The translations under genes were made by a program, and so were the position numbers. A stretch of 64,000 nt of DNA, taken from contig CBDCDS010000003.1 of assembly GCA_965215365.1 (NCBI GenBank), positions 896,001 through 960,000 on the forward strand, in the 5' to 3' direction. Positions 1-64,000 of the stretch are shown here, one piece after another (positions within the stretch are counted from its first letter, which is position 1; every line of letters starts with the position of its first letter). The notes below the pieces were generated by a model. It was not told the origin of the DNA, made no database searches, and saw only the letters and a list, made by a program, of their open reading frames with translations. The stretch comes from Gammaproteobacteria bacterium (lineage in GTDB: Bacteria > Pseudomonadota > Gammaproteobacteria > Eutrophobiales > Eutrophobiaceae).

Positions 1-2
1 GG

Positions 3-1376
3 TTGCGTCCGGAATGGCATCACTATGACGACGACCAGGGTACGCTCAAGGTGGTAATGACCGGCGCAGCTTCCGATCCGACGGAGTGGCAGGCACATAT
101 ACGCAACAAGACCCGACGCGAGATGCTGGCAAAACGGTTTCGCAACGCCGACGACCCGTTCAACATGGTACTGGTACGCGATATGTGGTTGACTGGTTTT
201 GACGCACCCAGCTTGCACACCATGTACATCGATAAGCCAATGCGCGGGCATGGGCTGATGCAGGCCATTGCGCGGGTCAACCGGGTGTTCAGGGACAAAC
301 CCGGCGGGCTGGTGGTCGATTACCTGGGTGTTACCCAGGAACTCAAACAGGCGCTCGCAACCTATACGGAAAGCGGCGGTGCCGGGCAGACGGTGCTCAA
401 CCAGGAGGAAGCGGTGGCGGCGATGCTGGAAAAATACGAAATTTGTTGCGGCCTGTTCCATGGCTTTGATCGTTGCGGATGGCATTCTGGTTCCGCAACA
501 GAACGACTGTCCCTGCTGCCGGCCGCGCAGGAACACATCCTCGTACAGGAGCACGGCAAGGAACGTCTTGTCCAGGCCGTGCGCGCACTGTCCCAGGCAT
601 TTGCCCTGGCTGTGCCGCATGATGACGCGCTGCGTATTCGCGACGATGTGGCGTTCCTCCAGGCTGTACAATCGGCACTGTCCAAGCGCGCTTCGACCGA
701 AGCACAACCCCTGGAGGACCTGGAACATGCCGTTCGGCAGCTTATATCCCGCGCGGTGGCCTCGGCGGGAGTAGTCGATATTTTTGCCGCCGCCGGATTG
801 GAAAAGCCCGATATTTCTATCCTCTCGGATGAGTTTCTTGCTGAGGTGCGCGGAATGCCGCAACGTAACCTCGCAGTAGAGTTACTACAAAAGCTGTTGC
901 AGGGGGAGATTTTTGCCCGCCGCCGCAAAAACATCGTCCAGGCCCGTTCATTTGCGGAGATGCTGGAACAGACCCTGCGTCGTTACCAGAATCGCGCGGT
1001 TGCGGCCGTGCAGGTTATTGAAGAATTGATACGGCTTGCGCGGGAGTTGCACGCGGCGAACGCACGCGGCGAGCAACTGGGTCTGGGGGAAGACGAACTG
1101 GCTTTCTATGATGCCCTGGAGACTAATGACAGCGCGGTGCAGGTGCTCGGAGATGAGATTCTCAGAACCATCGCACGGGAACTGGTAGCGACTGTGCGCA
1201 ATAACGTTACCATTGACTGGACGCTACGTGAGAATGTACGAGCCCATCTGCGGCGGCTGGTGAAGCGCATACTGCGCAAGTATGATTACCCGCCGGACAA
1301 GCAGGAACAGGCAACACAGACGGTGCTGGAGCAGGCGCAGGCATTGCTTGATCATGAACAACAAACCGGTTGTTGA
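3..1376 (+). CDS. hsdR: Type I restriction enzyme R subunit, C-terminal part (5'-truncated by window edge)
   Basis: Helicase motifs [23 protein letters not shown] and [10 protein letters not shown]; C-terminal [17 protein letters not shown] typical of HsdR (DUF3387 region). Confidence 0.93.
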
Positions 1377-2022
1377 ATTGCTGTCCAGTGAAACGGCCGA
1401 GGTCAACGCCGCCGTTATCTGGCTGCATGGCCTCGGCGCGAGCGGCCACGACTTTGTGCCTATCGTGCCGCAGCTGCAGCTGCCGGCGGACTACGGGGTT
1501 CGGTTTGTGTTTCCAAATGCGCCTTCGATCCCGGTGACGATCAATGGCGGCCTGGTTATGCCGGCCTGGTACGACATCCTGCAGCTGGATAATCTCCGCA
1601 ACCTCGACGAGGCGGGGCTGCGCGGCTCGGCGGGTACCGTCCATGAACTGATCCGGCGCGAACTCGACCGTGGTGTTGATAGTGAGCGCATCGTGCTGGC
1701 CGGTTTTTCCCAAGGGGGCGCGGTGTGCTTCGAGGCGGGGCTGTCGTGCGCGGCGCCCTTAGGTGGGATCATCGCCCTGTCCACCTATTTCCCCACCGCC
1801 ACCAGTGTCGTGATGCAGCCGGCACAGCAACGCCTCCCGGTACTCGTCTGCCATGGTCTGCTGGACTCCATAGTTCCCGAAGCGCTCGGCCGCGCCAGCG
1901 TCGAGAGCCTGCAAGCCCTAGGGCTTGAACCCGAATACCAGACTTATCCCATGGCCCATGAGGTCTGCATGCCGGAACTCAACCACATTGGCCGCTGGCT
2001 TGAGAACCTGCTCGCTACCTGA
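1354..2022 (+). CDS. Phospholipase/carboxylesterase (alpha/beta hydrolase)
   Basis: WLHGLGA, GFSQGG nucleophile motif, HG..D..VP and MAHEV; ATG 1354 ([10 protein letters not shown]) chosen over the longer ORF. Confidence 0.9.
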
Positions 2023-2070
2023 TTTGGTCATCCCTGGCTTCGACTCTGCGCTCTTTGCATCCTCTGTCGC

Positions 2071-3519
2071 TTAACCCAACTTTTCTGACAACAACTCGTT
2101 AACCTGTTTCGGGTTGGCCTTGCCGTTGGATTGTTGCATGACCTGACCGACGAAATAGCCGATCATTTTGCCGCGTTTTTCCGGTGCCGCGTTGCGATAC
2201 TGCTGCACTTGTGCGTCGTTCCCGGCAATGACTGCGTCCACCAGCCGGCTGAGCTCGGCGCGGTCGCTAACCTGCTTGAGCCCCCGTTGTTCAATGATCT
2301 CGTCAACCTCGCCGGCGCCCTCCCAAAGGGCCTCGAAAATTTGTTTGCCCAGCTTGTTGGAGACGGCGCCGTCGGCAATGCGCGTCACCAGCGCGCCCAG
2401 CTGCACAGGGTTGACCTTGCTTTCGGCGCGCGCGCGCGGCTCACGATTCAGCGCTGCGCTCAGCTCCCCCAGCATCCAGTTTGCCACTGATTTGGCTTGA
2501 CCGGGGGCGGCGGCGAGCGCGGCTTCAAAGTAGTCGGCCAGCTCCGGGCTGGCCACCAGGTGGCTGCTGTCATACGCCGACAGACCGTACTGCGCCATGA
2601 AACGTTGTTGTTTTTGTTCGGGCAACTCCGGCAATTCCCGTTGAACTGCTTCGATATAGTCATTATCGATCACAACCGGAGGTAAATCCGGGTCGGGGAA
2701 GTAGCGATAGTCGTTGGCCTCCTCTTTGCTGCGCATGGAGCGGGTTTCATTCCGGTCCGGGTCATACAGGCGGGTTTCTTGGACTACCTCCCGGCCGGCT
2801 TCAAGCAGGTCGATCTGCCGGTCGATCTCATAGTTGATGGCCTGTTCCACAAACCGGAAGGAATTGATGTTCTTGGTCTCGGTGCGCGTCCCTAAGCGGC
2901 TGGCGCCCACCGGCCTGACGGAAACATTGGTATCGCAGCGGAATGATCCCTCCTGCATGTTGCCGTCGGAGATCGCCAGATAGCGTACCAGCGCATGGAT
3001 TTTTTTCATAAGTGCCACCGCTTCGGCGGCGCTGTGCAAGACCGGCTCGGAGACGATCTCAAGCAGCGGCGACCCGGCACGGTTCAGATCGATGCCGGTA
3101 GCGCCGGCAAAACCCTCATGCACGGACTTGCCGGCGTCTTCCTCTAGGTGCGCCCGGGTAATGCCGATGTCCCGGGCGTCCCCGTCCGTCTGAATCGTGA
3201 CCTTGCCGGTACTGACGATGGGCAGTTCATACTGGCTGATCTGGTAGCCCTTGGGCAGATCCGGGTAGAAATAGTTTTTTCTGGCAAACACCGAGTGTTG
3301 CGCAATACTTGCATCAATCGCCAAGCCAAACATCACTGCCATGCGTATCGCTTCCTCGTTGGCCACCGGCAGCACGCCGGGCAGGCCCAGATCCACGGCG
3401 CCGGCCTGGGTATTGGCGGGCGCGCCGAAACGGTTGGCGGCACCGGAGAAAATCTTGCTGCGGGTTGCCAGCTGCACATGCAACTCCAGCCCGATGACAG
3501 CTTCCCATTGCTTCTTCAT
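2071..3519 (-). CDS. gatB: Asp/Glu-tRNA amidotransferase subunit B
   Basis: [42 protein letters not shown]. Confidence 0.98.
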
Positions 3520-3549
3520 TGCGGTTGCCTCAATAAAAATCTGTGTGCC

Positions 3550-5004
3550 CTAGCACCAGCCTGCCGGCGTTTGCGTATGCCAGTCGCTGAGCTGTTGATA
3601 CTGGTGCGCAACGTTGAGCAGTCTGGCTTCGCAGAAGTAGTTGCCGATGATCTGCATCCCGACCGGCAGGCCGTTGCTGAACCCGGCCGGGACCGACACC
3701 GCCGGCAGGCCGGCGAGGTTCACGGATACGGTATAGATGTCGGACCGGTACATGGCAACCGGATCCTGTGTGCGTGCGCCTAAGGGAAACGCGGTAGTGG
3801 GTGAGGTGGGGGTGATGATCACGTCAACCTGCTCCAGTGCCGCGCGCAGTTCATCGCGCAGCAGCCGCCGGAGCCGTTGCGCCTTGAGATAATAGGCGTC
3901 GTAATAACCTGCCGACAGGACATAGGTGCCGATCATTATCCTGCGCTTTACCTCGGCGCCGAAACCCTCACTGCGGGAGCGGCAGAACAGGTCATTGACA
4001 TCTGCGGGGTCGGCGCAGCGATGACCGAAACGCACGCCGTCGTAGCGGGACAGGTTGGAGGAACACTCGGCAGAAGCTATCACGTAATACACCGGGATGG
4101 ACAGGTGGGTATGGGGCAACTCAATCTCCACCACTACCGCGCCGGCCTGTTCCAACGCGTGCAGCGCCGCAGTGACGGCCGCAGCAACGGGTTGCTCCAG
4201 GTCGGGGGTGAAGTACTCCCTGGGCAGGCCGATTTTCAGACCCTTGAGCCCGTCAGTCAGGGTCTCCTGGTAGTCTGCCACCGGCGCCTTGGCGCTGGTG
4301 GCATCGCTCGGGTCGAACCCGGCCATGGCCGCCAGCAACACGGCTGCATCCTCGGCACTGCGGGCGATGGGGCCGCCCTGGTCGAGGCTGGAAGCATAGG
4401 CGATCATGCCGTAGCGGGAGACGCGTCCGTAGGTGGGCTTGAGTCCGGTGACGCCGCACATCGCAGCCGGCTGGCGGATCGAACCGCCGGTGTCGGTGGC
4501 GGTGGCACCCGGCACGATACCGGCACTGACGGCGCAGGCCGAACCGCCGGAAGAACCGCCCGGCACCCGCTCCGGGTCCCAGGGATTGCGCACCGGGCCG
4601 TAGTAACTGGTCTCACTGGACGAGCCCATGGCAAACTCATCCATGTTGGTTTTACCGATCAGCACAGTTCCCGCCGCGGCCAGTCTGGCCACGGCCGTGG
4701 CCTGGTACGGGGCAATGAAGTTATCGAGCATTTTCGAGCCACAACTGGTTTTCAGGCCGCGGGTGCAGAAAATATCCTTGTGTGCAATCGGCACGCCCGT
4801 CAACGGACCGCCCTCTCCGGCGGCCAGCAGCCGGTCCGCAGCGCGTGCCTGCGCCAGTGCGTGGTCGGGGCAGATTGAGATGAAACAGTTCAACGCCGCG
4901 TGGCCCCGCTCAGCCCGCTGCAGGCAATCCTGCACGAGTTCGACGCTGCTAAGCTCTCTCGCGCGCAACCGTCGCGCCAGTTCCGTGAGCGAATGTTCAA
5001 GCAT
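3550..5004 (-). CDS. gatA: Asp/Glu-tRNA amidotransferase subunit A
   Basis: Amidase signature [29 protein letters not shown]; gatCAB synteny. Confidence 0.98.
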
Positions 5005-5082
5005 AGAGGTTAGCGGAAACTACCGTCGTTCCGTCTGGAATGACTCAATGACGGGGTGTGCAGCACTCTGAATCATGAAGGT

Positions 5083-5370
5083 TTATTCCACAAATCTGGG
5101 CACCAGGTAATAACCGTCCTGCGTCAGCGGCGCGTGACGCTGGAAATCGTCGCGTCGGTCCGCTTCCGTCACCCGGTCGGCGCGCAGCGGCGTGACCAGT
5201 TCCAGCGGGTGCGCCAGCGGCTCTACTGCGGCTGTATCGACGGCCTGCAGCTGCGCTGCCAAAGCCAAGATGGCCGCCATATCTTGTGCATATCCGACCT
5301 CGGCTTGCTCAGTAATAGCCAATCTGGCCAGCCAGGCGACCTCACGCACCTGCTTCGTTTCCAGGGACAT
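5083..5370 (-). CDS. gatC: Asp/Glu-tRNA amidotransferase subunit C
   Basis: MSL..V..VAWLARL...VDT..VEPLAHP...LRAD...YLVPR; upstream of gatA. Confidence 0.95.
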   Translation of the reverse strand: MSLETKQVREVAWLARLAITEQAEVGYAQDMAAILALAAQLQAVDTAAVEPLAHPLELVTPLRADRVTEADRRDDFQRHAPLTQDGYYLVPRFVE

Positions 5371-5454
5371 ACGCTCACTCTCGTTGGGAAAAACGCAATC
5401 TATCACATTTCCGTACTTGCCCAAACCATGCACTACTGATAAAGTTAGATTTTA

Positions 5455-5606
5455 GGTAACCTCTAAAAATACCCTCCGTGGTATTTTTAGAGACGGAAAT
5501 GAAAAAGTATGATTTTTCATTTCCTTCATTTTCAAGCACTTACGTGCTTAAAAATGGCAGCACATCCTTGTGCTGCACGGTCACCTCGTGTTTGTGAGAG
5601 GTTCCC
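5455..5606. mobile_element. MITE-like element family A (full copy; terminal inverted repeats GGTAACCTCT/AGAGGTTCCC, several internal hairpins)
   Basis: Terminal inverted repeat plus hairpins ctctaaaaatacc-ggtatttttagag, gaaatgaaaa-ttttcatttc, gcagcaca-tgtgctgc; ends recur elsewhere in the window. Confidence 0.75.
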
Positions 5607-5631
5607 TTTATTTTCATTTGAGAAGGACGCA

Positions 5632-6681
5632 ATGTTCAGCAGGTTACGAGGATATTTCTCCAGCGATCTATCGATAGACCTGGGTACGGCCAATACCCTG
5701 ATCTATGTGCGCGGCAAAGGTATTGTCTTAGACGAGCCTTCCGTGGTTGCCGTGGGCAAAACAGAACACGGCGCGACCAACATGAAGGCTATCCGCGCAG
5801 TGGGCGCCGCGGCCAAGAATATGCTGGGGCGCACGCCCGAGCATATCCAGGCGATCAGACCGCTGAAAGACGGGGTCATCGCAGATTTCACGCTCACCGA
5901 AAAAATGCTCCAGTATTTCATCCACTCGGTGCATGGCGATACTTTTTTCAAGCCCAGCCCCAAGGTGTTGATTTGCGTCCCCTGCGGCTCGACACAGGTG
6001 GAGAAACGGGCGATTCGTGAATCGGCGTTAGGCGCCGGGGCGAGAAAAGTTTACCTGATAGAAGAACCCATGGCGGCGGCGATGGGCGCCGGCATGCCGG
6101 TGGGCGACGCCAGCGGTACCATGATCCTGGATATCGGTGGCGGCACCACCGAAGTTGCCGTGATTTCTCTGAACGGTATCGTTTATTCGGCTTCGGTGCG
6201 CATCGGTGGCGACCGGCTCGATGAGGCCATTATCAATTACATACGCAGGAACTACGGTTCGCTGATCGGCGAAGCGACTGCGGAGAACATAAAAAAGACC
6301 ATCGGTTGCGCGTTTCCACCCGATGAGGTCAAGGAAATGGAGATCCGGGGGCGCAATCTGGCTGAAGGCATCCCGCGCAGCTTTACCATCAGCAGCAACG
6401 AAATTCTCGAAGCGTTGCAGGAGCCGTTGACCGGGATCGTGGAAGCGGTGAAACACGCCCTGGAAAAAACACCGCCCGAACTCGGCTCCGACGTGATCGA
6501 ACGGGGGATCGTATTAACCGGTGGCGGCGCCTTGTTGCAGGATCTGGACCAGCTGCTGATGAAGGAGATTGGCCTTGCGGTTGTGGTGGCCGAAGATCCG
6601 TTGACCTGTGTGGTGCGCGGCGGCGGCCGCTTTCTTGATCTGCTGGATGAACTGGGTGAGGAAATCCTGGTATTTGAGTAG
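5632..6681 (+). CDS. mreB: Rod shape-determining protein MreB
   Basis: [38 protein letters not shown]; start MFSRLRG after AAGGA. Confidence 0.98.
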
Positions 6682-6695
6682 CGGAGCACAAGGCG

Positions 6696-7553
6696 ATTAA
6701 CACCTTATTCGTCAACAGGCTCTTACCACAAGTCAAGCTGGTATTGTTTGTGCTGGTTTCGATAGCCCTGATGGTGACCGATCACAAGTACCTGCACCTC
6801 GACGTTTTTCGCAGCGGTATCTCCACCATGGTGTATCCGGTCCAGTACACCGCCAGCCTGGTGGTCGAACTGCCGCGCCGGGTGGTCACGGCGTTGGCCC
6901 CGAGGCAGGCCTTGCTGGAAGAAAATGCCCGGCTCCGGGAAGAGCAGCTCAGCCTGCATTCCCGCTTACAGCAGGTGGCTGCGCTGGAAGATGAAAACCG
7001 GCGCCTGCGGGCTTTGCTGGACGCGCCGGTGGCGCTGCATGAGCGGGTGCAGGTAGCGGAACTGATCGGTGTTGAACTGGAACCCTTCCGCAAAAAGGCG
7101 CTCATCAACAAGGGTCAGGCGCACGGGGTATTTGCCGGTCAAGCCCTGGTCAATGCCGGCGGGATCATGGGCCAGATTATTCATGTTTCGCTGTTGTCAA
7201 GCACGGTGCTGCTGCTCACCGATCAGGCGCATTCAATACCGGTGCTGCTGAACCGCAATGGTTTGCGCGCGGTAGCATCCGGCCTGGGTGAAGACAACGT
7301 ATTGACGCTGGAATATATCCCGCTCAGCGCCGACATCAGGGAAGGTGATCTGGTCGTCTCATCCGGTCTGGGGCGGAAATTTCCCAGAGGTTATCCGGTG
7401 GGCGCCGTAGCCAGCGTCCGGCGCGAGCCGGGCGAGTTGTTCGCCAGCGTCCGGTTGACGCCCAGCGCTAAAATCGGCATGACCCGCGAGGCTTTGCTGC
7501 TGTGGCCGGACCCGTCGGACGCCGCGGCCTCCGATATGGCCATGTCACCTTGA
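6696..7553 (+). CDS. mreC: Rod shape-determining protein MreC (probable ATT start at 6696; first ATG/TTG-type start at 6744)
   Basis: N-terminal TM, coiled coil EN.RLR, GDLVVSSGLG..FP.GYPV; synteny. Confidence 0.93.
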   Translation: MNTLFVNRLLPQVKLVLFVLVSIALMVTDHKYLHLDVFRSGISTMVYPVQYTASLVVELPRRVVTALAPRQALLEENARLREEQLSLHSRLQQVAALEDENRRLRALLDAPVALHERVQVAELIGVELEPFRKKALINKGQAHGVFAGQALVNAGGIMGQIIHVSLLSSTVLLLTDQAHSIPVLLNRNGLRAVASGLGEDNVLTLEYIPLSADIREGDLVVSSGLGRKFPRGYPVGAVASVRREPGELFASVRLTPSAKIGMTREALLLWPDPSDAAASDMAMSP

Positions 7554-7569
7554 CGCCGCGCGCCGGACC

Positions 7570-7814
7570 TGGCCCGCAGATCTCACCGAGTGATGCGAAG
7601 ATCGCGCCGGATTGGTTCTGCCTGCGGGTGCCTGCGACCGAAACCATAGCGGTAGCTATGGTTGAACAAGCACGTGCCCGCAGGCAGAACCAAGACCCGC
7701 GAGGGCGCATCAAGCGCAGTGGGTTATGCGGAAAGAGTAGCAGTATGATCATCACTTATTGAGAGCAATGATGTTTCACAAAGCAACAAGCGACTGGGTG
7801 AGATATGCGGGCTA
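7570..7814. mobile_element. MITE-like element family B (full copy; terminal inverted repeats CCCGCAKATCTCACC)
   Basis: TIR ggcccgcagatctcacc ... ggtgagatatgcgggcta; nested palindromes ttggttctgcctgcggg/cccgcaggcagaaccaa; homologous to 22517-22832. Confidence 0.85.
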
Positions 7815-8284
7815 GCGGCAGTGTGGCGATATTGCTCAGCTTTGTCGTCGCCCTGATCCTGACCAGTGTGCCACTGCCGGCAGCGCTGGCTGCGTGGCGT
7901 CCGTCCTGGGTTGCCATGACGCTAATGTTCTGGTGCCTAGTGCTGCCCGACCGGGTCGGCATCGGCAGCGCCTGGGTACTGGGCCTGCTGCTGGATGCGC
8001 AGGGTGGCGCCTTGCTGGGTCAGAATGCCCTGGGGCTTTGCATCATCGCTTATCTGACGTTGCGCCTGCATAAACAAATCAGGGTGTTTCCGCTCTTGCA
8101 ACAATCGGTTGTCATCTGTTTTTACCTGTTGTTGCTGGAGTTTTTCACCCTGTGGATCCGTGGCATCACCGGCGTGCCCCCACAGCACTGGACATTCTGG
8201 GCGCCGGCGGCAAGCAGCATGTTATTATGGCCGTTGTTCTTCTCTGCCATGAACGCGGTGCGCCATAAATATAAAGCCCTCTGA
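7805..8284 (+). CDS. mreD: Rod shape-determining protein MreD
   Basis: Hydrophobic, RPSW..W...P.RVGIG.AW.LGLLLD...G.LLGQNAL; synteny. Confidence 0.95.
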   Translation: MRASGSVAILLSFVVALILTSVPLPAALAAWRPSWVAMTLMFWCLVLPDRVGIGSAWVLGLLLDAQGGALLGQNALGLCIIAYLTLRLHKQIRVFPLLQQSVVICFYLLLLEFFTLWIRGITGVPPQHWTFWAPAASSMLLWPLFFSAMNAVRHKYKAL

Positions 8285-8305
8285 ATAGTCCGCAACCGGC
8301 CTGCC

Positions 8306-10171
8306 ATGGCAACATTGAGCGCAAAAATCCGCACCGACCAGCGTATCGTCCTGGTGCACCGGCGCATTTATCTGGCCGCAACGCTGTGCTTGCTGGTTAT
8401 GCTGATGCTTATGGCACAGGTGTTGCGCCTGCAAGTCATCAGACATGAGCATTTCACTGCCTTGTCCATGGATAATCAGATCAAAATTGTGCCGGTGGCG
8501 CCGCCCCGAGGGCGCATCTTCAGCAGTGACAAGGTGCTGCTGGCCGATAACCGCCTTTCCTTCAGCCTGGAACTGGTGCCGGAACGGGTGACGGACGAGC
8601 CCGCGCTGCTGGCGCAATTAAGCCGGTTTGTTGCCATCTCCGCGCAGGATATTGAGCGTTTCCGGGAACTGAGAAAAGGCCGACGCCGGTTCGAAGGCGT
8701 GCCCCTGAAGTCACATCTGGATGATGCCGAGGTCGCGGTCATTTCAGCGAACCGACACCTGCTGCCCGGGGTGGATGTGGTGGCGAGTTCAGGGCGGTAT
8801 TATCCGCTGGCCCGGAGTCTGGCGCACACGGTCGGGTATGTGGGGATGATCGATGCCGCAGAGTTTGAAAAACTGAACAGGGCCATCTACCGCGGCACCA
8901 ACCATATCGGCAAGTCCGGCATTGAGAAAGCCTACGAAAGCCTGTTGCATGGTTCTCCCGGCTACGAGCAGGTGGAAGTAAACGCCCAGGGCAGAGTCAT
9001 CCGCAACATTTACCGGAAGCCGCCAGAGCCGAGTAAAGACCTGTACCTCACCGTTGATGCGTCCCTGCAGCTGCTTGCGGTACAGGCGTTGAACGACCGC
9101 CGCGGCGCCATTGTAGCGCTGGACAACCGTAGCGGCGCAGTGCTGGTTGCCGCCAGCACACCCGGGTTCGACTCGAACCTGTTTGTCGGCGGCATCGACA
9201 GTAAGGTCTATGCCCGACTGCTGCGGTCAAAGGGCACCCCGCTGTTGAACCGGACCCTGCAAGGGACCTATCCGCCCGGCTCGACCATCAAACCCATGCT
9301 GGCGCTGGGCGGCCTGCAGCAGGGACTGCGCGCACCCGAGGATACCACTTGGTGTCCTGGCTGGTTTTCACTGAAAGGCAGTTCCCGCCGCTACCGCTGC
9401 TGGAAACGGGAAGGCCATGGCCATTTGGACGCGGCCAGCGCCATTTTCCAGTCCTGCGATGTGTATTTCTACGTGCTGGCCCGGGACCTGGGTGTAGATG
9501 CCCTGCACGATACGTTAACGGGCTTCGGCTTCGGCCAACCCACCGGGATTGATATTGGCGGCGAGCGTGCCGGACTGATTCCTTCGACCCGCTGGAAACG
9601 GGAGGCGCTGGGGCAGCCCTGGTATCCCGGAGAGACCATGAGCGTCGGGATAGGACAGGGCGCGACCCTGGTGACGCCTATGCAACTGGCCACAGCGACC
9701 GCGGTGATTGCCAATCGCGGCCGGCAGGTGCGCCCCTATCTGCTCGCGGAAGCGCGAGATTCGGTGACGGGACAGTCAGTCATTCGGGCGGCTGCCAGAC
9801 CCGGGCGCGAGGTAGTCTTCGCAGAGCCCGAGTATTGGGACCGGATCATTCATTCGATGCAGGAAGTCGTGCATGGAGAACGCGGCACGGCACGCGCATC
9901 AGGCGCCGGCGCCAACTACCGGTTTGCCGGCAAGACCGGCACCGCGCAGGTGATTGGCATAGCCCAGGGCGAAGAATACGATGAGGATAAGATCCCCGAA
10001 GAATTGCAGGACCATGCCTTGTTCATTGCATTTGCGCCGGTGGAGGCCCCCGAAATCGCGCTGGCGGTAATCGTTGAAAACGGCGGCGGCGGCGCCCGCA
10101 CCGCGGCGCCGATAGCCAGGGAGCTGCTGGACCACTACTTTCACAAGAAGCGCCGGGAACGCCACGGATGA
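8306..10171 (+). CDS. mrdA: Penicillin-binding protein 2
   Basis: PPRGRI, YPPGSTIK (SxxK), SCD, AGKTGTAQ. Confidence 0.96.
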   Translation: MATLSAKIRTDQRIVLVHRRIYLAATLCLLVMLMLMAQVLRLQVIRHEHFTALSMDNQIKIVPVAPPRGRIFSSDKVLLADNRLSFSLELVPERVTDEPALLAQLSRFVAISAQDIERFRELRKGRRRFEGVPLKSHLDDAEVAVISANRHLLPGVDVVASSGRYYPLARSLAHTVGYVGMIDAAEFEKLNRAIYRGTNHIGKSGIEKAYESLLHGSPGYEQVEVNAQGRVIRNIYRKPPEPSKDLYLTVDASLQLLAVQALNDRRGAIVALDNRSGAVLVAASTPGFDSNLFVGGIDSKVYARLLRSKGTPLLNRTLQGTYPPGSTIKPMLALGGLQQGLRAPEDTTWCPGWFSLKGSSRRYRCWKREGHGHLDAASAIFQSCDVYFYVLARDLGVDALHDTLTGFGFGQPTGIDIGGERAGLIPSTRWKREALGQPWYPGETMSVGIGQGATLVTPMQLATATAVIANRGRQVRPYLLAEARDSVTGQSVIRAAARPGREVVFAEPEYWDRIIHSMQEVVHGERGTARASGAGANYRFAGKTGTAQVIGIAQGEEYDEDKIPEELQDHALFIAFAPVEAPEIALAVIVENGGGGARTAAPIARELLDHYFHKKRRERHG

Positions 10172-11259
10172 AAGAAGTCAGCCTGACGGAAAAACTGCAT
10201 ATCGACGCGCCGTTACTCGGCGGCATTCTGGCGTTGTGTCTGATTGGCTATATCACCTTGTACAGTGCTGGCGGCCAGAGCACGGCCTTGCTGATCCGGC
10301 GTAGCGTGCATCTGGTCATGGCACTGGCAGTCATGTTTGCCATTGCCCAGACGCCGCCGGCGCGCCTGTCCGGGGCGTCGCTGTTGTTCTACCTGGCCAG
10401 CCTGTTACTGCTGACGCTGGTACTGTTTTTTGGTGAAACAGGCAAGGGCGCGCAACGCTGGCTGGGCCTGGGCCCGGTGCGCTTTCAACCTTCGGAACTG
10501 ATGAAACTGGCCCTGCCCATGGTCATCGCCATGTATTTGAGTAAGCAGCTGCCGCCGCCGAGCATAACGAAAGTCTGCATGGCGCTGGTCCTTATCGCCA
10601 TACCGGTATTGCTGGTCGCCAGGCAGCCGGACCTGGGCACCGCGCTGCTGATAGCCGTCAGCGGTTTTGCCGTACTGTTCATCGCCGGCATAAGCTGGAA
10701 ATTGCTGGGGGGATTTGCGTTGCTGGCGCTGTCGTCGGGGCCGGTGATATGGAACCTGATGCATGATTACCAGAAGCGACGCGTGTTGACGTTTCTGGAC
10801 CCGGAGCAGGACCCGTTAGGCGCCGGGTATCATATTATTCAATCTCAAATCGCCATCGGTTCCGGCGGGCTGTACGGCAAAGGCTGGCTGAACGGGACCC
10901 AGTCGCACCTGGAATTCCTGCCGGAGCGGACTACGGACTTCATTTTTGCGGTGTTCTGCGAGGAATTCGGACTGATCGGGGTGTGCCTCCTGGTAAGCCT
11001 GTACCTGTTCATCATTGCCAGAGGGCTGTATATTTCCGTACAGTCCCAACAGCTGTATGGAAAGTTGCTGGGAACGGGTGTTACCGCGGCATTTTTTGTC
11101 TATATTGCCGTTAATATGGGGATGGTGACGGGGCAATTGCCCGTAGTCGGCATACCGCTGCCGTTAATCAGCCATGGCGGCACTTCCATGATGACGATGA
11201 TGGCAGGATTCGGTATCCTCATGGCTATTCACACCCATAAACGAATACTGTCGGATTGA
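10168..11259 (+). CDS. rodA: SEDS peptidoglycan glycosyltransferase RodA
   Basis: GAQRW, FQPSE.MK, QPDLGT, GYHIIQS.IAIGSGG, FLPE..TDFIF. Confidence 0.97.
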   Translation: MKEVSLTEKLHIDAPLLGGILALCLIGYITLYSAGGQSTALLIRRSVHLVMALAVMFAIAQTPPARLSGASLLFYLASLLLLTLVLFFGETGKGAQRWLGLGPVRFQPSELMKLALPMVIAMYLSKQLPPPSITKVCMALVLIAIPVLLVARQPDLGTALLIAVSGFAVLFIAGISWKLLGGFALLALSSGPVIWNLMHDYQKRRVLTFLDPEQDPLGAGYHIIQSQIAIGSGGLYGKGWLNGTQSHLEFLPERTTDFIFAVFCEEFGLIGVCLLVSLYLFIIARGLYISVQSQQLYGKLLGTGVTAAFFVYIAVNMGMVTGQLPVVGIPLPLISHGGTSMMTMMAGFGILMAIHTHKRILSD

Positions 11260-11260
11260 T

Positions 11261-12241
11261 ATGAAATCGAAAATAACCATTGCCGGATTCCTGCTGCTGG
11301 CGTGCAGTCATGCCGCGGCCGAACTGTTGCAGCGCGCAGAGGTCGCCACGTTTATCGACAAAATGGTCGCGGAACACGATTACGATGCCGCACAGCTCGA
11401 AGATGCCCTGAGCCGGGTGCAGCTGTCGGAAAAAGTCATCGCCGCCATCACCAGGCCGGCTGAGGCCTTGCCCTGGCACCGTTACCGGTCGATCTTCCTG
11501 AAATCTGCGCGCATCAACGGCGGCGCTACGTTCTGGCGTCAACACCGGGCACAACTTGAACGCGCCGCGCAAACCTACGGCGTGCCGATCGAGATCATGG
11601 TTGCCGTGATCGGGGTTGAAACAAAATACGGTGGCAATACCGGTGGTTTCAAGGTCATCAATGCCTTGTCCACCCTGGCCTTTGACTACCCGAAACGCAG
11701 CAGGTTCTTTACCTCGGAGTTGCAGCATTATTTTCTGCTGACCCGGGAGCAATCCCTGGACCCGCATCAACTGACCGGTTCTTATGCCGGCGCCATGGGC
11801 ATTCCGCAGTTCATGCCCAGCAGTTATCGCGCCTACGCGGTCGATTTTGACGCAGACGGCCGCACCGACATCTGGGACAACCCGGTGGATGCCATCGGCA
11901 GTGTCGGCAACTACTTAGATGTGCATGGATGGCAGGCCGATGCGGGCATTGTCAGCGCCGCCGGCGTGCCCGCGGGCGATATCGCGGCGCTGCTCACCGG
12001 CGGCCTGGAATTGAAACTGCGTATGCAGCAAGTCGTGGATGCCGGCGTCGCCGTGGACGCTGAGGTGGATGCTGCGGAAAAGGTCAAACTGCTGCAACTG
12101 GAAAACAAGGACGGCTTCGAGTACTGGCTGGCGCGTCAGAACTTCTATGTCATTACCCGCTATAACCGTAGTACCTTGTATGCGATGGCAGTGTATCAGC
12201 TCGCTCAGGCCATCAGGGCCGAGTATGAAGCCGGGCTTTGA
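11261..12241 (+). CDS. mltB: Lytic murein transglycosylase B
   Basis: IGVETKYG, GSYAGAMG.PQFMPSSY, NFYVITRYN. Confidence 0.95.
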   Translation: MKSKITIAGFLLLACSHAAAELLQRAEVATFIDKMVAEHDYDAAQLEDALSRVQLSEKVIAAITRPAEALPWHRYRSIFLKSARINGGATFWRQHRAQLERAAQTYGVPIEIMVAVIGVETKYGGNTGGFKVINALSTLAFDYPKRSRFFTSELQHYFLLTREQSLDPHQLTGSYAGAMGIPQFMPSSYRAYAVDFDADGRTDIWDNPVDAIGSVGNYLDVHGWQADAGIVSAAGVPAGDIAALLTGGLELKLRMQQVVDAGVAVDAEVDAAEKVKLLQLENKDGFEYWLARQNFYVITRYNRSTLYAMAVYQLAQAIRAEYEAGL

Positions 12242-13049
12242 CAGGATACGCCCGCTGCTCCCGGCGCTGCTGCTCGCAGCGCTGGCGGGCTGTGCCGGCG
12301 CCCCGGAAAAAAAGCTCGCAGCGCCGCCCGCACGCGCCCCGGAGGAACTGATAAAGATACCTGACGCGGTGCCCAAAGTGGAGCCTAAGAGCGAGCTTGG
12401 CAACATGAAAACCTACGAGGTGTTCGGCGAAAGGTACTACGTGCTGGACAGCAGCGACGACTTTACCCAGCAAGGCATTGCCTCATGGTACGGGCCGAAA
12501 TTTCACGGCAAGAAGACGTCCAGCGGCGAGATCTATGACATGTACGCCATGACTGCGGCGCACAAGACCTTGCCCCTGCCCTGTTACCTGGAGGTAAAAA
12601 ATCTGGAAAACGGCAGAAAAATCGTTGTGCGCGTGAATGATCGCGGGCCGTTTCACGACAACCGCATTGTCGATTTGTCCTACACGGCGGCGCTCAAGCT
12701 GGATATGCTGGACCAGGGGACGGCCCTGGTTAAAATTCGCACCCTGGACCCGCGCGCCCACAGCGGTGGCGGCGCCCCGGTCGAAGGCCGGGCCTTGGTT
12801 GCAGAAGACCGCGCGCCGCCGGAATTCTATATACAGGTAGGCGTGTTTGCCGACTATGACAACGCCGAGAACCTGAAGAACAGGCTGGCGGCATTGGCGG
12901 CGCCGATCCGGGTGGACGAGGCCAGCTTCAACGAAACCGCCGCCTACCGTGTGAAAATCGGCCCCTTGAATAATATCGAGACCGCAGATGAGCTTGTTAA
13001 CCAACTGGCGCCGCTGGGCATCCACGAACACCGCATCCTGCTGGAATGA
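12225..13049 (+). CDS. rlpA: Septal ring lytic transglycosylase RlpA lipoprotein with SPOR domain
   Basis: Lipobox LAGC, GIASWYG..FHG, TAAHKTLP, VNDRGPF, C-terminal SPOR. Confidence 0.95.
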   Translation: MKPGFDRIRPLLPALLLAALAGCAGAPEKKLAAPPARAPEELIKIPDAVPKVEPKSELGNMKTYEVFGERYYVLDSSDDFTQQGIASWYGPKFHGKKTSSGEIYDMYAMTAAHKTLPLPCYLEVKNLENGRKIVVRVNDRGPFHDNRIVDLSYTAALKLDMLDQGTALVKIRTLDPRAHSGGGAPVEGRALVAEDRAPPEFYIQVGVFADYDNAENLKNRLAALAAPIRVDEASFNETAAYRVKIGPLNNIETADELVNQLAPLGIHEHRILLE

Positions 13050-13110
13050 AACCACACGTAAAACCATAACACGAGGTGGCCTTATAACGTTACGTACAGC
13101 CGCAAATACC

Positions 13111-14265
13111 ATGAAAAACCTGATCGTTAAACTACTGCTGGCGCCACTCGCCGTTGTCTGCCTGAACTTCGTCGCCACTGCCGTCGCAGTGACACCGCCG
13201 CCGCCTGAGCTCGAGGCCACCGCCTACCTGATGCTGGACGCACAAAGCGGCGCCTACCTGGTGGAACACAATGCCGACCAGCGGGTGGAACCTGCCAGTC
13301 TGACCAAAATCATGACCAGCTACGTGGCGGCAGACCAGCTTGCCGCCGGCCATATCGCCATGACCGACTCGGTGACCGTCAGTGAAAAGGCCTGGCGTAT
13401 GGGCGGCTCGCGCATGTTCATAGAAGTCGGCGCCCAGGTCAGCGTGGCGGATCTGCTGAATGGCATCATCATCCAGTCCGGCAATGATGCCAGCGTCGCC
13501 TTGGCAGAACATATTTCCGGCACTGAGGAGGCCTTTGCCGACCTTATGAACCGGCATGCAGCCAAGCTGGGGATGGACAACACCCACTTCACCAACAGTT
13601 CCGGCTGGCCGGATGACAACCATTACACGACGGCCAGGGACCTGGCAATACTATCGCGGGCGCTGGTGCGGGAGCACCCGGAGATTTACGCGCTGCATGC
13701 CGTGCGGGAGTTTACCTACAACGACATCAGGCAAGCCAACCGCAACCGGTTGCTGTGGTCGAAGGCCGGCGTGGACGGGATAAAGACCGGCTATACCGAA
13801 AACGCGGGCTACTGCCTGGTAGCTTCGGCCGTGCGCGACGGTCGGCGCCTGATTTCGGCAGTGATCGGCAGCGCCGGCCCCAAGGCCAGAGCCAAGGCCA
13901 CGCAGGCGTTGCTGAGCTACGGCTACCGGCATTTTGAAACCCGCACTCTCTACGGCAACAGTGAGGCGGTCACCAATATCAAGGTATGGAAGGGGACGCG
14001 CGACAGGCTCGACCTGGTTGTGGCAGAAGAGCTGGTATTAACCCTGCAACGGGGGCAATTTGAGCAGCTTGGGACCAGCATGACTATCATTGAAAAGCCC
14101 GTAGCCCCGATTGCAGCCGGCCAGCAGCTGGGGCAACTGGCGCTGACGCTGGATGAGGAAGCGCTTGCAACCTTGCCGCTGACCGCAGCCGCAGCCATCG
14201 CCCCTGGCAGCTTTTTTGTTCGGCTCAGGGATCATATCAAGATGCACTGGAATAGCGGGAATTGA
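13111..14265 (+). CDS. dacA: D-alanyl-D-alanine carboxypeptidase (PBP5/6)
   Basis: PASLTK, QSGNDA, GIKTGYT motifs. Confidence 0.93.
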   Translation: MKNLIVKLLLAPLAVVCLNFVATAVAVTPPPPELEATAYLMLDAQSGAYLVEHNADQRVEPASLTKIMTSYVAADQLAAGHIAMTDSVTVSEKAWRMGGSRMFIEVGAQVSVADLLNGIIIQSGNDASVALAEHISGTEEAFADLMNRHAAKLGMDNTHFTNSSGWPDDNHYTTARDLAILSRALVREHPEIYALHAVREFTYNDIRQANRNRLLWSKAGVDGIKTGYTENAGYCLVASAVRDGRRLISAVIGSAGPKARAKATQALLSYGYRHFETRTLYGNSEAVTNIKVWKGTRDRLDLVVAEELVLTLQRGQFEQLGTSMTIIEKPVAPIAAGQQLGQLALTLDEEALATLPLTAAAAIAPGSFFVRLRDHIKMHWNSGN

Positions 14266-15107
14266 CTACGGCTTACCTGAACGGCGAGTTTCTGCCGTTG
14301 GCACAGGCCCGGGTGTCGGCGCTGGACCGGGGGTTCACCTTTGCCGATGGCGTCTATGAGGTCATCCCGGTATTTGCCGGCGCGCCGTTCCGGTTGAACC
14401 AACACCTGCAACGACTGCACCACAGCCTGGACGGGATTGCCCTGCCACTGGCTTATGACCGGGAAAAGTGGCGGCTGTTGACAGACCGGTTGCTGCAACT
14501 GAATCAGGTCGCAACCGATGCAGCCATTTACATACAGGTGACCCGCGGCGTGGCTGAGCGAAACCATTGCTACGGGCCCGACCTTACCCCGACCGTTTTC
14601 ATGTACTGCAAACCACTGCCACACACGGACGTGAGTCGCGGCGTGAGCGCAGTGCTGCACGAGGACATCCGCTGGCAATACTGCCATATCAAGGCCGTGG
14701 CGCTGTTAGCGAACGTGATGATGAAACAGTATGCCCGCGACCAGGACGGTTCCATTGAGACGATTATGCACCGTGACGGGTATGTCACCGAAGGCGCGGC
14801 GAGCAACGTCTTCGTAGTCACTGCCGGTGAGGTGCGCACGCCCCCCGGCAGCAACCGGCTGCTACCGGGCATTACCCGCGACCTGGTAGTGGAACTGGCC
14901 GGCGCCTCCCGCCACCCGTGCCGGGCCGCGCCCGTGAGCAAGGCACAACTGTTACAGGCTGACGAAGTATGGCTGACCAGCTCCGGCCTGGGCATCGCCC
15001 CGGTAGTCAGGCTGGACGGCCAGCCCGTAGGCGACGGCCAACCCGGCCCGGTCTGGCGCGAACTGGACCGGCTCTACCAGGCATTCAAGCAGGCGCCCGG
15101 GGGCTGA
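14262..15107 (+). CDS. dat: D-amino acid aminotransferase (class IV PLP)
   Basis: DRGF.FADGVYEV, YIQVTRG, EGAASNVF, LPGITR; follows dacA. Confidence 0.88.
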   Translation: MTTAYLNGEFLPLAQARVSALDRGFTFADGVYEVIPVFAGAPFRLNQHLQRLHHSLDGIALPLAYDREKWRLLTDRLLQLNQVATDAAIYIQVTRGVAERNHCYGPDLTPTVFMYCKPLPHTDVSRGVSAVLHEDIRWQYCHIKAVALLANVMMKQYARDQDGSIETIMHRDGYVTEGAASNVFVVTAGEVRTPPGSNRLLPGITRDLVVELAGASRHPCRAAPVSKAQLLQADEVWLTSSGLGIAPVVRLDGQPVGDGQPGPVWRELDRLYQAFKQAPGG

Positions 15108-15137
15108 GTGATACGGGGACCGCGCGCATTAAATGAT

Positions 15138-15166
15138 TTGACAACATGGGTACGTCCTGGTACATT
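15138..15166 (+). promoter_or_regulatory. Putative sigma70 promoter for first heptad-nuclease copy
   Basis: TTGACA (15138-43), 17 nt, TACATT (15161-66), 41 nt upstream of ATG 15208. Confidence 0.65.
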
Positions 15167-15207
15167 CAGGATAGACTGAGCCAGCGCTTCACTGAGAAGC
15201 TTTTTCC

Positions 15208-15741
15208 ATGACCGACGAAGAACTGAAAGCACTGGTTGCCGGCTTGGCCGTCGCGCAAGACCGTACTGATGCCCAGCTGGCGAAAAACGCCGCGCAGCTG
15301 GCGAAGACCGATGCCAAGCTGAACCGTCTGGCGGAAATGTACGGCGGTGTCGGCAACAGCCTAGGGGCGGCAGCCGAGGAGTTCTACCATAACAGCCTCA
15401 AGGCCAATCCGGTGCTGGCCGGGGTGCGCTTCGACTTCGTCGACCGGAACATCACCCGCAGCCGCGCCGGCCTTGAGGACGAGTTTGACCTGCTGTTAGT
15501 GAACGGTCGCGAAGTGTTTGTCGTGGAAGTGAAGTACAAGGCACATGAGAACGACTTGGCGCGCCTGCTGGACCAGAAGGCGCCCAACTTCCGGCGCTTA
15601 TTCCCGGAACACGCCGACCGCCGGCAGCGCTTGGCACTGGCCGCCTTCCACTTCCATGACGAGCTGAAGCAGGCGGCCTTAGCGCAGGGCGTGACCGTAC
15701 TGCAACGCAAGGGCGATGTCATCGAAACCCTTGCGGCCTAA
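15208..15741 (+). CDS. Heptad-repeat coiled-coil + PD-(D/E)XK nuclease-like protein (DUF3782-like), copy 1, 177 aa
   Basis: AKTDAQL-type heptads then AEEF...EFDLL...VEVK motif. Confidence 0.75.
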   Translation: MTDEELKALVAGLAVAQDRTDAQLAKNAAQLAKTDAKLNRLAEMYGGVGNSLGAAAEEFYHNSLKANPVLAGVRFDFVDRNITRSRAGLEDEFDLLLVNGREVFVVEVKYKAHENDLARLLDQKAPNFRRLFPEHADRRQRLALAAFHFHDELKQAALAQGVTVLQRKGDVIETLAA

Positions 15742-15839
15742 GCAAACTCCGAACAGCATACCGGTCGATGTAGCGCCGGAATCACACCTGCCCTTCAGGT
15801 CCCCAGCGAATAATTTGTCCTCTTCAAATCACTCTCATA

Positions 15840-16016
15840 AAGGACAGCGGCATCACCAACGACCCCAACGACTGGTCCGATGACCCGCGTTACATTCTTA
15901 ACCTGCTGCAAAAAGTGGTATGCGTAAGCATGGATACCATCAAAATCGTCAACAGCCTGCCCGAACTGGACCCGGTTACGGATTCCACAGGGTATAAGCG
16001 TGGCTTTCGTAGGTGA
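15840..16016 (+). pseudogene. 3' fragment of type ISP restriction-modification enzyme (copy 1)
   Basis: Translates KDSGITNDPNDWSDDPRYILNLLQKVVCVSMDTIKIVNSLPEL..., matching the conserved C-terminus of LlaGI/LlaBIII-type enzymes; no start codon. Confidence 0.8.
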
Positions 16017-16019
16017 AGC

Positions 16020-16078
16020 TAGCCCGCATATCTCACCAAGTGATGCGAAGATCGGGCCGGATTGGTTCTGCCTGCGGG
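16020..16078. mobile_element. MITE family B left-end remnant
   Basis: tagcccgcatatctcaccaagtgatgcgaagatcgggccggattggttctgcctgcggg matches start of 7570 element. Confidence 0.85.
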
Positions 16079-16151
16079 AGTAAAGGCCTTTTTATTTCAA
16101 GCCCGAGTGATGTAGAATGTCTCTCCTGAGCTGTTAACAGATGTAAACGTT

Positions 16152-16286
16152 ATGTATGCAGTGATAAAAACCGGTGGTAAACCGTGTGCGGCGCAGGCAG
16201 GGGGCACAGGGTGGAGCAGCCCGATGTCAGGGCAGCCTGTTGTTGGCGCCATCAATGCCGGCGCGAACGCCGACAGGATAGACTGA
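16152..16286 (+). pseudogene. rplU (L21) 5' fragment (first 10 codons) fused to unrelated sequence, copy 1
   Basis: ATG TAT GCA GTG ATA AAA ACC GGT GGT AAA C = MYAVIKTGGK, the L21 N-terminus; preceded by AT-rich region with TAGAAT. Confidence 0.75.
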
Positions 16287-16314
16287 GCCGCCGCTTCACT
16301 GAGAGGATTTTGCC

Positions 16315-16932
16315 ATGACTGATGAGGAACTGAAAGCACTGGTTGCCGGCTTGGCCGTCGCGCAAGACCGTACTGATGCCCAGCTGGCGAAAAACGCCGC
16401 GCAGCAGGCGAAGACCGAGGCCAAGCTGGCGAAGACCGAAGCCCTGCTGGCAGAAAACGCCGCGCAGCAGGCGAAGACCGATGCCCAGCAGGCGAAGACC
16501 GAGGCCAAGCTGAACCGTCTGGCGGAAATGTACGGCGGTGTCGGCAACAGCCTAGGGGCGGCAGCCGAGGAGTTCTACCATAACAGCCTCAAGGCCAATC
16601 CGGTGCTGGCCGGGGTGCGCTTCGACTTCGTCGACCGGAACATCACCCGCAGCCGCGCCGGCCTTGAGGACGAGTTTGACCTGCTGTTAGTGAACGGTCG
16701 CGAAGTGTTTGTCGTGGAAGTGAAGTACAAGGCACATGAGAACGACTTGGCGCGCCTGCTGGACCAGAAGGCGCCCAACTTCCGGCGCTTATTCCCGGAA
16801 CACGCCGACCGCCGGCAGCGCTTGGCACTGGCCGCCTTCCACTTCCATGACGAGCTGAAGCAGGCGGCCTTAGCGCAGGGCGTGACCGTACTGCAACGCA
16901 AGGGCGATGTCATCGAAACCCTTGCGGCCTAA
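16315..16932 (+). CDS. Heptad-repeat PD-(D/E)XK nuclease-like protein, copy 2, 205 aa
   Basis: Same as copy 1 with 4 extra heptads. Confidence 0.75.
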   Translation: MTDEELKALVAGLAVAQDRTDAQLAKNAAQQAKTEAKLAKTEALLAENAAQQAKTDAQQAKTEAKLNRLAEMYGGVGNSLGAAAEEFYHNSLKANPVLAGVRFDFVDRNITRSRAGLEDEFDLLLVNGREVFVVEVKYKAHENDLARLLDQKAPNFRRLFPEHADRRQRLALAAFHFHDELKQAALAQGVTVLQRKGDVIETLAA

Positions 16933-17030
16933 GCAAACTCCGAACAGCATACCGGTCGATGTAGCGCCGGAATCACACCTGCCCTTCAGGTCCCCAGCGA
17001 ATAATTTGTCCTCTTCAAATCACTCTCATA

Positions 17031-17207
17031 AAGGACAGCGGCATCACCAACGACCCCAACGACTGGTCCGATGACCCGCGTTACATTCTTAACCTGCTGC
17101 AAAAAGTGGTATGCGTAAGCATGGATACCATCAAAATCGTCAACAGCCTGCCCGAACTGGACCCGGTTACGGATTCCACAGGGTATAAGCGTGGCTTTCG
17201 TAGGTGA
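17031..17207 (+). pseudogene. 3' fragment of type ISP RM enzyme (copy 2)
   Basis: Same sequence as 15840-16016. Confidence 0.8.
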
Positions 17208-17210
17208 AGC

Positions 17211-17269
17211 TAGCCCGCATATCTCACCAAGTGATGCGAAGATCGCGCCGGATTGGTTCTGCCTGCGGG
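17211..17269. mobile_element. MITE family B left-end remnant (copy 2)
   Basis: As 16020-16078 with one SNP (17246 C vs 16055 G). Confidence 0.85.
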
Positions 17270-17342
17270 AGTAAAGGCCTTTTTATTTCAAGCCCGAGTG
17301 ATGTAGAATGTCTCTCCTGAGCTGTTAACAGATGTAAACGTT

Positions 17343-17477
17343 ATGTATGCAGTGATAAAAACCGGTGGTAAACCGTGTGCGGCGCAGGCAGGGGGCACAG
17401 GGTGGAGCAGCCCGATGTCAGGGCAGCCTGTTGTTGGCGCCATCAATGCCGGCGCGAACGCCGACAGGATAGACTGA
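17343..17477 (+). pseudogene. rplU 5' fragment fusion, copy 2
   Basis: Same sequence as 16152-16286. Confidence 0.75.
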
Positions 17478-17505
17478 GCCGCCGCTTCACTGAGAGGATT
17501 TTGCC

Positions 17506-18144
17506 ATGACTGATGAGGAACTGAAAGCACTGGTTGCCGGCTTGGCCGTCGCGCAAGACCGTACTGATGCCCAGCTGGCGAAAAACGCCGCGCAGCAGGC
17601 GAAGACCGAGGCCAAGCTGGCGAAGACCGAAGCCCTGCTGGCAGAAAACGCCGCGCAGCAGGCGAAGACCGATGCCCAGCAGGCGAAGACCGATGCCCAG
17701 CTGGCGAAGACCGATGCCAAGCTGAACCGTCTGGCGGAAATGTACGGCGGTGTCGGCAACAGCCTAGGGGCGGCAGCCGAGGAGTTCTACCATAACAGCC
17801 TCAAGGCCAATCCGGTGCTGGCCGGGGTGCGCTTCGACTTCGTCGACCGGAACATCACCCGCAGCCGCGCCGGCCTTGAGGACGAGTTTGACCTGCTGTT
17901 AGTGAACGGTCGCGAAGTGTTTGTCGTGGAAGTGAAGTACAAGGCACATGAGAACGACTTGGCGCGCCTGCTGGACCAGAAGGCGCCCAACTTCCGGCGC
18001 TTATTCCCGGAACACGCCGACCGCCGGCAGCGCTTGGCGCTGGCCGCCTTCCACTTCCATGACGAGCTGAAGCAGGCGGCCTTAGCGCAGGGCGTGACCG
18101 TACTGCAACGCAAGGGCGATGTCATCGAAACCCTTGCGGCCTAA
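17506..18144 (+). CDS. Heptad-repeat PD-(D/E)XK nuclease-like protein, copy 3, 212 aa
   Basis: Same as copy 1 with 5 extra heptads. Confidence 0.75.
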   Translation: MTDEELKALVAGLAVAQDRTDAQLAKNAAQQAKTEAKLAKTEALLAENAAQQAKTDAQQAKTDAQLAKTDAKLNRLAEMYGGVGNSLGAAAEEFYHNSLKANPVLAGVRFDFVDRNITRSRAGLEDEFDLLLVNGREVFVVEVKYKAHENDLARLLDQKAPNFRRLFPEHADRRQRLALAAFHFHDELKQAALAQGVTVLQRKGDVIETLAA

Positions 18145-18190
18145 GCAAACTCCGAACAGCATACCGGTCGATGTAGCGCCGGAATGACGC

Positions 18191-19576
18191 TCAAGCACCC
18201 AATACCCGTCCCGGATTCAATATATTGCCCGGGTCCAGGGCTTGTTTCAGCAGTTGCATCAGCGCCAGCTCCTCCTTGTTCCTGGATTGGGGCAGGTAGG
18301 CCCGTTTCATCAGGCCGATGCCGTGTTCGGCGGAGACGGAGCCGCGGTAAGCGCCCACCTGTTCATACACCAGGTCATAGATCAGCGGTTTGTCTTGCGC
18401 GCGCGCAACCGTGAACACCAGGTGCAGGTTGCCGTCGCCGATATGTCCGAAGGCCAATATTTTCGTGTCCGGCAGCTGCGCCTTGACGTCCCGTTCCAGT
18501 CGCGCCAGGAATTCAGCCATGGCGTTGATGGGTACGCTCACATCGAAATTGGCATTGTCCCGGATCACGGCCAGGGCCTCGCCCACGCCGTCGCGGATGG
18601 CCCAGACGGCCGCTCGCTCGCGCTCGGATTGGCAGATTACGGCATCCAGCAGGCGCTCCTCCTCCAGTTCCCGCCCCAAGGTCTGTTCCAGTGCCTGCTC
18701 CGGGGCGTCCGCACCGGCATTGCTGGCGATCTCGGTCAGCACGTAGATGGGGTAGCGCGCGTCAAACGGACTGCTCACCGTCGGCACGTGTTCGATGATG
18801 TAATCGTAGTAGCCGGCCCACATCACTTCAAACGAATTGAGCGCGCCGCTGAACTCGCGACCCAGCAAATGCAGCAAGCGCACCACCTCGTCAAATGACG
18901 CCAACGCCACCAGCGCCGTGCTGAAGCCCGCCGGTTCAGGGAACAGACGCAACACCGCCCGGGTGACGATGCCCAAAGTGCCTTCGGTGCCGATGAACAG
19001 GTGCTTTAAGTCGTAACCGGCGTTATTTTTCAGCATTTTATTAAGCGAGGTGACGATGGTGCCGTCGGCCAGCACCACCTCCAGGCCCAGAATCAGGTTG
19101 CGGGTCATGCCAAACCGGATCACTTCATTACCACCGGCATTGGTGGCGATATTGCCGCCGATGTTGCAGGACCCGCGCGCGCCCAGGTCCAGCGGAAACT
19201 GCAAGCCCGCAGCCACCGCCGCCTCCTGTATGGTCTGCAAGGGCGTGCCGGCCAGCACCGTCATAGTCATGGAGTCGCGGTCCAGTTCCTCAATGCCGTT
19301 AAGCCGCTCCAGCGACAACGCCAGCTCGTCGTCCTGCGGCGTAGCGCCACCGCATAAACCGGTCAGGCCGCCCTGCACCACGACTTTCTGTCCGGCGGCA
19401 GAGCAAGTGCGCAGGATCTCAGAGACCTGCGCCACAGCAGCCGGCCGCGCCACCGCCAGCGGCGCCCGGGTAGTCAGCCCGGAACAATCGGCATGGTATT
19501 TTTCAGAAACGTCAGCGCCGGTCAGGATCACATCCGGCCCCAGCTTTTCGGTTAATTGTTTGATGGTGTTGTTCAT
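18191..19576 (-). CDS. FAD-binding oxidoreductase (D-lactate/D-2-hydroxyglutarate dehydrogenase family)
   Basis: GGLTGLCGGA, IGGNIATNAGG, GYDLKHLFIGTEGTLG, GHIGDGNLH, SAEHGIG. Confidence 0.9.
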   Translation of the reverse strand: MNNTIKQLTEKLGPDVILTGADVSEKYHADCSGLTTRAPLAVARPAAVAQVSEILRTCSAAGQKVVVQGGLTGLCGGATPQDDELALSLERLNGIEELDRDSMTMTVLAGTPLQTIQEAAVAAGLQFPLDLGARGSCNIGGNIATNAGGNEVIRFGMTRNLILGLEVVLADGTIVTSLNKMLKNNAGYDLKHLFIGTEGTLGIVTRAVLRLFPEPAGFSTALVALASFDEVVRLLHLLGREFSGALNSFEVMWAGYYDYIIEHVPTVSSPFDARYPIYVLTEIASNAGADAPEQALEQTLGRELEEERLLDAVICQSERERAAVWAIRDGVGEALAVIRDNANFDVSVPINAMAEFLARLERDVKAQLPDTKILAFGHIGDGNLHLVFTVARAQDKPLIYDLVYEQVGAYRGSVSAEHGIGLMKRAYLPQSRNKEELALMQLLKQALDPGNILNPGRVLGA

Positions 19577-19590
19577 GGCGGCTCAACGTA

Positions 19591-19896
19591 TCAACCGTCA
19601 CTACCAAAATAGTCAACAATATCCATTGCCTTATGAGGAATGCCGATAATATCTATCATATTGCCACGGAGCAAATAAAACACCAGATGGGAACCTTGCG
19701 GGAAACAATAGTAGCCATCGCAGATATCGGGACGATGCTTACCTGCAAGAGGCCACTCAGCTAACCACGAAAAACGCTTGTACAATCCGGCAATATAGCT
19801 GTCTGCTTGGGTTTCACCCCATACTGCCGATGTGTATTTCCAAATCCTGCGTAAATCTTCCCTGGCATTGAAAGTGAGATTAAACGAGTTTGTCAT
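19591..19896 (-). CDS. parE: ParE/RelE-family toxin
   Basis: LT..A..DL..IW.YT...WG..QAD.Y, GSHLVFY, I.IIGI.H..MD. Confidence 0.88.
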   Translation of the reverse strand: MTNSFNLTFNAREDLRRIWKYTSAVWGETQADSYIAGLYKRFSWLAEWPLAGKHRPDICDGYYCFPQGSHLVFYLLRGNMIDIIGIPHKAMDIVDYFGSDG

Positions 19897-20140
19897 CCTG
19901 TTCTTCCCTGAACCCCGCCAGCGCTTGATCAAGCGATTCCGTCACAAATTCACCACGCTCGGCCTGGGCCGCGCCTGCGGCTAAATGAGTGCGTAATGCA
20001 GAAAGCTTGCTTTTGTGCGCTTCCAGCGTTCGCAGCGCATCCTGAACCACTTCACTGGCGCTACCATAGCGGCCACTGGCGATTTCATTTTTTATGAACA
20101 CCTCCCAATGTTCACCCACACTAAAACTTGTCGTTGCCAT
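19880..20140 (-). CDS. parD: ParD-family (CC2985-like) antitoxin
   Basis: TSFSVGEHWEVFIKNEIASGRYGSASEVV..ALR.LE; overlaps toxin start. Confidence 0.88.
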   Translation of the reverse strand: MATTSFSVGEHWEVFIKNEIASGRYGSASEVVQDALRTLEAHKSKLSALRTHLAAGAAQAERGEFVTESLDQALAGFREEQDDKLV

Positions 20141-20151
20141 CCTGATACCTG

Positions 20152-20172
20152 AATTATTCAATTTGAATAATT
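20152..20172. promoter_or_regulatory. Perfect inverted repeat upstream of parD, likely autoregulatory operator
   Basis: aattattcaa-t-ttgaataatt about 12 nt upstream of parD start. Confidence 0.55.
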
Positions 20173-20224
20173 TTGAACATGCTGCATATTAACAGAGTTG
20201 CACGCGTCTGTGTCAACGGTTAAG

Positions 20225-21475
20225 TTACTTGCTACCATAAACCCTGCGGCTTTCGAACACTTTGGCGGGAAAGCGTTTACCGTTGTGGTGCAGCAGACGC
20301 TTGAGCATGAAATCGAACAGTATCGGGTTGTGCTGGCGCACTTCGTTTAATACCTGCGCGGCGGCTTTGTCCAGCAAGCCCCTGTGTTGCAGTTGTCGCA
20401 GTGAAATCAGCGGGATAACGCCGGGGATGGGATAATCCGAACCGTTTACCAGGCGGTTGTGCCAGGTTTCGGTTGCAAGCAGGGTTTGCAACACCGGCGC
20501 CGTGCGGTTGCGTTGGGTGACGGCCGAGATGTCGCCGAATAACCGGCCTTCGAAGCGCGGGTCGTTCAGCAAGCGTGCAAACAGGCTGAAATTGCTTACC
20601 TCGGGGCCGTTGGGTCCTTGATCGAGATCGTGGCCCTGCCCCAGCGAGGCGCAGTGCGCCACGATGACTTTCACGCCATGCTCTAAGGGCCGCCGCAACA
20701 GCAACGGGTTACCGTACTGCTGGCTGTTGCTGCCGTGCACTGCGTGTTCAGCGCCGCCGTGCGTCAGCAATGGCAGGTGCAGACGGGCCAGCGCGGCATA
20801 AAAATCGTCACAGCGGGCGGCGCCGGGGTTCATGCCCATGGCCGGGGGCAGCCACTTTACCGCCCTGGCGCCGGCGCTGCGGGCCTGCTCTAAGGCCTCG
20901 AGGGCATCCTCGCGATAGGGGTGCACCGAGGCCACCCATTCAAACTGCTGCGGGTAGTCCCGGTGCAGGCGCGCGGCCAGTGCGTTAGGGGTGTGGAACG
21001 CGCTCAGATCCAAGCGCCGCCGGCCGGACTCGTCGTAGCTGTAATCAAAGGCCAGCAGCAGGAACCGACTGGCCGCCGGGAAGCCTTGCCTGAGGGCCAG
21101 CAGGCGGGCCAGAAAACTCTCGTCCGCGTTATCCGCAACGGCGCAGGAGGCGTTCAGGAAAAAACGCGTGCGGGCATATTGCAGGGAATGCCAAAGCGAG
21201 GTCAGCGCCGGGTTGATCCAGGCGCCGCTGCCACTATCGCCCAGGCCCAGCAGATGTACATGTCCATCCCATACCTGCTCCGGGCGCAAGCCGGTAAACG
21301 CCTGTTGTACCAGCTCATGGTCAGCCAGGCGCGGTGGCAAGCGCGCCGGCCGGCAGGGGTTGAACAGGAGCGGGCCTGAGCCACAGGCGGCCAGCCCCAG
21401 ACAGCCCATGAGGGACAGGAAATGACGCCGCGACCCCGGCTTATGCTGAAGCCGCAGGGCGGTCTTGTGCTTCAT
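20225..21475 (-). CDS. Amidohydrolase-family protein, predicted Tat-exported lipoprotein
   Basis: D.HVH, ASVHPY, L.HGG.E, VAHCAS, GSDYP; SRRHFL twin-arginine and LAAC lipobox. Confidence 0.8.
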   Translation of the reverse strand: MKHKTALRLQHKPGSRRHFLSLMGCLGLAACGSGPLLFNPCRPARLPPRLADHELVQQAFTGLRPEQVWDGHVHLLGLGDSGSGAWINPALTSLWHSLQYARTRFFLNASCAVADNADESFLARLLALRQGFPAASRFLLLAFDYSYDESGRRRLDLSAFHTPNALAARLHRDYPQQFEWVASVHPYREDALEALEQARSAGARAVKWLPPAMGMNPGAARCDDFYAALARLHLPLLTHGGAEHAVHGSNSQQYGNPLLLRRPLEHGVKVIVAHCASLGQGHDLDQGPNGPEVSNFSLFARLLNDPRFEGRLFGDISAVTQRNRTAPVLQTLLATETWHNRLVNGSDYPIPGVIPLISLRQLQHRGLLDKAAAQVLNEVRQHNPILFDFMLKRLLHHNGKRFPAKVFESRRVYGSK

Positions 21476-22220
21476 CCTCACTGCGGCGTTTGACAAACCG
21501 GCCCAGCAGCAGACCCAGTTCGAACAGCAACCACACCGGCACTGCCAGCAGCACCTGGGAGATAATGTCCGGCGGGGTCAGCAACATGCCGACGGTAAAC
21601 GCGCCGATGATGATATAGGCCCGTTTCTTAGCCAGTGCTTCCACCGTAGCCAGCCCGGTCCATACGAGCAGGATAATGGCGATGGGCACTTCAAAGGCGA
21701 GGCCGAAGGCAAAGAACATCTTGAGAATAAAGTTCAGGTAATGGCTGATGTCGGTCATTACCGTCACGCCGTCCGGGGCGGTTGAAGTAAGGAAGGCGAA
21801 CAACAGGGGAAACACGACAAAGAACGCGAACGCGCAACCCAGATAGAACAGCAACACGCTGCTGGAGATGAGTGGAAATACCAGCCGCCGTTCATTGTCA
21901 TACAGTCCCGGCGCCACAAAAGCCCAGGCCTGATATAACAGGTACGGCACGGAGATAAACACGGCGACAAAGAAGACCAGTTTGAACGGCGCCAGGAACG
22001 GCGCCGCCACTTCGGTTGCGATCATGCTGCTGTGCTCCGGCAGCTGCGCCAGCAGCGGGCCGGCGATGAGCGAGTAAATATCATTGGCGAACAGGCTGAG
22101 ACCGAGGAACACGACCAACACGCAAGCCAGACAACGCAGCAGCCTGTTACGCAGCTCGGCCAGGTGGGCGATTAAAGGCTGTTCCGTGTCGGTATCAGGA
22201 CCGGCGGCGCTCTCCGTCAT
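21441..22220 (-). CDS. tatC: Twin-arginine translocase TatC
   Basis: PLIAHLAELRNRL, FVAPGLY..E, FG.AFEVP, LTPPDIISQ. Confidence 0.97.
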   Translation of the reverse strand: MTESAAGPDTDTEQPLIAHLAELRNRLLRCLACVLVVFLGLSLFANDIYSLIAGPLLAQLPEHSSMIATEVAAPFLAPFKLVFFVAVFISVPYLLYQAWAFVAPGLYDNERRLVFPLISSSVLLFYLGCAFAFFVVFPLLFAFLTSTAPDGVTVMTDISHYLNFILKMFFAFGLAFEVPIAIILLVWTGLATVEALAKKRAYIIIGAFTVGMLLTPPDIISQVLLAVPVWLLFELGLLLGRFVKRRSEDEAQDRPAASA

Positions 22221-22486
22221 GGGTCCTTGGTGACCTTGGTTTGGTCGTGCTGGTCCGGCGCGATGTCCAGCAGCTTGTCCATTTGTTCCACTTGCTCGGA
22301 AAACTCCCGTACCTCATCCACCCGCAGCTGCTGCTCGAACTCGTACTTGGCTCGCATCACATAACGGCGCAGCCGCGCCGTCCACCTGCCGACATCCCGC
22401 ACCAGTCCCGGCAGCCGTTCCGGGCCGGCGACCAGCAGCGCCACCACGGCTATGACCAGCAGTTCCCAGAAGCCGACATCAAACAT
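22217..22486 (-). CDS. tatB: Twin-arginine translocase TatB
   Basis: MFDVGFWELLVIAVVALLVAGPERLP. Confidence 0.95.
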   Translation of the reverse strand: MFDVGFWELLVIAVVALLVAGPERLPGLVRDVGRWTARLRRYVMRAKYEFEQQLRVDEVREFSEQVEQMDKLLDIAPDQHDQTKVTKDP

Positions 22487-22516
22487 GGGGGCGAACCACC
22501 TGCAAGAGCTGCGGGT

Positions 22517-22832
22517 TAACCCGCATATCTCACCAAGTGATGCGAAGATCGCGCCAGATTTTTTGCGCCTGCGGGTGACTGCGAACGAAAGCATAGTGGT
22601 TCTCTGCTTGAGTGACAAATCGGCAGGACTGCCGATTTGCACGGCGTCAGCCGCCCGTAGGGTTGCGTCCATGGATGGACGCAATGAACAGGTGCCCGCA
22701 GGCGCAAAAAAGACCAGCGAGGGCGCATCAAGCGTAGTGTGTTATGCGGAAAGAGCAACAGTATTATCATAACTTATTGAGAGCCATCATGTTGCCTAAG
22801 GCAATAAGCGACTTGGTGAGATATGCGGGTTA
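22517..22832. mobile_element. MITE family B full copy carrying an internal family C palindromic insert
   Basis: TIR taacccgcatatctcaccaagt ... acttggtgagatatgcgggtta; extra ~70 bp with caaatcggcag/ctgccgatttg and gcgtcca-tgga-tggacgc hairpins. Confidence 0.88.
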
Positions 22833-23054
22833 AGATGCAGCCGGCTTTCCTTGCCGGTCATCTTCCACCTCGCCTTTAATAACCTTGCCGTCTGCCGGGT
22901 CTTTGCCGCCGTCCGGTTCATCATCCTTGATGGCTTTGCGAAAGCCCTTGATGGCATTGCCCAGATCGCCGCCGATACTGCCCAGCTTTTTGGTGCCGAA
23001 CAACAGCGCGACAATCACCATAATGATGCCCAGTTCCCAGATACCAAAACTCAT
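22830..23054 (-). CDS. tatA: Twin-arginine translocase TatA
   Basis: [31 protein letters not shown]. Confidence 0.96.
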
Positions 23055-23119
23055 GTTTCATCTCCTGTGGAAAAGTAATTACTTGGATTATGCCACAGCA
23101 CGCGCTAAAAGCGCCTGAC

Positions 23120-23452
23120 TCACGCCGGTTTCTCCTTGTTTGTTGTTCTGCTTGCCTTCTCTTCATGCCCGGAGGTACCGAAGCGACGCTCCAGTTCGGA
23201 CAGGACTTCGGCAGGATGGATATTCAGGTGGGATAACAGCACCAGGCTGTGAAACCATAGATCCGCGGTCTCATGGATGACGCGGTGTGCCTCGCCGCCG
23301 GTCGCCGCTTCGAGCAGTTCCCATGATTCCTCTTCTATTTTTTCCAGGATGCCAGCCCGGCCCCGCGCATGTAAAGAAGCAACGTAAGACTTTGACGGAT
23401 CAGCTTTTTTGCGATCTATCAGCACATCCGTCAATTCATAAATAATGTTCAT
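23120..23452 (-). CDS. hisE: Phosphoribosyl-ATP pyrophosphatase
   Basis: SYVASL, KI.EE..E, HETADLWFH, L.RRFG.SG. Confidence 0.95.
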   Translation of the reverse strand: MNIIYELTDVLIDRKKADPSKSYVASLHARGRAGILEKIEEESWELLEAATGGEAHRVIHETADLWFHSLVLLSHLNIHPAEVLSELERRFGTSGHEEKASRTTNKEKPA

Positions 23453-23565
23453 TGGTGGTTCTCTCCCTTGCTTTTGCTATGCAAGTATTACCGGTCCCGG
23501 CCTTTTTACATCCCCCGACTGACGATATACCGGCGGGGTGTGTAGCGGCTTGATCATGACTGTTT

Positions 23566-23592
23566 GGTAACCTCTGAAAATGCCATCCTGGC
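23566..23592. repeat. Family A left-end remnant
   Basis: ggtaacctctgaaaatgccatcctggc. Confidence 0.55.
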
Positions 23593-23593
23593 G

Positions 23594-23995
23594 CTACCCG
23601 GTGTCCTTTTGGTAGATCTCTGCGGGAGCTTTGAGTACCGGGTCGGCCGCGTCCCAGCCCGAGGCTGTTGCGCGCAGGTAGAAACAACTTTCCCGACCGG
23701 TGTGACAGGCAATGCCCCCCTGCTGCTCAACGCGCAACAACAGCGCATCACGGTCGCAGTCCAGCCGTATCTCCTTGATCGTCTGCACATGGCCTGACTG
23801 CTCGCCCTTGCGCCACAATTTATTTCTTGAGCGGGACCAATATACCGCGCGCCCTTCCGCGCAGGTCAGGCGCAGGGCTTCCCGGTTCATCCAGGCCAGC
23901 ATCAATACCCGCCCGGTGACATGATCCTGGGCAACCGCCGGAGCCAGGCCGTCGGCGTTCCAGCGAACCTGATCGAGCCAGTCTGTATGGTTCAA
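23594..23995 (-). CDS. hisI: Phosphoribosyl-AMP cyclohydrolase
   Basis: YWSRSR..LW.KGE.SGH.Q, DCD.D, ACHTG..SCF. Confidence 0.97.
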
Positions 23996-24765
23996 TGCCT
24001 CACCTCTATGCCATGTTGCGCCAGCTTGTGTTTGGCCTGGGCTACCGTGTATTCGCCGAAATGGAAAATACTGGCTGCCAGCACCGCATCGGCCTTGCCT
24101 ACGGTAATGCCTTCGACCAGATGGTCGAGCGTGCCGACCCCGCCGGACGCTATTACGGGGATGGCAACAGCCGCGCTTACCGCTCTGGTCAGGGGCAGGT
24201 CGAAGCCGTCCCGGGTGCCGTCCCGGTCCATACTGGTCAGGAGAATCTCACCGGCGCCGTAGCGGGTCATCCGTTGCGCCCAGGCCACGGCGTCGATGTC
24301 GGTTTCCCGGCGCCCGCCATGGGTGAACACGCGCCAGGCCAACGGCACGCCGGGTGCGCGCACCTGTTTGGCGTCTATCGCCACCACAATGCACTGGGAA
24401 CCGAACTCCCGGGTGGCGGCGCGCACAAACTCGGGATGGTTGACCGCGGCGGTGTTGATGCTGATCTTGTCGGCGCCGGCATTCAGCAGCCGCCGGATGT
24501 CATCTAAGCTGCGGATGCCGCCGCCCACGGTCAGCGGTATGAACACCTGGCCGGCCACGGCCTCCACCAGATGCAACATGGTATCCCGCTCCTCAGTGCT
24601 GGCGGTAATGTCGAGGAAGGCCAGTTCGTCGGCCCCCTGTTCGTCGTACCTGCGCGCCACATGCAGCGGGTCGCCGGCGTCCTTGATATCGACGAACCTG
24701 ACCCCCTTGACGACCCGGCCAGCGTCCACGTCCAGGCAAGGGATAATACGTTTGGCCAGACCCAA
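23992..24765 (-). CDS. hisF: Imidazole glycerol phosphate synthase cyclase subunit
   Basis: [32 protein letters not shown]. Confidence 0.98.
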
Positions 24766-25539
24766 TTAACTGCCGTCCCCGGTCACCGGCGCCGATTGTT
24801 CTGTTTGGCAAAGCTCATGCACCAGGTCGAGCGCCTGCTTTAAGTCCAGCGTGCCTTCATAGATGGCGCGTCCGGTGATGGCGCCGGCAATGCCCTCGCT
24901 GGCGACGGAACACAGGGCTTTGATATCCTCCAAGTCCCTGACTCCGCCAGAGGCTATCACCGGTATCGTCACCGCTCCGGCAAGCTGCACGCTGCTCTCT
25001 ATATTGACCCTGCTCAACATGCCGTCGCGACTGATATCGGTGAAAATGATCGCGGACACGCCGTCCTGTTCGAAGCGTTGAGCAATATCGATGACGTCAT
25101 GGTGCGACAATTTCGACCAGCCGTTGGTGGCCAGCTTGCCGTTTTTTGCATCCAGCCCGACGATGACGTGTCCGGGAAACTCCAGACAGATATCAGACAC
25201 GAAGTGCGGCGTAGTCACCGCCCGAGTGCCGATGATGACATAGTTGACCCCCACATCTAGGTAGGTCTGGATGGTGTCTTCATCGCGAATGCCGCCGCCG
25301 GCCTGAATTTCGATGTCGGGGTGTTCCTCGGCAATATCGTGGATGATGTCAGCGTTCACGGGGCGCCCGGACACCGCGCCGTCAAGGTCGATGATGTGCA
25401 ACCGCTGCGCGCCCAGCTCGATCCACTGCGCTGCCATTGCCACCGGGTCGTTGTTGTAAACGGTTTCCTCGCCCAGGTTTCCCTGGCGCAAGCGGACACA
25501 TTTGCCGTTTTTTATATCAATAGCAGGAATCAACAGCAT
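24766..25539 (-). CDS. hisA: ProFAR isomerase
   Basis: [32 protein letters not shown]. Confidence 0.97.
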
Positions 25540-25560
25540 GTATCACTTCCGTATCTGTAA

Positions 25561-25599
25561 AGGTCACCTCTATCACACGAGGTGACCGTGCAGCACAAG
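25561..25599. repeat. Family A right-end remnant (inverted)
   Basis: aggtcacctctatcacacgaggtgaccgtgcagcacaag approximates the reverse complement of 5566-5606. Confidence 0.7.
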
Positions 25600-25609
25600 A
25601 TAACGTTTG

Positions 25610-28498
25610 TCAATGCGCCACATCCCAGTTGGCACCGCGGCCGATTTCAACAACCAGCGGCACACTGAGTTCGGCGGCGCCGGACATAAGGCGGCTTACC
25701 TCGCGCGCGCAGTCATCGGCCTCGTTTTCCCCCACTTCAAACACCAGTTCATCATGAACCTGCATAATCATCCTGATATTTTTTTCGGAACGCAACAGTT
25801 TTTTATCAATTTCGATCATCGCCCGTTTGATAATGTCCGCCGCGCTGCCCTGCATCGGCGCGTTAATGGCAGTGCGCTCTGCGTACTGGCGCCTGGACGC
25901 GCTGCGCGAGTTGATTTCCGGCAGGTACAAGCGACGCCGGAACAGCGTTTCCACATAACCGGTCTGCCTGGCGCGCAGGCGGGTGCTATCCATATATTCC
26001 TTGACGCCGGGGTAGCGTTCAAAATACGTCTCCACGTAGCGCCGCGCGGCGCGGCGGGTAATGCCTAATTGCCGGGCCAGACCAAACGCCGACATGCCGT
26101 AAATCAGGCCAAAGTTGATGGCCTTGGCGGCCCGGCGCTGTGCTGCGCTGACCTCGGCCAGCCCCACCCCGAACACCTCCGCGGCGGTGGCCCGGTGAAT
26201 ATCGCGGCCGGCCGCAAACGCCGCCAGCAAGGTGGCGTCGCCGGACAAATGCGCCATGATGCGCAGTTCAATCTGGGAATAGTCCGCCGCCAGTAACCGC
26301 TTGCCGGGCGCCGCGACGAAGGCCTGGCGTATCTTCCTGCCGGCCTCGGTGCGGATCGGGATGTTCTGCAAATTGGGGTCTGATGAGGACAACCTGCCGG
26401 TGGCAGCCACGGCCTGGTGATACGAGGTATGCACGCGACCGCTGACCGGGTTGACCTGTTGCGGCAAGCGGTCTGTGTAGGTGGATTTGAGCTTGCTGAC
26501 TTCGCGGTGGCTGAGGATCAGCGCCGGCAACGGGTGACCGTCTGCAGCCAGTTCCTGCAGCACGGCTTCAGCGGTAGAGGGTTCGCCCGTAGGCGTGGTG
26601 GCGCTGACCGGCAAACCCATCTTGTCGAACAGAATTTCCCGTATCTGCTTGGGTGAACCGATATTGAATTCCTGTTTTGCCTGCTGGTACGCCTGTTGTT
26701 CTATGGCCTGCGCCTGTTGCGCCAGTTCTGCGCCTTGGTGCGCCAACATATCAGTATCGATCATGACGCCGTTGCGCTCCATGCGCGCAAGCACTCGAGA
26801 GAGGGGTATTTCCACGCGCGTATACAGTTCACGCAGGCCCGGCTCCCCGCCTAGTTGCGGCCATAACGTGCGATGCAGGCGCAAGGTAATGTCTGCGTCC
26901 GCTGCCGCATAAGCAGCGGCTTGCTCAACAGGAACCCGGTTAAACGGAATCTGTTTGGCCCCCTTGCCGGCCACATCTTCATAGCGGGTGACGGATTTAT
27001 CCAGGTACTTCTGCGCCAGACTGCCCATATCATGGCGCGTGGCCACACTGTCCAGCACGTAGGATTGCAACATGGTGTCGTGGGCCGCGCCATTTAATTC
27101 AATGCCGTAGCCGATAAGTACATTGCGGTCGAACTTCAGGTTCTGCCCGACCGTGAGCGGCCGCGGCGCCTCCAGCAGTGGACGTAATTTTTCCAGCGCC
27201 TTGCGGCGCGAAATCTGCTTCGGCGCGCCGGCGTAATCATGCGCTAAGGGTACGTAAGCCGCGGCGCCGGGGTGCACGGAAAAAGACACCCCCACCAGTT
27301 CCGCGCGCAGGTAATCCAGATCGGTGGTTTCCGTATCGAATGCGAACACCTCGGCCGCGGCCAGTTTGTCAATCCAGCGCTCTAATTGCTCCACGGTCAG
27401 GACGGTTTCATATTTTTCTGTCGTTGGAGTTGCGGCTACTGCCGGCATCATGGCGCCGGCCGGCTCACCAAACAGGTCTTCGCCGTCGCGACGCATTGTT
27501 TCAGCCAGCGTCTCCTCCTCGGCCTGCTCGTGGCTATACTCAGCGGACGACCCTGGCACGGATGCGAGCGCGGGCTGCGGCTGGTCCTGTGGTTTGGGGC
27601 GCTGCGGCGCGACCGCAGTCGCGCCGGACTCGGCCTGACCAGTGCTGTTGAGTTCCGGTAACCAGCTGCGAAAGCCCCAGCGCCGGTAATGTTCCCGCAG
27701 CGCCGTCTGGTCCTGAGCGGCGATCACCAGTTGTTGCGGTTGCACCGGCAGGTCCAGGTTGTCTCTGAGGGTTACCAGATCCTTGCTCATGGGAATCTGC
27801 TGCAGGTGCGCGCGCAGGTATTCCCCGACCTTACCGGGAAAGCTGTCCGCATTGGCGACGATGGTAGCTAAGCTGCCATGCTGCGTGAGCCACTTGACCG
27901 CAGTCTTGGGCCCGACCTTGGGAATCCCCGGCACGTTGTCCGAGGTATCACCGATCAAGGTCAGGTAATCGACGATGCGCTCCGGCGGCACCCCGTATTT
28001 TTCGATGACCCCGGCGCGATCAAAGCGGGTATTGTTCATGGTATTGATCAAGTGGATATCGTCATTGACGATCTGCGCCAAGTCCTTATCGCCAGTGGAC
28101 ACCAGGGTTCTCAGCCCGGCCTGCTGCGCGCGCGCGGCCAGAGTGGCGATAACGTCGTCGGCTTCCACCTCATCAATCAGCAATAACGGCACCCCCAACG
28201 CCCGGATGATCTCATGCAAAGGCCGGATCTGTGCCACTAAGTCCGGCGGCGCCGGCGGCCGGTTGGCCTTGTACTCGGGATAAATGTCGTTACGAAAACT
28301 CTTGCCCTTGGCATCGAACACCACCGCAAAATAATCCGGCCGCTCGGCCTTGAGCAACTTGCGCAACATGTTCACCACCCCGAAAATAGCCCCGGTCGGC
28401 TCCTTGTCCGCATTCGTGAGGCCCGGCATGGCGTGGTAGGCTCGGAACAGGTAATAAGAACCGTCTACTAAGGTGAGGAGTTTTTTGGGGGTGGTCAT
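25610..28498 (-). CDS. polA: DNA polymerase I
   Basis: 5'-3' exonuclease (LVDGS..LFRAYH), 3'-5' exo (FDTETT), polymerase (DYSQIELR, AKAINFGLIYG, QVHDEL). Confidence 0.99.
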   Translation of the reverse strand: MTTPKKLLTLVDGSYYLFRAYHAMPGLTNADKEPTGAIFGVVNMLRKLLKAERPDYFAVVFDAKGKSFRNDIYPEYKANRPPAPPDLVAQIRPLHEIIRALGVPLLLIDEVEADDVIATLAARAQQAGLRTLVSTGDKDLAQIVNDDIHLINTMNNTRFDRAGVIEKYGVPPERIVDYLTLIGDTSDNVPGIPKVGPKTAVKWLTQHGSLATIVANADSFPGKVGEYLRAHLQQIPMSKDLVTLRDNLDLPVQPQQLVIAAQDQTALREHYRRWGFRSWLPELNSTGQAESGATAVAPQRPKPQDQPQPALASVPGSSAEYSHEQAEEETLAETMRRDGEDLFGEPAGAMMPAVAATPTTEKYETVLTVEQLERWIDKLAAAEVFAFDTETTDLDYLRAELVGVSFSVHPGAAAYVPLAHDYAGAPKQISRRKALEKLRPLLEAPRPLTVGQNLKFDRNVLIGYGIELNGAAHDTMLQSYVLDSVATRHDMGSLAQKYLDKSVTRYEDVAGKGAKQIPFNRVPVEQAAAYAAADADITLRLHRTLWPQLGGEPGLRELYTRVEIPLSRVLARMERNGVMIDTDMLAHQGAELAQQAQAIEQQAYQQAKQEFNIGSPKQIREILFDKMGLPVSATTPTGEPSTAEAVLQELAADGHPLPALILSHREVSKLKSTYTDRLPQQVNPVSGRVHTSYHQAVAATGRLSSSDPNLQNIPIRTEAGRKIRQAFVAAPGKRLLAADYSQIELRIMAHLSGDATLLAAFAAGRDIHRATAAEVFGVGLAEVSAAQRRAAKAINFGLIYGMSAFGLARQLGITRRAARRYVETYFERYPGVKEYMDSTRLRARQTGYVETLFRRRLYLPEINSRSASRRQYAERTAINAPMQGSAADIIKRAMIEIDKKLLRSEKNIRMIMQVHDELVFEVGENEADDCAREVSRLMSGAAELSVPLVVEIGRGANWDVAH
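28193..28498 (-). repeat. 306-bp direct repeat copy 1 (polA codons 1-102)
   Basis: Identical by eye to 34464-34769 (offset 6271). Confidence 0.95.
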
Positions 28499-31464
28499 CC
28501 CGCCCCTGCAAGCAATTCATCAACACTGGTGATCACCTCGTATCGGGCGGGGTCTTCTCGAATTTCAAGCGCCTTAAAGTGGGCCCTGCCGCATTCGATC
28601 TTGGCAGCCTCGGTGAAGCGAAGATCTTCTAAGGATGTGCTGCCTTTCGTCTCAATGACCCAATACAAGCGTTCGATAGCATCCGAGTCTACCAAAATAG
28701 CCCAATCCGGATGATAGCTTCCGAGTGGCGTTGAAATAGAAAACCAACCGGGCAGTTTGGCGTAGACTTTAACGGCTTCATTCTTTTCCATCTGGTCTGC
28801 GAACCGGCGCTCGGTCTCCGACTCGTAAATGACCTTCTCGTAAACCGATTTCTCCGCATCAAGCATATTTCTCAAATAGCCGATTAGCTCTTCCTGCCGG
28901 AACAGTTCCTGCGCATAATAGGCTTCATCCCCGATGCGCTGATATTTGATACCGTCCACTAGCAACCGTCGCTTACAGCCATTGATAGACTGTGCAGCAA
29001 GCTCAATAAACTGCTGCGGATTCCGTTTGAAATCGTCAAGGCGTCCGCTTGCGGTGAGGACTTGATGAATACTCCGTCGTGTAAGCTGTGTCCGGTCTTC
29101 CAGTTCGGTCAGCAAATCAGGCAATTCGATGTCAGTTTCATTGAAGACGATAGTTGCCGACCCGGTGGTCTCAGTAGCCTCCATCCCGGCCTGACCAATG
29201 GCAATACTGGCTTTACGCCATTGCAGACGGGTCTTGGAGATCTCTTGTATATCCTGTATAGCCTTGACGCATTCTGCCAGAAGATCTCTGTTATCAAAGG
29301 CCACACGGTAGGTGGTCTTGTATTTAATACGGTCCCACAGTGCCCTGAACTCAGCGCTGTTAAGCACGGTCTGGCGTGGGTGGACAGTCTGGCGCTCGTC
29401 GGCATTCCCGATTTTCAGGGAGCCGGCGAGTTTACGTAAGATGGAAACGATATTCGCTCGTTGCTTAGTAAATTCGTAGGGCACAGCAAAACTATCATCC
29501 TTGATTGCCTGACGGAGCGAGTCCTGTATCTGCCCCGTTGCGTCAATATAGTCTTCCGCCCGTAGATGGTCGTACAGTATCCGCGACTTATCAAATCCGA
29601 AAGCTATTGCTTCCCCGTCTTCCCCAGGAACCGGCATCTGTGCAAACTGATGCAGCTCAATAACACCGAAGCGTATGCCGATATCTTTCTCGATCTCGTG
29701 TTGGAGGTTCTCGGCAAACTCCGCATAGTTTTCTCTTGCGACAACGGTCAGTATATTTACTTCGGAATCACGTAAACGTTCGCCATCCTGATTCACGCAC
29801 AGACGCAGTCCGCGCCCGATCGTTTGTCGGCGTTCCCGTTCGGTTTGGATGTCACGTAACGCACATATCTGAAACACATTCGGGTTGTCCCATCCTTCAC
29901 GCAGCGCCGAATGGGAGAAAATAAACCTGAGTGGCTCGTCCAGACTTAACAGCTTCTCCTTTTCTTTCATAATGAGGTTATAGGCGCGCTCAGCATTGTC
30001 TCGGTTAGCTTGATTGTTTTCAGCAGTATCCGTCCAGCCGCCTTTTTTATCGATGGAAAAGTAACCGTCATGGGCCTTCTCGGCATCTAACTCGATGTTT
30101 ACCTTGTTAAAGAATAAGGAATAGTCGGGATGGCGGGCGAGCCGCCGAAACTCCTGTTCAAAGACCAGCGCATAAGGACCCTTGATTGCATTGCCTTGCT
30201 CGTTGTAACGCCGGTAACGCTCCACCTTATCGACGAAGAACAAACTAAGCACCTTGATCCCTTGCGGCCGTAAGCGCACCTCTTTGTCCAGGTGTTCGCG
30301 AATCGTACGCCGTATCAGTTGGCGGTGAACAACCTCAGGATCCACATCTCCCCAGCTTTCACCCTCCCGTAAAAAAAGCTCACCACCCGGTATCATGAGC
30401 TCAACAAACGTATCCCCAACCCGTATTTCACCAATACGGCAATCTCGATAGATTGTTCGACCTGTCTCCTGTTCGAGATCGTCACCGTCTTGTACCTTTC
30501 TCACAACGCGCCGTACTCGCCCGGCGACTTCGATATCGAGTTCGACCTTGGCACTGATGATGCCGCGTTGGTTGCCAGTCGAGACCAGCCGTACATAGGG
30601 GCGATTATGGGCGCCTTCGACGGTGGCGGATGCCACTTCAATCTGCTTGACCAGCTTGCGTTCATAGGCATCGACCGCATCGAGTCGATAGACCATGTGA
30701 TGCTTGTCCACATGCGTCGCCGAATAACGTAGTGTGCAGAGCGGATTCATTGCGCCAAGTGCTTCCCTGCCGCGGCCACCGAGACCACCATCCACGCTCT
30801 GCGGCTCATCTACGACCACGATAGGGCGGGTAGCCCGGATAAGGTCAATGGGTTTCTCGCCGCCGGTCTTTTCATTGTCTTTGTAGAGGTTGTTAACCTC
30901 CTTCTTATTGATGGCGCCGACGGTGACCACCATGATCTGGATCTGTGGACTGGTGGTGAAATTTCGCACTCGGCCGAGCTTTGCCGAGTCGTAAAGGAAA
31001 TACTCGAATGGTGTGCCTGAGTAGAGCGCTCGAAAATGGTCGTTGGTCATCTGGAGCGATTTGTAAACGCCCTCCTTGATCGCTAACGACGGAACAACTA
31101 TGACGAACTTGGTGAAGCCAAAACGCTTATTCAGTTCGAAAATCGTGCGCAGATAAACATAGGTCTTACCGGTTCCCGTTTCCATCTCAACGGTAAAATC
31201 ACCGGATTCGAGGGAGTTGGTCGGCGGCAATCCGTTGCGGAGTTGAATATCGTTCAGGTTCGCAAGAATTTCATCATCTGACAAGCTCAGCCGGTTACCA
31301 ACGCCGAGAGCATTATCGGCTAAGCTTAATCGGGATTGTGGGTTCTTGGTATCGCGGCAAACAGTAAATTCGGTTCGACAGACCTCCTGACCATGGAACA
31401 GATCGCAAACGGCGTCTATCGCCTGCAACTGAAAATCGAGGTCGCTCTCGAAACGGAGCTTCAT
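28495..31464 (-). CDS. res: Type III restriction endonuclease Res subunit
   Basis: EMETGTGKTYVY, VDEPQ, FSHSALREGWDNPNVFQIC, QTIGRGLRL, C-terminal PDWA...ETKG. Confidence 0.95.
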   Translation of the reverse strand: MKLRFESDLDFQLQAIDAVCDLFHGQEVCRTEFTVCRDTKNPQSRLSLADNALGVGNRLSLSDDEILANLNDIQLRNGLPPTNSLESGDFTVEMETGTGKTYVYLRTIFELNKRFGFTKFVIVVPSLAIKEGVYKSLQMTNDHFRALYSGTPFEYFLYDSAKLGRVRNFTTSPQIQIMVVTVGAINKKEVNNLYKDNEKTGGEKPIDLIRATRPIVVVDEPQSVDGGLGGRGREALGAMNPLCTLRYSATHVDKHHMVYRLDAVDAYERKLVKQIEVASATVEGAHNRPYVRLVSTGNQRGIISAKVELDIEVAGRVRRVVRKVQDGDDLEQETGRTIYRDCRIGEIRVGDTFVELMIPGGELFLREGESWGDVDPEVVHRQLIRRTIREHLDKEVRLRPQGIKVLSLFFVDKVERYRRYNEQGNAIKGPYALVFEQEFRRLARHPDYSLFFNKVNIELDAEKAHDGYFSIDKKGGWTDTAENNQANRDNAERAYNLIMKEKEKLLSLDEPLRFIFSHSALREGWDNPNVFQICALRDIQTERERRQTIGRGLRLCVNQDGERLRDSEVNILTVVARENYAEFAENLQHEIEKDIGIRFGVIELHQFAQMPVPGEDGEAIAFGFDKSRILYDHLRAEDYIDATGQIQDSLRQAIKDDSFAVPYEFTKQRANIVSILRKLAGSLKIGNADERQTVHPRQTVLNSAEFRALWDRIKYKTTYRVAFDNRDLLAECVKAIQDIQEISKTRLQWRKASIAIGQAGMEATETTGSATIVFNETDIELPDLLTELEDRTQLTRRSIHQVLTASGRLDDFKRNPQQFIELAAQSINGCKRRLLVDGIKYQRIGDEAYYAQELFRQEELIGYLRNMLDAEKSVYEKVIYESETERRFADQMEKNEAVKVYAKLPGWFSISTPLGSYHPDWAILVDSDAIERLYWVIETKGSTSLEDLRFTEAAKIECGRAHFKALEIREDPARYEVITSVDELLAGAG

Positions 31465-32471
31465 ACATTACCCCATCTTCGGCTACCGGAACGGGTTTTT
31501 TCTGTGCACAGCGCCAACAGGTTCTTGTAGCGTTTTGGAAAAACGCTCTCTGGAATGATTTCATACTCAAAGCGGTTATTTGATACCTTTTGAAATACCA
31601 ACACGCAGGGGCGGTCTCCATACTCTAAGTCGCTGATTACGACCCGCACTGTGTAATTCCGGAATACGGTGATTGTGAGTTCTCGTGTGAATGGGCTATT
31701 CTTTGCCTGAATAGTAATAGTTCTGCTTGATCCGACTCCTCCAACGCCAAAAAAAGCGGCGGCAGCTTTGACTGGAAGCTGGAGTTGTTTTCCATCGATA
31801 CCTGTTTCTCTTGGCATTACTTCGATGATCAGACTCCCGAAGTTCGCCGCAGTCACTGGCTTCTCTGTTACCGGCTTGCTTCTTGCCCTCCAAGTGAAAT
31901 TCACCATCCCTGCACATGCACGTTCTCTCTCGAACTCCAAGCGCTGACTTTTGTAAGAGTTGAGAAGATCGGATGTAAGAATGGTGCTGGTTTTCTCAAT
32001 CTCTCGTGCCCACCGGTTAAGCGCTGCAGGAGCTTTCTGCGCTCGTACAAGCAAAGCAAACTCAACGTTGTTAAGCAGGCCGTCACGAGTCAGGTTATTG
32101 CTGCCAACCCAAACGATATGTCTCTTGCTTCCCTGCAGCCAAACTACCTTAGGATGAAATATACCGTTATAGTCAATCATCAAGCGTACATCGATCCCGG
32201 ATTCACTGATCTGCTCAAGCGCAGCAGGGTCAGTTATTGCGTGATCTGTACCGACGAAGAGAAGCACAGAGCGTTCCTCGTCATCACCCTTCCATTGCAA
32301 TATCGACTGGCGAACCTGATCCCAACCTGACTGTGTTACCGCGTAAAAGTACATGGAAAGCATCGTACAGGATCGGTCAGCTTGTAAAGTCGAAATTAAA
32401 GAGTCCCGAAAGGCAGTAACGCTCCACTTTCCTGTTATCCATGTCGGGAGATGTTTATGAGCTTTCACCAT
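31461..32471 (-). CDS. PLD-family (HKD) nuclease, BfiI/NgoFVII-like, with C-terminal putative DNA-binding domain
   Basis: FHPKV...VGSNNLT..GL..N.E motif; ATG 32471 overlaps mod stop. Confidence 0.75.
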   Translation of the reverse strand: MVKAHKHLPTWITGKWSVTAFRDSLISTLQADRSCTMLSMYFYAVTQSGWDQVRQSILQWKGDDEERSVLLFVGTDHAITDPAALEQISESGIDVRLMIDYNGIFHPKVVWLQGSKRHIVWVGSNNLTRDGLLNNVEFALLVRAQKAPAALNRWAREIEKTSTILTSDLLNSYKSQRLEFERERACAGMVNFTWRARSKPVTEKPVTAANFGSLIIEVMPRETGIDGKQLQLPVKAAAAFFGVGGVGSSRTITIQAKNSPFTRELTITVFRNYTVRVVISDLEYGDRPCVLVFQKVSNNRFEYEIIPESVFPKRYKNLLALCTEKTRSGSRRWGNV

Positions 32472-34420
32472 CAGATGCTCCTGACTGAAGAAATACCCCT
32501 TTCGCAAAGGAATGTTGCCAAGTTGATTTTTGTAATGTCGTCCACAAATGCATTATCTCGAAAGATACAGGAAACCTCTTCTACTGCAGGGAGCTCCTGG
32601 CGCCAGGCAATGATTTCTGCGCCAATTTCATCCGCGTCAGAAGCCGTGATGGTTACATCAAGGCAGGCGAAGAATACGCCGCCGCCCACCGAATAGATCC
32701 TTTTATTCGATCTCATTCTCTCTTGGATAGGTATGCACAGGTCTAAGCCGAGCTTAATTAGCAGTTCAAATAGAATATCGCTTTCGCTACGATCACCCTT
32801 TAAGCTTTCAATAGACATTTGTAGTGAGTTTTCCAGGTTACCGTATTCCGGATCCCATTCTTGTATATTTGTTGAATCCAGCTTGAAAACGCGAAAACCA
32901 ATGTCACCCGAAAACATTGGGTTTTTATCTCGAAAGCCGACCCCTGTGCGACGCAGAAATTCCTTTGTCAGTTCGGCGATATTATTGGCCTTCTTCTGAG
33001 AATTAAGAAAGCTCACTGCCGCTTGCTGTTCCTTATTGTCAGGATTCAGGCATTCAGGTAGTTGGACCAAAATGTATCTACGCGCTAGCCCATCCTCAAG
33101 ATTTTGCTGCATGACACCGCTTGCCGTTGTCCCGGATCCGGCAAAGAAGTCGAGAACTATGTCATCAGCAGAGGAGATTGCCCGTATCAGGTATTTGATT
33201 AGGCCAGAAGGTTTTGGGTAGCTCACAACATCCATTCCGAACAGCATCCTCATCTCTTGAGTAGCATCTTCATTTGTTGGCACTCCATTTGTCCGATGTG
33301 ATAACAGATTGGATATTTTCTTCATTTCGCCGGAACGATTGATGTAATTCGGCCGGAAGGGGATTTTGTGTATTACGATCTCAGCGCCATTGGCAATAAA
33401 CTCGTTTAGTTTGGCTTGTGAATAACGCCATTCGCCACGGAGTCGAAATTCGCCAGCATTAACACCACCTTCAACTTTCACGTCATCAAGGAGTTCGGTA
33501 ACGATGTTTCCCTCCGACATATCCTGTGCGCGAATCGATTGATCCTGACAAGAAAACTTCACAGATCGCGGGGGGAAACAAAGAATGCTGGCAGGATTCC
33601 CCGCATTATTAAACGGATATTTTTTACCATCTTCGACTGAGCCTGCGACAAATGCCGGAGCGAGCGACCGAGTTTTGGCGTATGCAATAATATAATCAGT
33701 AATGGAGCCCATGTTACGGTCAAGAAAGGAAGGTTTTTTCTTCTTTTCCCAGATAAACGTCCCGCAAAAATTTTCTCCTCCAAATATATCATCGCAAATA
33801 GCACGCAAGTTATGTATTTCAGTGTCATCGATGGAGATTAGAAGGACACCATCAGATTTAAGTAAATGTCTTGATAGCAGTAATCTGGGATACATCATGT
33901 TCAGCCAGTCAGTATGGAACCGGCCCGAGGCTTCTGTTTTGGAGGACAGTTTGCCATTCTCACCATCGATCTGGCCGGTTAGTTCCAAGTAGTTACGCAA
34001 GTTGTCACGGTAGTTGTCCGGATAGACAAAGTCCTTTCCTGTGTTATAGGGAGGATCGATGTAGATTAGCTTGATTTTGCTGGCATAGCTTTTTTGCAGA
34101 AGCTTCAGCACTTCCAGATTGTCGCCTTCAATCATCAGGTTCTGCGTGGTGTCCCAATCGACGCTGTCTTCAGGGCAGGGGCGTAATGTCCCGGTCGAGG
34201 GGGTCAGTGCGAGCTGTCGTGCACGGCGTTTGCCGTGCCAGCTGAGGCCATATTTCTCCTCACCTTCTTCGACGTTACCACCAAGTAGTTGCCGAAGCAC
34301 ATCAAAGTCCACCTTGTCCTCAGTGAACGTATCAGGGAATAGTGTCTTCAACTGTTCAGTATTCTCAGCGATAACGTCGATAGAGCAAGTATCAATATCA
34401 CCAGAGACTATCTTCTTCAT
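32471..34420 (-). CDS. mod: Type III methyltransferase Mod subunit (beta class)
   Basis: [59 protein letters not shown]. Confidence 0.95.
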
Positions 34421-34769
34421 GCTTCATTCTCCAAAATTGCAATACCAAATCCTGATGCTCACACCCCAACGCCCGGATGATCTCATGCAAAGGCCGGATC
34501 TGTGCCACTAAGTCCGGCGGCGCCGGCGGCCGGTTGGCCTTGTACTCGGGATAAATGTCGTTACGAAAACTCTTGCCCTTGGCATCGAACACCACCGCAA
34601 AATAATCCGGCCGCTCGGCCTTGAGCAACTTGCGCAACATGTTCACCACCCCGAAAATAGCCCCGGTCGGCTCCTTGTCCGCATTCGTGAGGCCCGGCAT
34701 GGCGTGGTAGGCTCGGAACAGGTAATAAGAACCGTCTACTAAGGTGAGGAGTTTTTTGGGGGTGGTCAT
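34398..34769 (-). pseudogene. Truncated polA' (first 102 codons duplicated, then 21 unrelated codons)
   Basis: MTTPKKLL...EIIRALG identical to polA, then CEHQDLV...SLW*; reading frame overlaps mod start. Confidence 0.93.
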
Positions 34770-34824
34770 TTCAAGACAATTTTGACTTTCCCGCGAATAA
34801 AGCAGGCAAAAGATGCAAAAAACT

Positions 34825-34862
34825 TCCCTTTCCCCCGGAGGGAGAGGGCAGGGACGAGGGGG
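34825..34862. repeat. BoxC/REP-like palindrome (CCCTYTCCC...GGGAGAGGG type)
   Basis: tccctttcccccggagggagagggcagggacgaggggg. Confidence 0.55.
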
Positions 34863-34909
34863 ATACAATCTTCCACATTATTGGGACCTGCTTGATCTGG
34901 CCTATGGCG

Positions 34910-35128
34910 TCAGACTTGATCCTTGCCAATGAACTTATCTCCTCTATAGCTTGTTTCGGCTGGTTCCCTTTCGAAATAACTTGTAGTGTTATCCTGCCAA
35001 CGGACAAGACACGTGACCCCATCCGACCTAGGACGCGATCTGCCAGTTAAATTCCCTCGATTTCCAGGATCGTCACGCAAGTAAACTTCCGTGCCTTTGG
35101 GATATTGATTTACAGTGTTTTCGGTCAC
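34910..35128 (-). pseudogene. Short ORF, possibly N-terminal remnant of a large SNF2/RapA-like helicase
   Basis: GTEVYLRDDPGNRGNLTG...CLVRWQD..TSY resembles Tudor-like N-termini of such helicases; weak recall only. Confidence 0.25.
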
Positions 35129-35291
35129 AAATTTACGATGTATTGGTATTCAGCTGATTTTACAGTCCTTTTGTCAAAAATGAAGGGTTTATGTTCTGAA
35201 TATGTCCGTGGCAGCTTGAATATTGCAGTAATTGCATGATTTTTTAATTACAATACTTGCATTATGGATTGAGGTCATTTACCATGAAACC

Positions 35292-35888
35292 ATGAGTGCA
35301 TTGAACAAGCTGAAACGACATCTTCGCCCGGGGCAGGTTTATCGCCGCGCCGACCTTCTGCCGTGGTCAAATGCCGTGGATCGGCATCTGCAACAGCTTG
35401 TTGGGGAAGGGACTTTAACCAAGCTTTCGGGAGGGCTGTACTATTGTCCCAAGCATACAAACTTCGGAGTTACGCCAGCCAGTGAGGAAAAGCTTGTCAA
35501 AGCGTTTCTGAAAGACCACCGCTTTTTACTGACTTCACCTAATGCCTACAACGCGCTTGGAGTTGGTTCAACGCAGCTCTACAACGAGACCATCGTTTAC
35601 AACCACAAGCGCCATGGCAATTTCGCTCTTGGCAACCGCACATTTAATTTTCGGATGAAACCACATTTTCCCTCGAAGATCTCCAAGGAGTTCTTGCTGG
35701 TCGATCTGGTGGACAACCCTGACCGTCTGGCCGAGCACAAACCTTCGATACTTGCAATGGTGAAGAAGCAGGCACAGAGCGCCGATCATAAAGCGCTGAA
35801 AAAAGCCGTCCGCGAGTACGGCGGGTCAAAAGCCAAAAAGTTCTTTGAGCCATTATTGTCTCAAGGTGCAATACCTGATGCCACATGA
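35292..35888 (+). CDS. AbiEi-like antitoxin / wHTH regulator of type IV TA
   Basis: GQVYRR.DL..S.AVDRHL..LV..G.L.KL.GGLYY.P, LG...TQL; directly upstream of AbiEii-like fragment. Confidence 0.7.
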   Translation: MSALNKLKRHLRPGQVYRRADLLPWSNAVDRHLQQLVGEGTLTKLSGGLYYCPKHTNFGVTPASEEKLVKAFLKDHRFLLTSPNAYNALGVGSTQLYNETIVYNHKRHGNFALGNRTFNFRMKPHFPSKISKEFLLVDLVDNPDRLAEHKPSILAMVKKQAQSADHKALKKAVREYGGSKAKKFFEPLLSQGAIPDAT

Positions 35889-36024
35889 ATTTCTTCACCA
35901 GAACAAAGAATTTGCCGACCTGATCCGTATCGTTGGGGAGGAGCGTTCCGTCGCCCCCATTCTTGTAAGGTCAAAATTCTGGATGACGGAGCATTTTCCG
36001 GGCCATCTCAGCTCGGGCCTATAG
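35878..36024 (+). pseudogene. Truncated AbiEii-like nucleotidyltransferase toxin (first ~30 codons)
   Basis: MPHEFLHQNKEFADLIRIVGEERSVAPILV then breaks where EKDY would be expected; stop at 36024. Confidence 0.65.
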
Positions 36025-36108
36025 CTGATGCGATCCGGCTTGGAGGCAGAAGCGAGTGACAAATTCGCGTCAATGACAGGCGCCACGCCCGCACAGTCAT
36101 CACGAGCG

Positions 36109-36774
36109 TCATTTCAGTGCAACGATGATACCTATTATTGCGATTCCGCCCCCTATGAACCACCTCATTGAAGAGATACTCTCTTTCATTGCAGAGACAC
36201 TTTCTTCCAGCCTTTTTACATTGGCGGCAAGTGAACGTAGTGTTGTATTCACTTCTGACAAAGACAATATTTCACGCTCAAGCACCGCCTCCAAATCTTC
36301 GTTGGAAAGTGATGATTGATCCTGGTAGGGGCCGGAATAAGGCCGTTCTACCGGTTCGCTGAGGCGGTGAAATTCCACCGTGAGAAGATCATCTAAGTGT
36401 GACAGGGCTATTTTCCTGCTGGTCAGATTAGTCAGTCCGATACCTAACCTCCCCTTAAATCCTGGGTCGATCTGTGGGCCTGTAGTCGCAAGCAATCCCT
36501 TACGCGCCCATTTGCTGCGCAGGCCGAAGCGGCCGCTGTGTTGATTATTCAGAGAGATAACTTCTTCGGTAACCAGCACCGCAAAATCGCCTGCATCCAG
36601 TTCGACAAACCCTTTCTCTTTAACATTAACCTTGCCGCGGCGGGACGACACTGCTGCCTCAGGACCCACCCGTAAATCGTAGGAAGCCGGTTGGATTTGC
36701 TGATCGTTAAAAGGTGATATACCGACACTACCCTCGGAGCAGGCTTGCCGAATCATGCTGTCAGTCAGTATCAT
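36109..36774 (-). CDS. dCTP deaminase/dUTPase-fold protein with C-terminal coiled coil and TM helix
   Basis: MILTD..I, IQPASYDLRVG, RS..AR.G, IDPGF.G.L, Y.G.YQ.Q; tail WFIGGGIAIIGIIVALK. Confidence 0.8.
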   Translation of the reverse strand: MILTDSMIRQACSEGSVGISPFNDQQIQPASYDLRVGPEAAVSSRRGKVNVKEKGFVELDAGDFAVLVTEEVISLNNQHSGRFGLRSKWARKGLLATTGPQIDPGFKGRLGIGLTNLTSRKIALSHLDDLLTVEFHRLSEPVERPYSGPYQDQSSLSNEDLEAVLEREILSLSEVNTTLRSLAANVKRLEESVSAMKESISSMRWFIGGGIAIIGIIVALK

Positions 36775-36969
36775 GGTAGCGATACTAGCATATTTTCGCC
36801 TCTTTTGGGTCTCAAAACTTAGATGATTGGATCATGAAACTGATACGATTGGCAGTCATTCGTTCCCGTGGTCAACTTGACTTGCCACAATTATGACTAT
36901 TGGCAATTCCGAATATTCGCTGTACTATCTGTCTGTCCCAAGTAGCCTGAACTATGTGGGGGAGAGTCA

Positions 36970-37314
36970 ATGAAATATGTTCTTGCCGGTATGCTTAGCC
37001 TGCTCCTGATCACGGGGGCGGGCGCGCAGGACTATGAGGATGGAGAACTGGGGGAGGCGCCCAAGCCGCCGGAGCTGCCGGACCCGTTGAAGAGCGGCGA
37101 GGCAATTGAACCGCAGGTGACCATCATCCGCAAGGACGACGCGATCATTGAAGAATACCGCCTGGACGGCCGGCATTACATGACTCGCATCATCCCGGCA
37201 GTCGGCCCGGCTTACTATCTGGTGGACCGCGACGGAGACGGCCGGATGGAAACTCGCATGAGCGAAATCTACGATGACTTCACCGTGCCACAGTGGGTGT
37301 TATTCAGTTGGTGA
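36970..37314 (+). CDS. DUF2782-family exported protein
   Basis: Signal peptide, EPQVTII...IEEYR..G..YM....P..GP.YYL.D.DGDG...VPQWVLFSW; usual divergent neighbour of polA. Confidence 0.85.
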   Translation: MKYVLAGMLSLLLITGAGAQDYEDGELGEAPKPPELPDPLKSGEAIEPQVTIIRKDDAIIEEYRLDGRHYMTRIIPAVGPAYYLVDRDGDGRMETRMSEIYDDFTVPQWVLFSW

Positions 37315-37326
37315 TCGAGAAATAAT

Positions 37327-37360
37327 GGGAACTTCTAAAAATGCCCTCCGTGGCATTTTT
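37327..37360. repeat. Family A left-end remnant
   Basis: gggaacttctaaaaatgccctccgtggcattttt. Confidence 0.7.
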
Positions 37361-37403
37361 GCTGTGTAAGTTTCACCTGCCCTGGCCTGTTTATGTCCCT
37401 GTC
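37355..37403 (+). repeat. 49-bp imperfect direct repeat (copy 1) upstream of Fic gene
   Basis: 45/49 identical to 38845-38893. Confidence 0.8.
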
Positions 37404-37460
37404 ACTAGGCCGGTATTGGGCCATAGTCAGGCCACAAATCGTAACGAACCGGGGCGGAGA

Positions 37461-38825
37461 ATGAAAAAAACCGATGTAACGATTATATCAGAAATTGTCA
37501 ATGCGTCCGATGCAGGCCTCAGTAGCGTTGCCATCTATACTGCCTTGAAGAAAAGGATGCGGGATGACGTTCCCAGTCACAGAGCATTCAAGCGCCGGCT
37601 GGCCATTCTTGTTGAAAAAGGAAAAATTGCACGTATCGGCAAGGACCGGGCCGTAACATACCGGCGTCCCGCCGGCGCGCCGGCGCCGGTTGCCGTTGAT
37701 GAAGCCAGACTCGTCATCCCCATCTCAGACGAGGGCCATGCTGTTCAGGAGTATGTGCGCCGGCCCGTTCAGGGACGGGAACCTGCCGGGTACGAGCATG
37801 AGTTCCTAGAAGATTATATCCCCAACGATACCTGCTACCTGCCGGAACACATCAGGCGGGACCTGTCCTTGATCGGTGAAATCAGCAATCCCACCCCGGC
37901 AGGCAGCACCTACCAACCGGAGACGGTCAACCGGTTACTGGTCGATCTGTCCTGGGCCTCCAGCCGTCTGGAAGGCAATACGTACTCGCTCATTGACACA
38001 CAAAATCTGGTCGTGGATGGGGTCTTTGCCGAAGGAAAAGACCGGGCTGAGGCCGATATGATCCTGAACCACAAGCACGCCATTGATATGTTGCTGGAAA
38101 ATGCAGATACCCTGGGCTATAACAGGTACACGTTCCTGAGCCTGCACAAACTGTTGTCAGACAACCTGATGGGCGATCCGGCAGATAGCGGGCGGCTGCG
38201 CCAGAAGATAGTCGAGATAGGCGGTTCCGTGTACAGTCCACTCGGGTTCCCGCAGCAGGTGGAAGACTATTTCAGGATGTTCCTGGATAAGGCCGGGGAC
38301 ATAGAAGACCCGTTTGAGCAGTCGTTCTTCACCATGGTACACCTGCCGTACCTGCAACCCTTCACCGATGTCAATAAGCGCACGGCAAGGCTGGGTGCCA
38401 ACATCCCGCTGATCAAGAACAAGCTGTGTCCGTTGTCATTCATCGAGGTGCCCGAGCAAGACTATATCGAAGGAAACCTGGGTGTGTATGAACTGAATGA
38501 CACCAGCCTGCTGCAGGACGTGTACCTGTGGGCGTACGAACGGTCCTGCCGACGGTATAACACTATAAAACGGTTGGACTCCAGCAGAGATCCATACCGG
38601 ACAAAATACAAGCAACTGCTTTATTCGGTCACGGGAAAAATCATTAAACAAAAACTTGAAGCAACCGATGCATGCATCGCGGAGCTGGCGCGAGACCGCG
38701 TTATCAGCAACGATACCAACAGGTTCATCAAGATGGTCAACGATGAGTTGCGGAGCATGGACGCAGTGGGCTTGAATCGGTATGGTGTCAGCATGGAAGA
38801 GTTCCATGCGTGGCAGCGGGGCTAA
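37461..38825 (+). CDS. Fic-family protein with N-terminal HTH
   Basis: SWASSRLEGNTYS inhibitory motif; HLPYLQPFTDVNKRTARL Fic motif variant. Confidence 0.9.
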   Translation: MKKTDVTIISEIVNASDAGLSSVAIYTALKKRMRDDVPSHRAFKRRLAILVEKGKIARIGKDRAVTYRRPAGAPAPVAVDEARLVIPISDEGHAVQEYVRRPVQGREPAGYEHEFLEDYIPNDTCYLPEHIRRDLSLIGEISNPTPAGSTYQPETVNRLLVDLSWASSRLEGNTYSLIDTQNLVVDGVFAEGKDRAEADMILNHKHAIDMLLENADTLGYNRYTFLSLHKLLSDNLMGDPADSGRLRQKIVEIGGSVYSPLGFPQQVEDYFRMFLDKAGDIEDPFEQSFFTMVHLPYLQPFTDVNKRTARLGANIPLIKNKLCPLSFIEVPEQDYIEGNLGVYELNDTSLLQDVYLWAYERSCRRYNTIKRLDSSRDPYRTKYKQLLYSVTGKIIKQKLEATDACIAELARDRVISNDTNRFIKMVNDELRSMDAVGLNRYGVSMEEFHAWQRG

Positions 38826-38844
38826 CGCGCTCCGGGTGGCTCTA

Positions 38845-38893
38845 ATTTTTGCTATGTAGGTTTCACCTGCCCTGGCCCGTTTACGTCCCTGTC
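38845..38893 (+). repeat. 49-bp imperfect direct repeat (copy 2) downstream of Fic gene
   Basis: See 37355-37403. Confidence 0.8.
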
Positions 38894-38955
38894 GCCGGAT
38901 ACCGGCCAATCCCTGGCCGGTATGACGAACAACGGGCTTACATGCGGGCGGTGTT

Positions 38956-39066
38956 CTGAAGCTGGTTGCTGCGTGGATTGAAATCCATCAGGATGAGTTG
39001 CTTGCGGATTGGGAGTTGGCAGTCAATGGTAAAAAGCTATTTCCGATTAGAGGCCTTGATCAATGA
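38956..39066 (+). pseudogene. 5'-truncated DUF4160-family protein (putative toxin)
   Basis: LKLVAAWIEIHQDELLADWELAVNGKKLFPIRGLDQ*, no in-frame ATG; ATGA overlap with DUF2442 gene. Confidence 0.75.
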
Positions 39067-39329
39067 TAATTTCTTCGATAAAGCCACACCAAGACTATGT
39101 GCTGGAAATCCTCGCGGAGGATGGGCGCACAGGCTTTTTTGATGTGCGACCCTACTTGGAATCCGAAGTATTTTCCGGCTTAAAAGAAGAGCAAGCTTTC
39201 AAACAGGTAACCAATGGTGGCTATTTCATAGAATGGGAGTGTGGAGCAGATTTATCGGCGGATACTATCGAGGCTCGATGGCACAATGTACCAGTCCCTG
39301 CCTCCACGCAAGCATGCGGCGCCCGGTGA
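39063..39329 (+). CDS. DUF2442-family protein (putative antitoxin)
   Basis: I..IKP..DY.L....EDG..G.FDV.PYL...VF..LK....F.QV......IEW..GADLS.DTI. Confidence 0.8.
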   Translation: MIISSIKPHQDYVLEILAEDGRTGFFDVRPYLESEVFSGLKEEQAFKQVTNGGYFIEWECGADLSADTIEARWHNVPVPASTQACGAR

Positions 39330-39352
39330 CTGTGTCGGAGGGTCGCCACACG

Positions 39353-39609
39353 GGTGCGTCGGAGAACGCAGTGAAGACACAGGTTTGGATAGCCGTCTCC
39401 GTGTACGTGCTGGTTGCGATAATCAAAAAGCGTCTGAACTGCGACCTGAGTCTCTACACTTCCAGCGTTGGCCTTTACGGGAAGCAATCGCCATCCAACG
39501 CTTGTCTGGCTTCTTACTCCAGTCACAATGGACGACCATACTAAATCGATTTTTTGTTGTAGTCATTGCTGTTGGTATTGGTTCATGCAAGTGGGTTATC
39601 GGGACATTA
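39353..39609 (+). mobile_element. IS4-family transposase 3' remnant
   Basis: GASENAVKTQVWIAVSVYVLVAIIKKRLN..LSLYT matches IS4 DDE C-terminus; possible right end ...ttatcgggacatta abutting mgtE stop. Confidence 0.75.
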
Positions 39610-40941
39610 CGACGTCAGAAAAATAGTAGCCAACCCTAGGAAGGTCATAAAACCTATGACATCGGTGACGGTTGTCAGGATGACCCCGCCGGCGATGGCC
39701 GGGTCTATGCCGAATTTTTTCAGGGCCAGGGGGATCATTGAGCCGGCCAAGGCGGCGCAGACCAGGTTGATGACCATGGCCAGGCTGATGACCAGGCCCA
39801 GTCCTTCATTACCGAACCACAGGGTGGCGACAACCCCGACCACGGCTGCCCACAGGACGCCGTTGAGCAGGCCGACGGCGCACTCCTTGCGCACCAGCGC
39901 GCAGGCGTTCTGCCGGGAAATACGGCCCAATGCCAGACCGCGCACGGAGATCGTCAAGGCCTGACTGCCAGCGCTGCCGCCCAGGCCGGCGACGATGGGC
40001 ATGAGGATGGCCAGCGCCACCAGTTCCTCAATGGCGGCCTCGAAGCGCCCGATCACCCAGGCGGCGAGGAATACGCTGAGCAGGCTGATGCCCAGCCAGA
40101 CTGCGCGCCGTCGGGTACTGGACAGGACCGACGCGAACAGGTCGTCCTCACCCAGGCCGGCCATGTTGCGTACGGATTGTTCCGCCAAGCCCTGGATCAC
40201 GTCCACAACGTCGTCGATGGTGATGCGTCCGAGCAGTTTCCGGCGCTCGTCCAGCACTGGCGCAGAGATCAGGTCGCGCTGTTCGAATAGGCGCGCCACC
40301 TCCTCAGCGGGCATGTCGGCGGGAATGCCCACGCCCTCGGACATGTGCTCGCCGACGCTGTCCTGCGACTTGTTCACCAGTACCTCCGCCAATGACAGCA
40401 CGCCTAGGTAGCGGTTTTGCCGATCCACGACGATAAGGCTGTCGGTATGGTCGGGGAGCTCTCCCAGTTGCCGCAGGTAACGGGTCACGACATCCAGCGT
40501 CACGTCTGCACGCACCCAGACCACATCCGTGTCCATGAGGCCGCCGGCCGTGTCTTCCGGGTAGGACAGCAACGAGGCGATGCGTTCCCGGTTTTGCGCG
40601 TCCATGGACAACAACACGCTGTCCACCCGCTCTTCGGGCAGGTCTTGCAGGATGTCGGCGGCCTCGTCCGGGTCCAACCCCCGGGTCACCTGCGCCACTT
40701 CCTGCGGCTGCATTGCTGCCAGCAGGCCGGCGCGCACGGCATCCTGCACTTCGGTCAGCACGTCGCCTTCCACAGCCGGGTCGACCAGCCGCCACAGCGC
40801 GCGCCGGTGGCGGCCCGGCAGGCTCTCCAGCAGGTCGGCTATTTCGGAGGGGTGGAACGACTCCAGCATCGACCGTACCCGGCCGAAGTCACCGTCTTCC
40901 AGGCACTCGAATAAGAGCTCTTGTCGGGATGCTGCTTGCAT
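39607..40941 (-). CDS. mgtE: Magnesium transporter MgtE
   Basis: YPEDTAGGLM, CBS pair, GRITIDDV, DPA...G...TT.TD. Confidence 0.95.
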   Translation of the reverse strand: MQAASRQELLFECLEDGDFGRVRSMLESFHPSEIADLLESLPGRHRRALWRLVDPAVEGDVLTEVQDAVRAGLLAAMQPQEVAQVTRGLDPDEAADILQDLPEERVDSVLLSMDAQNRERIASLLSYPEDTAGGLMDTDVVWVRADVTLDVVTRYLRQLGELPDHTDSLIVVDRQNRYLGVLSLAEVLVNKSQDSVGEHMSEGVGIPADMPAEEVARLFEQRDLISAPVLDERRKLLGRITIDDVVDVIQGLAEQSVRNMAGLGEDDLFASVLSSTRRRAVWLGISLLSVFLAAWVIGRFEAAIEELVALAILMPIVAGLGGSAGSQALTISVRGLALGRISRQNACALVRKECAVGLLNGVLWAAVVGVVATLWFGNEGLGLVISLAMVINLVCAALAGSMIPLALKKFGIDPAIAGGVILTTVTDVIGFMTFLGLATIFLTS

Positions 40942-40989
40942 GACGGTTAAGGATTTGCGGAATTAAGCGGAGAGGGCGTAACGGCTGTT

Positions 40990-42720
40990 TTACAACGCTT
41001 GCAACAATTTCTGTATGTCTGTCGCGCGGGCGGCTTGCAGTGCCGTATCTGCGACTGCGGCCAGCTTGCTCAAGTCACTTTCCAGGATGTTCTTTTTGAC
41101 TTCCAGCAGATAAGCCGGATGCACACTGAACTCGCGCAGCCCCAGGCCCAGCAGCAGCTGGGTGTACTGGCTGTCTCCGGCCATCTCCCCGCACATGGCA
41201 ACCGGGATGCCGGCGCCGGCGCCGGCGTCGAGCGTCATCCGTATCAGCCTCAACACGGCCGGGTGCAAGGGTTCGTAGAGATAACTCACCTCGTCGTCAA
41301 CCCGGTCTATCGCCAGCGTGTACTGGATCAGGTCGTTGGTGCCGATCGAAAGGAAGTCGAATTGCTCGGCGAAAATATCCGCACAGATCGCAGCCGCCGG
41401 CACCTCGATCATGGCGCCGATGGGTAGGTTTGCGTCAAACTCCAGCCCTTGTCCGCTCAGCTCAGCCTTGATCTCAGCCACCAGGTCCAGCACCTGTCGG
41501 GCTTCCTGCAGGTTGGACAGCATAGGGATCATAAGGCGGATGTTGCCGTGTGCCGAAGCGCGCAGGATGGCGCGTAACTGGGTGCGGAACAGGGCCGGTT
41601 GTTTCAGGCACAAGCGCACGGCGCGCAACCCCAGCGCAGGATTGGCCTGCCCGGCGCTGCCTTGCTGGCGCCCGTCCACCTGTTTGTCGGCGCCCAAGTC
41701 GAGGGTGCGTATGGTCAACGGCAACCCCGCCATGGTGTCCAGCACCGACAGGTAGGTCTCATAGTGTTCCTGTTCTTCCGGCGGCGCTTCCCGGTTCATA
41801 TACAGGAACTCCGTGCGGTACAGGCCGACCCCGCCGGCGCCGACCTGCCGGGCGATGTCAAAGTCCTGCGGCAGCTCCACATTCGCCTGCAGCTTGATGG
41901 GAACTTGGTCTAAGGTGCGCGTTGGCGTTTCTTTCAGGCGTATCAGGCCGGCGTAATAGTTCCGCTCTTCCTGTTGTTGTTGCCGGTAATGGCGCAGGCT
42001 GCGCGCATCCGGGTCAACCAGCATCACACCGGCATTGCCGTCAACGATGAGCAGGTCGTCTTCCCGCACCCGACGCCGGGCTTCATGCAAGCCGACAATG
42101 GCGGGGATGATCAAGCTGCGCGCCAGGATGGCGGTGTGCGAGGTGGGGCCGCCGTATTCGGTCACAAAGGCAAGGATGCCGTGATGCTGCATCAACACCG
42201 TGTCCGCCGGCGCCAGATCATCGGCGATCAGCACATATCCGCTCAGGCGGCTGTCCGGTTCTTCGTGGCGCAACGGCCCCTGCTTTAACAGTATCCTCTG
42301 GATACGATTGACAACGTGATCGATGTCGTTCTTGCGAGTGCGCAGGTACGGGTCTTGCATTTCATCGAACACCTGCACTAGGGCATCGCGCTGGCGTTGC
42401 AGGGCCCACTCTGCGTTATGCTGTGCGGTTCGGATCAAGCGTAACGGTTCCTGAGTCAACACCGCGTCGTCCAGCATCAGCAGATGGGTGTCTATAAACG
42501 GCGCAATATCCGGCGCGGCGGCGGCCGGAATATGGTCGCGAATGGCGCGCAGCTGCTGCTTGGCCTGATCGACGGCGCTGAGCAGGCGTTGGGTTTCTGA
42601 GTCGATCCGGTCCTTGTCAACGTGGTATTCAGGAATATCAAGGCGGTCGCGTTCGATGATGTGGGCGCGCCCGATGGCAATGCCGCGGGAGACCCCCATG
42701 CCGTGCAGGGACAAGGTCAC
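40990..42720 (-). CDS. ptsI: PEP-protein phosphotransferase enzyme I
   Basis: GGPTSHTAILAR, VGLYRTEFLY, NPALGLR, MIEVP, FLSIGTNDLIQY, MCGEMAG. Confidence 0.96.
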   Translation of the reverse strand: MTLSLHGMGVSRGIAIGRAHIIERDRLDIPEYHVDKDRIDSETQRLLSAVDQAKQQLRAIRDHIPAAAAPDIAPFIDTHLLMLDDAVLTQEPLRLIRTAQHNAEWALQRQRDALVQVFDEMQDPYLRTRKNDIDHVVNRIQRILLKQGPLRHEEPDSRLSGYVLIADDLAPADTVLMQHHGILAFVTEYGGPTSHTAILARSLIIPAIVGLHEARRRVREDDLLIVDGNAGVMLVDPDARSLRHYRQQQQEERNYYAGLIRLKETPTRTLDQVPIKLQANVELPQDFDIARQVGAGGVGLYRTEFLYMNREAPPEEQEHYETYLSVLDTMAGLPLTIRTLDLGADKQVDGRQQGSAGQANPALGLRAVRLCLKQPALFRTQLRAILRASAHGNIRLMIPMLSNLQEARQVLDLVAEIKAELSGQGLEFDANLPIGAMIEVPAAAICADIFAEQFDFLSIGTNDLIQYTLAIDRVDDEVSYLYEPLHPAVLRLIRMTLDAGAGAGIPVAMCGEMAGDSQYTQLLLGLGLREFSVHPAYLLEVKKNILESDLSKLAAVADTALQAARATDIQKLLQAL

Positions 42721-42986
42721 AGCTGTTCCCCGAAGCGGTTTTCGATCAACCGCGCCAGCGTCCTCATGGCTGTTTCCTCATCGTTGCCGTACACCGTCAG
42801 TTCCAGACTCGCCCCGGTTGCTGCGGCGAGCATCATCAGGCCCATGATGCTTTTGCCGTCAACGCTTTTTTCACCCGATTTCACCCGGATCTCAGACTCA
42901 AAGGCCAGCGCCGTTTCCACAAAAGACGCAGCCGCGCGCGCATGCAGGCCCAGTTTGTTGACAATGGTGACGGTGCGTTGCAGCAA
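42717..42986 (-). CDS. HPr/NPr phosphocarrier
   Basis: NKLGLHARAA, VDGKSIMGLMML. Confidence 0.95.
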   Translation of the reverse strand: MLQRTVTIVNKLGLHARAAASFVETALAFESEIRVKSGEKSVDGKSIMGLMMLAAATGASLELTVYGNDEETAMRTLARLIENRFGEQL

Positions 42987-42993
42987 CGGGGCG

Positions 42994-43440
42994 CTACTCC
43001 GTCAACATCTGATACAGCGTTATGCCGGAGTCTTCCTGCCGCAGCCGCGCCAGGAACGCCGGCTGGTCGAACATGCCGGCCAGCTGCGCTAGGATCTGCA
43101 GGTGCTCCTGGGTCGAGTCTTCCGGCACCAGCAGCGCGAACATCAAATCTACCGGTTGCCGATCAACGGCATCGTAATCCACCCCCTGTTGCAGTTTAAC
43201 AAACGCGGCAGTGGTGGCGACGCCGTTCTGCACGCGTCCGTGCGGCAACGCCACCCCGTTGCCCAGACCGGTGCCGCCCAGACGCTCGCGGGCCAGCAGG
43301 CTATCGAACGCCTGGTGGCTGCTCAACGTGTTGTCGGCCGCGGCCATCAGGTTGGCAAGGGTCTCCAACGCGGCCTTCTTGCTGGCAAGGTTTACGTTGC
43401 ACAGAACACGCTCGCGGGTCAGGATATCTGCAATGCGCAT
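42994..43440 (-). CDS. ptsN: PTS IIA-Ntr
   Basis: SKK.ALE, RERLG.TGLG.GVALPHGR, D.QPVDL, HLQIL. Confidence 0.94.
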   Translation of the reverse strand: MRIADILTRERVLCNVNLASKKAALETLANLMAAADNTLSSHQAFDSLLARERLGGTGLGNGVALPHGRVQNGVATTAAFVKLQQGVDYDAVDRQPVDLMFALLVPEDSTQEHLQILAQLAGMFDQPAFLARLRQEDSGITLYQMLTE

Positions 43441-43473
43441 GGATGTTCGTTGCGTCGGACCGAAAAACCGCGC

Positions 43474-43767
43474 TCAGCCGCGGTGGTCGGATAATTTCTC
43501 CTTGTGTTTTTTAACCTGCCGATCGAGTTTGTCCAGCAGTTTGTCGATGGCTGCGTACATGTCGTTGTGCTCGGCGTCGGCGAACAGGTTGCCGCGCTGC
43601 AGCTGCAGATTGGCCTCGGCCCGGTTTCGCTCTTTCTCCACCGACAGGACGACATGAACGGTAAGGACATGATCAAAATGGCGCGCTATGCGCTTCAGTT
43701 TGGTGGCAACGTAGGTGCGTAACGCGGGCGTGATATCCAGATGATGGCCGGACAGGTTAATTTGCAT
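43474..43767 (-). CDS. hpf: Ribosome hibernation promoting factor
   Basis: MQINLSGHHLDITPALR.YV..K, DMYAAID...DKL.RQ..KHKEK. Confidence 0.95.
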   Translation of the reverse strand: MQINLSGHHLDITPALRTYVATKLKRIARHFDHVLTVHVVLSVEKERNRAEANLQLQRGNLFADAEHNDMYAAIDKLLDKLDRQVKKHKEKLSDHRG

Positions 43768-43796
43768 GATATTCTCTTTTTGGTCAGATCTGCGAG

Positions 43797-45257
43797 TCAG
43801 GACAGGGTTAAATTCGCTCTCTTTCTCTCGCTGGAAGAGGGAATGGACAACGCTTCCCGGTATTTTGCCACCGTTCTGCGCGCCACCTGCATGCCCTGCT
43901 GCGCCAGCAACTCGACAATTTTGTTATCGCTCAGGGGTTTTTCCGGCCGTTCAGCCTGTATATGTCTTTTGATAACCGCGCGGATGGCTGTGGCCGAACA
44001 GGCGTTGCCCCGGTCTGCGCCCACCTGGACGGAAAAGAAATACTTCAGTTCAAACACGCCCCTGGGCGTGTGCAGGTACTTGCGCGCAGTCACCCGGGAC
44101 ACCGTGGAGTCGTGCAGGTCCAGAGCCTGCGCCACATCGTGCAGCACCAGCGGTTGCATCGCTTCCTCGCCATGTTCTAAGAACGCCCGTTGTTTCTCAA
44201 CGATGCAGGAAGCCACCCGCAACAGGGTTTCGCTGCGGCTTTGCAGGCTTTTGATAAACCAGCGCGCTTCCTGCAGGTGGTTTTTCAGTGAGACGTTGTC
44301 GGCGCTGTTATCGGCGCGCCGGATCATGCCGGCATAGCTGCGGTTGATACGCAAACGCGGCAGCGTGTCGGTGTTCAGTTCCACCTTCCACACCGCGCCG
44401 GTTTTTTTGACCAGCACATCGGGCGTCACGTACTCCTGCCGGGCTTCCTGCACCTGACTGCCGGGGCGGGGGTGCAGGGACTGGATCAGGGCAATCACCT
44501 GTTCCAGTTGCGCGCGACCGAGCCCCAGCTGTTTCATCAGGCGCTTGTACTCGCGGGCGCCCAGCAACTGTAAGCACCGCTGCACTAACAGCCGGGCTTC
44601 AGCCAGCCAGGGGGTATCCGGCGCCAGTTGCGCCAGTTGCAGGAGTAGACATTCGGACAGATCGCGCGCGCCGATCCCCGCCGGATCAAACGTTTGCACC
44701 AGATGTAACACCGCCGTGATCTCGTTGGTCTCGACCTCGAACTCGGTTGCCAGGGTGGCGCCGATCTCCTCTAAGTCCTCGCCCAGGTAACCATCGTCGT
44801 CGATGGCATCGATCAAGGCAATGGCGATGGCCTTGTCGGTCACAGACAACGTGACCAGATCCAGCTGTGCAAGCAGGTGCTGGCGCAGATTCTCGGCGCT
44901 GTGGTCGCGATATTCATCCGGGTAAAACTCCGCCGCCGCGCCGTTGTGGGAGTGGTAGGCCGCGCTGTCGTAAATATCGTCCCAGGCGACATCCACGGGC
45001 AAGTCTTCCGGCAGCGTCTCGGCGGCGGTTGCCTGGGCGCAGTCCATGCCATTCAGGTCTGTGTCAGGCGGTTCGACTGCAGGTTGTGTGGCGCTGTTTT
45101 CATCTTCGTCCAACTCCAGCATCATGTTGGAATCCAGCGCCCCCTGAATCTCCAGCCCCAATTCCAGGCTGGACAACTGCAACAGCCGGATCGCCTGTTG
45201 CAACTGCGGCGTCATGGTCAAGCCATGACTTGGTTTGATTCCCAGAGATTGTTTCAT
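43797..45257 (-). CDS. rpoN: RNA polymerase sigma-54
   Basis: MTPQLQQAIRLLQLS, STVSRVT, RpoN box ARRTVAKYRE. Confidence 0.98.
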   Translation of the reverse strand: MKQSLGIKPSHGLTMTPQLQQAIRLLQLSSLELGLEIQGALDSNMMLELDEDENSATQPAVEPPDTDLNGMDCAQATAAETLPEDLPVDVAWDDIYDSAAYHSHNGAAAEFYPDEYRDHSAENLRQHLLAQLDLVTLSVTDKAIAIALIDAIDDDGYLGEDLEEIGATLATEFEVETNEITAVLHLVQTFDPAGIGARDLSECLLLQLAQLAPDTPWLAEARLLVQRCLQLLGAREYKRLMKQLGLGRAQLEQVIALIQSLHPRPGSQVQEARQEYVTPDVLVKKTGAVWKVELNTDTLPRLRINRSYAGMIRRADNSADNVSLKNHLQEARWFIKSLQSRSETLLRVASCIVEKQRAFLEHGEEAMQPLVLHDVAQALDLHDSTVSRVTARKYLHTPRGVFELKYFFSVQVGADRGNACSATAIRAVIKRHIQAERPEKPLSDNKIVELLAQQGMQVARRTVAKYREALSIPSSSERKRANLTLS

Positions 45258-45269
45258 GCTGTTGCAGCC

Positions 45270-45995
45270 TCACCTGCGGAATTCAAACCCCAGGTAAACG
45301 TTGCGCACGGTTTCATTGGCAAGAATTTCATCGGGCGTGCCTTCGGCCAGAATTTTGCCTTCATTGACGATGTACACGCGATCGCACGCGCCCAGCGTCT
45401 CCCAGACATTGTGGTCGGTGATCAGTATGCCAATGCCTTTCTCACGCAGGTAGCTGGTGATGCGCTGGATATCGCTGATGGAAATAGGATCAATGCCGGC
45501 AAACGGTTCATCAAGCAGTAAAAACTGCGGGTCGGTAGCCAGCGCCCGGGCTATCTCCACCCGTCTGCGCTCACCGCCGGACAGGCTCAGGCCCAGGCTG
45601 TCGCGCAGGTGCGACACATGAAATTCATGCAACAGTGCTTCCGCCCGTTGCTGCGCGGCTTTCTTGCTCAGGTTCTTGCGCAGCTCGAGCACCGCCAGGA
45701 TATTTTCCTCCACCGTGAGCTTGCGGAAAATCGATGATTCCTGGGGCAGGTAGCCCAGCCCGAGGCGCGCCCGTTTTTCCATGGGCAACAGGCTGAGGTC
45801 CTGTTCGTCAAGGAGAATCTCGCCCTTGTCACAGGGTATCAGACCAACGATCATGTGAAAGCTGGTAGTCTTGCCGGCGCCGTTGGGGCCGAGCAAACCG
45901 ACGATTTCACTGCTGTTCACGGTCAGGCTGATATCGTCCACCACCTGACGCGAGCGGTATGACTTGGATACGTGTTGGACCGACAGGACACTCAT
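45270..45995 (-). CDS. lptB: LPS export ABC ATPase
   Basis: [44 protein letters not shown]. Confidence 0.97.
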
Positions 45996-46002
45996 ACGCG
46001 CA

Positions 46003-46575
46003 TCACGAGTCGGGCTCTTTCCTTTTCAGGATCAGTTTTACCCGCCCCCTTTTTTTGGCCGGATCGGTGCTGTCAGACTCGCCGGCGCCGGCTCCAGCCT
46101 CCGCGGTCACCCCGCCCGTCGCCTTCACCCGGCTAAGTGCCGTGTTGTACTCGATCCGCTCCCCGACCAGGGTGGAAGTATCCTGTTTCACCCAGGCGTC
46201 CTCGATCAACACCACCAGATTTCTGGTCTCGTGGTACTCCATACGTTTGGCCCGGGCCTGGTTGGGCGCCGCCGCGTTGTCCGGCTGTTGCCGGTAGGTG
46301 GCCGGGCTGCCTTCGATGACGAGGTAATCCAGTTCATCGCCGCCCTTGCTGCGCACCGTCATCACGTCACCCGTCATACGGATGGAGCCCTGCGTGACAA
46401 TCACGTTGCCGCGATAGATGCTGACGTCATTTAAGTCATCGAGTTCCGCCTCGTCCGCCTCAACCTGGATCGGCTGGTCCTTGTCCGTCGACAGGCACCA
46501 GGCCGTCATACTCCCCAGCAGGCAGGACAACAGGACTACCAGCCCCGTCAGGCTAGTTAAGTATGGTCTTGTCAT
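46003..46575 (-). CDS. lptA: LPS transport periplasmic protein LptA
   Basis: LSTD.DQPI..EAD, Y.GNV..TQG; synteny. Confidence 0.9.
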
Positions 46576-47107
46576 GGTTAATGATTTCCAATCTGTTTTC
46601 AGGCAGGTAGGCGCGCAGGCCGCGGCCGGTGATTACCGCGGTACTGGTGACAATCGTCGCATGGCTGTCTGTCTCCGCATATTCCTGTTCCAGCAGGATT
46701 TTCACATCGGTGGTGCTGACTTCCAGCCGCGGCTCCCCGTGCGCATCGTATTCCCGCATTTTTACTATGCCGTAGAGTGAAATAGTATCATTATCTCCCT
46801 CTATGCGGCCTTTTTCTGCATCAATATACAAGGGCAACTCGTCGGCACGGAAAATTTCCATGCGCGGCCGCACCAATTTGGTGCTGTTATCGTGCGGGTA
46901 GTGCGCCATATAGTCTGCCGACAGCTTGTTTCTGGGTTGGCCGTCGCGATCCATGGTCAGGGTGGTGAAGTCCTCCATGTAATAATCCGGCGCGCGCGCA
47001 TCAGCCTGAACGGTGCTGCCTGTATCTGCGGACAACCAACTCAACAACCACGCGCTGAACACGGCGGCGCCAATCAGCAGTACCAGGATCAGTAACCGCT
47101 GTAGCAT
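46553..47107 (-). CDS. lptC: LPS export protein LptC
   Basis: N-terminal TM, PDYYME.F, HYP; synteny. Confidence 0.88.
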   Translation of the reverse strand: MLQRLLILVLLIGAAVFSAWLLSWLSADTGSTVQADARAPDYYMEDFTTLTMDRDGQPRNKLSADYMAHYPHDNSTKLVRPRMEIFRADELPLYIDAEKGRIEGDNDTISLYGIVKMREYDAHGEPRLEVSTTDVKILLEQEYAETDSHATIVTSTAVITGRGLRAYLPENRLEIINHDKTILN

Positions 47108-47110
47108 CGC

Positions 47111-48139
47111 TCAGAGCACCTGCGCACGCAGCAGGTCGTGCATATTCAGCACCCCGACCAGGTGCTGCTCATTGTCCAGCACCAGCAAGGCGTTAATGCG
47201 GTGCTGTTCCATCATGCGCAGGGCTGCGGCCGCAAGACTGCCGGCGGCAATGGTCTTGGCGTCTCTCGTCATCACTTCTGCCGTAGTGGTAGTGTGCACG
47301 TCATAACCGGCATCCAGCGCGCGGCGCAGGTCGCCGTCGGTAAAGATGCCTGTCACCCGGCCCTGCTGGTCCAGTACTGCGGTCATACCCAGCCCTTTTT
47401 CGCTCATTTCCAGCAAGGCCCGGCTCAGTGGCGCGTCCTCCCGCACCTGCGGTGCCTGCGCGCCGGTGTGCATAACATCCCGCACCGCGGCCAGGCGTCG
47501 TCCCAGTGACCCGCCGGGATGGCAGCGGGCAAAATCAGCGGCGCTGAAGCCGCGCGCCTCCAGCAGGGCGATGGCCAGAGCGTCGCCCAGCACCAGGCAG
47601 GCTGTGGTGCTGGCCGTGGGCGCCAGACCCAGTGGGCAGGCTTCCTCGGTGACGCTCACGTCAAGGCACACCGTAGCCGCCTGACCCAGCGTGGAGGCCG
47701 GGCGGCCCGTGAGCGCCACGAACGGGATGCCCAGACGCGTTATCACCGGCAACAAGGTGATGAGCTCGGCGGTCTCTCCCGAGTTGGACAGGGCAACGAC
47801 CACATCGTCCCGGGTGATCATCCCCAGGTCGCCGTGACCGGCCTCAGCCGGGTGCACGAAGAAGGACGGAGTCCCGGTGCTGGCCAGGGTGGCCGCGATC
47901 TTGTGGCCGATATGCCCGGATTTGCCCATGCCCAGCACCACCACCCGCCCCCGGCACGACAGCATCAGTTGACAGGCGCGCACGAAATGGCCGTCGATAC
48001 GTTGGCTGAGCGCGCCCACCGCCTGTTGCTCAGTGGCAATCACCGCGCGCGCGGCTTCTATCAGCCGCTCTGCATCCGCCTGCTTGCCGGCGCCGGCGCT
48101 GGTAAGCGTTGTCGAAAACCTGTCTGCAACCGCGTTCAT
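47111..48139 (-). CDS. kdsD: Arabinose-5-phosphate isomerase (SIS + CBS)
   Basis: GMGKSGHIG.KIAATLASTGTP, EACPLGLAPT.STT, HPGG.LG. Confidence 0.95.
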   Translation of the reverse strand: MNAVADRFSTTLTSAGAGKQADAERLIEAARAVIATEQQAVGALSQRIDGHFVRACQLMLSCRGRVVVLGMGKSGHIGHKIAATLASTGTPSFFVHPAEAGHGDLGMITRDDVVVALSNSGETAELITLLPVITRLGIPFVALTGRPASTLGQAATVCLDVSVTEEACPLGLAPTASTTACLVLGDALAIALLEARGFSAADFARCHPGGSLGRRLAAVRDVMHTGAQAPQVREDAPLSRALLEMSEKGLGMTAVLDQQGRVTGIFTDGDLRRALDAGYDVHTTTTAEVMTRDAKTIAAGSLAAAALRMMEQHRINALLVLDNEQHLVGVLNMHDLLRAQVL

Positions 48140-48152
48140 GTTCAATGCTTTA

Positions 48153-49106
48153 TCAAGCCTGCCAGCCCCGGAACAGCAAATACTGGTAGCCGACGAAACA
48201 CAGCAGCAATAGCGCGCCTTCGCCGCGGCTGTAGCGGTCCTTGCCGGCATAAAACACCATCCAGGCCATCAGCAGGGTCAGCCCTCCCATCACGGTAAAA
48301 TCCCGCACCAGCACTTCCCTGCCGAAACTGTCAGGATGAATAATACACGGTATGCCCAATACCATCAGCATGTTAAACATGTTCGAGCCGATGATGTTGC
48401 CGATGGCGATATCCATTTCCTGTTTGGCAATGCTGGCCAGGGACGCGGCCAGTTCCGGCAGGCTGGTGCCGACCGCAACAATGGTCAACCCGATAACCAG
48501 ATCACCGACGCCGAACGCCCTGGCAATATACACCGCGCCGCGTACCAGCAGTTCGGCGCCGCCCAGCAACACCAGCAGCCCAAGCAGCAGCAAGATAACG
48601 GACTTTGTCAGGACCGGCGGCTGTTCCGGGTCGGCCTCGTCTTGCGCGGGCGCGGCGTTTGGCGTTGCCTGTCGCACGATCCACACCAGCATCAGGCCCA
48701 GCGCGCCCAGCAGCAGCAAGCCGTCCAAGCGCGACAGGCGCAGGTCGAGCATCAATGCCAACGCCACCAGCATCGCGGCCAGCATGAGCAGAAACTCGCG
48801 CCGCAAGGTCTGCGAACGCACCACCAACGGCGCAAACAGCGCAGTGGTTCCCAGCACCAGGCCGATATTAGCGATATTGGAACCCAGAGCATTGCCGATG
48901 GCGATGTGGGTCTTGCCTTCCCAGGCGGCCACGCCGCCGACAAACACCTCCGGCATGGAGGTGGCGATGCCCACTACGATCAAACCGATGATCAACGGCG
49001 AGACCCCCAGCGCGCGCGCAACCCCTGCGGCCCCGGACACGAACCGGTCCGCCCCCAGCACCAGCAGGGCCAGACCGCCCAGCACCAATAGTGTTGCCAT
49101 CAACAT
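48153..49106 (-). CDS. Calcium/sodium antiporter (YrbG family)
   Basis: Two alpha repeats TS.PE and GN..GSN..N. Confidence 0.92.
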   Translation of the reverse strand: MLMATLLVLGGLALLVLGADRFVSGAAGVARALGVSPLIIGLIVVGIATSMPEVFVGGVAAWEGKTHIAIGNALGSNIANIGLVLGTTALFAPLVVRSQTLRREFLLMLAAMLVALALMLDLRLSRLDGLLLLGALGLMLVWIVRQATPNAAPAQDEADPEQPPVLTKSVILLLLGLLVLLGGAELLVRGAVYIARAFGVGDLVIGLTIVAVGTSLPELAASLASIAKQEMDIAIGNIIGSNMFNMLMVLGIPCIIHPDSFGREVLVRDFTVMGGLTLLMAWMVFYAGKDRYSRGEGALLLLCFVGYQYLLFRGWQA

Positions 49107-49120
49107 ACGTCAATACTCCT

Positions 49121-49293
49121 GTGAACCTCTGCTTATGTGCCCTCCGTGGCATTTCAAGAGGTTCCTGGTTCGGGAATATTCGTAGTTTATCACGTCGGCG
49201 GGACGGTTCCTCTTGTTCGTCATCATGGACGGAGATGTTATTATTTAAGGCACCCCTGAGAATGTCCTCCATGGCGCATAAGCAGAGGCACCT
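49121..49293. repeat. Two inverted ~45-bp family A mini-elements (49121-49165, 49248-49293) bracketing ~80 bp
   Basis: gaacctctgcttatgtgccctccgtggcatttcaagaggttc and its diverged reverse complement. Confidence 0.7.
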
Positions 49294-49323
49294 TTTACAT
49301 CACAAAACACACGACTGCCGACA

Positions 49324-50028
49324 ATGCAAGCCATGATCCTGGCGGCGGGGCGGGGCGAGCGTATGCGTCCCCTGACCGACAAACTGCCCAAACCAATGCT
49401 GACCGCAGGCGGCAAACCGTTGCTGCAATACCACGTGGAGGCCTTAGCGCAGGCCGGTTTCACCGAACTGGTCATTAACCATGCGCGCTACGGCGCACGC
49501 ATAGAAGCCTGGTTCGGCGACGGCGCCGCTTTCGGTGTGCACCTTCGCTACTCGGCGGAGGGTGACAGCCCGCTGGAAACCGGGGGCGGCATCAAGCGCG
49601 CCCTGCCGTTGCTGGGGAATGACCCGTTCCTGGTCGTCAACGGCGATACCTGGACCGACTTTCCTTTTGCATCACTGCAACCGCCGCCGACCGGCCTCGC
49701 CCATCTGGTATTGGTGCCCAATCCTGCCCATCACCCCGACGGCGATTTTACCTTGGCCGACGGCGAGGTGCGCGCCAACGGACAACCCGCCCACACCTTC
49801 AGCGGCATCGGTATCTACCACCCTGAGCTGTTCCAGGCCGTACCGGAACACACCTTCCCCCTGCCCCCACTGCTACGCCGCGCCATGGACAACCACCAAG
49901 TGACGGGAGAGTTATACCAGGGAGCCTGGTTTGATATCGGCACCCCGGCGCGTTTGGCGGAGATTGAGCGCTATCTGGCGCAACACCAGAGCCTCTCGCC
50001 CACGGAATTACACTCGCCGGGGGCCTGA
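49324..50028 (+). CDS. murU: N-acetylmuramate alpha-1-phosphate uridylyltransferase
   Basis: AMILAAGRGERMRPLT...PKP, LETGGGI..ALP.LG..PF.VVNGD, AHLVLV.NP.H.P.GDF. Confidence 0.88.
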   Translation: MQAMILAAGRGERMRPLTDKLPKPMLTAGGKPLLQYHVEALAQAGFTELVINHARYGARIEAWFGDGAAFGVHLRYSAEGDSPLETGGGIKRALPLLGNDPFLVVNGDTWTDFPFASLQPPPTGLAHLVLVPNPAHHPDGDFTLADGEVRANGQPAHTFSGIGIYHPELFQAVPEHTFPLPPLLRRAMDNHQVTGELYQGAWFDIGTPARLAEIERYLAQHQSLSPTELHSPGA

Positions 50029-50116
50029 ACCCCGTCCCACGCAAACCGAGCGATTAGTTGGGCGGTGACGCAGGCAAGCGCGCCTCAATATGACCCACGC
50101 GGGTTTCCAGAGAGAC

Positions 50117-50271
50117 TAACCCGCAGATCTCACCCAGTCGCTTGTTACCTTGTGCAACATGATGGTTCTCAATAAGTTATGGGAACCTCTAAAAATACCC
50201 TCCGTGGTATTTTGTGATGCGTCCATCCGTGGACGCAACCCTACGGGCAGCTATGGCTGTGCACAAATTCG
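50117..50271. mobile_element. Composite remnant: family B right end + family A left end + family C palindrome
   Basis: taacccgcagatctcacccagtcgc...; gggaacctctaaaaataccctccgtggtatttt; tgcgtccatccgtggacgcaaccctacgggc. Confidence 0.8.
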
Positions 50272-50343
50272 TATCGGACCGTGACTCCCCCGGCCCCGGC
50301 TGCCGCCTGGCCCAAGACCAGGCCCAGGACCAACAAGTGGCGT

Positions 50344-51360
50344 TTATCTGGTCGGGGTAAGGTCCTGCTCGGCAACTGCCGCTGTTGCGATCTGTGCCAG
50401 GCGGTCCTGGGCCAGACTGGCGGCGGTGGTGCCGGGGTGTTGCAGGATGAGGGCTTCGAGTTGTTGTATGGCCGGTTCCACCTGGCCCAGTTCGTGTTGG
50501 CAGAAGGCGGCTTTCAGTTGCGCCTGGGTCTGTTTCGGGCTGTCGGGGTATTGTTGCACCAGCGCGGTGTATTCCGCCAGCGCTTGTTCGAACAAGCTGT
50601 TCACGTAATACGCCTCGGCCAGCCAGAACCGGGCGTTGGCGGCGGGCTCGCTGGCGGGATAGCGCGCCAAAAAGCCGCGTAACGCCAGTACCGCTTCGTT
50701 GTAGCGGGCCTGCTTGAGCAGGTTGAAGGCCTGACGGTATTCCTGCGCGATCAGTTCCGGGTCCTGTTGCCCGAACGCCGACAAGTCAGCGGCGGTGCGG
50801 GCGTCCGCTTGCTCCGGCGTTGGCGACGGGTCCAACCCCGGCTGCGGTGGCACGGCGTCGGGCTGCGCCGGGGCGGCGGCCAGGGGCGCTATGTCTTCAA
50901 GCCCGGCGGCGTCGGGCGCGGGGGGCTGATTAACCAGTTCCAGGGTTAAGGATGTCTCCTCGCCCTGGGCGCTGCCGGCAACGCCAGCGTTACTCAGCGG
51001 TGCCAAGGTCTGCAACGGCGGCGCGTCCGTGCCGGGCGGCGCGACCGGGCTTTCAACGCGCTGCAACCGCCGATCCATATCCACGTACATGTCGCGCTGG
51101 CGTTTTTTCAGTTGCTCCAGCGTGTGGTTGTGCACTTCCAGCGTGCCCTGCAAGCGGCTGAGTTCCAGTTCCAGGCTTTCCAGTTGTTGCAGCATCTGCA
51201 GCAGGCCCTGGTTGGACAGCGCGCCTTCGATGCGCTGCAGGCGTTGCTCCAGGGTCGGCTCAGGCGCGACCGGCTCCTGCGCCGCGGCGCCGCCAACAAC
51301 ACCCTGGGCAGCGATCAGCAGGAACGCTGCCAAACCGTATTGAGGGCTGTGGATCCGCAT
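50344..51360 (-). CDS. cpoB: Cell division coordinator CpoB (YbgF)
   Basis: Coiled coil L.G..E...H.L, TPR with YP.S....NA.FWL.E; follows pal. Confidence 0.9.
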   Translation of the reverse strand: MRIHSPQYGLAAFLLIAAQGVVGGAAAQEPVAPEPTLEQRLQRIEGALSNQGLLQMLQQLESLELELSRLQGTLEVHNHTLEQLKKRQRDMYVDMDRRLQRVESPVAPPGTDAPPLQTLAPLSNAGVAGSAQGEETSLTLELVNQPPAPDAAGLEDIAPLAAAPAQPDAVPPQPGLDPSPTPEQADARTAADLSAFGQQDPELIAQEYRQAFNLLKQARYNEAVLALRGFLARYPASEPAANARFWLAEAYYVNSLFEQALAEYTALVQQYPDSPKQTQAQLKAAFCQHELGQVEPAIQQLEALILQHPGTTAASLAQDRLAQIATAAVAEQDLTPTR

Positions 51361-51371
51361 CTGCTGTCGGC

Positions 51372-51917
51372 TCAGTACCGGTAAACCAGTTCTACCCGCC
51401 TGTTCATCTCCCAGGCGCGCTCGTCATGGCCGGGGTCTGCGGGGCGTTCCTCGCCGTAGCTCACGGTTCTGAGCTGCTCCGACCGCGCGCCCAGCAGCAC
51501 CAGCTGTTGCTTGAGCGCCTGCGCGCGCCGCTCGCCCAGGGCCAGATTGTATTCACGGGAACCGCGCTCGTCCGCATGTCCCTCCAGGGTCACCATCATC
51601 CCCGGGTTAGCCTGCAGGAAGCCGGCATGGGCCTGGATAATCTCGTCAAACCGGGGCTGCACAGCGCTGCTGTCATAATCAAAATAAATAATACGTTCAG
51701 ACAACAGGCTGTCCGGATCGTCCAGTTGCCGCATAATGGCATCCTGCTGCGCGTCGGCGCCAAAGGTCTGTGCTTCAGTGCCGCCGCCGGTTTCGTCTGC
51801 AGGCGCACCGGTGTCAGTGCCATCCACCACCTCCGGGTCCTGTGATTGTTCCGGGGTTGTAGTACAGGCGGCGACAAACACGCCCAACATCAGTGCCAGC
51901 AGTAGTGGTCTAGTCAT
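51372..51917 (-). CDS. pal: Peptidoglycan-associated lipoprotein
   Basis: Lipobox VAAC, IYFDYD, EGHADERGSREYN.ALGERRA, NRRVE. Confidence 0.97.
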   Translation of the reverse strand: MTRPLLLALMLGVFVAACTTTPEQSQDPEVVDGTDTGAPADETGGGTEAQTFGADAQQDAIMRQLDDPDSLLSERIIYFDYDSSAVQPRFDEIIQAHAGFLQANPGMMVTLEGHADERGSREYNLALGERRAQALKQQLVLLGARSEQLRTVSYGEERPADPGHDERAWEMNRRVELVYRY

Positions 51918-52025
51918 AGTTGTTCTCCGGTTGGGTAAGAGCGCTGCGGAAGATCCCATGCAACGCATTTTCCGTAGCTTCTGTGAGATACAGCATAGCA
52001 TTGATTTGCGGTTTGTGAGTCAAAT

Positions 52026-53330
52026 TCAGTCAGCAGGGAAAGGCCCCCAGGCCGGCTCCCGCACCTCGCCGTCCTGCAATGCCAGACGCTGGTGTACCCG
52101 GCCATCGGCCGACACCGCCGCCAGTTCGGAACCGTAGCGACCATTGGTGGCGTAGATGATCATGCTGCCGTTCGGGGAAAAGCTGGGTGATTCATCCAGC
52201 CGGTTACGGGTCAGTACGCTCAGCGCGCCGTTGTCCAGGTCCAGGTAGGCGATGCGGTAAGCGCCGTCCTGTCCATATACCATAGTCATGCCGGTGCCGT
52301 TCGGGGCGTAGCGCGGTCTGGCAAAATAGTTGCCGGCAAACGTCAGCCGGCTCGGGGCGCCGCCTTGCAGGTCAATCTGATACACCTGCGGGGCACCGCC
52401 GCGATCGGAGGTGAAGGCCAGTTTGCTGCCATCCGGCGACCAGGCCGGCTCGGTGTCAATGGCCCGGTTGCGGGTAATGCGCTGCAGCGAATTATCGGAC
52501 AGGTGCAACGCAAAAATTTCCGGATTGCCTTCCTTGGACAGAGTCAAGGCCAGACGCGTACCGTCCGGGGAGAACGCCGGGGCGCTGTTGATGCCCTCAT
52601 GGGCCGCCACCTGGCGCCGCTCGCCGGTACGTACATTCTGCACGAATACCGAGGAGTTGTCGCCCTCGAAAGAAACATAAGCCAAGTATTGCCCGTCCGG
52701 CGACCAGGTCGGCGACAGCAGCGCCTGTTCCGATTCCAGCAGCGTTTGCGGGTTGAAGCCATCGGCGTCGGCAATTTGCAGGCTGAAACGCTGGCCGCCG
52801 CCCGCGCCTTCCCGCACCGTGACGTAAGCGATGCGGGTGTCAAACGCACCGCGCACGCCGGTCAGTTTCTCAAAGACGATATCGCTGATGCGGTGCGCCA
52901 CCCGGCGCAGTTGTGCCGCCGTAGCGCGGATGCGAAACCCGGTGAGCTGGGTCTCCTTGTAGGGATCGAGCAACCTGAACTCGACCTCAAAATCTCCCGC
53001 CGCAGTTTGTTTGAGGCTGCCAATGACGATGTTCTCCATACGCAACATTTGCCAGTCGCGAAAATTGACGCGCTCGAACTGCGCCGGTTGCTGCGGCATC
53101 TCAGGCGCCGCCAGGGCCGCGAAGCGCCCGCTGCGTTCTAGGTTATTGGCTATGGTGATGTGCATATCCAGCGGCGGCCCGGCGGCGGAGCCGTCCCAGC
53201 CGAACGGGACTACGGCGATGGGCAGGGTCTTCTCCACGCCGGTGTCAATGATGATTTCCAGCTCACCCTGCGCCGGCACCGGCAACGGCAGTATTGATAA
53301 CGCGGCGAGCAACAGGCAGCTAACCCGCAT
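52026..53330 (-). CDS. tolB: Tol-Pal beta-propeller protein TolB
   Basis: PIAVVPF, F.TRIAYV, WSPDG repeats, FTSDRGG.PQ. Confidence 0.97.
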
Positions 53331-53449
53331 ATCTCACCCAGTCGCTTGTTGCCTTATGAAACATAATGGCTCTCAATAAGTGATGGTAATACTGCTGCTC
53401 TTTCCACCTAACCCACTGCGCTTGATGCGCCCTCGCGGGTCTTGGTTCT
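53321..53449. mobile_element. MITE family B right half (inverted), overlapping tolB start
   Basis: Reverse complement of ~7686-7814. Confidence 0.88.
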
Positions 53450-53478
53450 TAAAGTATTTGATGACGTTCACGTGCGCG

Positions 53479-54366
53479 CTAATCTCTGGGAGCAAATTTG
53501 AAGTTGAATTTTCTCAGGCCGAGCCGGTCGAACAGCGCCGGGTCTGCAGGCAGCGGTAGCGGCGAGGCCTTCTCCACTGCGGTCACGGCGCGCCGGTCAA
53601 ACACCTCGTTGCCGCTGGACTTGTTGATGGTGACACTGATCACTTCGCCGCCAGGTATGGTTTGTACGGATAATACGCCTTCCAGTCCTTTAGGCAAGCC
53701 GGTTTTGTTAAAGTTCCGGGAGACGACCAGATAAATCTGCTCAACAATATTTCGCAGGGTCTTCCGGTCCTGCGCGCGCTGGGCCTCGGCCTGACGTTCG
53801 AGTTCGGCGGCCGCTGCCGCTTTTTTGCGTTGTTCTTCCGCTAAGCGTCGCCGTTCCGCCTCAGCCTTGCGTTGTTCCTGTTCGATGCGTCGGCGTTCGG
53901 CTTCGGCCGCGCGCTTTTTCTCCTCGATGCGTTTCAGTTCGGCTTCGGCCTGACGCTTTTCCGCCTCGATGCGTTTGCGCTCGGCGGCTTGTTTGCGTTC
54001 TGCCTCCTTGCGCTTTTGCTCCGCTTCGGCTTGACGCTGCTCTGCCTCCCGGCGCTGGCGCTCGGCGGCCTGTTTCTTTTGCTCCGCTTCGCGCTGCCGG
54101 GTCTCCTCGGCCTGGGCCAGCGCTTCGAGGTCTTTCAATTTTTGCTCCATGGCGCGTTGCTTTTCCTGTTCCAGCTCCTGCAGGCGTTGCAATTCCTGTT
54201 CGACCGCCTGGTCATCAACGGTCACCGCCTCGACGATGTTCTCCTGGGGCCTGGGCTTGAACACGGGTGTGCGCGCGGTGTCGTCCAGGGTCACCACCAG
54301 CGCGGCAATGACCGCGCCATGCAGAAGCAGGGAATAACACAAGGCGCGCAGGGTGAGCAACTTCAT
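53479..54366 (-). CDS. tolA: TolA
   Basis: SLLLH TM motif, long E/A/K/R helical region, C-terminal SSGN..FD..A..AV. Confidence 0.92.
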   Translation of the reverse strand: MKLLTLRALCYSLLLHGAVIAALVVTLDDTARTPVFKPRPQENIVEAVTVDDQAVEQELQRLQELEQEKQRAMEQKLKDLEALAQAEETRQREAEQKKQAAERQRREAEQRQAEAEQKRKEAERKQAAERKRIEAEKRQAEAELKRIEEKKRAAEAERRRIEQEQRKAEAERRRLAEEQRKKAAAAAELERQAEAQRAQDRKTLRNIVEQIYLVVSRNFNKTGLPKGLEGVLSVQTIPGGEVISVTINKSSGNEVFDRRAVTAVEKASPLPLPADPALFDRLGLRKFNFKFAPRD

Positions 54367-54812
54367 GGCGCGTTATTGCCGGGGCGGTTCGATGGCTCGG
54401 GGGGCTCGGTGATCAGGCCGATGCCCTGCGCGCCGGCGCCTTGCAGCAAGGCCATAGCCTGCACCACCCGCCCGTAATTGACCGACGTGTCGCCTTTTAC
54501 CAGCACCGGGAGTTTGGGGCGGTGCCTGACCAGCGCGCTGACCCGGTTCACCAGCACCTCGGGTGCGACCGGCTGCTCCTGGTTCTCACCGTAATTGATA
54601 AAAAAGTTGCCGGCGGCGTCCACGCTGACGATGACCGGGTCGCTGTCACTCGCCGGCAGCGGTTCCGATGGCACTTGCGGCAAGTCGATTTTGACCCCCT
54701 GGCTGAGCAGCGGCGCGGTAATCATGAAGATGATCAACAACACCAGCATCACGTCGATATAGGGCACGACGTTTATTTCCGACACCGGCCGTTTACGCAG
54801 TCTGGCGCGCAT
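54363..54812 (-). CDS. tolR: TolR
   Basis: SEINVVPYIDVMLVLLIIFMITAP. Confidence 0.96.
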   Translation of the reverse strand: MRARLRKRPVSEINVVPYIDVMLVLLIIFMITAPLLSQGVKIDLPQVPSEPLPASDSDPVIVSVDAAGNFFINYGENQEQPVAPEVLVNRVSALVRHRPKLPVLVKGDTSVNYGRVVQAMALLQGAGAQGIGLITEPPEPSNRPGNNAP

Positions 54813-54843
54813 GGTTCACCCGCTTGCTTGCATCACGACACAC

Positions 54844-55524
54844 TCAGCGGTGCGCCTGACGGTGCAGGATGGCGGCGAACTCTTCCATGAATGTGTCGTA
54901 GCGGTTGCTCAGGTGTTCCACATCGTTGGCAAACCGGTTGTAGGCAATCACCGCGGGGATCGCGGCAAACAAGCCCATGGCGGTGGCAATCAGGGCTTCG
55001 GCAATGCCCGGCGCCACCATGGCAATCGAGGCCTGCTGCACATTGCCCAACGCGCGGAAGCTGTTCATGATGCCCCACACCGTTCCGAACAGACCGATGT
55101 AGGGGCTGGTGGAGCCGACCGTGGCCAGAAATGACAGGTGTGCCTCCAGTGCTTCCACTTCCCGGTTAAGTGCCACCCGCATCGCCCGCATGGAGCCCTC
55201 CATGAGCGCATCCGCGCTCATCCCGCCCTGTTTTTGCAGGCGCACAAACTCCCTGAAGCCGGCCTCAAACAGCAACTCCATGCCTTCTGCCTGATAGTCC
55301 TCAGCGCTGACGCGCCGGTACAGCGGTGTCAGCTCTTCCAGCGACCAGAACTCATCCTCGAACGCCGCCGCCGCGCGCCCCGCCTGTGTCAGCGTCAGGC
55401 GCTTCTTGAAGATCATAGTCCAGGAAATGACGGATGCCAGCGCCAGCATGAGCATCACCGCCTGCACCGGAATGCTGGCGTTGAGAATCAGGTGTACAAA
55501 AGACATGTCAGGGGTCATGGGCAA
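54844..55524 (-). CDS. tolQ: TolQ
   Basis: LATVGSTSPYIGLFGTVWGIM, APGIAEALIATA.GLFAAIPA. Confidence 0.97.
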   Translation of the reverse strand: MPMTPDMSFVHLILNASIPVQAVMLMLALASVISWTMIFKKRLTLTQAGRAAAAFEDEFWSLEELTPLYRRVSAEDYQAEGMELLFEAGFREFVRLQKQGGMSADALMEGSMRAMRVALNREVEALEAHLSFLATVGSTSPYIGLFGTVWGIMNSFRALGNVQQASIAMVAPGIAEALIATAMGLFAAIPAVIAYNRFANDVEHLSNRYDTFMEEFAAILHRQAHR

Positions 55525-55548
55525 GTTCCACCGGTAAAATGGGCAAGG

Positions 55549-56619
55549 TTAGCCGTCTGCGCTGATTTGATCAAACAGATCATGCTCCACTGCCACACCC
55601 TTGGGCGCCGGCAGTCCGAAATGTGCCCAGGCATGTCGGGTCGCCATCCGCCCGCGCGCAGTGCGGGTGAGGTAGCCCTGTTGTATCAGGTAGGGTTCGA
55701 TGACGTCCTCTATGGTGTCCTTGACCTCTCCGAGCGCCGCGGCAATGCTGTCGATACCCACCGGCCCGCCGTCAAATTTCTCGATGATGGTGAGCAGCAG
55801 CTTGCGGTCCATCATATCAAAGCCGGTGTCGTCCACATTCAGCAAGTCCAGGGCGCGTGCGGCGATGACGGCGCTGATGCTGCCGTCTTCCTTGACTTCG
55901 CTGTAATCGCGCACCCGCCGCAGCAGGCGGTTGGCAATACGCGGGGTGCCGCGCGCGCGGCTGGCAATCGCCTCGGCGCCGGCCGGCGCGATGGGCACCT
56001 CCAGGATGCCGGCGGACCGCACCACGATGTCGGTCAGGTCGGCGGTCGAATAAAACTCCAGGCGCTGGATGATGCCGAAACGGTCGCGCAGCGGCGAGGT
56101 CAGCAAGCCGGCCCGGGTAGTGGCGCCAACCAGGGTAAAGCGGGGCACATCCAGCTTGATGGCGCGCGCAGCCGGCCCCTCCCCGATCATGATATCTATC
56201 TGGTAATCCTCCATGGCCGGATACAGGATCTCCTCCACCACCGGGCTGAGGCGGTGGATCTCGTCGATGAACAATACATCCCGGGGTTCCAGGTTGGTAA
56301 GCAACGCCGCTAAGTCTCCGGGGCGTTCCAGCACCGGCCCTGAGGTCTGGCGCAGGTTCACGCCCAGTTCATTGGCGATAATATGCGCCAAGGTGGTCTT
56401 GCCCAGGCCGGGCGGGCCGAAAATCAGCACATGGTCCATGGCCTCGGCGCGCTTCCTGGCGGCGCCGATAAAAATTTCCATTTGTTCGCACACGGCCGGC
56501 TGGCCGCGGTAGTCACTCAGCCGGCCCGGCCGTAGCGTAGTCTCCGCGACGTGGTCCTCGGCGCCGCCGCGCACGGACAGGACCGGGTTGCGCTCGTTCA
56601 TGGCCGCCTCCACACTCAT
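55549..56619 (-). CDS. ruvB: Holliday junction helicase RuvB
   Basis: [37 protein letters not shown]. Confidence 0.98.
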
Positions 56620-56629
56620 CTCAGCGACC

Positions 56630-57226
56630 TCAGGTCAGCGCCGCCTTCAACGCGGCGCGGATCAGGGCTTCACTGTCCATGCCGTCGGTGGCGACCGCAT
56701 GCACCAGGCGGGACGCCTCCTGCGGCCGGTAGCCCAGGGTGATCATGGCGTGCACGGCTTCACTGAGCGGGTCTGCCGGGCGCGCCTGGGGCTGTCGGTC
56801 CTCGGCGACGGCGCCAGTTAATCCCTCATCTAGGCGATCGCGCATTTCTATGATAAGGCGTTGCGCGGTTTTTTTACCGACTCCCGGCAGGCGCATGAGG
56901 CGCGCGGCATCGCCTGTTTCGATACATTGCCCGAATTCCGGCGCGCTGATACCGGACAGTATTGCCAATGCCATCCTGGCGCCGACGCCGTTGACTCGCA
57001 GCAGGGCGCGAAACAATCCGCGCTCTTCGGCTGCGGCGAAGCCATACAGCACCTGGGCATCTTCCCGCACCGACAAATGGGTCAGCAGCTGCACTTCCTC
57101 GCCCACTTCCGGCAGCTGGTAAAACGTGTTCATGGAGGCTTCCAGCTCGTACCCGACCCCGTGCACCTCCAGCACCAGCCCCGGCGGCTGTTTATACGTT
57201 ATCCTGCCGCGCAGAGAGCCGATCAT
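56630..57226 (-). CDS. ruvA: Holliday junction protein RuvA
   Basis: [29 protein letters not shown]. Confidence 0.97.
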
Positions 57227-57744
57227 TACGCCCTTGCCGCATGCGGCTGTAATTCCCTCAGCCGTAGCAGGTTTTCCCGGGAATGCCCGTGGCACAGGGC
57301 AACGGCCAGCGCGTCGGCGGCATCTGTCTCGGGCACCTGGTCCAGACACAACAATACCTTGACCATATATTGCACCTGGGTTTTGTCGGCATGGCCCTTG
57401 CCGGTGGTGGCCTGTTTGATCTGGTTGGCCGTGTATTCAAACACCGGCCGCTCATGTTCGGCGCAGGCGGTAATGGCGGCGCCCCGGGATTGCCCCAGTT
57501 TTAACGCGGAATCGGCATTGCGGTACATGAAGACTTTCTCCACGGCGCATTCGTCAGGCCGGAACTCACCGAGCAGCGCGCTGAGCTCGCGAAAAATCCG
57601 GCGCAGCTTGTCGGACAACTCCCCACCCGGAATTGTTATGCGTCCATGAATAACCGGCACGGCCCGGTTGCCGACCATGTCGATAATGCCGTAACCCGTT
57701 TGCCGGGAGCCGGGGTCGATGCCGAGAATCCTGATGTTACCCAC
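57226..57744 (-). CDS. ruvC: Crossover junction endodeoxyribonuclease RuvC
   Basis: ILGIDPGS, SALKLGQ.RG, DAADALAVA.CH. Confidence 0.97.
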   Translation of the reverse strand: MGNIRILGIDPGSRQTGYGIIDMVGNRAVPVIHGRITIPGGELSDKLRRIFRELSALLGEFRPDECAVEKVFMYRNADSALKLGQSRGAAITACAEHERPVFEYTANQIKQATTGKGHADKTQVQYMVKVLLCLDQVPETDAADALAVALCHGHSRENLLRLRELQPHAARA

Positions 57745-57752
57745 TTTCCTTA

Positions 57753-58499
57753 TCAGTCAAGTTGCGCCAGGATGTCATCGGCAATCTCTGCGTTGGAATA
57801 CACTTTTTGCACGTCATTGAGGTCTTCCAGTGTGTCCAGCAGGCGCATCATAGTCTGTGCCTCGTGCAGGTCCAGCGCCGGCCCGGTCGCCGCGCGCATG
57901 GTGACCTCTGCCGTCTCCGGCGGGTAACCGGCGGCGGCTAGGTGGTCCTTGACGTCCAGGAACTGTTCCGGCGTGGTTAACACATCTTGGGAACCGTCGT
58001 CATTGGCGGCGACATCCTCGGCGCCGGCCTCCAGCGCCGCTTCCAGCAACGCCTCCTCATCGACCGCGGCCGGGTAGGACAGCAACCCCACCTTGGTAAA
58101 CAGGTAGGCGACCGAGCCGTCGGTGCCCAGGTTGCCGCCGCACTTGGAAAAGGTATGGCGCACTTCGGCTACGGTGCGGTTGCGGTTGTCGGTCATGCAA
58201 TCGACCATCACCGCCACGCCGCCCGGGCCATAACCTTCATAACGCACCTCTTCTAGGCTCTCACCCTCGGCACCGCCGCCGCCTCGTTTTATGGCCCGCT
58301 CGATGGTGTCCTTGGGCATGTTGCCCGCCAGCGCGTTGTCAACAGCCGCGCGCAGGCGCGGGTTACCGTCCGGGTCAGGGCCGCCAAGCCGGGCGGAAAC
58401 CGTAATCTCCCGGATTAACTTGCTGAATAACTTGCCCCGCTTGGCGTCTTGCCGACCCTTGCGATGCTGAATATTCGCCCATTTACTGTGTCCTGCCAT
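57753..58499 (-). CDS. yebC: YebC/PmpR family protein
   Basis: [28 protein letters not shown]. Confidence 0.97.
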
Positions 58500-58589
58500 A
58501 CGTTATCAATTCCAGCTTCTCATTGGGACAATTCTATCACTTACAACCATCAAAAATAAAAAAATTGACAAAAAATCTGATGGTTTGTC

Positions 58590-60372
<1,783 letters not shown>

Positions 60373-60402
60373 TTGATGCTCCTCATGGTTCCTCTGCCGA
60401 TT

Positions 60403-60431
60403 AAACTACTCCGATCCAGAATCGGAGTCAA
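60403..60431 (-). promoter_or_regulatory. Putative sigma70 promoter for RsrI-like operon with palindromic spacer
   Basis: Minus strand TTGACT, 17 nt, TAGTTT; actccgat-ccaga-atcggagt inverted repeat at 60408-60428. Confidence 0.55.
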
Positions 60432-60497
60432 GACGGGTCGGGCAAGGAGATTATAAGTCTGATCAATCGCCTGCTCAGCTTCCCTTAGCTTGAGGAT

Positions 60498-61571
60498 TCA
60501 AGCATCATTATTACCACATACCGGCTGGCCGCGTTGGGCGGTGAACTCCAGCAGGCGTTGGATGGGTTTGCGGGCGCGGGAGATGATGGCTTTATCGACC
60601 CTGATCTCATTGGCGCCGGCGTGCAGCGTTTGGCGTAGTTGGGTCAGACTGTTCATGGCCATCCATGGGCAGTGGCCGCAGCTTTTGCAGGTGGCGCCGC
60701 GGCCGGCGGTGGGCGCCTCGATGAAGGTCTTGTGCGGCGCCGCCTGTTGCATCTTGTAGAAGATGCCGCGGTCGGTGGCCACGATAAAGGTCTCCACGTC
60801 CAGTTCCGTTGCGGCCTTGATGATGCCGGTGGTGGAGCTGACTACATCGGCCTCGGCAATGACCGGCGCCGGGGACTCCGGGTGCACCAGCACCTTAGCG
60901 CCCGGGTGTTGGCGCTTTAAGGCGGCCAGTTCCCGGCCCTTGAACTCTTCGTGCACCACGCAACTGCCCTGCCATAACAGCATATCGGCCCCGGACTGCG
61001 CCTGTACGTACTCACCCAGATACTTGTCCGGCGCCCAGATGATTTTTTTGCCCTGCTGCGCCAGATGACTGACTACATCCACGGCACTGCCGGAGGTCAC
61101 CATCCAGTCGGCGCGCGCCTTAACCGCGGCGCTGGTGTTGGCATAGACTACCACGGTACGTTCCGGGTGATCGTTACAGAAAGCCTCGAACTCGGCGGCC
61201 GGACAACCTATATCCAAGGAGCAATCCGCGCCCAGGTCCGGCATCAGCACCCGTTTTTCCGGGTTCAGGATCTTGGCGGTTTCCCCCATGAAGCGCACCC
61301 CGCACACAACCAGGGTTGAGGCTTCGGATTCGTGGCCGAAGCGCGCCATATCCAGCGAGTCGGAGACGTAACCGCCGGTGGCGTCGGCGATTAACTGCAA
61401 ATCCGCATCGGTGTAGTAGTGCGCAACCAGGGTTGCATCCTGCTCTCGCAACAGGTGTTTGATCTCACCGATGAACTGTTCCCGCCGCTCCGGGTCGAGC
61501 TGCTCAACCACCGTCTCAGGCACGCGCTGCGGCGGCAAGCGAAAATCCGGGAATGTAATGGCGTTGTGCAT
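60498..61571 (-). CDS. nadA: Quinolinate synthase
   Basis: [48 protein letters not shown]. Confidence 0.98.
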
Positions 61572-61740
61572 GGCTTGAGAACCTGTGCCGGCAGCTGCTT
61601 CGCCGGAAGGTGAATGAATATCGCCAGCATCCTAGCCCATCCGGGCGCGGATTTCAAAATCATTGGGAGTCGCTATCGCATAAGGTAGAATGCGCGTGGG
61701 CCTTGTTTGTTACACCCATTGATGCTGGTTAATTGCATAA

Positions 61741-61780
61741 GGTCACCTCTCACAAACACGAGGTGCCCGTGCAGCACAGG
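61741..61780. repeat. Family A right-end remnant (inverted)
   Basis: ggtcacctctcacaaacacgaggtgcccgtgcagcacagg. Confidence 0.7.
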
Positions 61781-61939
61781 CATGGCACCAAGAGCGCAGG
61801 GTTCAGTCAGGCACTAATTGCCCTTGCCTGATACCGGCTCCATGATTGTTGACATCAATACCGGAACAGTCATACTTCAAACCTCATCCAATCACAATTC
61901 GGGGAAAGTGCCCGTACCTGAACCACCTGGTAAGTAAGC

Positions 61940-62593
61940 GTGAAAAACAGCACAGACGGACGAGACGGATACAAGCGCGTCTTCGATCTGACAGTAATAA
62001 TCATCGCTTACACCCTGTTATTCCCGTTGTGGCTGACTGTCTGGCTCATCGTGCCGCTTGCCATCTGGCTGGAGGACAGGGGGCCGGTATTCTACGCGCA
62101 GGAACGGGTCGGCCGGCGCGGGCGGCATTTCAGGGTGCTCAAATTCCGCACCATGATCCAGAACGCGGAGAGCCTGACGGGCCAGGTGTGGGCGCGAGAA
62201 GATGACCCTCGTCTTACCCGAGTCGGCAGAATCCTGCGCCGGCTGCATCTCGATGAGATACCGCAGGTTATCAACATCATCAAAGGTGAGATGAGCCTGG
62301 TGGGACCACGACCGGAACGCCCGGCGCTGGCTGAGCGGTTCAGCCGTGAAGTGCCCGGCTTCTCCGAACGCCTCAGGGTCAGGCCGGGCATAGCTGGCCT
62401 CGCCCAGGTGCGCGGCAGCTACTGGACCGACCCGGTGTACAAACTGCGCTATGACAACCAGTACATCGAAACAATGGGCCCCTGGTTGGATCTCAAGCTG
62501 CTGTTCCTAGCCGTCTGGGTTGCCATCAAACGCATCCTTTATGGTGTGGATGCGGCGGTTGCTGAGGGTGGCGCGCAAAAAGATAAAGCCTGA
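61940..62593 (+). CDS. Bacterial sugar transferase (initiating phosphoglycosyl transferase domain)
   Basis: KR.FD, F...KFRTM, DDPR.TRVG..LR...LDE.PQ..N..KGEMSLVGPRP. Confidence 0.93.
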   Translation: MKNSTDGRDGYKRVFDLTVIIIAYTLLFPLWLTVWLIVPLAIWLEDRGPVFYAQERVGRRGRHFRVLKFRTMIQNAESLTGQVWAREDDPRLTRVGRILRRLHLDEIPQVINIIKGEMSLVGPRPERPALAERFSREVPGFSERLRVRPGIAGLAQVRGSYWTDPVYKLRYDNQYIETMGPWLDLKLLFLAVWVAIKRILYGVDAAVAEGGAQKDKA

Positions 62594-63507
62594 TGGCAGC
62601 GCCAACGCATTCTGACAACCTCGGCAAGCCAGCGCGCAATGTCAAGGTCTCCATCATCATCCTCACCTGGAATTCGGAACAACAGATCGGCCCGTGTCTG
62701 GCGGCACTGGAACAGGGTCTGAAGGCATATTCCTGCGAAGTCATCGTGGTTGACAACGGCTCAACCGACCAGACCCGCGCCCTTATCAAAGCAACGCGGC
62801 CCGATATACGGTTATTGTGCAACCCACAAAATCGCGGAGTGGCGCCGGCCCGCAACCAGGGCATTCGTCGTGCGCAAGGTGAATACCTGCTGATCCTCGA
62901 TGACGACACGGTAGTTCAACCCAATGCGCTCGATTGCCTCATCCGTTACATGGAACAACATCCGCAAGTCGGATTATGCGGCCCGAAACTAACCAGCGCT
63001 GATGGCGCCTTGCAGCTGTCCTGCCGGCGCTTTCCAACGCTCATGGACAAACTCGCCCGCCGCCTGCCCCTGCCGGAAACGCTCATCCGCAAACTGACCT
63101 CAGAGCCGGAAATGGCCGACTGGGACCATGCAACGGTGCGCAGGGTTGATTATGTCATCGGCGCCTGCCAGACCATTCGCCACCATGCCCTGGAGCAGGT
63201 GGGCCTGTTTGACGAGCGCATCTTCTACGGCCCGGAAGACGTCGATATCTGCCTGCGCCTGCAACAGTCCGGCTGGTCGGTAGTGTATAATCCCGAGGCA
63301 GTTGTGGTGCACGAGGAACGCAGAATAACCCGTTCACCCCTCTCGAGCCTGTTCTGGAAACACGCAGCCGGGTTGGGCTATTACTTCCGGAAGCATGGTT
63401 ATTTGCTGTCACGCAAACAGTTATATTCCCAGCTTATACAAACAAGGCCATTCGACCGGACTGAAAGGGGAGTTGTTACGGATGTAAATGGTAAAGTGTC
63501 ACCGTAA
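62593..63507 (+). CDS. Glycosyltransferase family 2
   Basis: SIIILTWN, VVDNGSTD, ARNQG, LDDD, FDE..FY..EDVD.C.R. Confidence 0.92.
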   Translation: MAAPTHSDNLGKPARNVKVSIIILTWNSEQQIGPCLAALEQGLKAYSCEVIVVDNGSTDQTRALIKATRPDIRLLCNPQNRGVAPARNQGIRRAQGEYLLILDDDTVVQPNALDCLIRYMEQHPQVGLCGPKLTSADGALQLSCRRFPTLMDKLARRLPLPETLIRKLTSEPEMADWDHATVRRVDYVIGACQTIRHHALEQVGLFDERIFYGPEDVDICLRLQQSGWSVVYNPEAVVVHEERRITRSPLSSLFWKHAAGLGYYFRKHGYLLSRKQLYSQLIQTRPFDRTERGVVTDVNGKVSP

Positions 63508-63538
63508 TTCCATCTGCGAGGCGTCTTTCAACAGCCTG

Positions 63539-64000
63539 CTAAATCATGCTCTGCTGAACCGGTTGTCCTTTGGGCTTTAGCAACATGATTTCGCGCAAAA
63601 TAACTGAACTGTTATGCCGATTAGCCACTAATGTTTCGGAATCTTCCTTGATGATTTGCCGATTCAAGTCGAATTTTGGATTGTTAGCGTCAGCGCCCTC
63701 ATCGTAAATAACAGCTCTCGGGATTGAGTAGTCTTTTGCGTACCTCATTGCCAACCTAGACCCACTGTCATTGCCACTATCATTTTTTGCGTAGCTGGCT
63801 GACAGTAGAATCGTATTGCTAAATAGCGCCTGCAATCGATCTCTTTCGGCATATCGTGAGATTAATTCTCTTTTTGACTTTGCACCAGTTAAGTACTCAG
63901 AAATCAACAGCCCGTTTTTCTTGACGATCTCTTCCGCTAATCCACGGTTTTTTGAAGGTAATACCTGATCTAAAGGCCCTGGCAAAATAGCGACTGTCCG
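63539..64000 (-). CDS. DprA/SMF-like Rossmann-fold protein (5' part beyond window)
   Basis: TVAILPG.LD...P..N..LAEEI....GLLISEY, ERDRLQA..S, SGS..A...A. Confidence 0.75.
   Translation of the reverse strand, partial: RTVAILPGPLDQVLPSKNRGLAEEIVKKNGLLISEYLTGAKSKRELISRYAERDRLQALFSNTILLSASYAKNDSGNDSGSRLAMRYAKDYSIPRAVIYDEGADANNPKFDLNRQIIKEDSETLVANRHNSSVILREIMLLKPKGQPVQQSMI

Follow-up and report, generated by a model that had tools for sequence, protein, structure and literature searches.

The question raised by this locus is how a Type III restriction-modification (RM) cassette came to lie between two perfect copies of the beginning of polA, the gene for DNA polymerase I, and whether such a duplication is the scar of one insertion or the product of several events. 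The window, i.e., the whole stretch of 64,000 nucleotides that was analyzed, belongs to the genome labeled here as G000; G006 and G018 are sister species, and G005 is a relative with an empty site. The features of the locus are as follows:

25610..28498, minus strand: intact polA, DNA polymerase I, 962 aa (Pfam 5_3_exonuc_N, 5_3_exonuc, DNA_pol_A_exo1 and DNA_pol_A, the last at 541 bits)
28193..28498, minus strand: right repeat copy, polA codons 1-102
28495..31464, minus strand: res, Type III restriction endonuclease/helicase, 989 aa (ResIII, DEAD, RE_endonuc; PADLOC REase_III)
31461..32471, minus strand: PLD-like accessory gene (PLDc_2, 32.7 bits; weak DrmC/ZacB matches)
32471..34420, minus strand: mod, Type III DNA methyltransferase, 649 aa (N6_N4_Mtase; MTase_III PDLC03634, 664 bits)
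34398..34769, minus strand: chimeric polA' ORF, 123 aa (102 residues of Pol I, then a 21-residue read-through tail)
34421..34463, minus strand: cassette leader, 43 nt, from junction J2 (the polA' breakpoint) to the mod ATG, by junction comparison with G006 and G018
34464..34769, minus strand: left repeat copy (polA'), preceded by the native polA leader
34770..34821, minus strand: native polA leader, ~22-50 nt, by BLAST homology and alignments to G006 and G018

An automated repeat search paired 28193-28492 with 34464-34763 at 100%, and letter-by-letter reading of both copies lengthened the match to 306 bp (28193-28498 and 34464-34769, direct, 100% identical). The ends of the repeat are sharp (g at 28499 vs a at 34770; g at 28192 vs t at 34463). 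On the minus strand it starts at the A of the polA ATG and comprises polA codons 1-102, and a search of the whole genome returned exactly two copies. Start-to-start spacing is 6,271 bp, with 5,965 bp between the copies. The right copy opens a polA with the full set of Pol I domains, and in the polA' ORF the 5_3_exonuc_N match is limited to positions 2-98 of 164. The genes form an unbroken chain: the end of polA' overlaps the start of mod, running ~20-23 nt past the mod ATG (itself with GGAG 9 nt ahead); mod and the PLD-like gene meet in TGATG, the ATG at 32471 sharing its A with the mod stop; the PLD stop overlaps the res ATG in ATGA, and the res stop overlaps the polA ATG in the same motif. 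Since the polA ATG overlaps the res stop, polA has no intergenic leader in G000.

The repeats enclose a Type III RM cassette, its activity predicted from the genes. Both Mod and Res are present, the latter with SF2 helicase motifs and a C-terminal endonuclease domain (PADLOC REase_III PDLC03647, 1303 bits, covering 1-986 of 989). The PLD-like gene intervenes between them, in a slot filled by many alternative genes in relatives; an accessory gene separates mod and res in 50 of 108 scorable relatives. Pfam and PADLOC-type profile matches revealed no integrase, recombinase or transposase in the 5,965-bp insert, where the only Pfam domains are N6_N4_Mtase, PLDc_2 and ResIII/DEAD/RE_endonuc. An integrase-mediated genomic island was also considered and rejected, as no recombinase domain is present and the repeat is a 306-bp coding segment rather than a short repeat of the att type. 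Thus far the original prediction stands: identical 306-bp repeats starting at the polA ATG and bracketing mod-PLD-res (identity, ends and copy number were checked), a continuous chain of overlaps from polA' to polA, a polA devoid of an intergenic region of its own, and a cassette lacking an integrase are all found in the DNA.

The sister species give the arrangement its history. The cassette adjoins polA in three of the 23 genomes of the genus, and is present at no less than 87% identity in three of 126 genomes of the order; polA adjoined res in 0/80 genome loci outside the genus and in 0/80 metagenome loci. A Res scan of genome contigs, whose listed matches lacked G006 and G018, is no proof of absence elsewhere, and the order-wide figure comes from a separate search. 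In both G006 and G018 the cassette lies upstream of polA, res ends in AGAVGG*, and a spacer of ~88-92 nt holds the native polA leader; alignment of the 3' ends shows the G000 res to end in AGAG*, two residues shorter. BLAST follows the leader homology upstream of the polA ATG for 22 nt in G006 and for 39 nt in G018, and this leader-homologous stretch is found between res and polA in the sisters and upstream of polA' in G000. An independent G006-like contig from run X6 likewise has 88 letters at the site of a single letter in G000. A second copy of the polA 5' end occurs only in G000 and G006 among the 23 genus genomes, the other 21 being single-copy. Junction J2 (…cgttgggg followed directly by tgtgagcatcagg…) is identical in these two genomes, and homology to G018 begins ~15 nt inside the 43-nt cassette leader. 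The G006 polA' is a mosaic with no native leader: nt 1-100 match the polA of G006 itself at 73% (and G005 best, at 79%), nt 101-200 match it at 100% and nt 201-306 at 94%. In G018 there is no polA' remnant and no flanking repeat above 9 bp. The G005 polA runs straight into a homologue of 36969-37314.

Because the sisters keep spacer and leader, and G018 has no polA', the ATG-anchored repeat and the res/polA ATGA are secondary and specific to one lineage. The view of polA as the last coupled gene of the RM operon therefore holds for G000, where the coupling arose by secondary loss of the spacer, but fails in G006 and G018, where spacer and leader intervene. Nor does the ATG-anchored duplication read as the footprint of one insertion: G006 has a mosaic polA', and G018 no duplication. 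No empty site turned up in a genome of the same species; the case for spacer loss in G000, rather than gain in the others, rests on parsimony across the two sister genomes and run X6. The 21-residue polA' tail was found only in its own 90% cluster (six members), with G006-type versions on G006 and four further contigs. Outside that cluster, the short Pol I N-terminal matches that were inspected (P0002-P0006) look like frameshifted or partial polA rather than new junctions, and a search through Mod relatives on metagenome contigs added no locus variants (best identity 62-64% among the matches listed).

Defence-gene hotspots are commonly flanked by conserved core genes, and their cargo is exchanged through homologous recombination in the flanks. 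The surroundings of polA are of this kind, with the following additional cargo in the window:

34822..36968, no strand assigned: further hotspot cargo, absent from G005
35232-35888, plus strand: AbiEi-like, hotspot cargo by profile matches
36109-36774, minus strand: dCTP-deaminase-like, hotspot cargo by profile matches
37341..38825, plus strand: Fic-domain gene, SoFic/PDC-S04-like, an insertion relative to G005 and G018

The site lies beside a conserved gene, its cargo is species-specific (AbiEi, the dCTP-deaminase-like gene and Fic in G000; PDC-S46, an IS1380 transposase and a MunI RM system in G006; none in G005) and the cargo is younger than the flanks, as in other hotspots. What sets it apart is a fragment of the core gene, duplicated on the far side of one cargo, that travels or recombines with this cargo. 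Four-fold-site differences between G000 and G006 amount to 60/879 in the cassette (0.068) vs 114/736 in the flanks (0.155; Fisher p = 3e-8), and between G000 and G018 to 232/799 (0.29) vs 273/599 (0.46; p = 3e-10). The cassette is 1.6-2.3 times less diverged than its flanks at these sites, which means that it was transferred between species into this one hotspot, with polA-anchored recombination as the likeliest route; the differing base composition (GC of 45-51% in the cassette vs ~60%) could partly account for the lower divergence. Against G006, polA codons 1-102 gave 4/51, a cassette-like figure that does not differ significantly from the rest of polA (p = 0.15).

Taking these observations together, we favor, with a probability of about 0.6, an ordinary Type III RM cassette in a defence-gene hotspot upstream of polA, whose present shape was reached in several steps. 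The cassette would first have settled ~80-90 nt upstream of the polA ATG with the native leader intact, as in G018, and would then have passed between members of the genus after the species split, always to this locus and likely by polA-anchored homologous recombination. A single illegitimate join, between nucleotide 306 of polA and a position 43 nt ahead of mod, would have left the partial copy, polA', on the far side, creating the junction common to G000 and G006. In the branch leading to G000, a single G would have taken the place of the final res codons together with the tail of the cassette and the native leader, a stretch of 88 nt in G006; this would have fused the res stop to the polA ATG and trimmed the repeat so that it begins exactly there. 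Finally, the two copies would have become identical recently, by gene conversion or in the same event. We infer the order of events, the recombination mechanism and the co-transcription. Some details sit uneasily with this stepwise history: neither side of the proposed deletion offers a match for the G at 28499, microhomology is absent, and the perfect identity of the copies needs an extra event, since polA' should have gathered ~10 differences had it evolved at the neutral rate that the cassette divergence implies.

The elements of this history have precedents. Homology-facilitated illegitimate recombination and merodiploids generated by transformation are treated in PMC3240628 and PMC3784515, and duplications can arise when incoming DNA pairs at two places; the locus resembles those systems in having one homologous anchor and one illegitimate joint, a likeness of joint pattern which does not imply a transformation route here. 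RM complexes inserted with long target duplications were described by Furuta, Abe and Kobayashi (2010; PMC2853133, with earlier Helicobacter pylori cases in its ref. 37), and in that article repeat lengths reach ~390 bp in H. pylori and, in Campylobacter jejuni, 208/208 bp around a Type III system. Its working definition asks for R and M genes inside the insert, an insert below 20 kb devoid of other mobile-element genes, and a flanking repeat above 30 bp; the window has REase_III at 1303 bits and MTase_III at 664 bits, 5,965 bp free of such genes, and 306 bp at 100%. It further asks for a comparator genome with the uninterrupted single-copy target of one insertion; here, single-copy targets in 21 genus genomes and the empty site of G005 stand beside a repeat boundary that the two closest cassette-bearing genomes show to be secondary. 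As in the cases set out there, long direct repeats of target origin enclose R and M genes unaccompanied by an integrase or transposase, and the GC of the insert is below that of the host. Unlike those cases, the repeat is the polA 5' end with an exact ATG start from secondary trimming, sister species preserve the no-duplication and decayed or mosaic states of the locus, and the downstream housekeeping gene is leaderless and overlaps res. The locus is a real example of this already described mode of RM settlement, the twist being a polA without its own leader.

One cassette at one site is found in three natural states: no duplication (G018), an old mosaic (G006), and a perfect duplication with a fused gene (G000). 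The series suggests that some "long target duplications" are not scars of single insertions, and they may instead have been remodeled by homologous and illegitimate recombination anchored in a core gene. A promoter and terminator consensus scan of 28100-35300 gave counts at or below shuffled expectation and no gene-strand site near either polA start, which is not proof of absence; sigma-70-like sites numbered 6 vs 7.9 expected, the single minus-strand one lying inside mod. A hairpin with a U-run just upstream of the native leader has an unremarkable fold (z = -1.19). In G000, polA' and the cassette would stand behind the native polA start, and the intact polA would be transcribed through or from within res and would probably rely for translation on coupling or on AGGGG, 5 nt ahead of its ATG. 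Here the putative dependence of a housekeeping gene, polA, on a defence operon for its expression can be tested.

Among other explanations, the one that survives best is re-integration of a 6,271-bp circle (the 306-bp polA' plus the cassette) from a G006-like ancestor or donor: with a closing joint between the end of res and the ATG, one Campbell-type crossover in the first 306 bp of polA, in a recipient with leader and polA, would yield in one step a leader on the left only, the fused res/polA and a repeat whose length equals that of the homology brought in by the circle. We consider it unlikely, though with a real chance of being right. The cassette did move between species to the same locus with no integrase, the G006 polA' shows that the fragment takes part in recombination, and a life cycle of RM units with long direct repeats has already been proposed, a cycle of insertion, amplification and release being offered as a hypothesis in the Discussion of PMC2853133. 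Yet this model explains a closing joint right at the ATG no better than the deletion model does, the identical copies demand that donor polA' and recipient polA matched beforehand, and no vehicle appeared among 72,556 plasmid and 50,697 phage records, to which the cassette DNA has no near match; moreover, public contigs break at the repeat, so circle-specific sequence is out of their reach.

On paper, a RecA-type crossover joining the two repeats would remove the 6,271 bp and bring back the leader-polA arrangement. A further, rather improbable idea extends this: the polA fragment might serve as a portable homology arm, allowing loop-out and single-crossover re-entry at polA, with the cassette entrenched by removal of the polA leader. 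If so, imprecise cassette loss or a polar mutation would starve the cell of Pol I, only repeat-to-repeat recombination would be safe, and the result would be addiction through captured expression of a housekeeping gene; excision and re-entry, if true, would give the proposed RM life cycle an experimental footing.

The remaining accounts fare worse than the stepwise reading. A single insertion into polA with an exact ATG-anchored target duplication, forming an autonomous, reversible, integrase-free unit dependent on the polA promoter, was the original prediction and is now very unlikely. The insert has no mobility gene, and the consensus scan placed no sigma-70-like promoter on the gene strand toward the 3' end of res, as this account would have it; but in the sisters spacer and leader still part res from polA, one sister lacks the duplication altogether, and the G006 cassette follows a PDC-S46 gene and the mosaic polA' rather than the polA leader, so the cassette has no general dependence on the polA promoter. 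This reading would seem already contradicted by the comparative series.

Insertions of the IS1634 family are associated with long target duplications of variable length. The genome carries such an element (1,892 bp, 14-bp inverted ends, transposase NF033559 at 357 bits) in three copies, whose flanking direct repeats of 175, 305 and 195 bp are 100% identical and similar in size to the 306-bp polA repeat. The likeness of perfect direct repeats around an insert (175-305 bp in G000) is real; unlike those insertions, an RM cassette with neither IS ends nor transposase is enclosed here. That a transposase of this sort made the duplication is scarcely credible: the insert encodes none, the IS-end pattern (up to 3 mismatches) matched the window 7 times vs 5.5 expected and never at the cassette junctions, the cassette boundaries have no IS1634-type inverted repeats in all three species, and the G018 cassette has no duplication.

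Logan contigs from two studies, P1 (runs X1 and X4) and P2 (run X5), bear on the assembly itself. Each run has a 306-bp contig that coincides exactly with the repeat, one of 6,025 bp (two contigs in X5) that holds the res-to-ATG and polA'-to-cassette junctions, and another that exits the repeat into native upstream sequence, all four junction sequences being recovered in three runs from two studies; these contigs break at the repeat and fit the integrated form as well as an excised circle plus empty site. X1-X4 are perhaps the source sample of the window, and X5 is a separate study with a different organism label. Although contig depths are not copy numbers, as the tool itself warns, the repeat contig stands at about twice its neighbors in X1 (65 vs 31-37) and X4 (308 vs 110-172); in X5 it shows no doubling (153 vs 149-199), which counts against the favored stepwise reading. 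A misjoin of the repeat or of the cassette position is the least credible explanation of all, although the exact 306-bp repeat is too long for short reads to span and unitigs end at its edges: the four junctions recur in independent X1, X4 and X5 contigs, the repeat contig has ~2x neighbor depth in X1 and X4, and a homologous integrated arrangement exists in the single-contig genome G006 and in run X6. As the junctions are found in public contigs of two studies, the misassembly raised as a caveat to the original prediction can be set aside and the duplication is not an artefact. Runs X18-X20 show small shares (0.07-0.17), possibly from cassette-free relatives.

The original prediction of an exact duplication of the polA 5' end, bracketing a Type III restriction-modification (RM) cassette within a chain of overlapping genes, was borne out when both copies were read base for base. 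The direct repeats at 28193-28498 and 34464-34769 are identical over 306 bp, lie 6,271 bp apart, start on the minus strand with the A of the polA ATG, and lose identity abruptly at both edges (28499 g vs 34770 a; 28192 g vs 34463 t); a genome-wide search of the entire 2.73-Mb assembly returned exactly these two copies. The 5,965 bp between the repeats hold three minus-strand genes, with polA downstream of res:

32471-34420, minus strand: mod (PADLOC MTase_III, 664 bits)
31461-32471, minus strand: PLDc_2 gene, between mod and res
28495-31464, minus strand: res (REase_III, 1303 bits over 1-986 of 989)
25610-28498, minus strand: full-length polA, with all four Pol I domains

The mod and PLD-like genes share TGATG, and ATGA is shared both by the PLD-like gene and res and by res and polA. 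The left repeat copy opens a chimeric ORF (polA') of 123 codons, 102 from Pol I and 21 of read-through, which stops 20 nt within mod. GC content is 45-51% in the cassette vs ~58-64% in polA. A consensus scan found no sigma-70-like site on the gene strand, either towards the 3' end of res or close to the native polA leader, counts lying below the shuffled expectation and being weak evidence either way. Transcription of polA would proceed through res, its translation relying on coupling or on an AGGGG 5 nt upstream, the cassette would be read from the native polA start, and recombination between the repeats would restore a leader-polA locus.

Logan contigs from four public runs were compared with window 27000-34500. 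One contig of exactly 306 bp, corresponding to the repeat, is present in X5 (a second study with a different organism label) as well as in runs X1 and X4, which belong to a single study; X5 represents independent support, and X1-X4 are possibly the source sample of the window. A 6,025-bp contig in X1 and X4, represented by two contigs in X5, starts 30 bases within the right copy, crosses the res|ATG joint and the cassette and ends 30 bases into the left copy, and a further contig exits the repeat into window sequence from 34770 onwards. Repeat-contig depth, which is not a copy number, is ~2x that of its neighbours in X1 (65 vs 31-37) and X4 (308 vs 110-172). In X5 it is 153 vs 149-199, with no doubling, though this run contains the native-leader junction and the two cassette junctions; a depth artefact or a mixed population could be responsible.

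Two sister species of the same genus, G006 and G018, also carry the cassette. In both, Res ends in AGAVGG*, after which come ~27 nt of cassette tail and the native polA leader, whose homology to window 34770 onwards spans 22 nt for G006 and 39 nt for G018 by BLAST (~50 nt by eye). Where G006 has 88 nt, the window's own genome (G000) has a single G, and the same 88 letters occur in an independent G006-like contig of run X6; the res/polA ATGA overlap and the missing polA leader therefore characterise the G000 lineage alone. On the far side of the cassette, the polA' breakpoint is the same to the base in G000 and G006: nt 306 of polA abuts …tgtgagcatcagg…, 43 nt ahead of the mod ATG, and this join was therefore made once. 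The G006 polA' is a mosaic: nt 1-100 are 73% identical to its own polA and best match G005 (79%), a congener with an empty site, whereas nt 101-200 are 100% and nt 201-306 94% identical to its own polA. Upstream of it lies the end of a PDC-S46 gene, not the leader, and G006-type polA' ORFs with the same tail were found on four further public contigs. In G018 polA' is absent, and no flanking repeat >9 bp was found around the cassette. The G006 polA' (L015:13142-13561, L015 being the G006 locus) is still an open 139-codon ORF, whose TTG start overlaps the end of the PDC-S46 gene; PDC-S46, polA', mod, PLD and res are thus also tightly packed on one strand.

The polA gene is present in 23/23 genomes of the genus and the cassette only in these three, directly upstream of polA in each. 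Within the order, the cassette occurs at >=87% identity in 3/126 genomes; five others matched only in part (66-73%), through other Type III systems, and no polA lay inside the short flanks of three of these five. Res relatives are common elsewhere (at least 594 confirmed stretches); polA adjoined res in none of their best 80 genome loci and in 0/80 listed metagenome loci (found with Mod), and one locus among the matches listed had a polA-like match ~7 kb off. At the empty site of G005, polA is followed by ~170 bp and then by a homologue of window 36969-37314. The intergenic site upstream of polA is a defence hotspot whose cargo differs between species: window 34822-38825 holds AbiEi-like antitoxin (296 bits), dCTP-deaminase-like and Fic/SoFic-like genes, and L015:13558-19651 the PDC-S46 candidate defence gene (854 bits), an IS1380 transposase and a MunI-type RM pair.

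At four-fold sites, G000 and G006 differ at 60/879 positions in the cassette (0.068) vs 114/736 in the flanks, i.e., two his genes and polA (0.155; Fisher p 3e-8), and G000 and G018 at 232/799 (0.29) vs 273/599 (0.46; Fisher p 3e-10); some of the reduction in the cassette may stem from differing composition. The species splits predate the cassette, which nevertheless occupies the same site and was therefore exchanged between species into the polA locus. Codons 1-102 of polA differ between G000 and G006 at 4/51 four-fold sites, a cassette-like value not significantly unlike the rest of polA (p = 0.15). At the cassette-implied neutral rate, ~10 changes are expected in the non-coding G000 polA' since the G000/G006 cassette split; none was observed, and the homogenisation or renewed formation of the two copies must therefore be recent.

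We propose that the cassette would have entered the hotspot with the leader kept, as in G018, and spread inside the genus via recombination anchored in polA. One illegitimate join, common to G000 and G006, would then have placed polA' on the far side, where it would have offered incoming DNA a second anchor and so account for the G006 mosaic. Spacer loss in the G000 lineage would have fused res to polA and trimmed the repeat to its ATG start, and either gene conversion or this same event would have made the copies identical. For this last step, deletion in situ plus conversion is our tentative preference (probability roughly 0.35-0.4). Excision and Campbell-type re-integration of a 6,271-bp circle, with res|ATG as the closing joint, seems to us somewhat less likely. 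Short contigs cannot tell the integrated form from a circle plus an empty site, because both share the same four junctions. Under in-situ deletion and re-integration alike, the ATG-anchored duplication is secondary.

In Furuta et al. (PMC2853133), RM insertion with long repeats is described for Types I-IV, the defining features being an insert of <20 kb that includes both R and M and a repeat >30 bp; the cases include a C. jejuni Type III repeat of 208/208 bp and H. pylori repeats near 390 bp, and a virus-like cycle is proposed, with release lacking experimental support. The G000 locus shows all three structural features, and the predicted R/M insert with a long repeat stands. A clean single-event target in a comparator is further required, and on this point the picture is blurred by the remodelling seen in the nearest relatives of G000. 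The original interpretation is supported in part, the ATG-anchored duplication not being supported as the primary event. The absence of a recombinase from the insert and of IS ends from the cassette excludes both an integrase island and an IS1634-type insertion. Full-text literature searching gave no report of an RM cassette at such a polA locus among the matches listed. Functionally, this would be a standard Type III RM system whose mod-res slot is occupied by one of many alternative accessory genes, and the locus is a further case of known RM insertion with long duplication, involving no new mechanism; its value lies in the three-state natural series (G018, G006, G000) and the captured polA.

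The slot between mod and res is itself variable across this Type III RM family (window 31461-32471 and loci L026-L185, relatives of Res and Mod): the mod-res gap is <300 bp in 58 and >=369 bp in 50 of 108 scorable loci (from 160). The 46 slot ORFs of at least 150 aa comprise RhuM (10), YhcG/DUF1016 nuclease (7), PLDc_2 (4), Macro (3), Abi_2 (3), AAA_21, Schlafen/AlbA_2 and UvrD_C_2 (2 each), one each of Fic, TIR_2, GmrSD, PDDEXK_3, DUF4258 and AIG2, and 7 without a Pfam match.

Elsewhere, G000 contains a 1,892-bp element of the IS1634 family, bounded by 14-bp inverted ends, whose transposase matches NF033559 (357 bits). Three copies outside the window (G000:C3:358135-360376, 635283-637785 and 1233944-1236226) lie between long target duplications of variable length, seen as direct repeats of 175, 305 and 195 bp, respectively, with 100% identity; a fourth complete copy lies at 1918675-1920566. 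Genome self-comparison also revealed tandem copies of a ~1.19-kb unit, at 98% identity, in window 15167-18185 (G000:C3:911167-914185).
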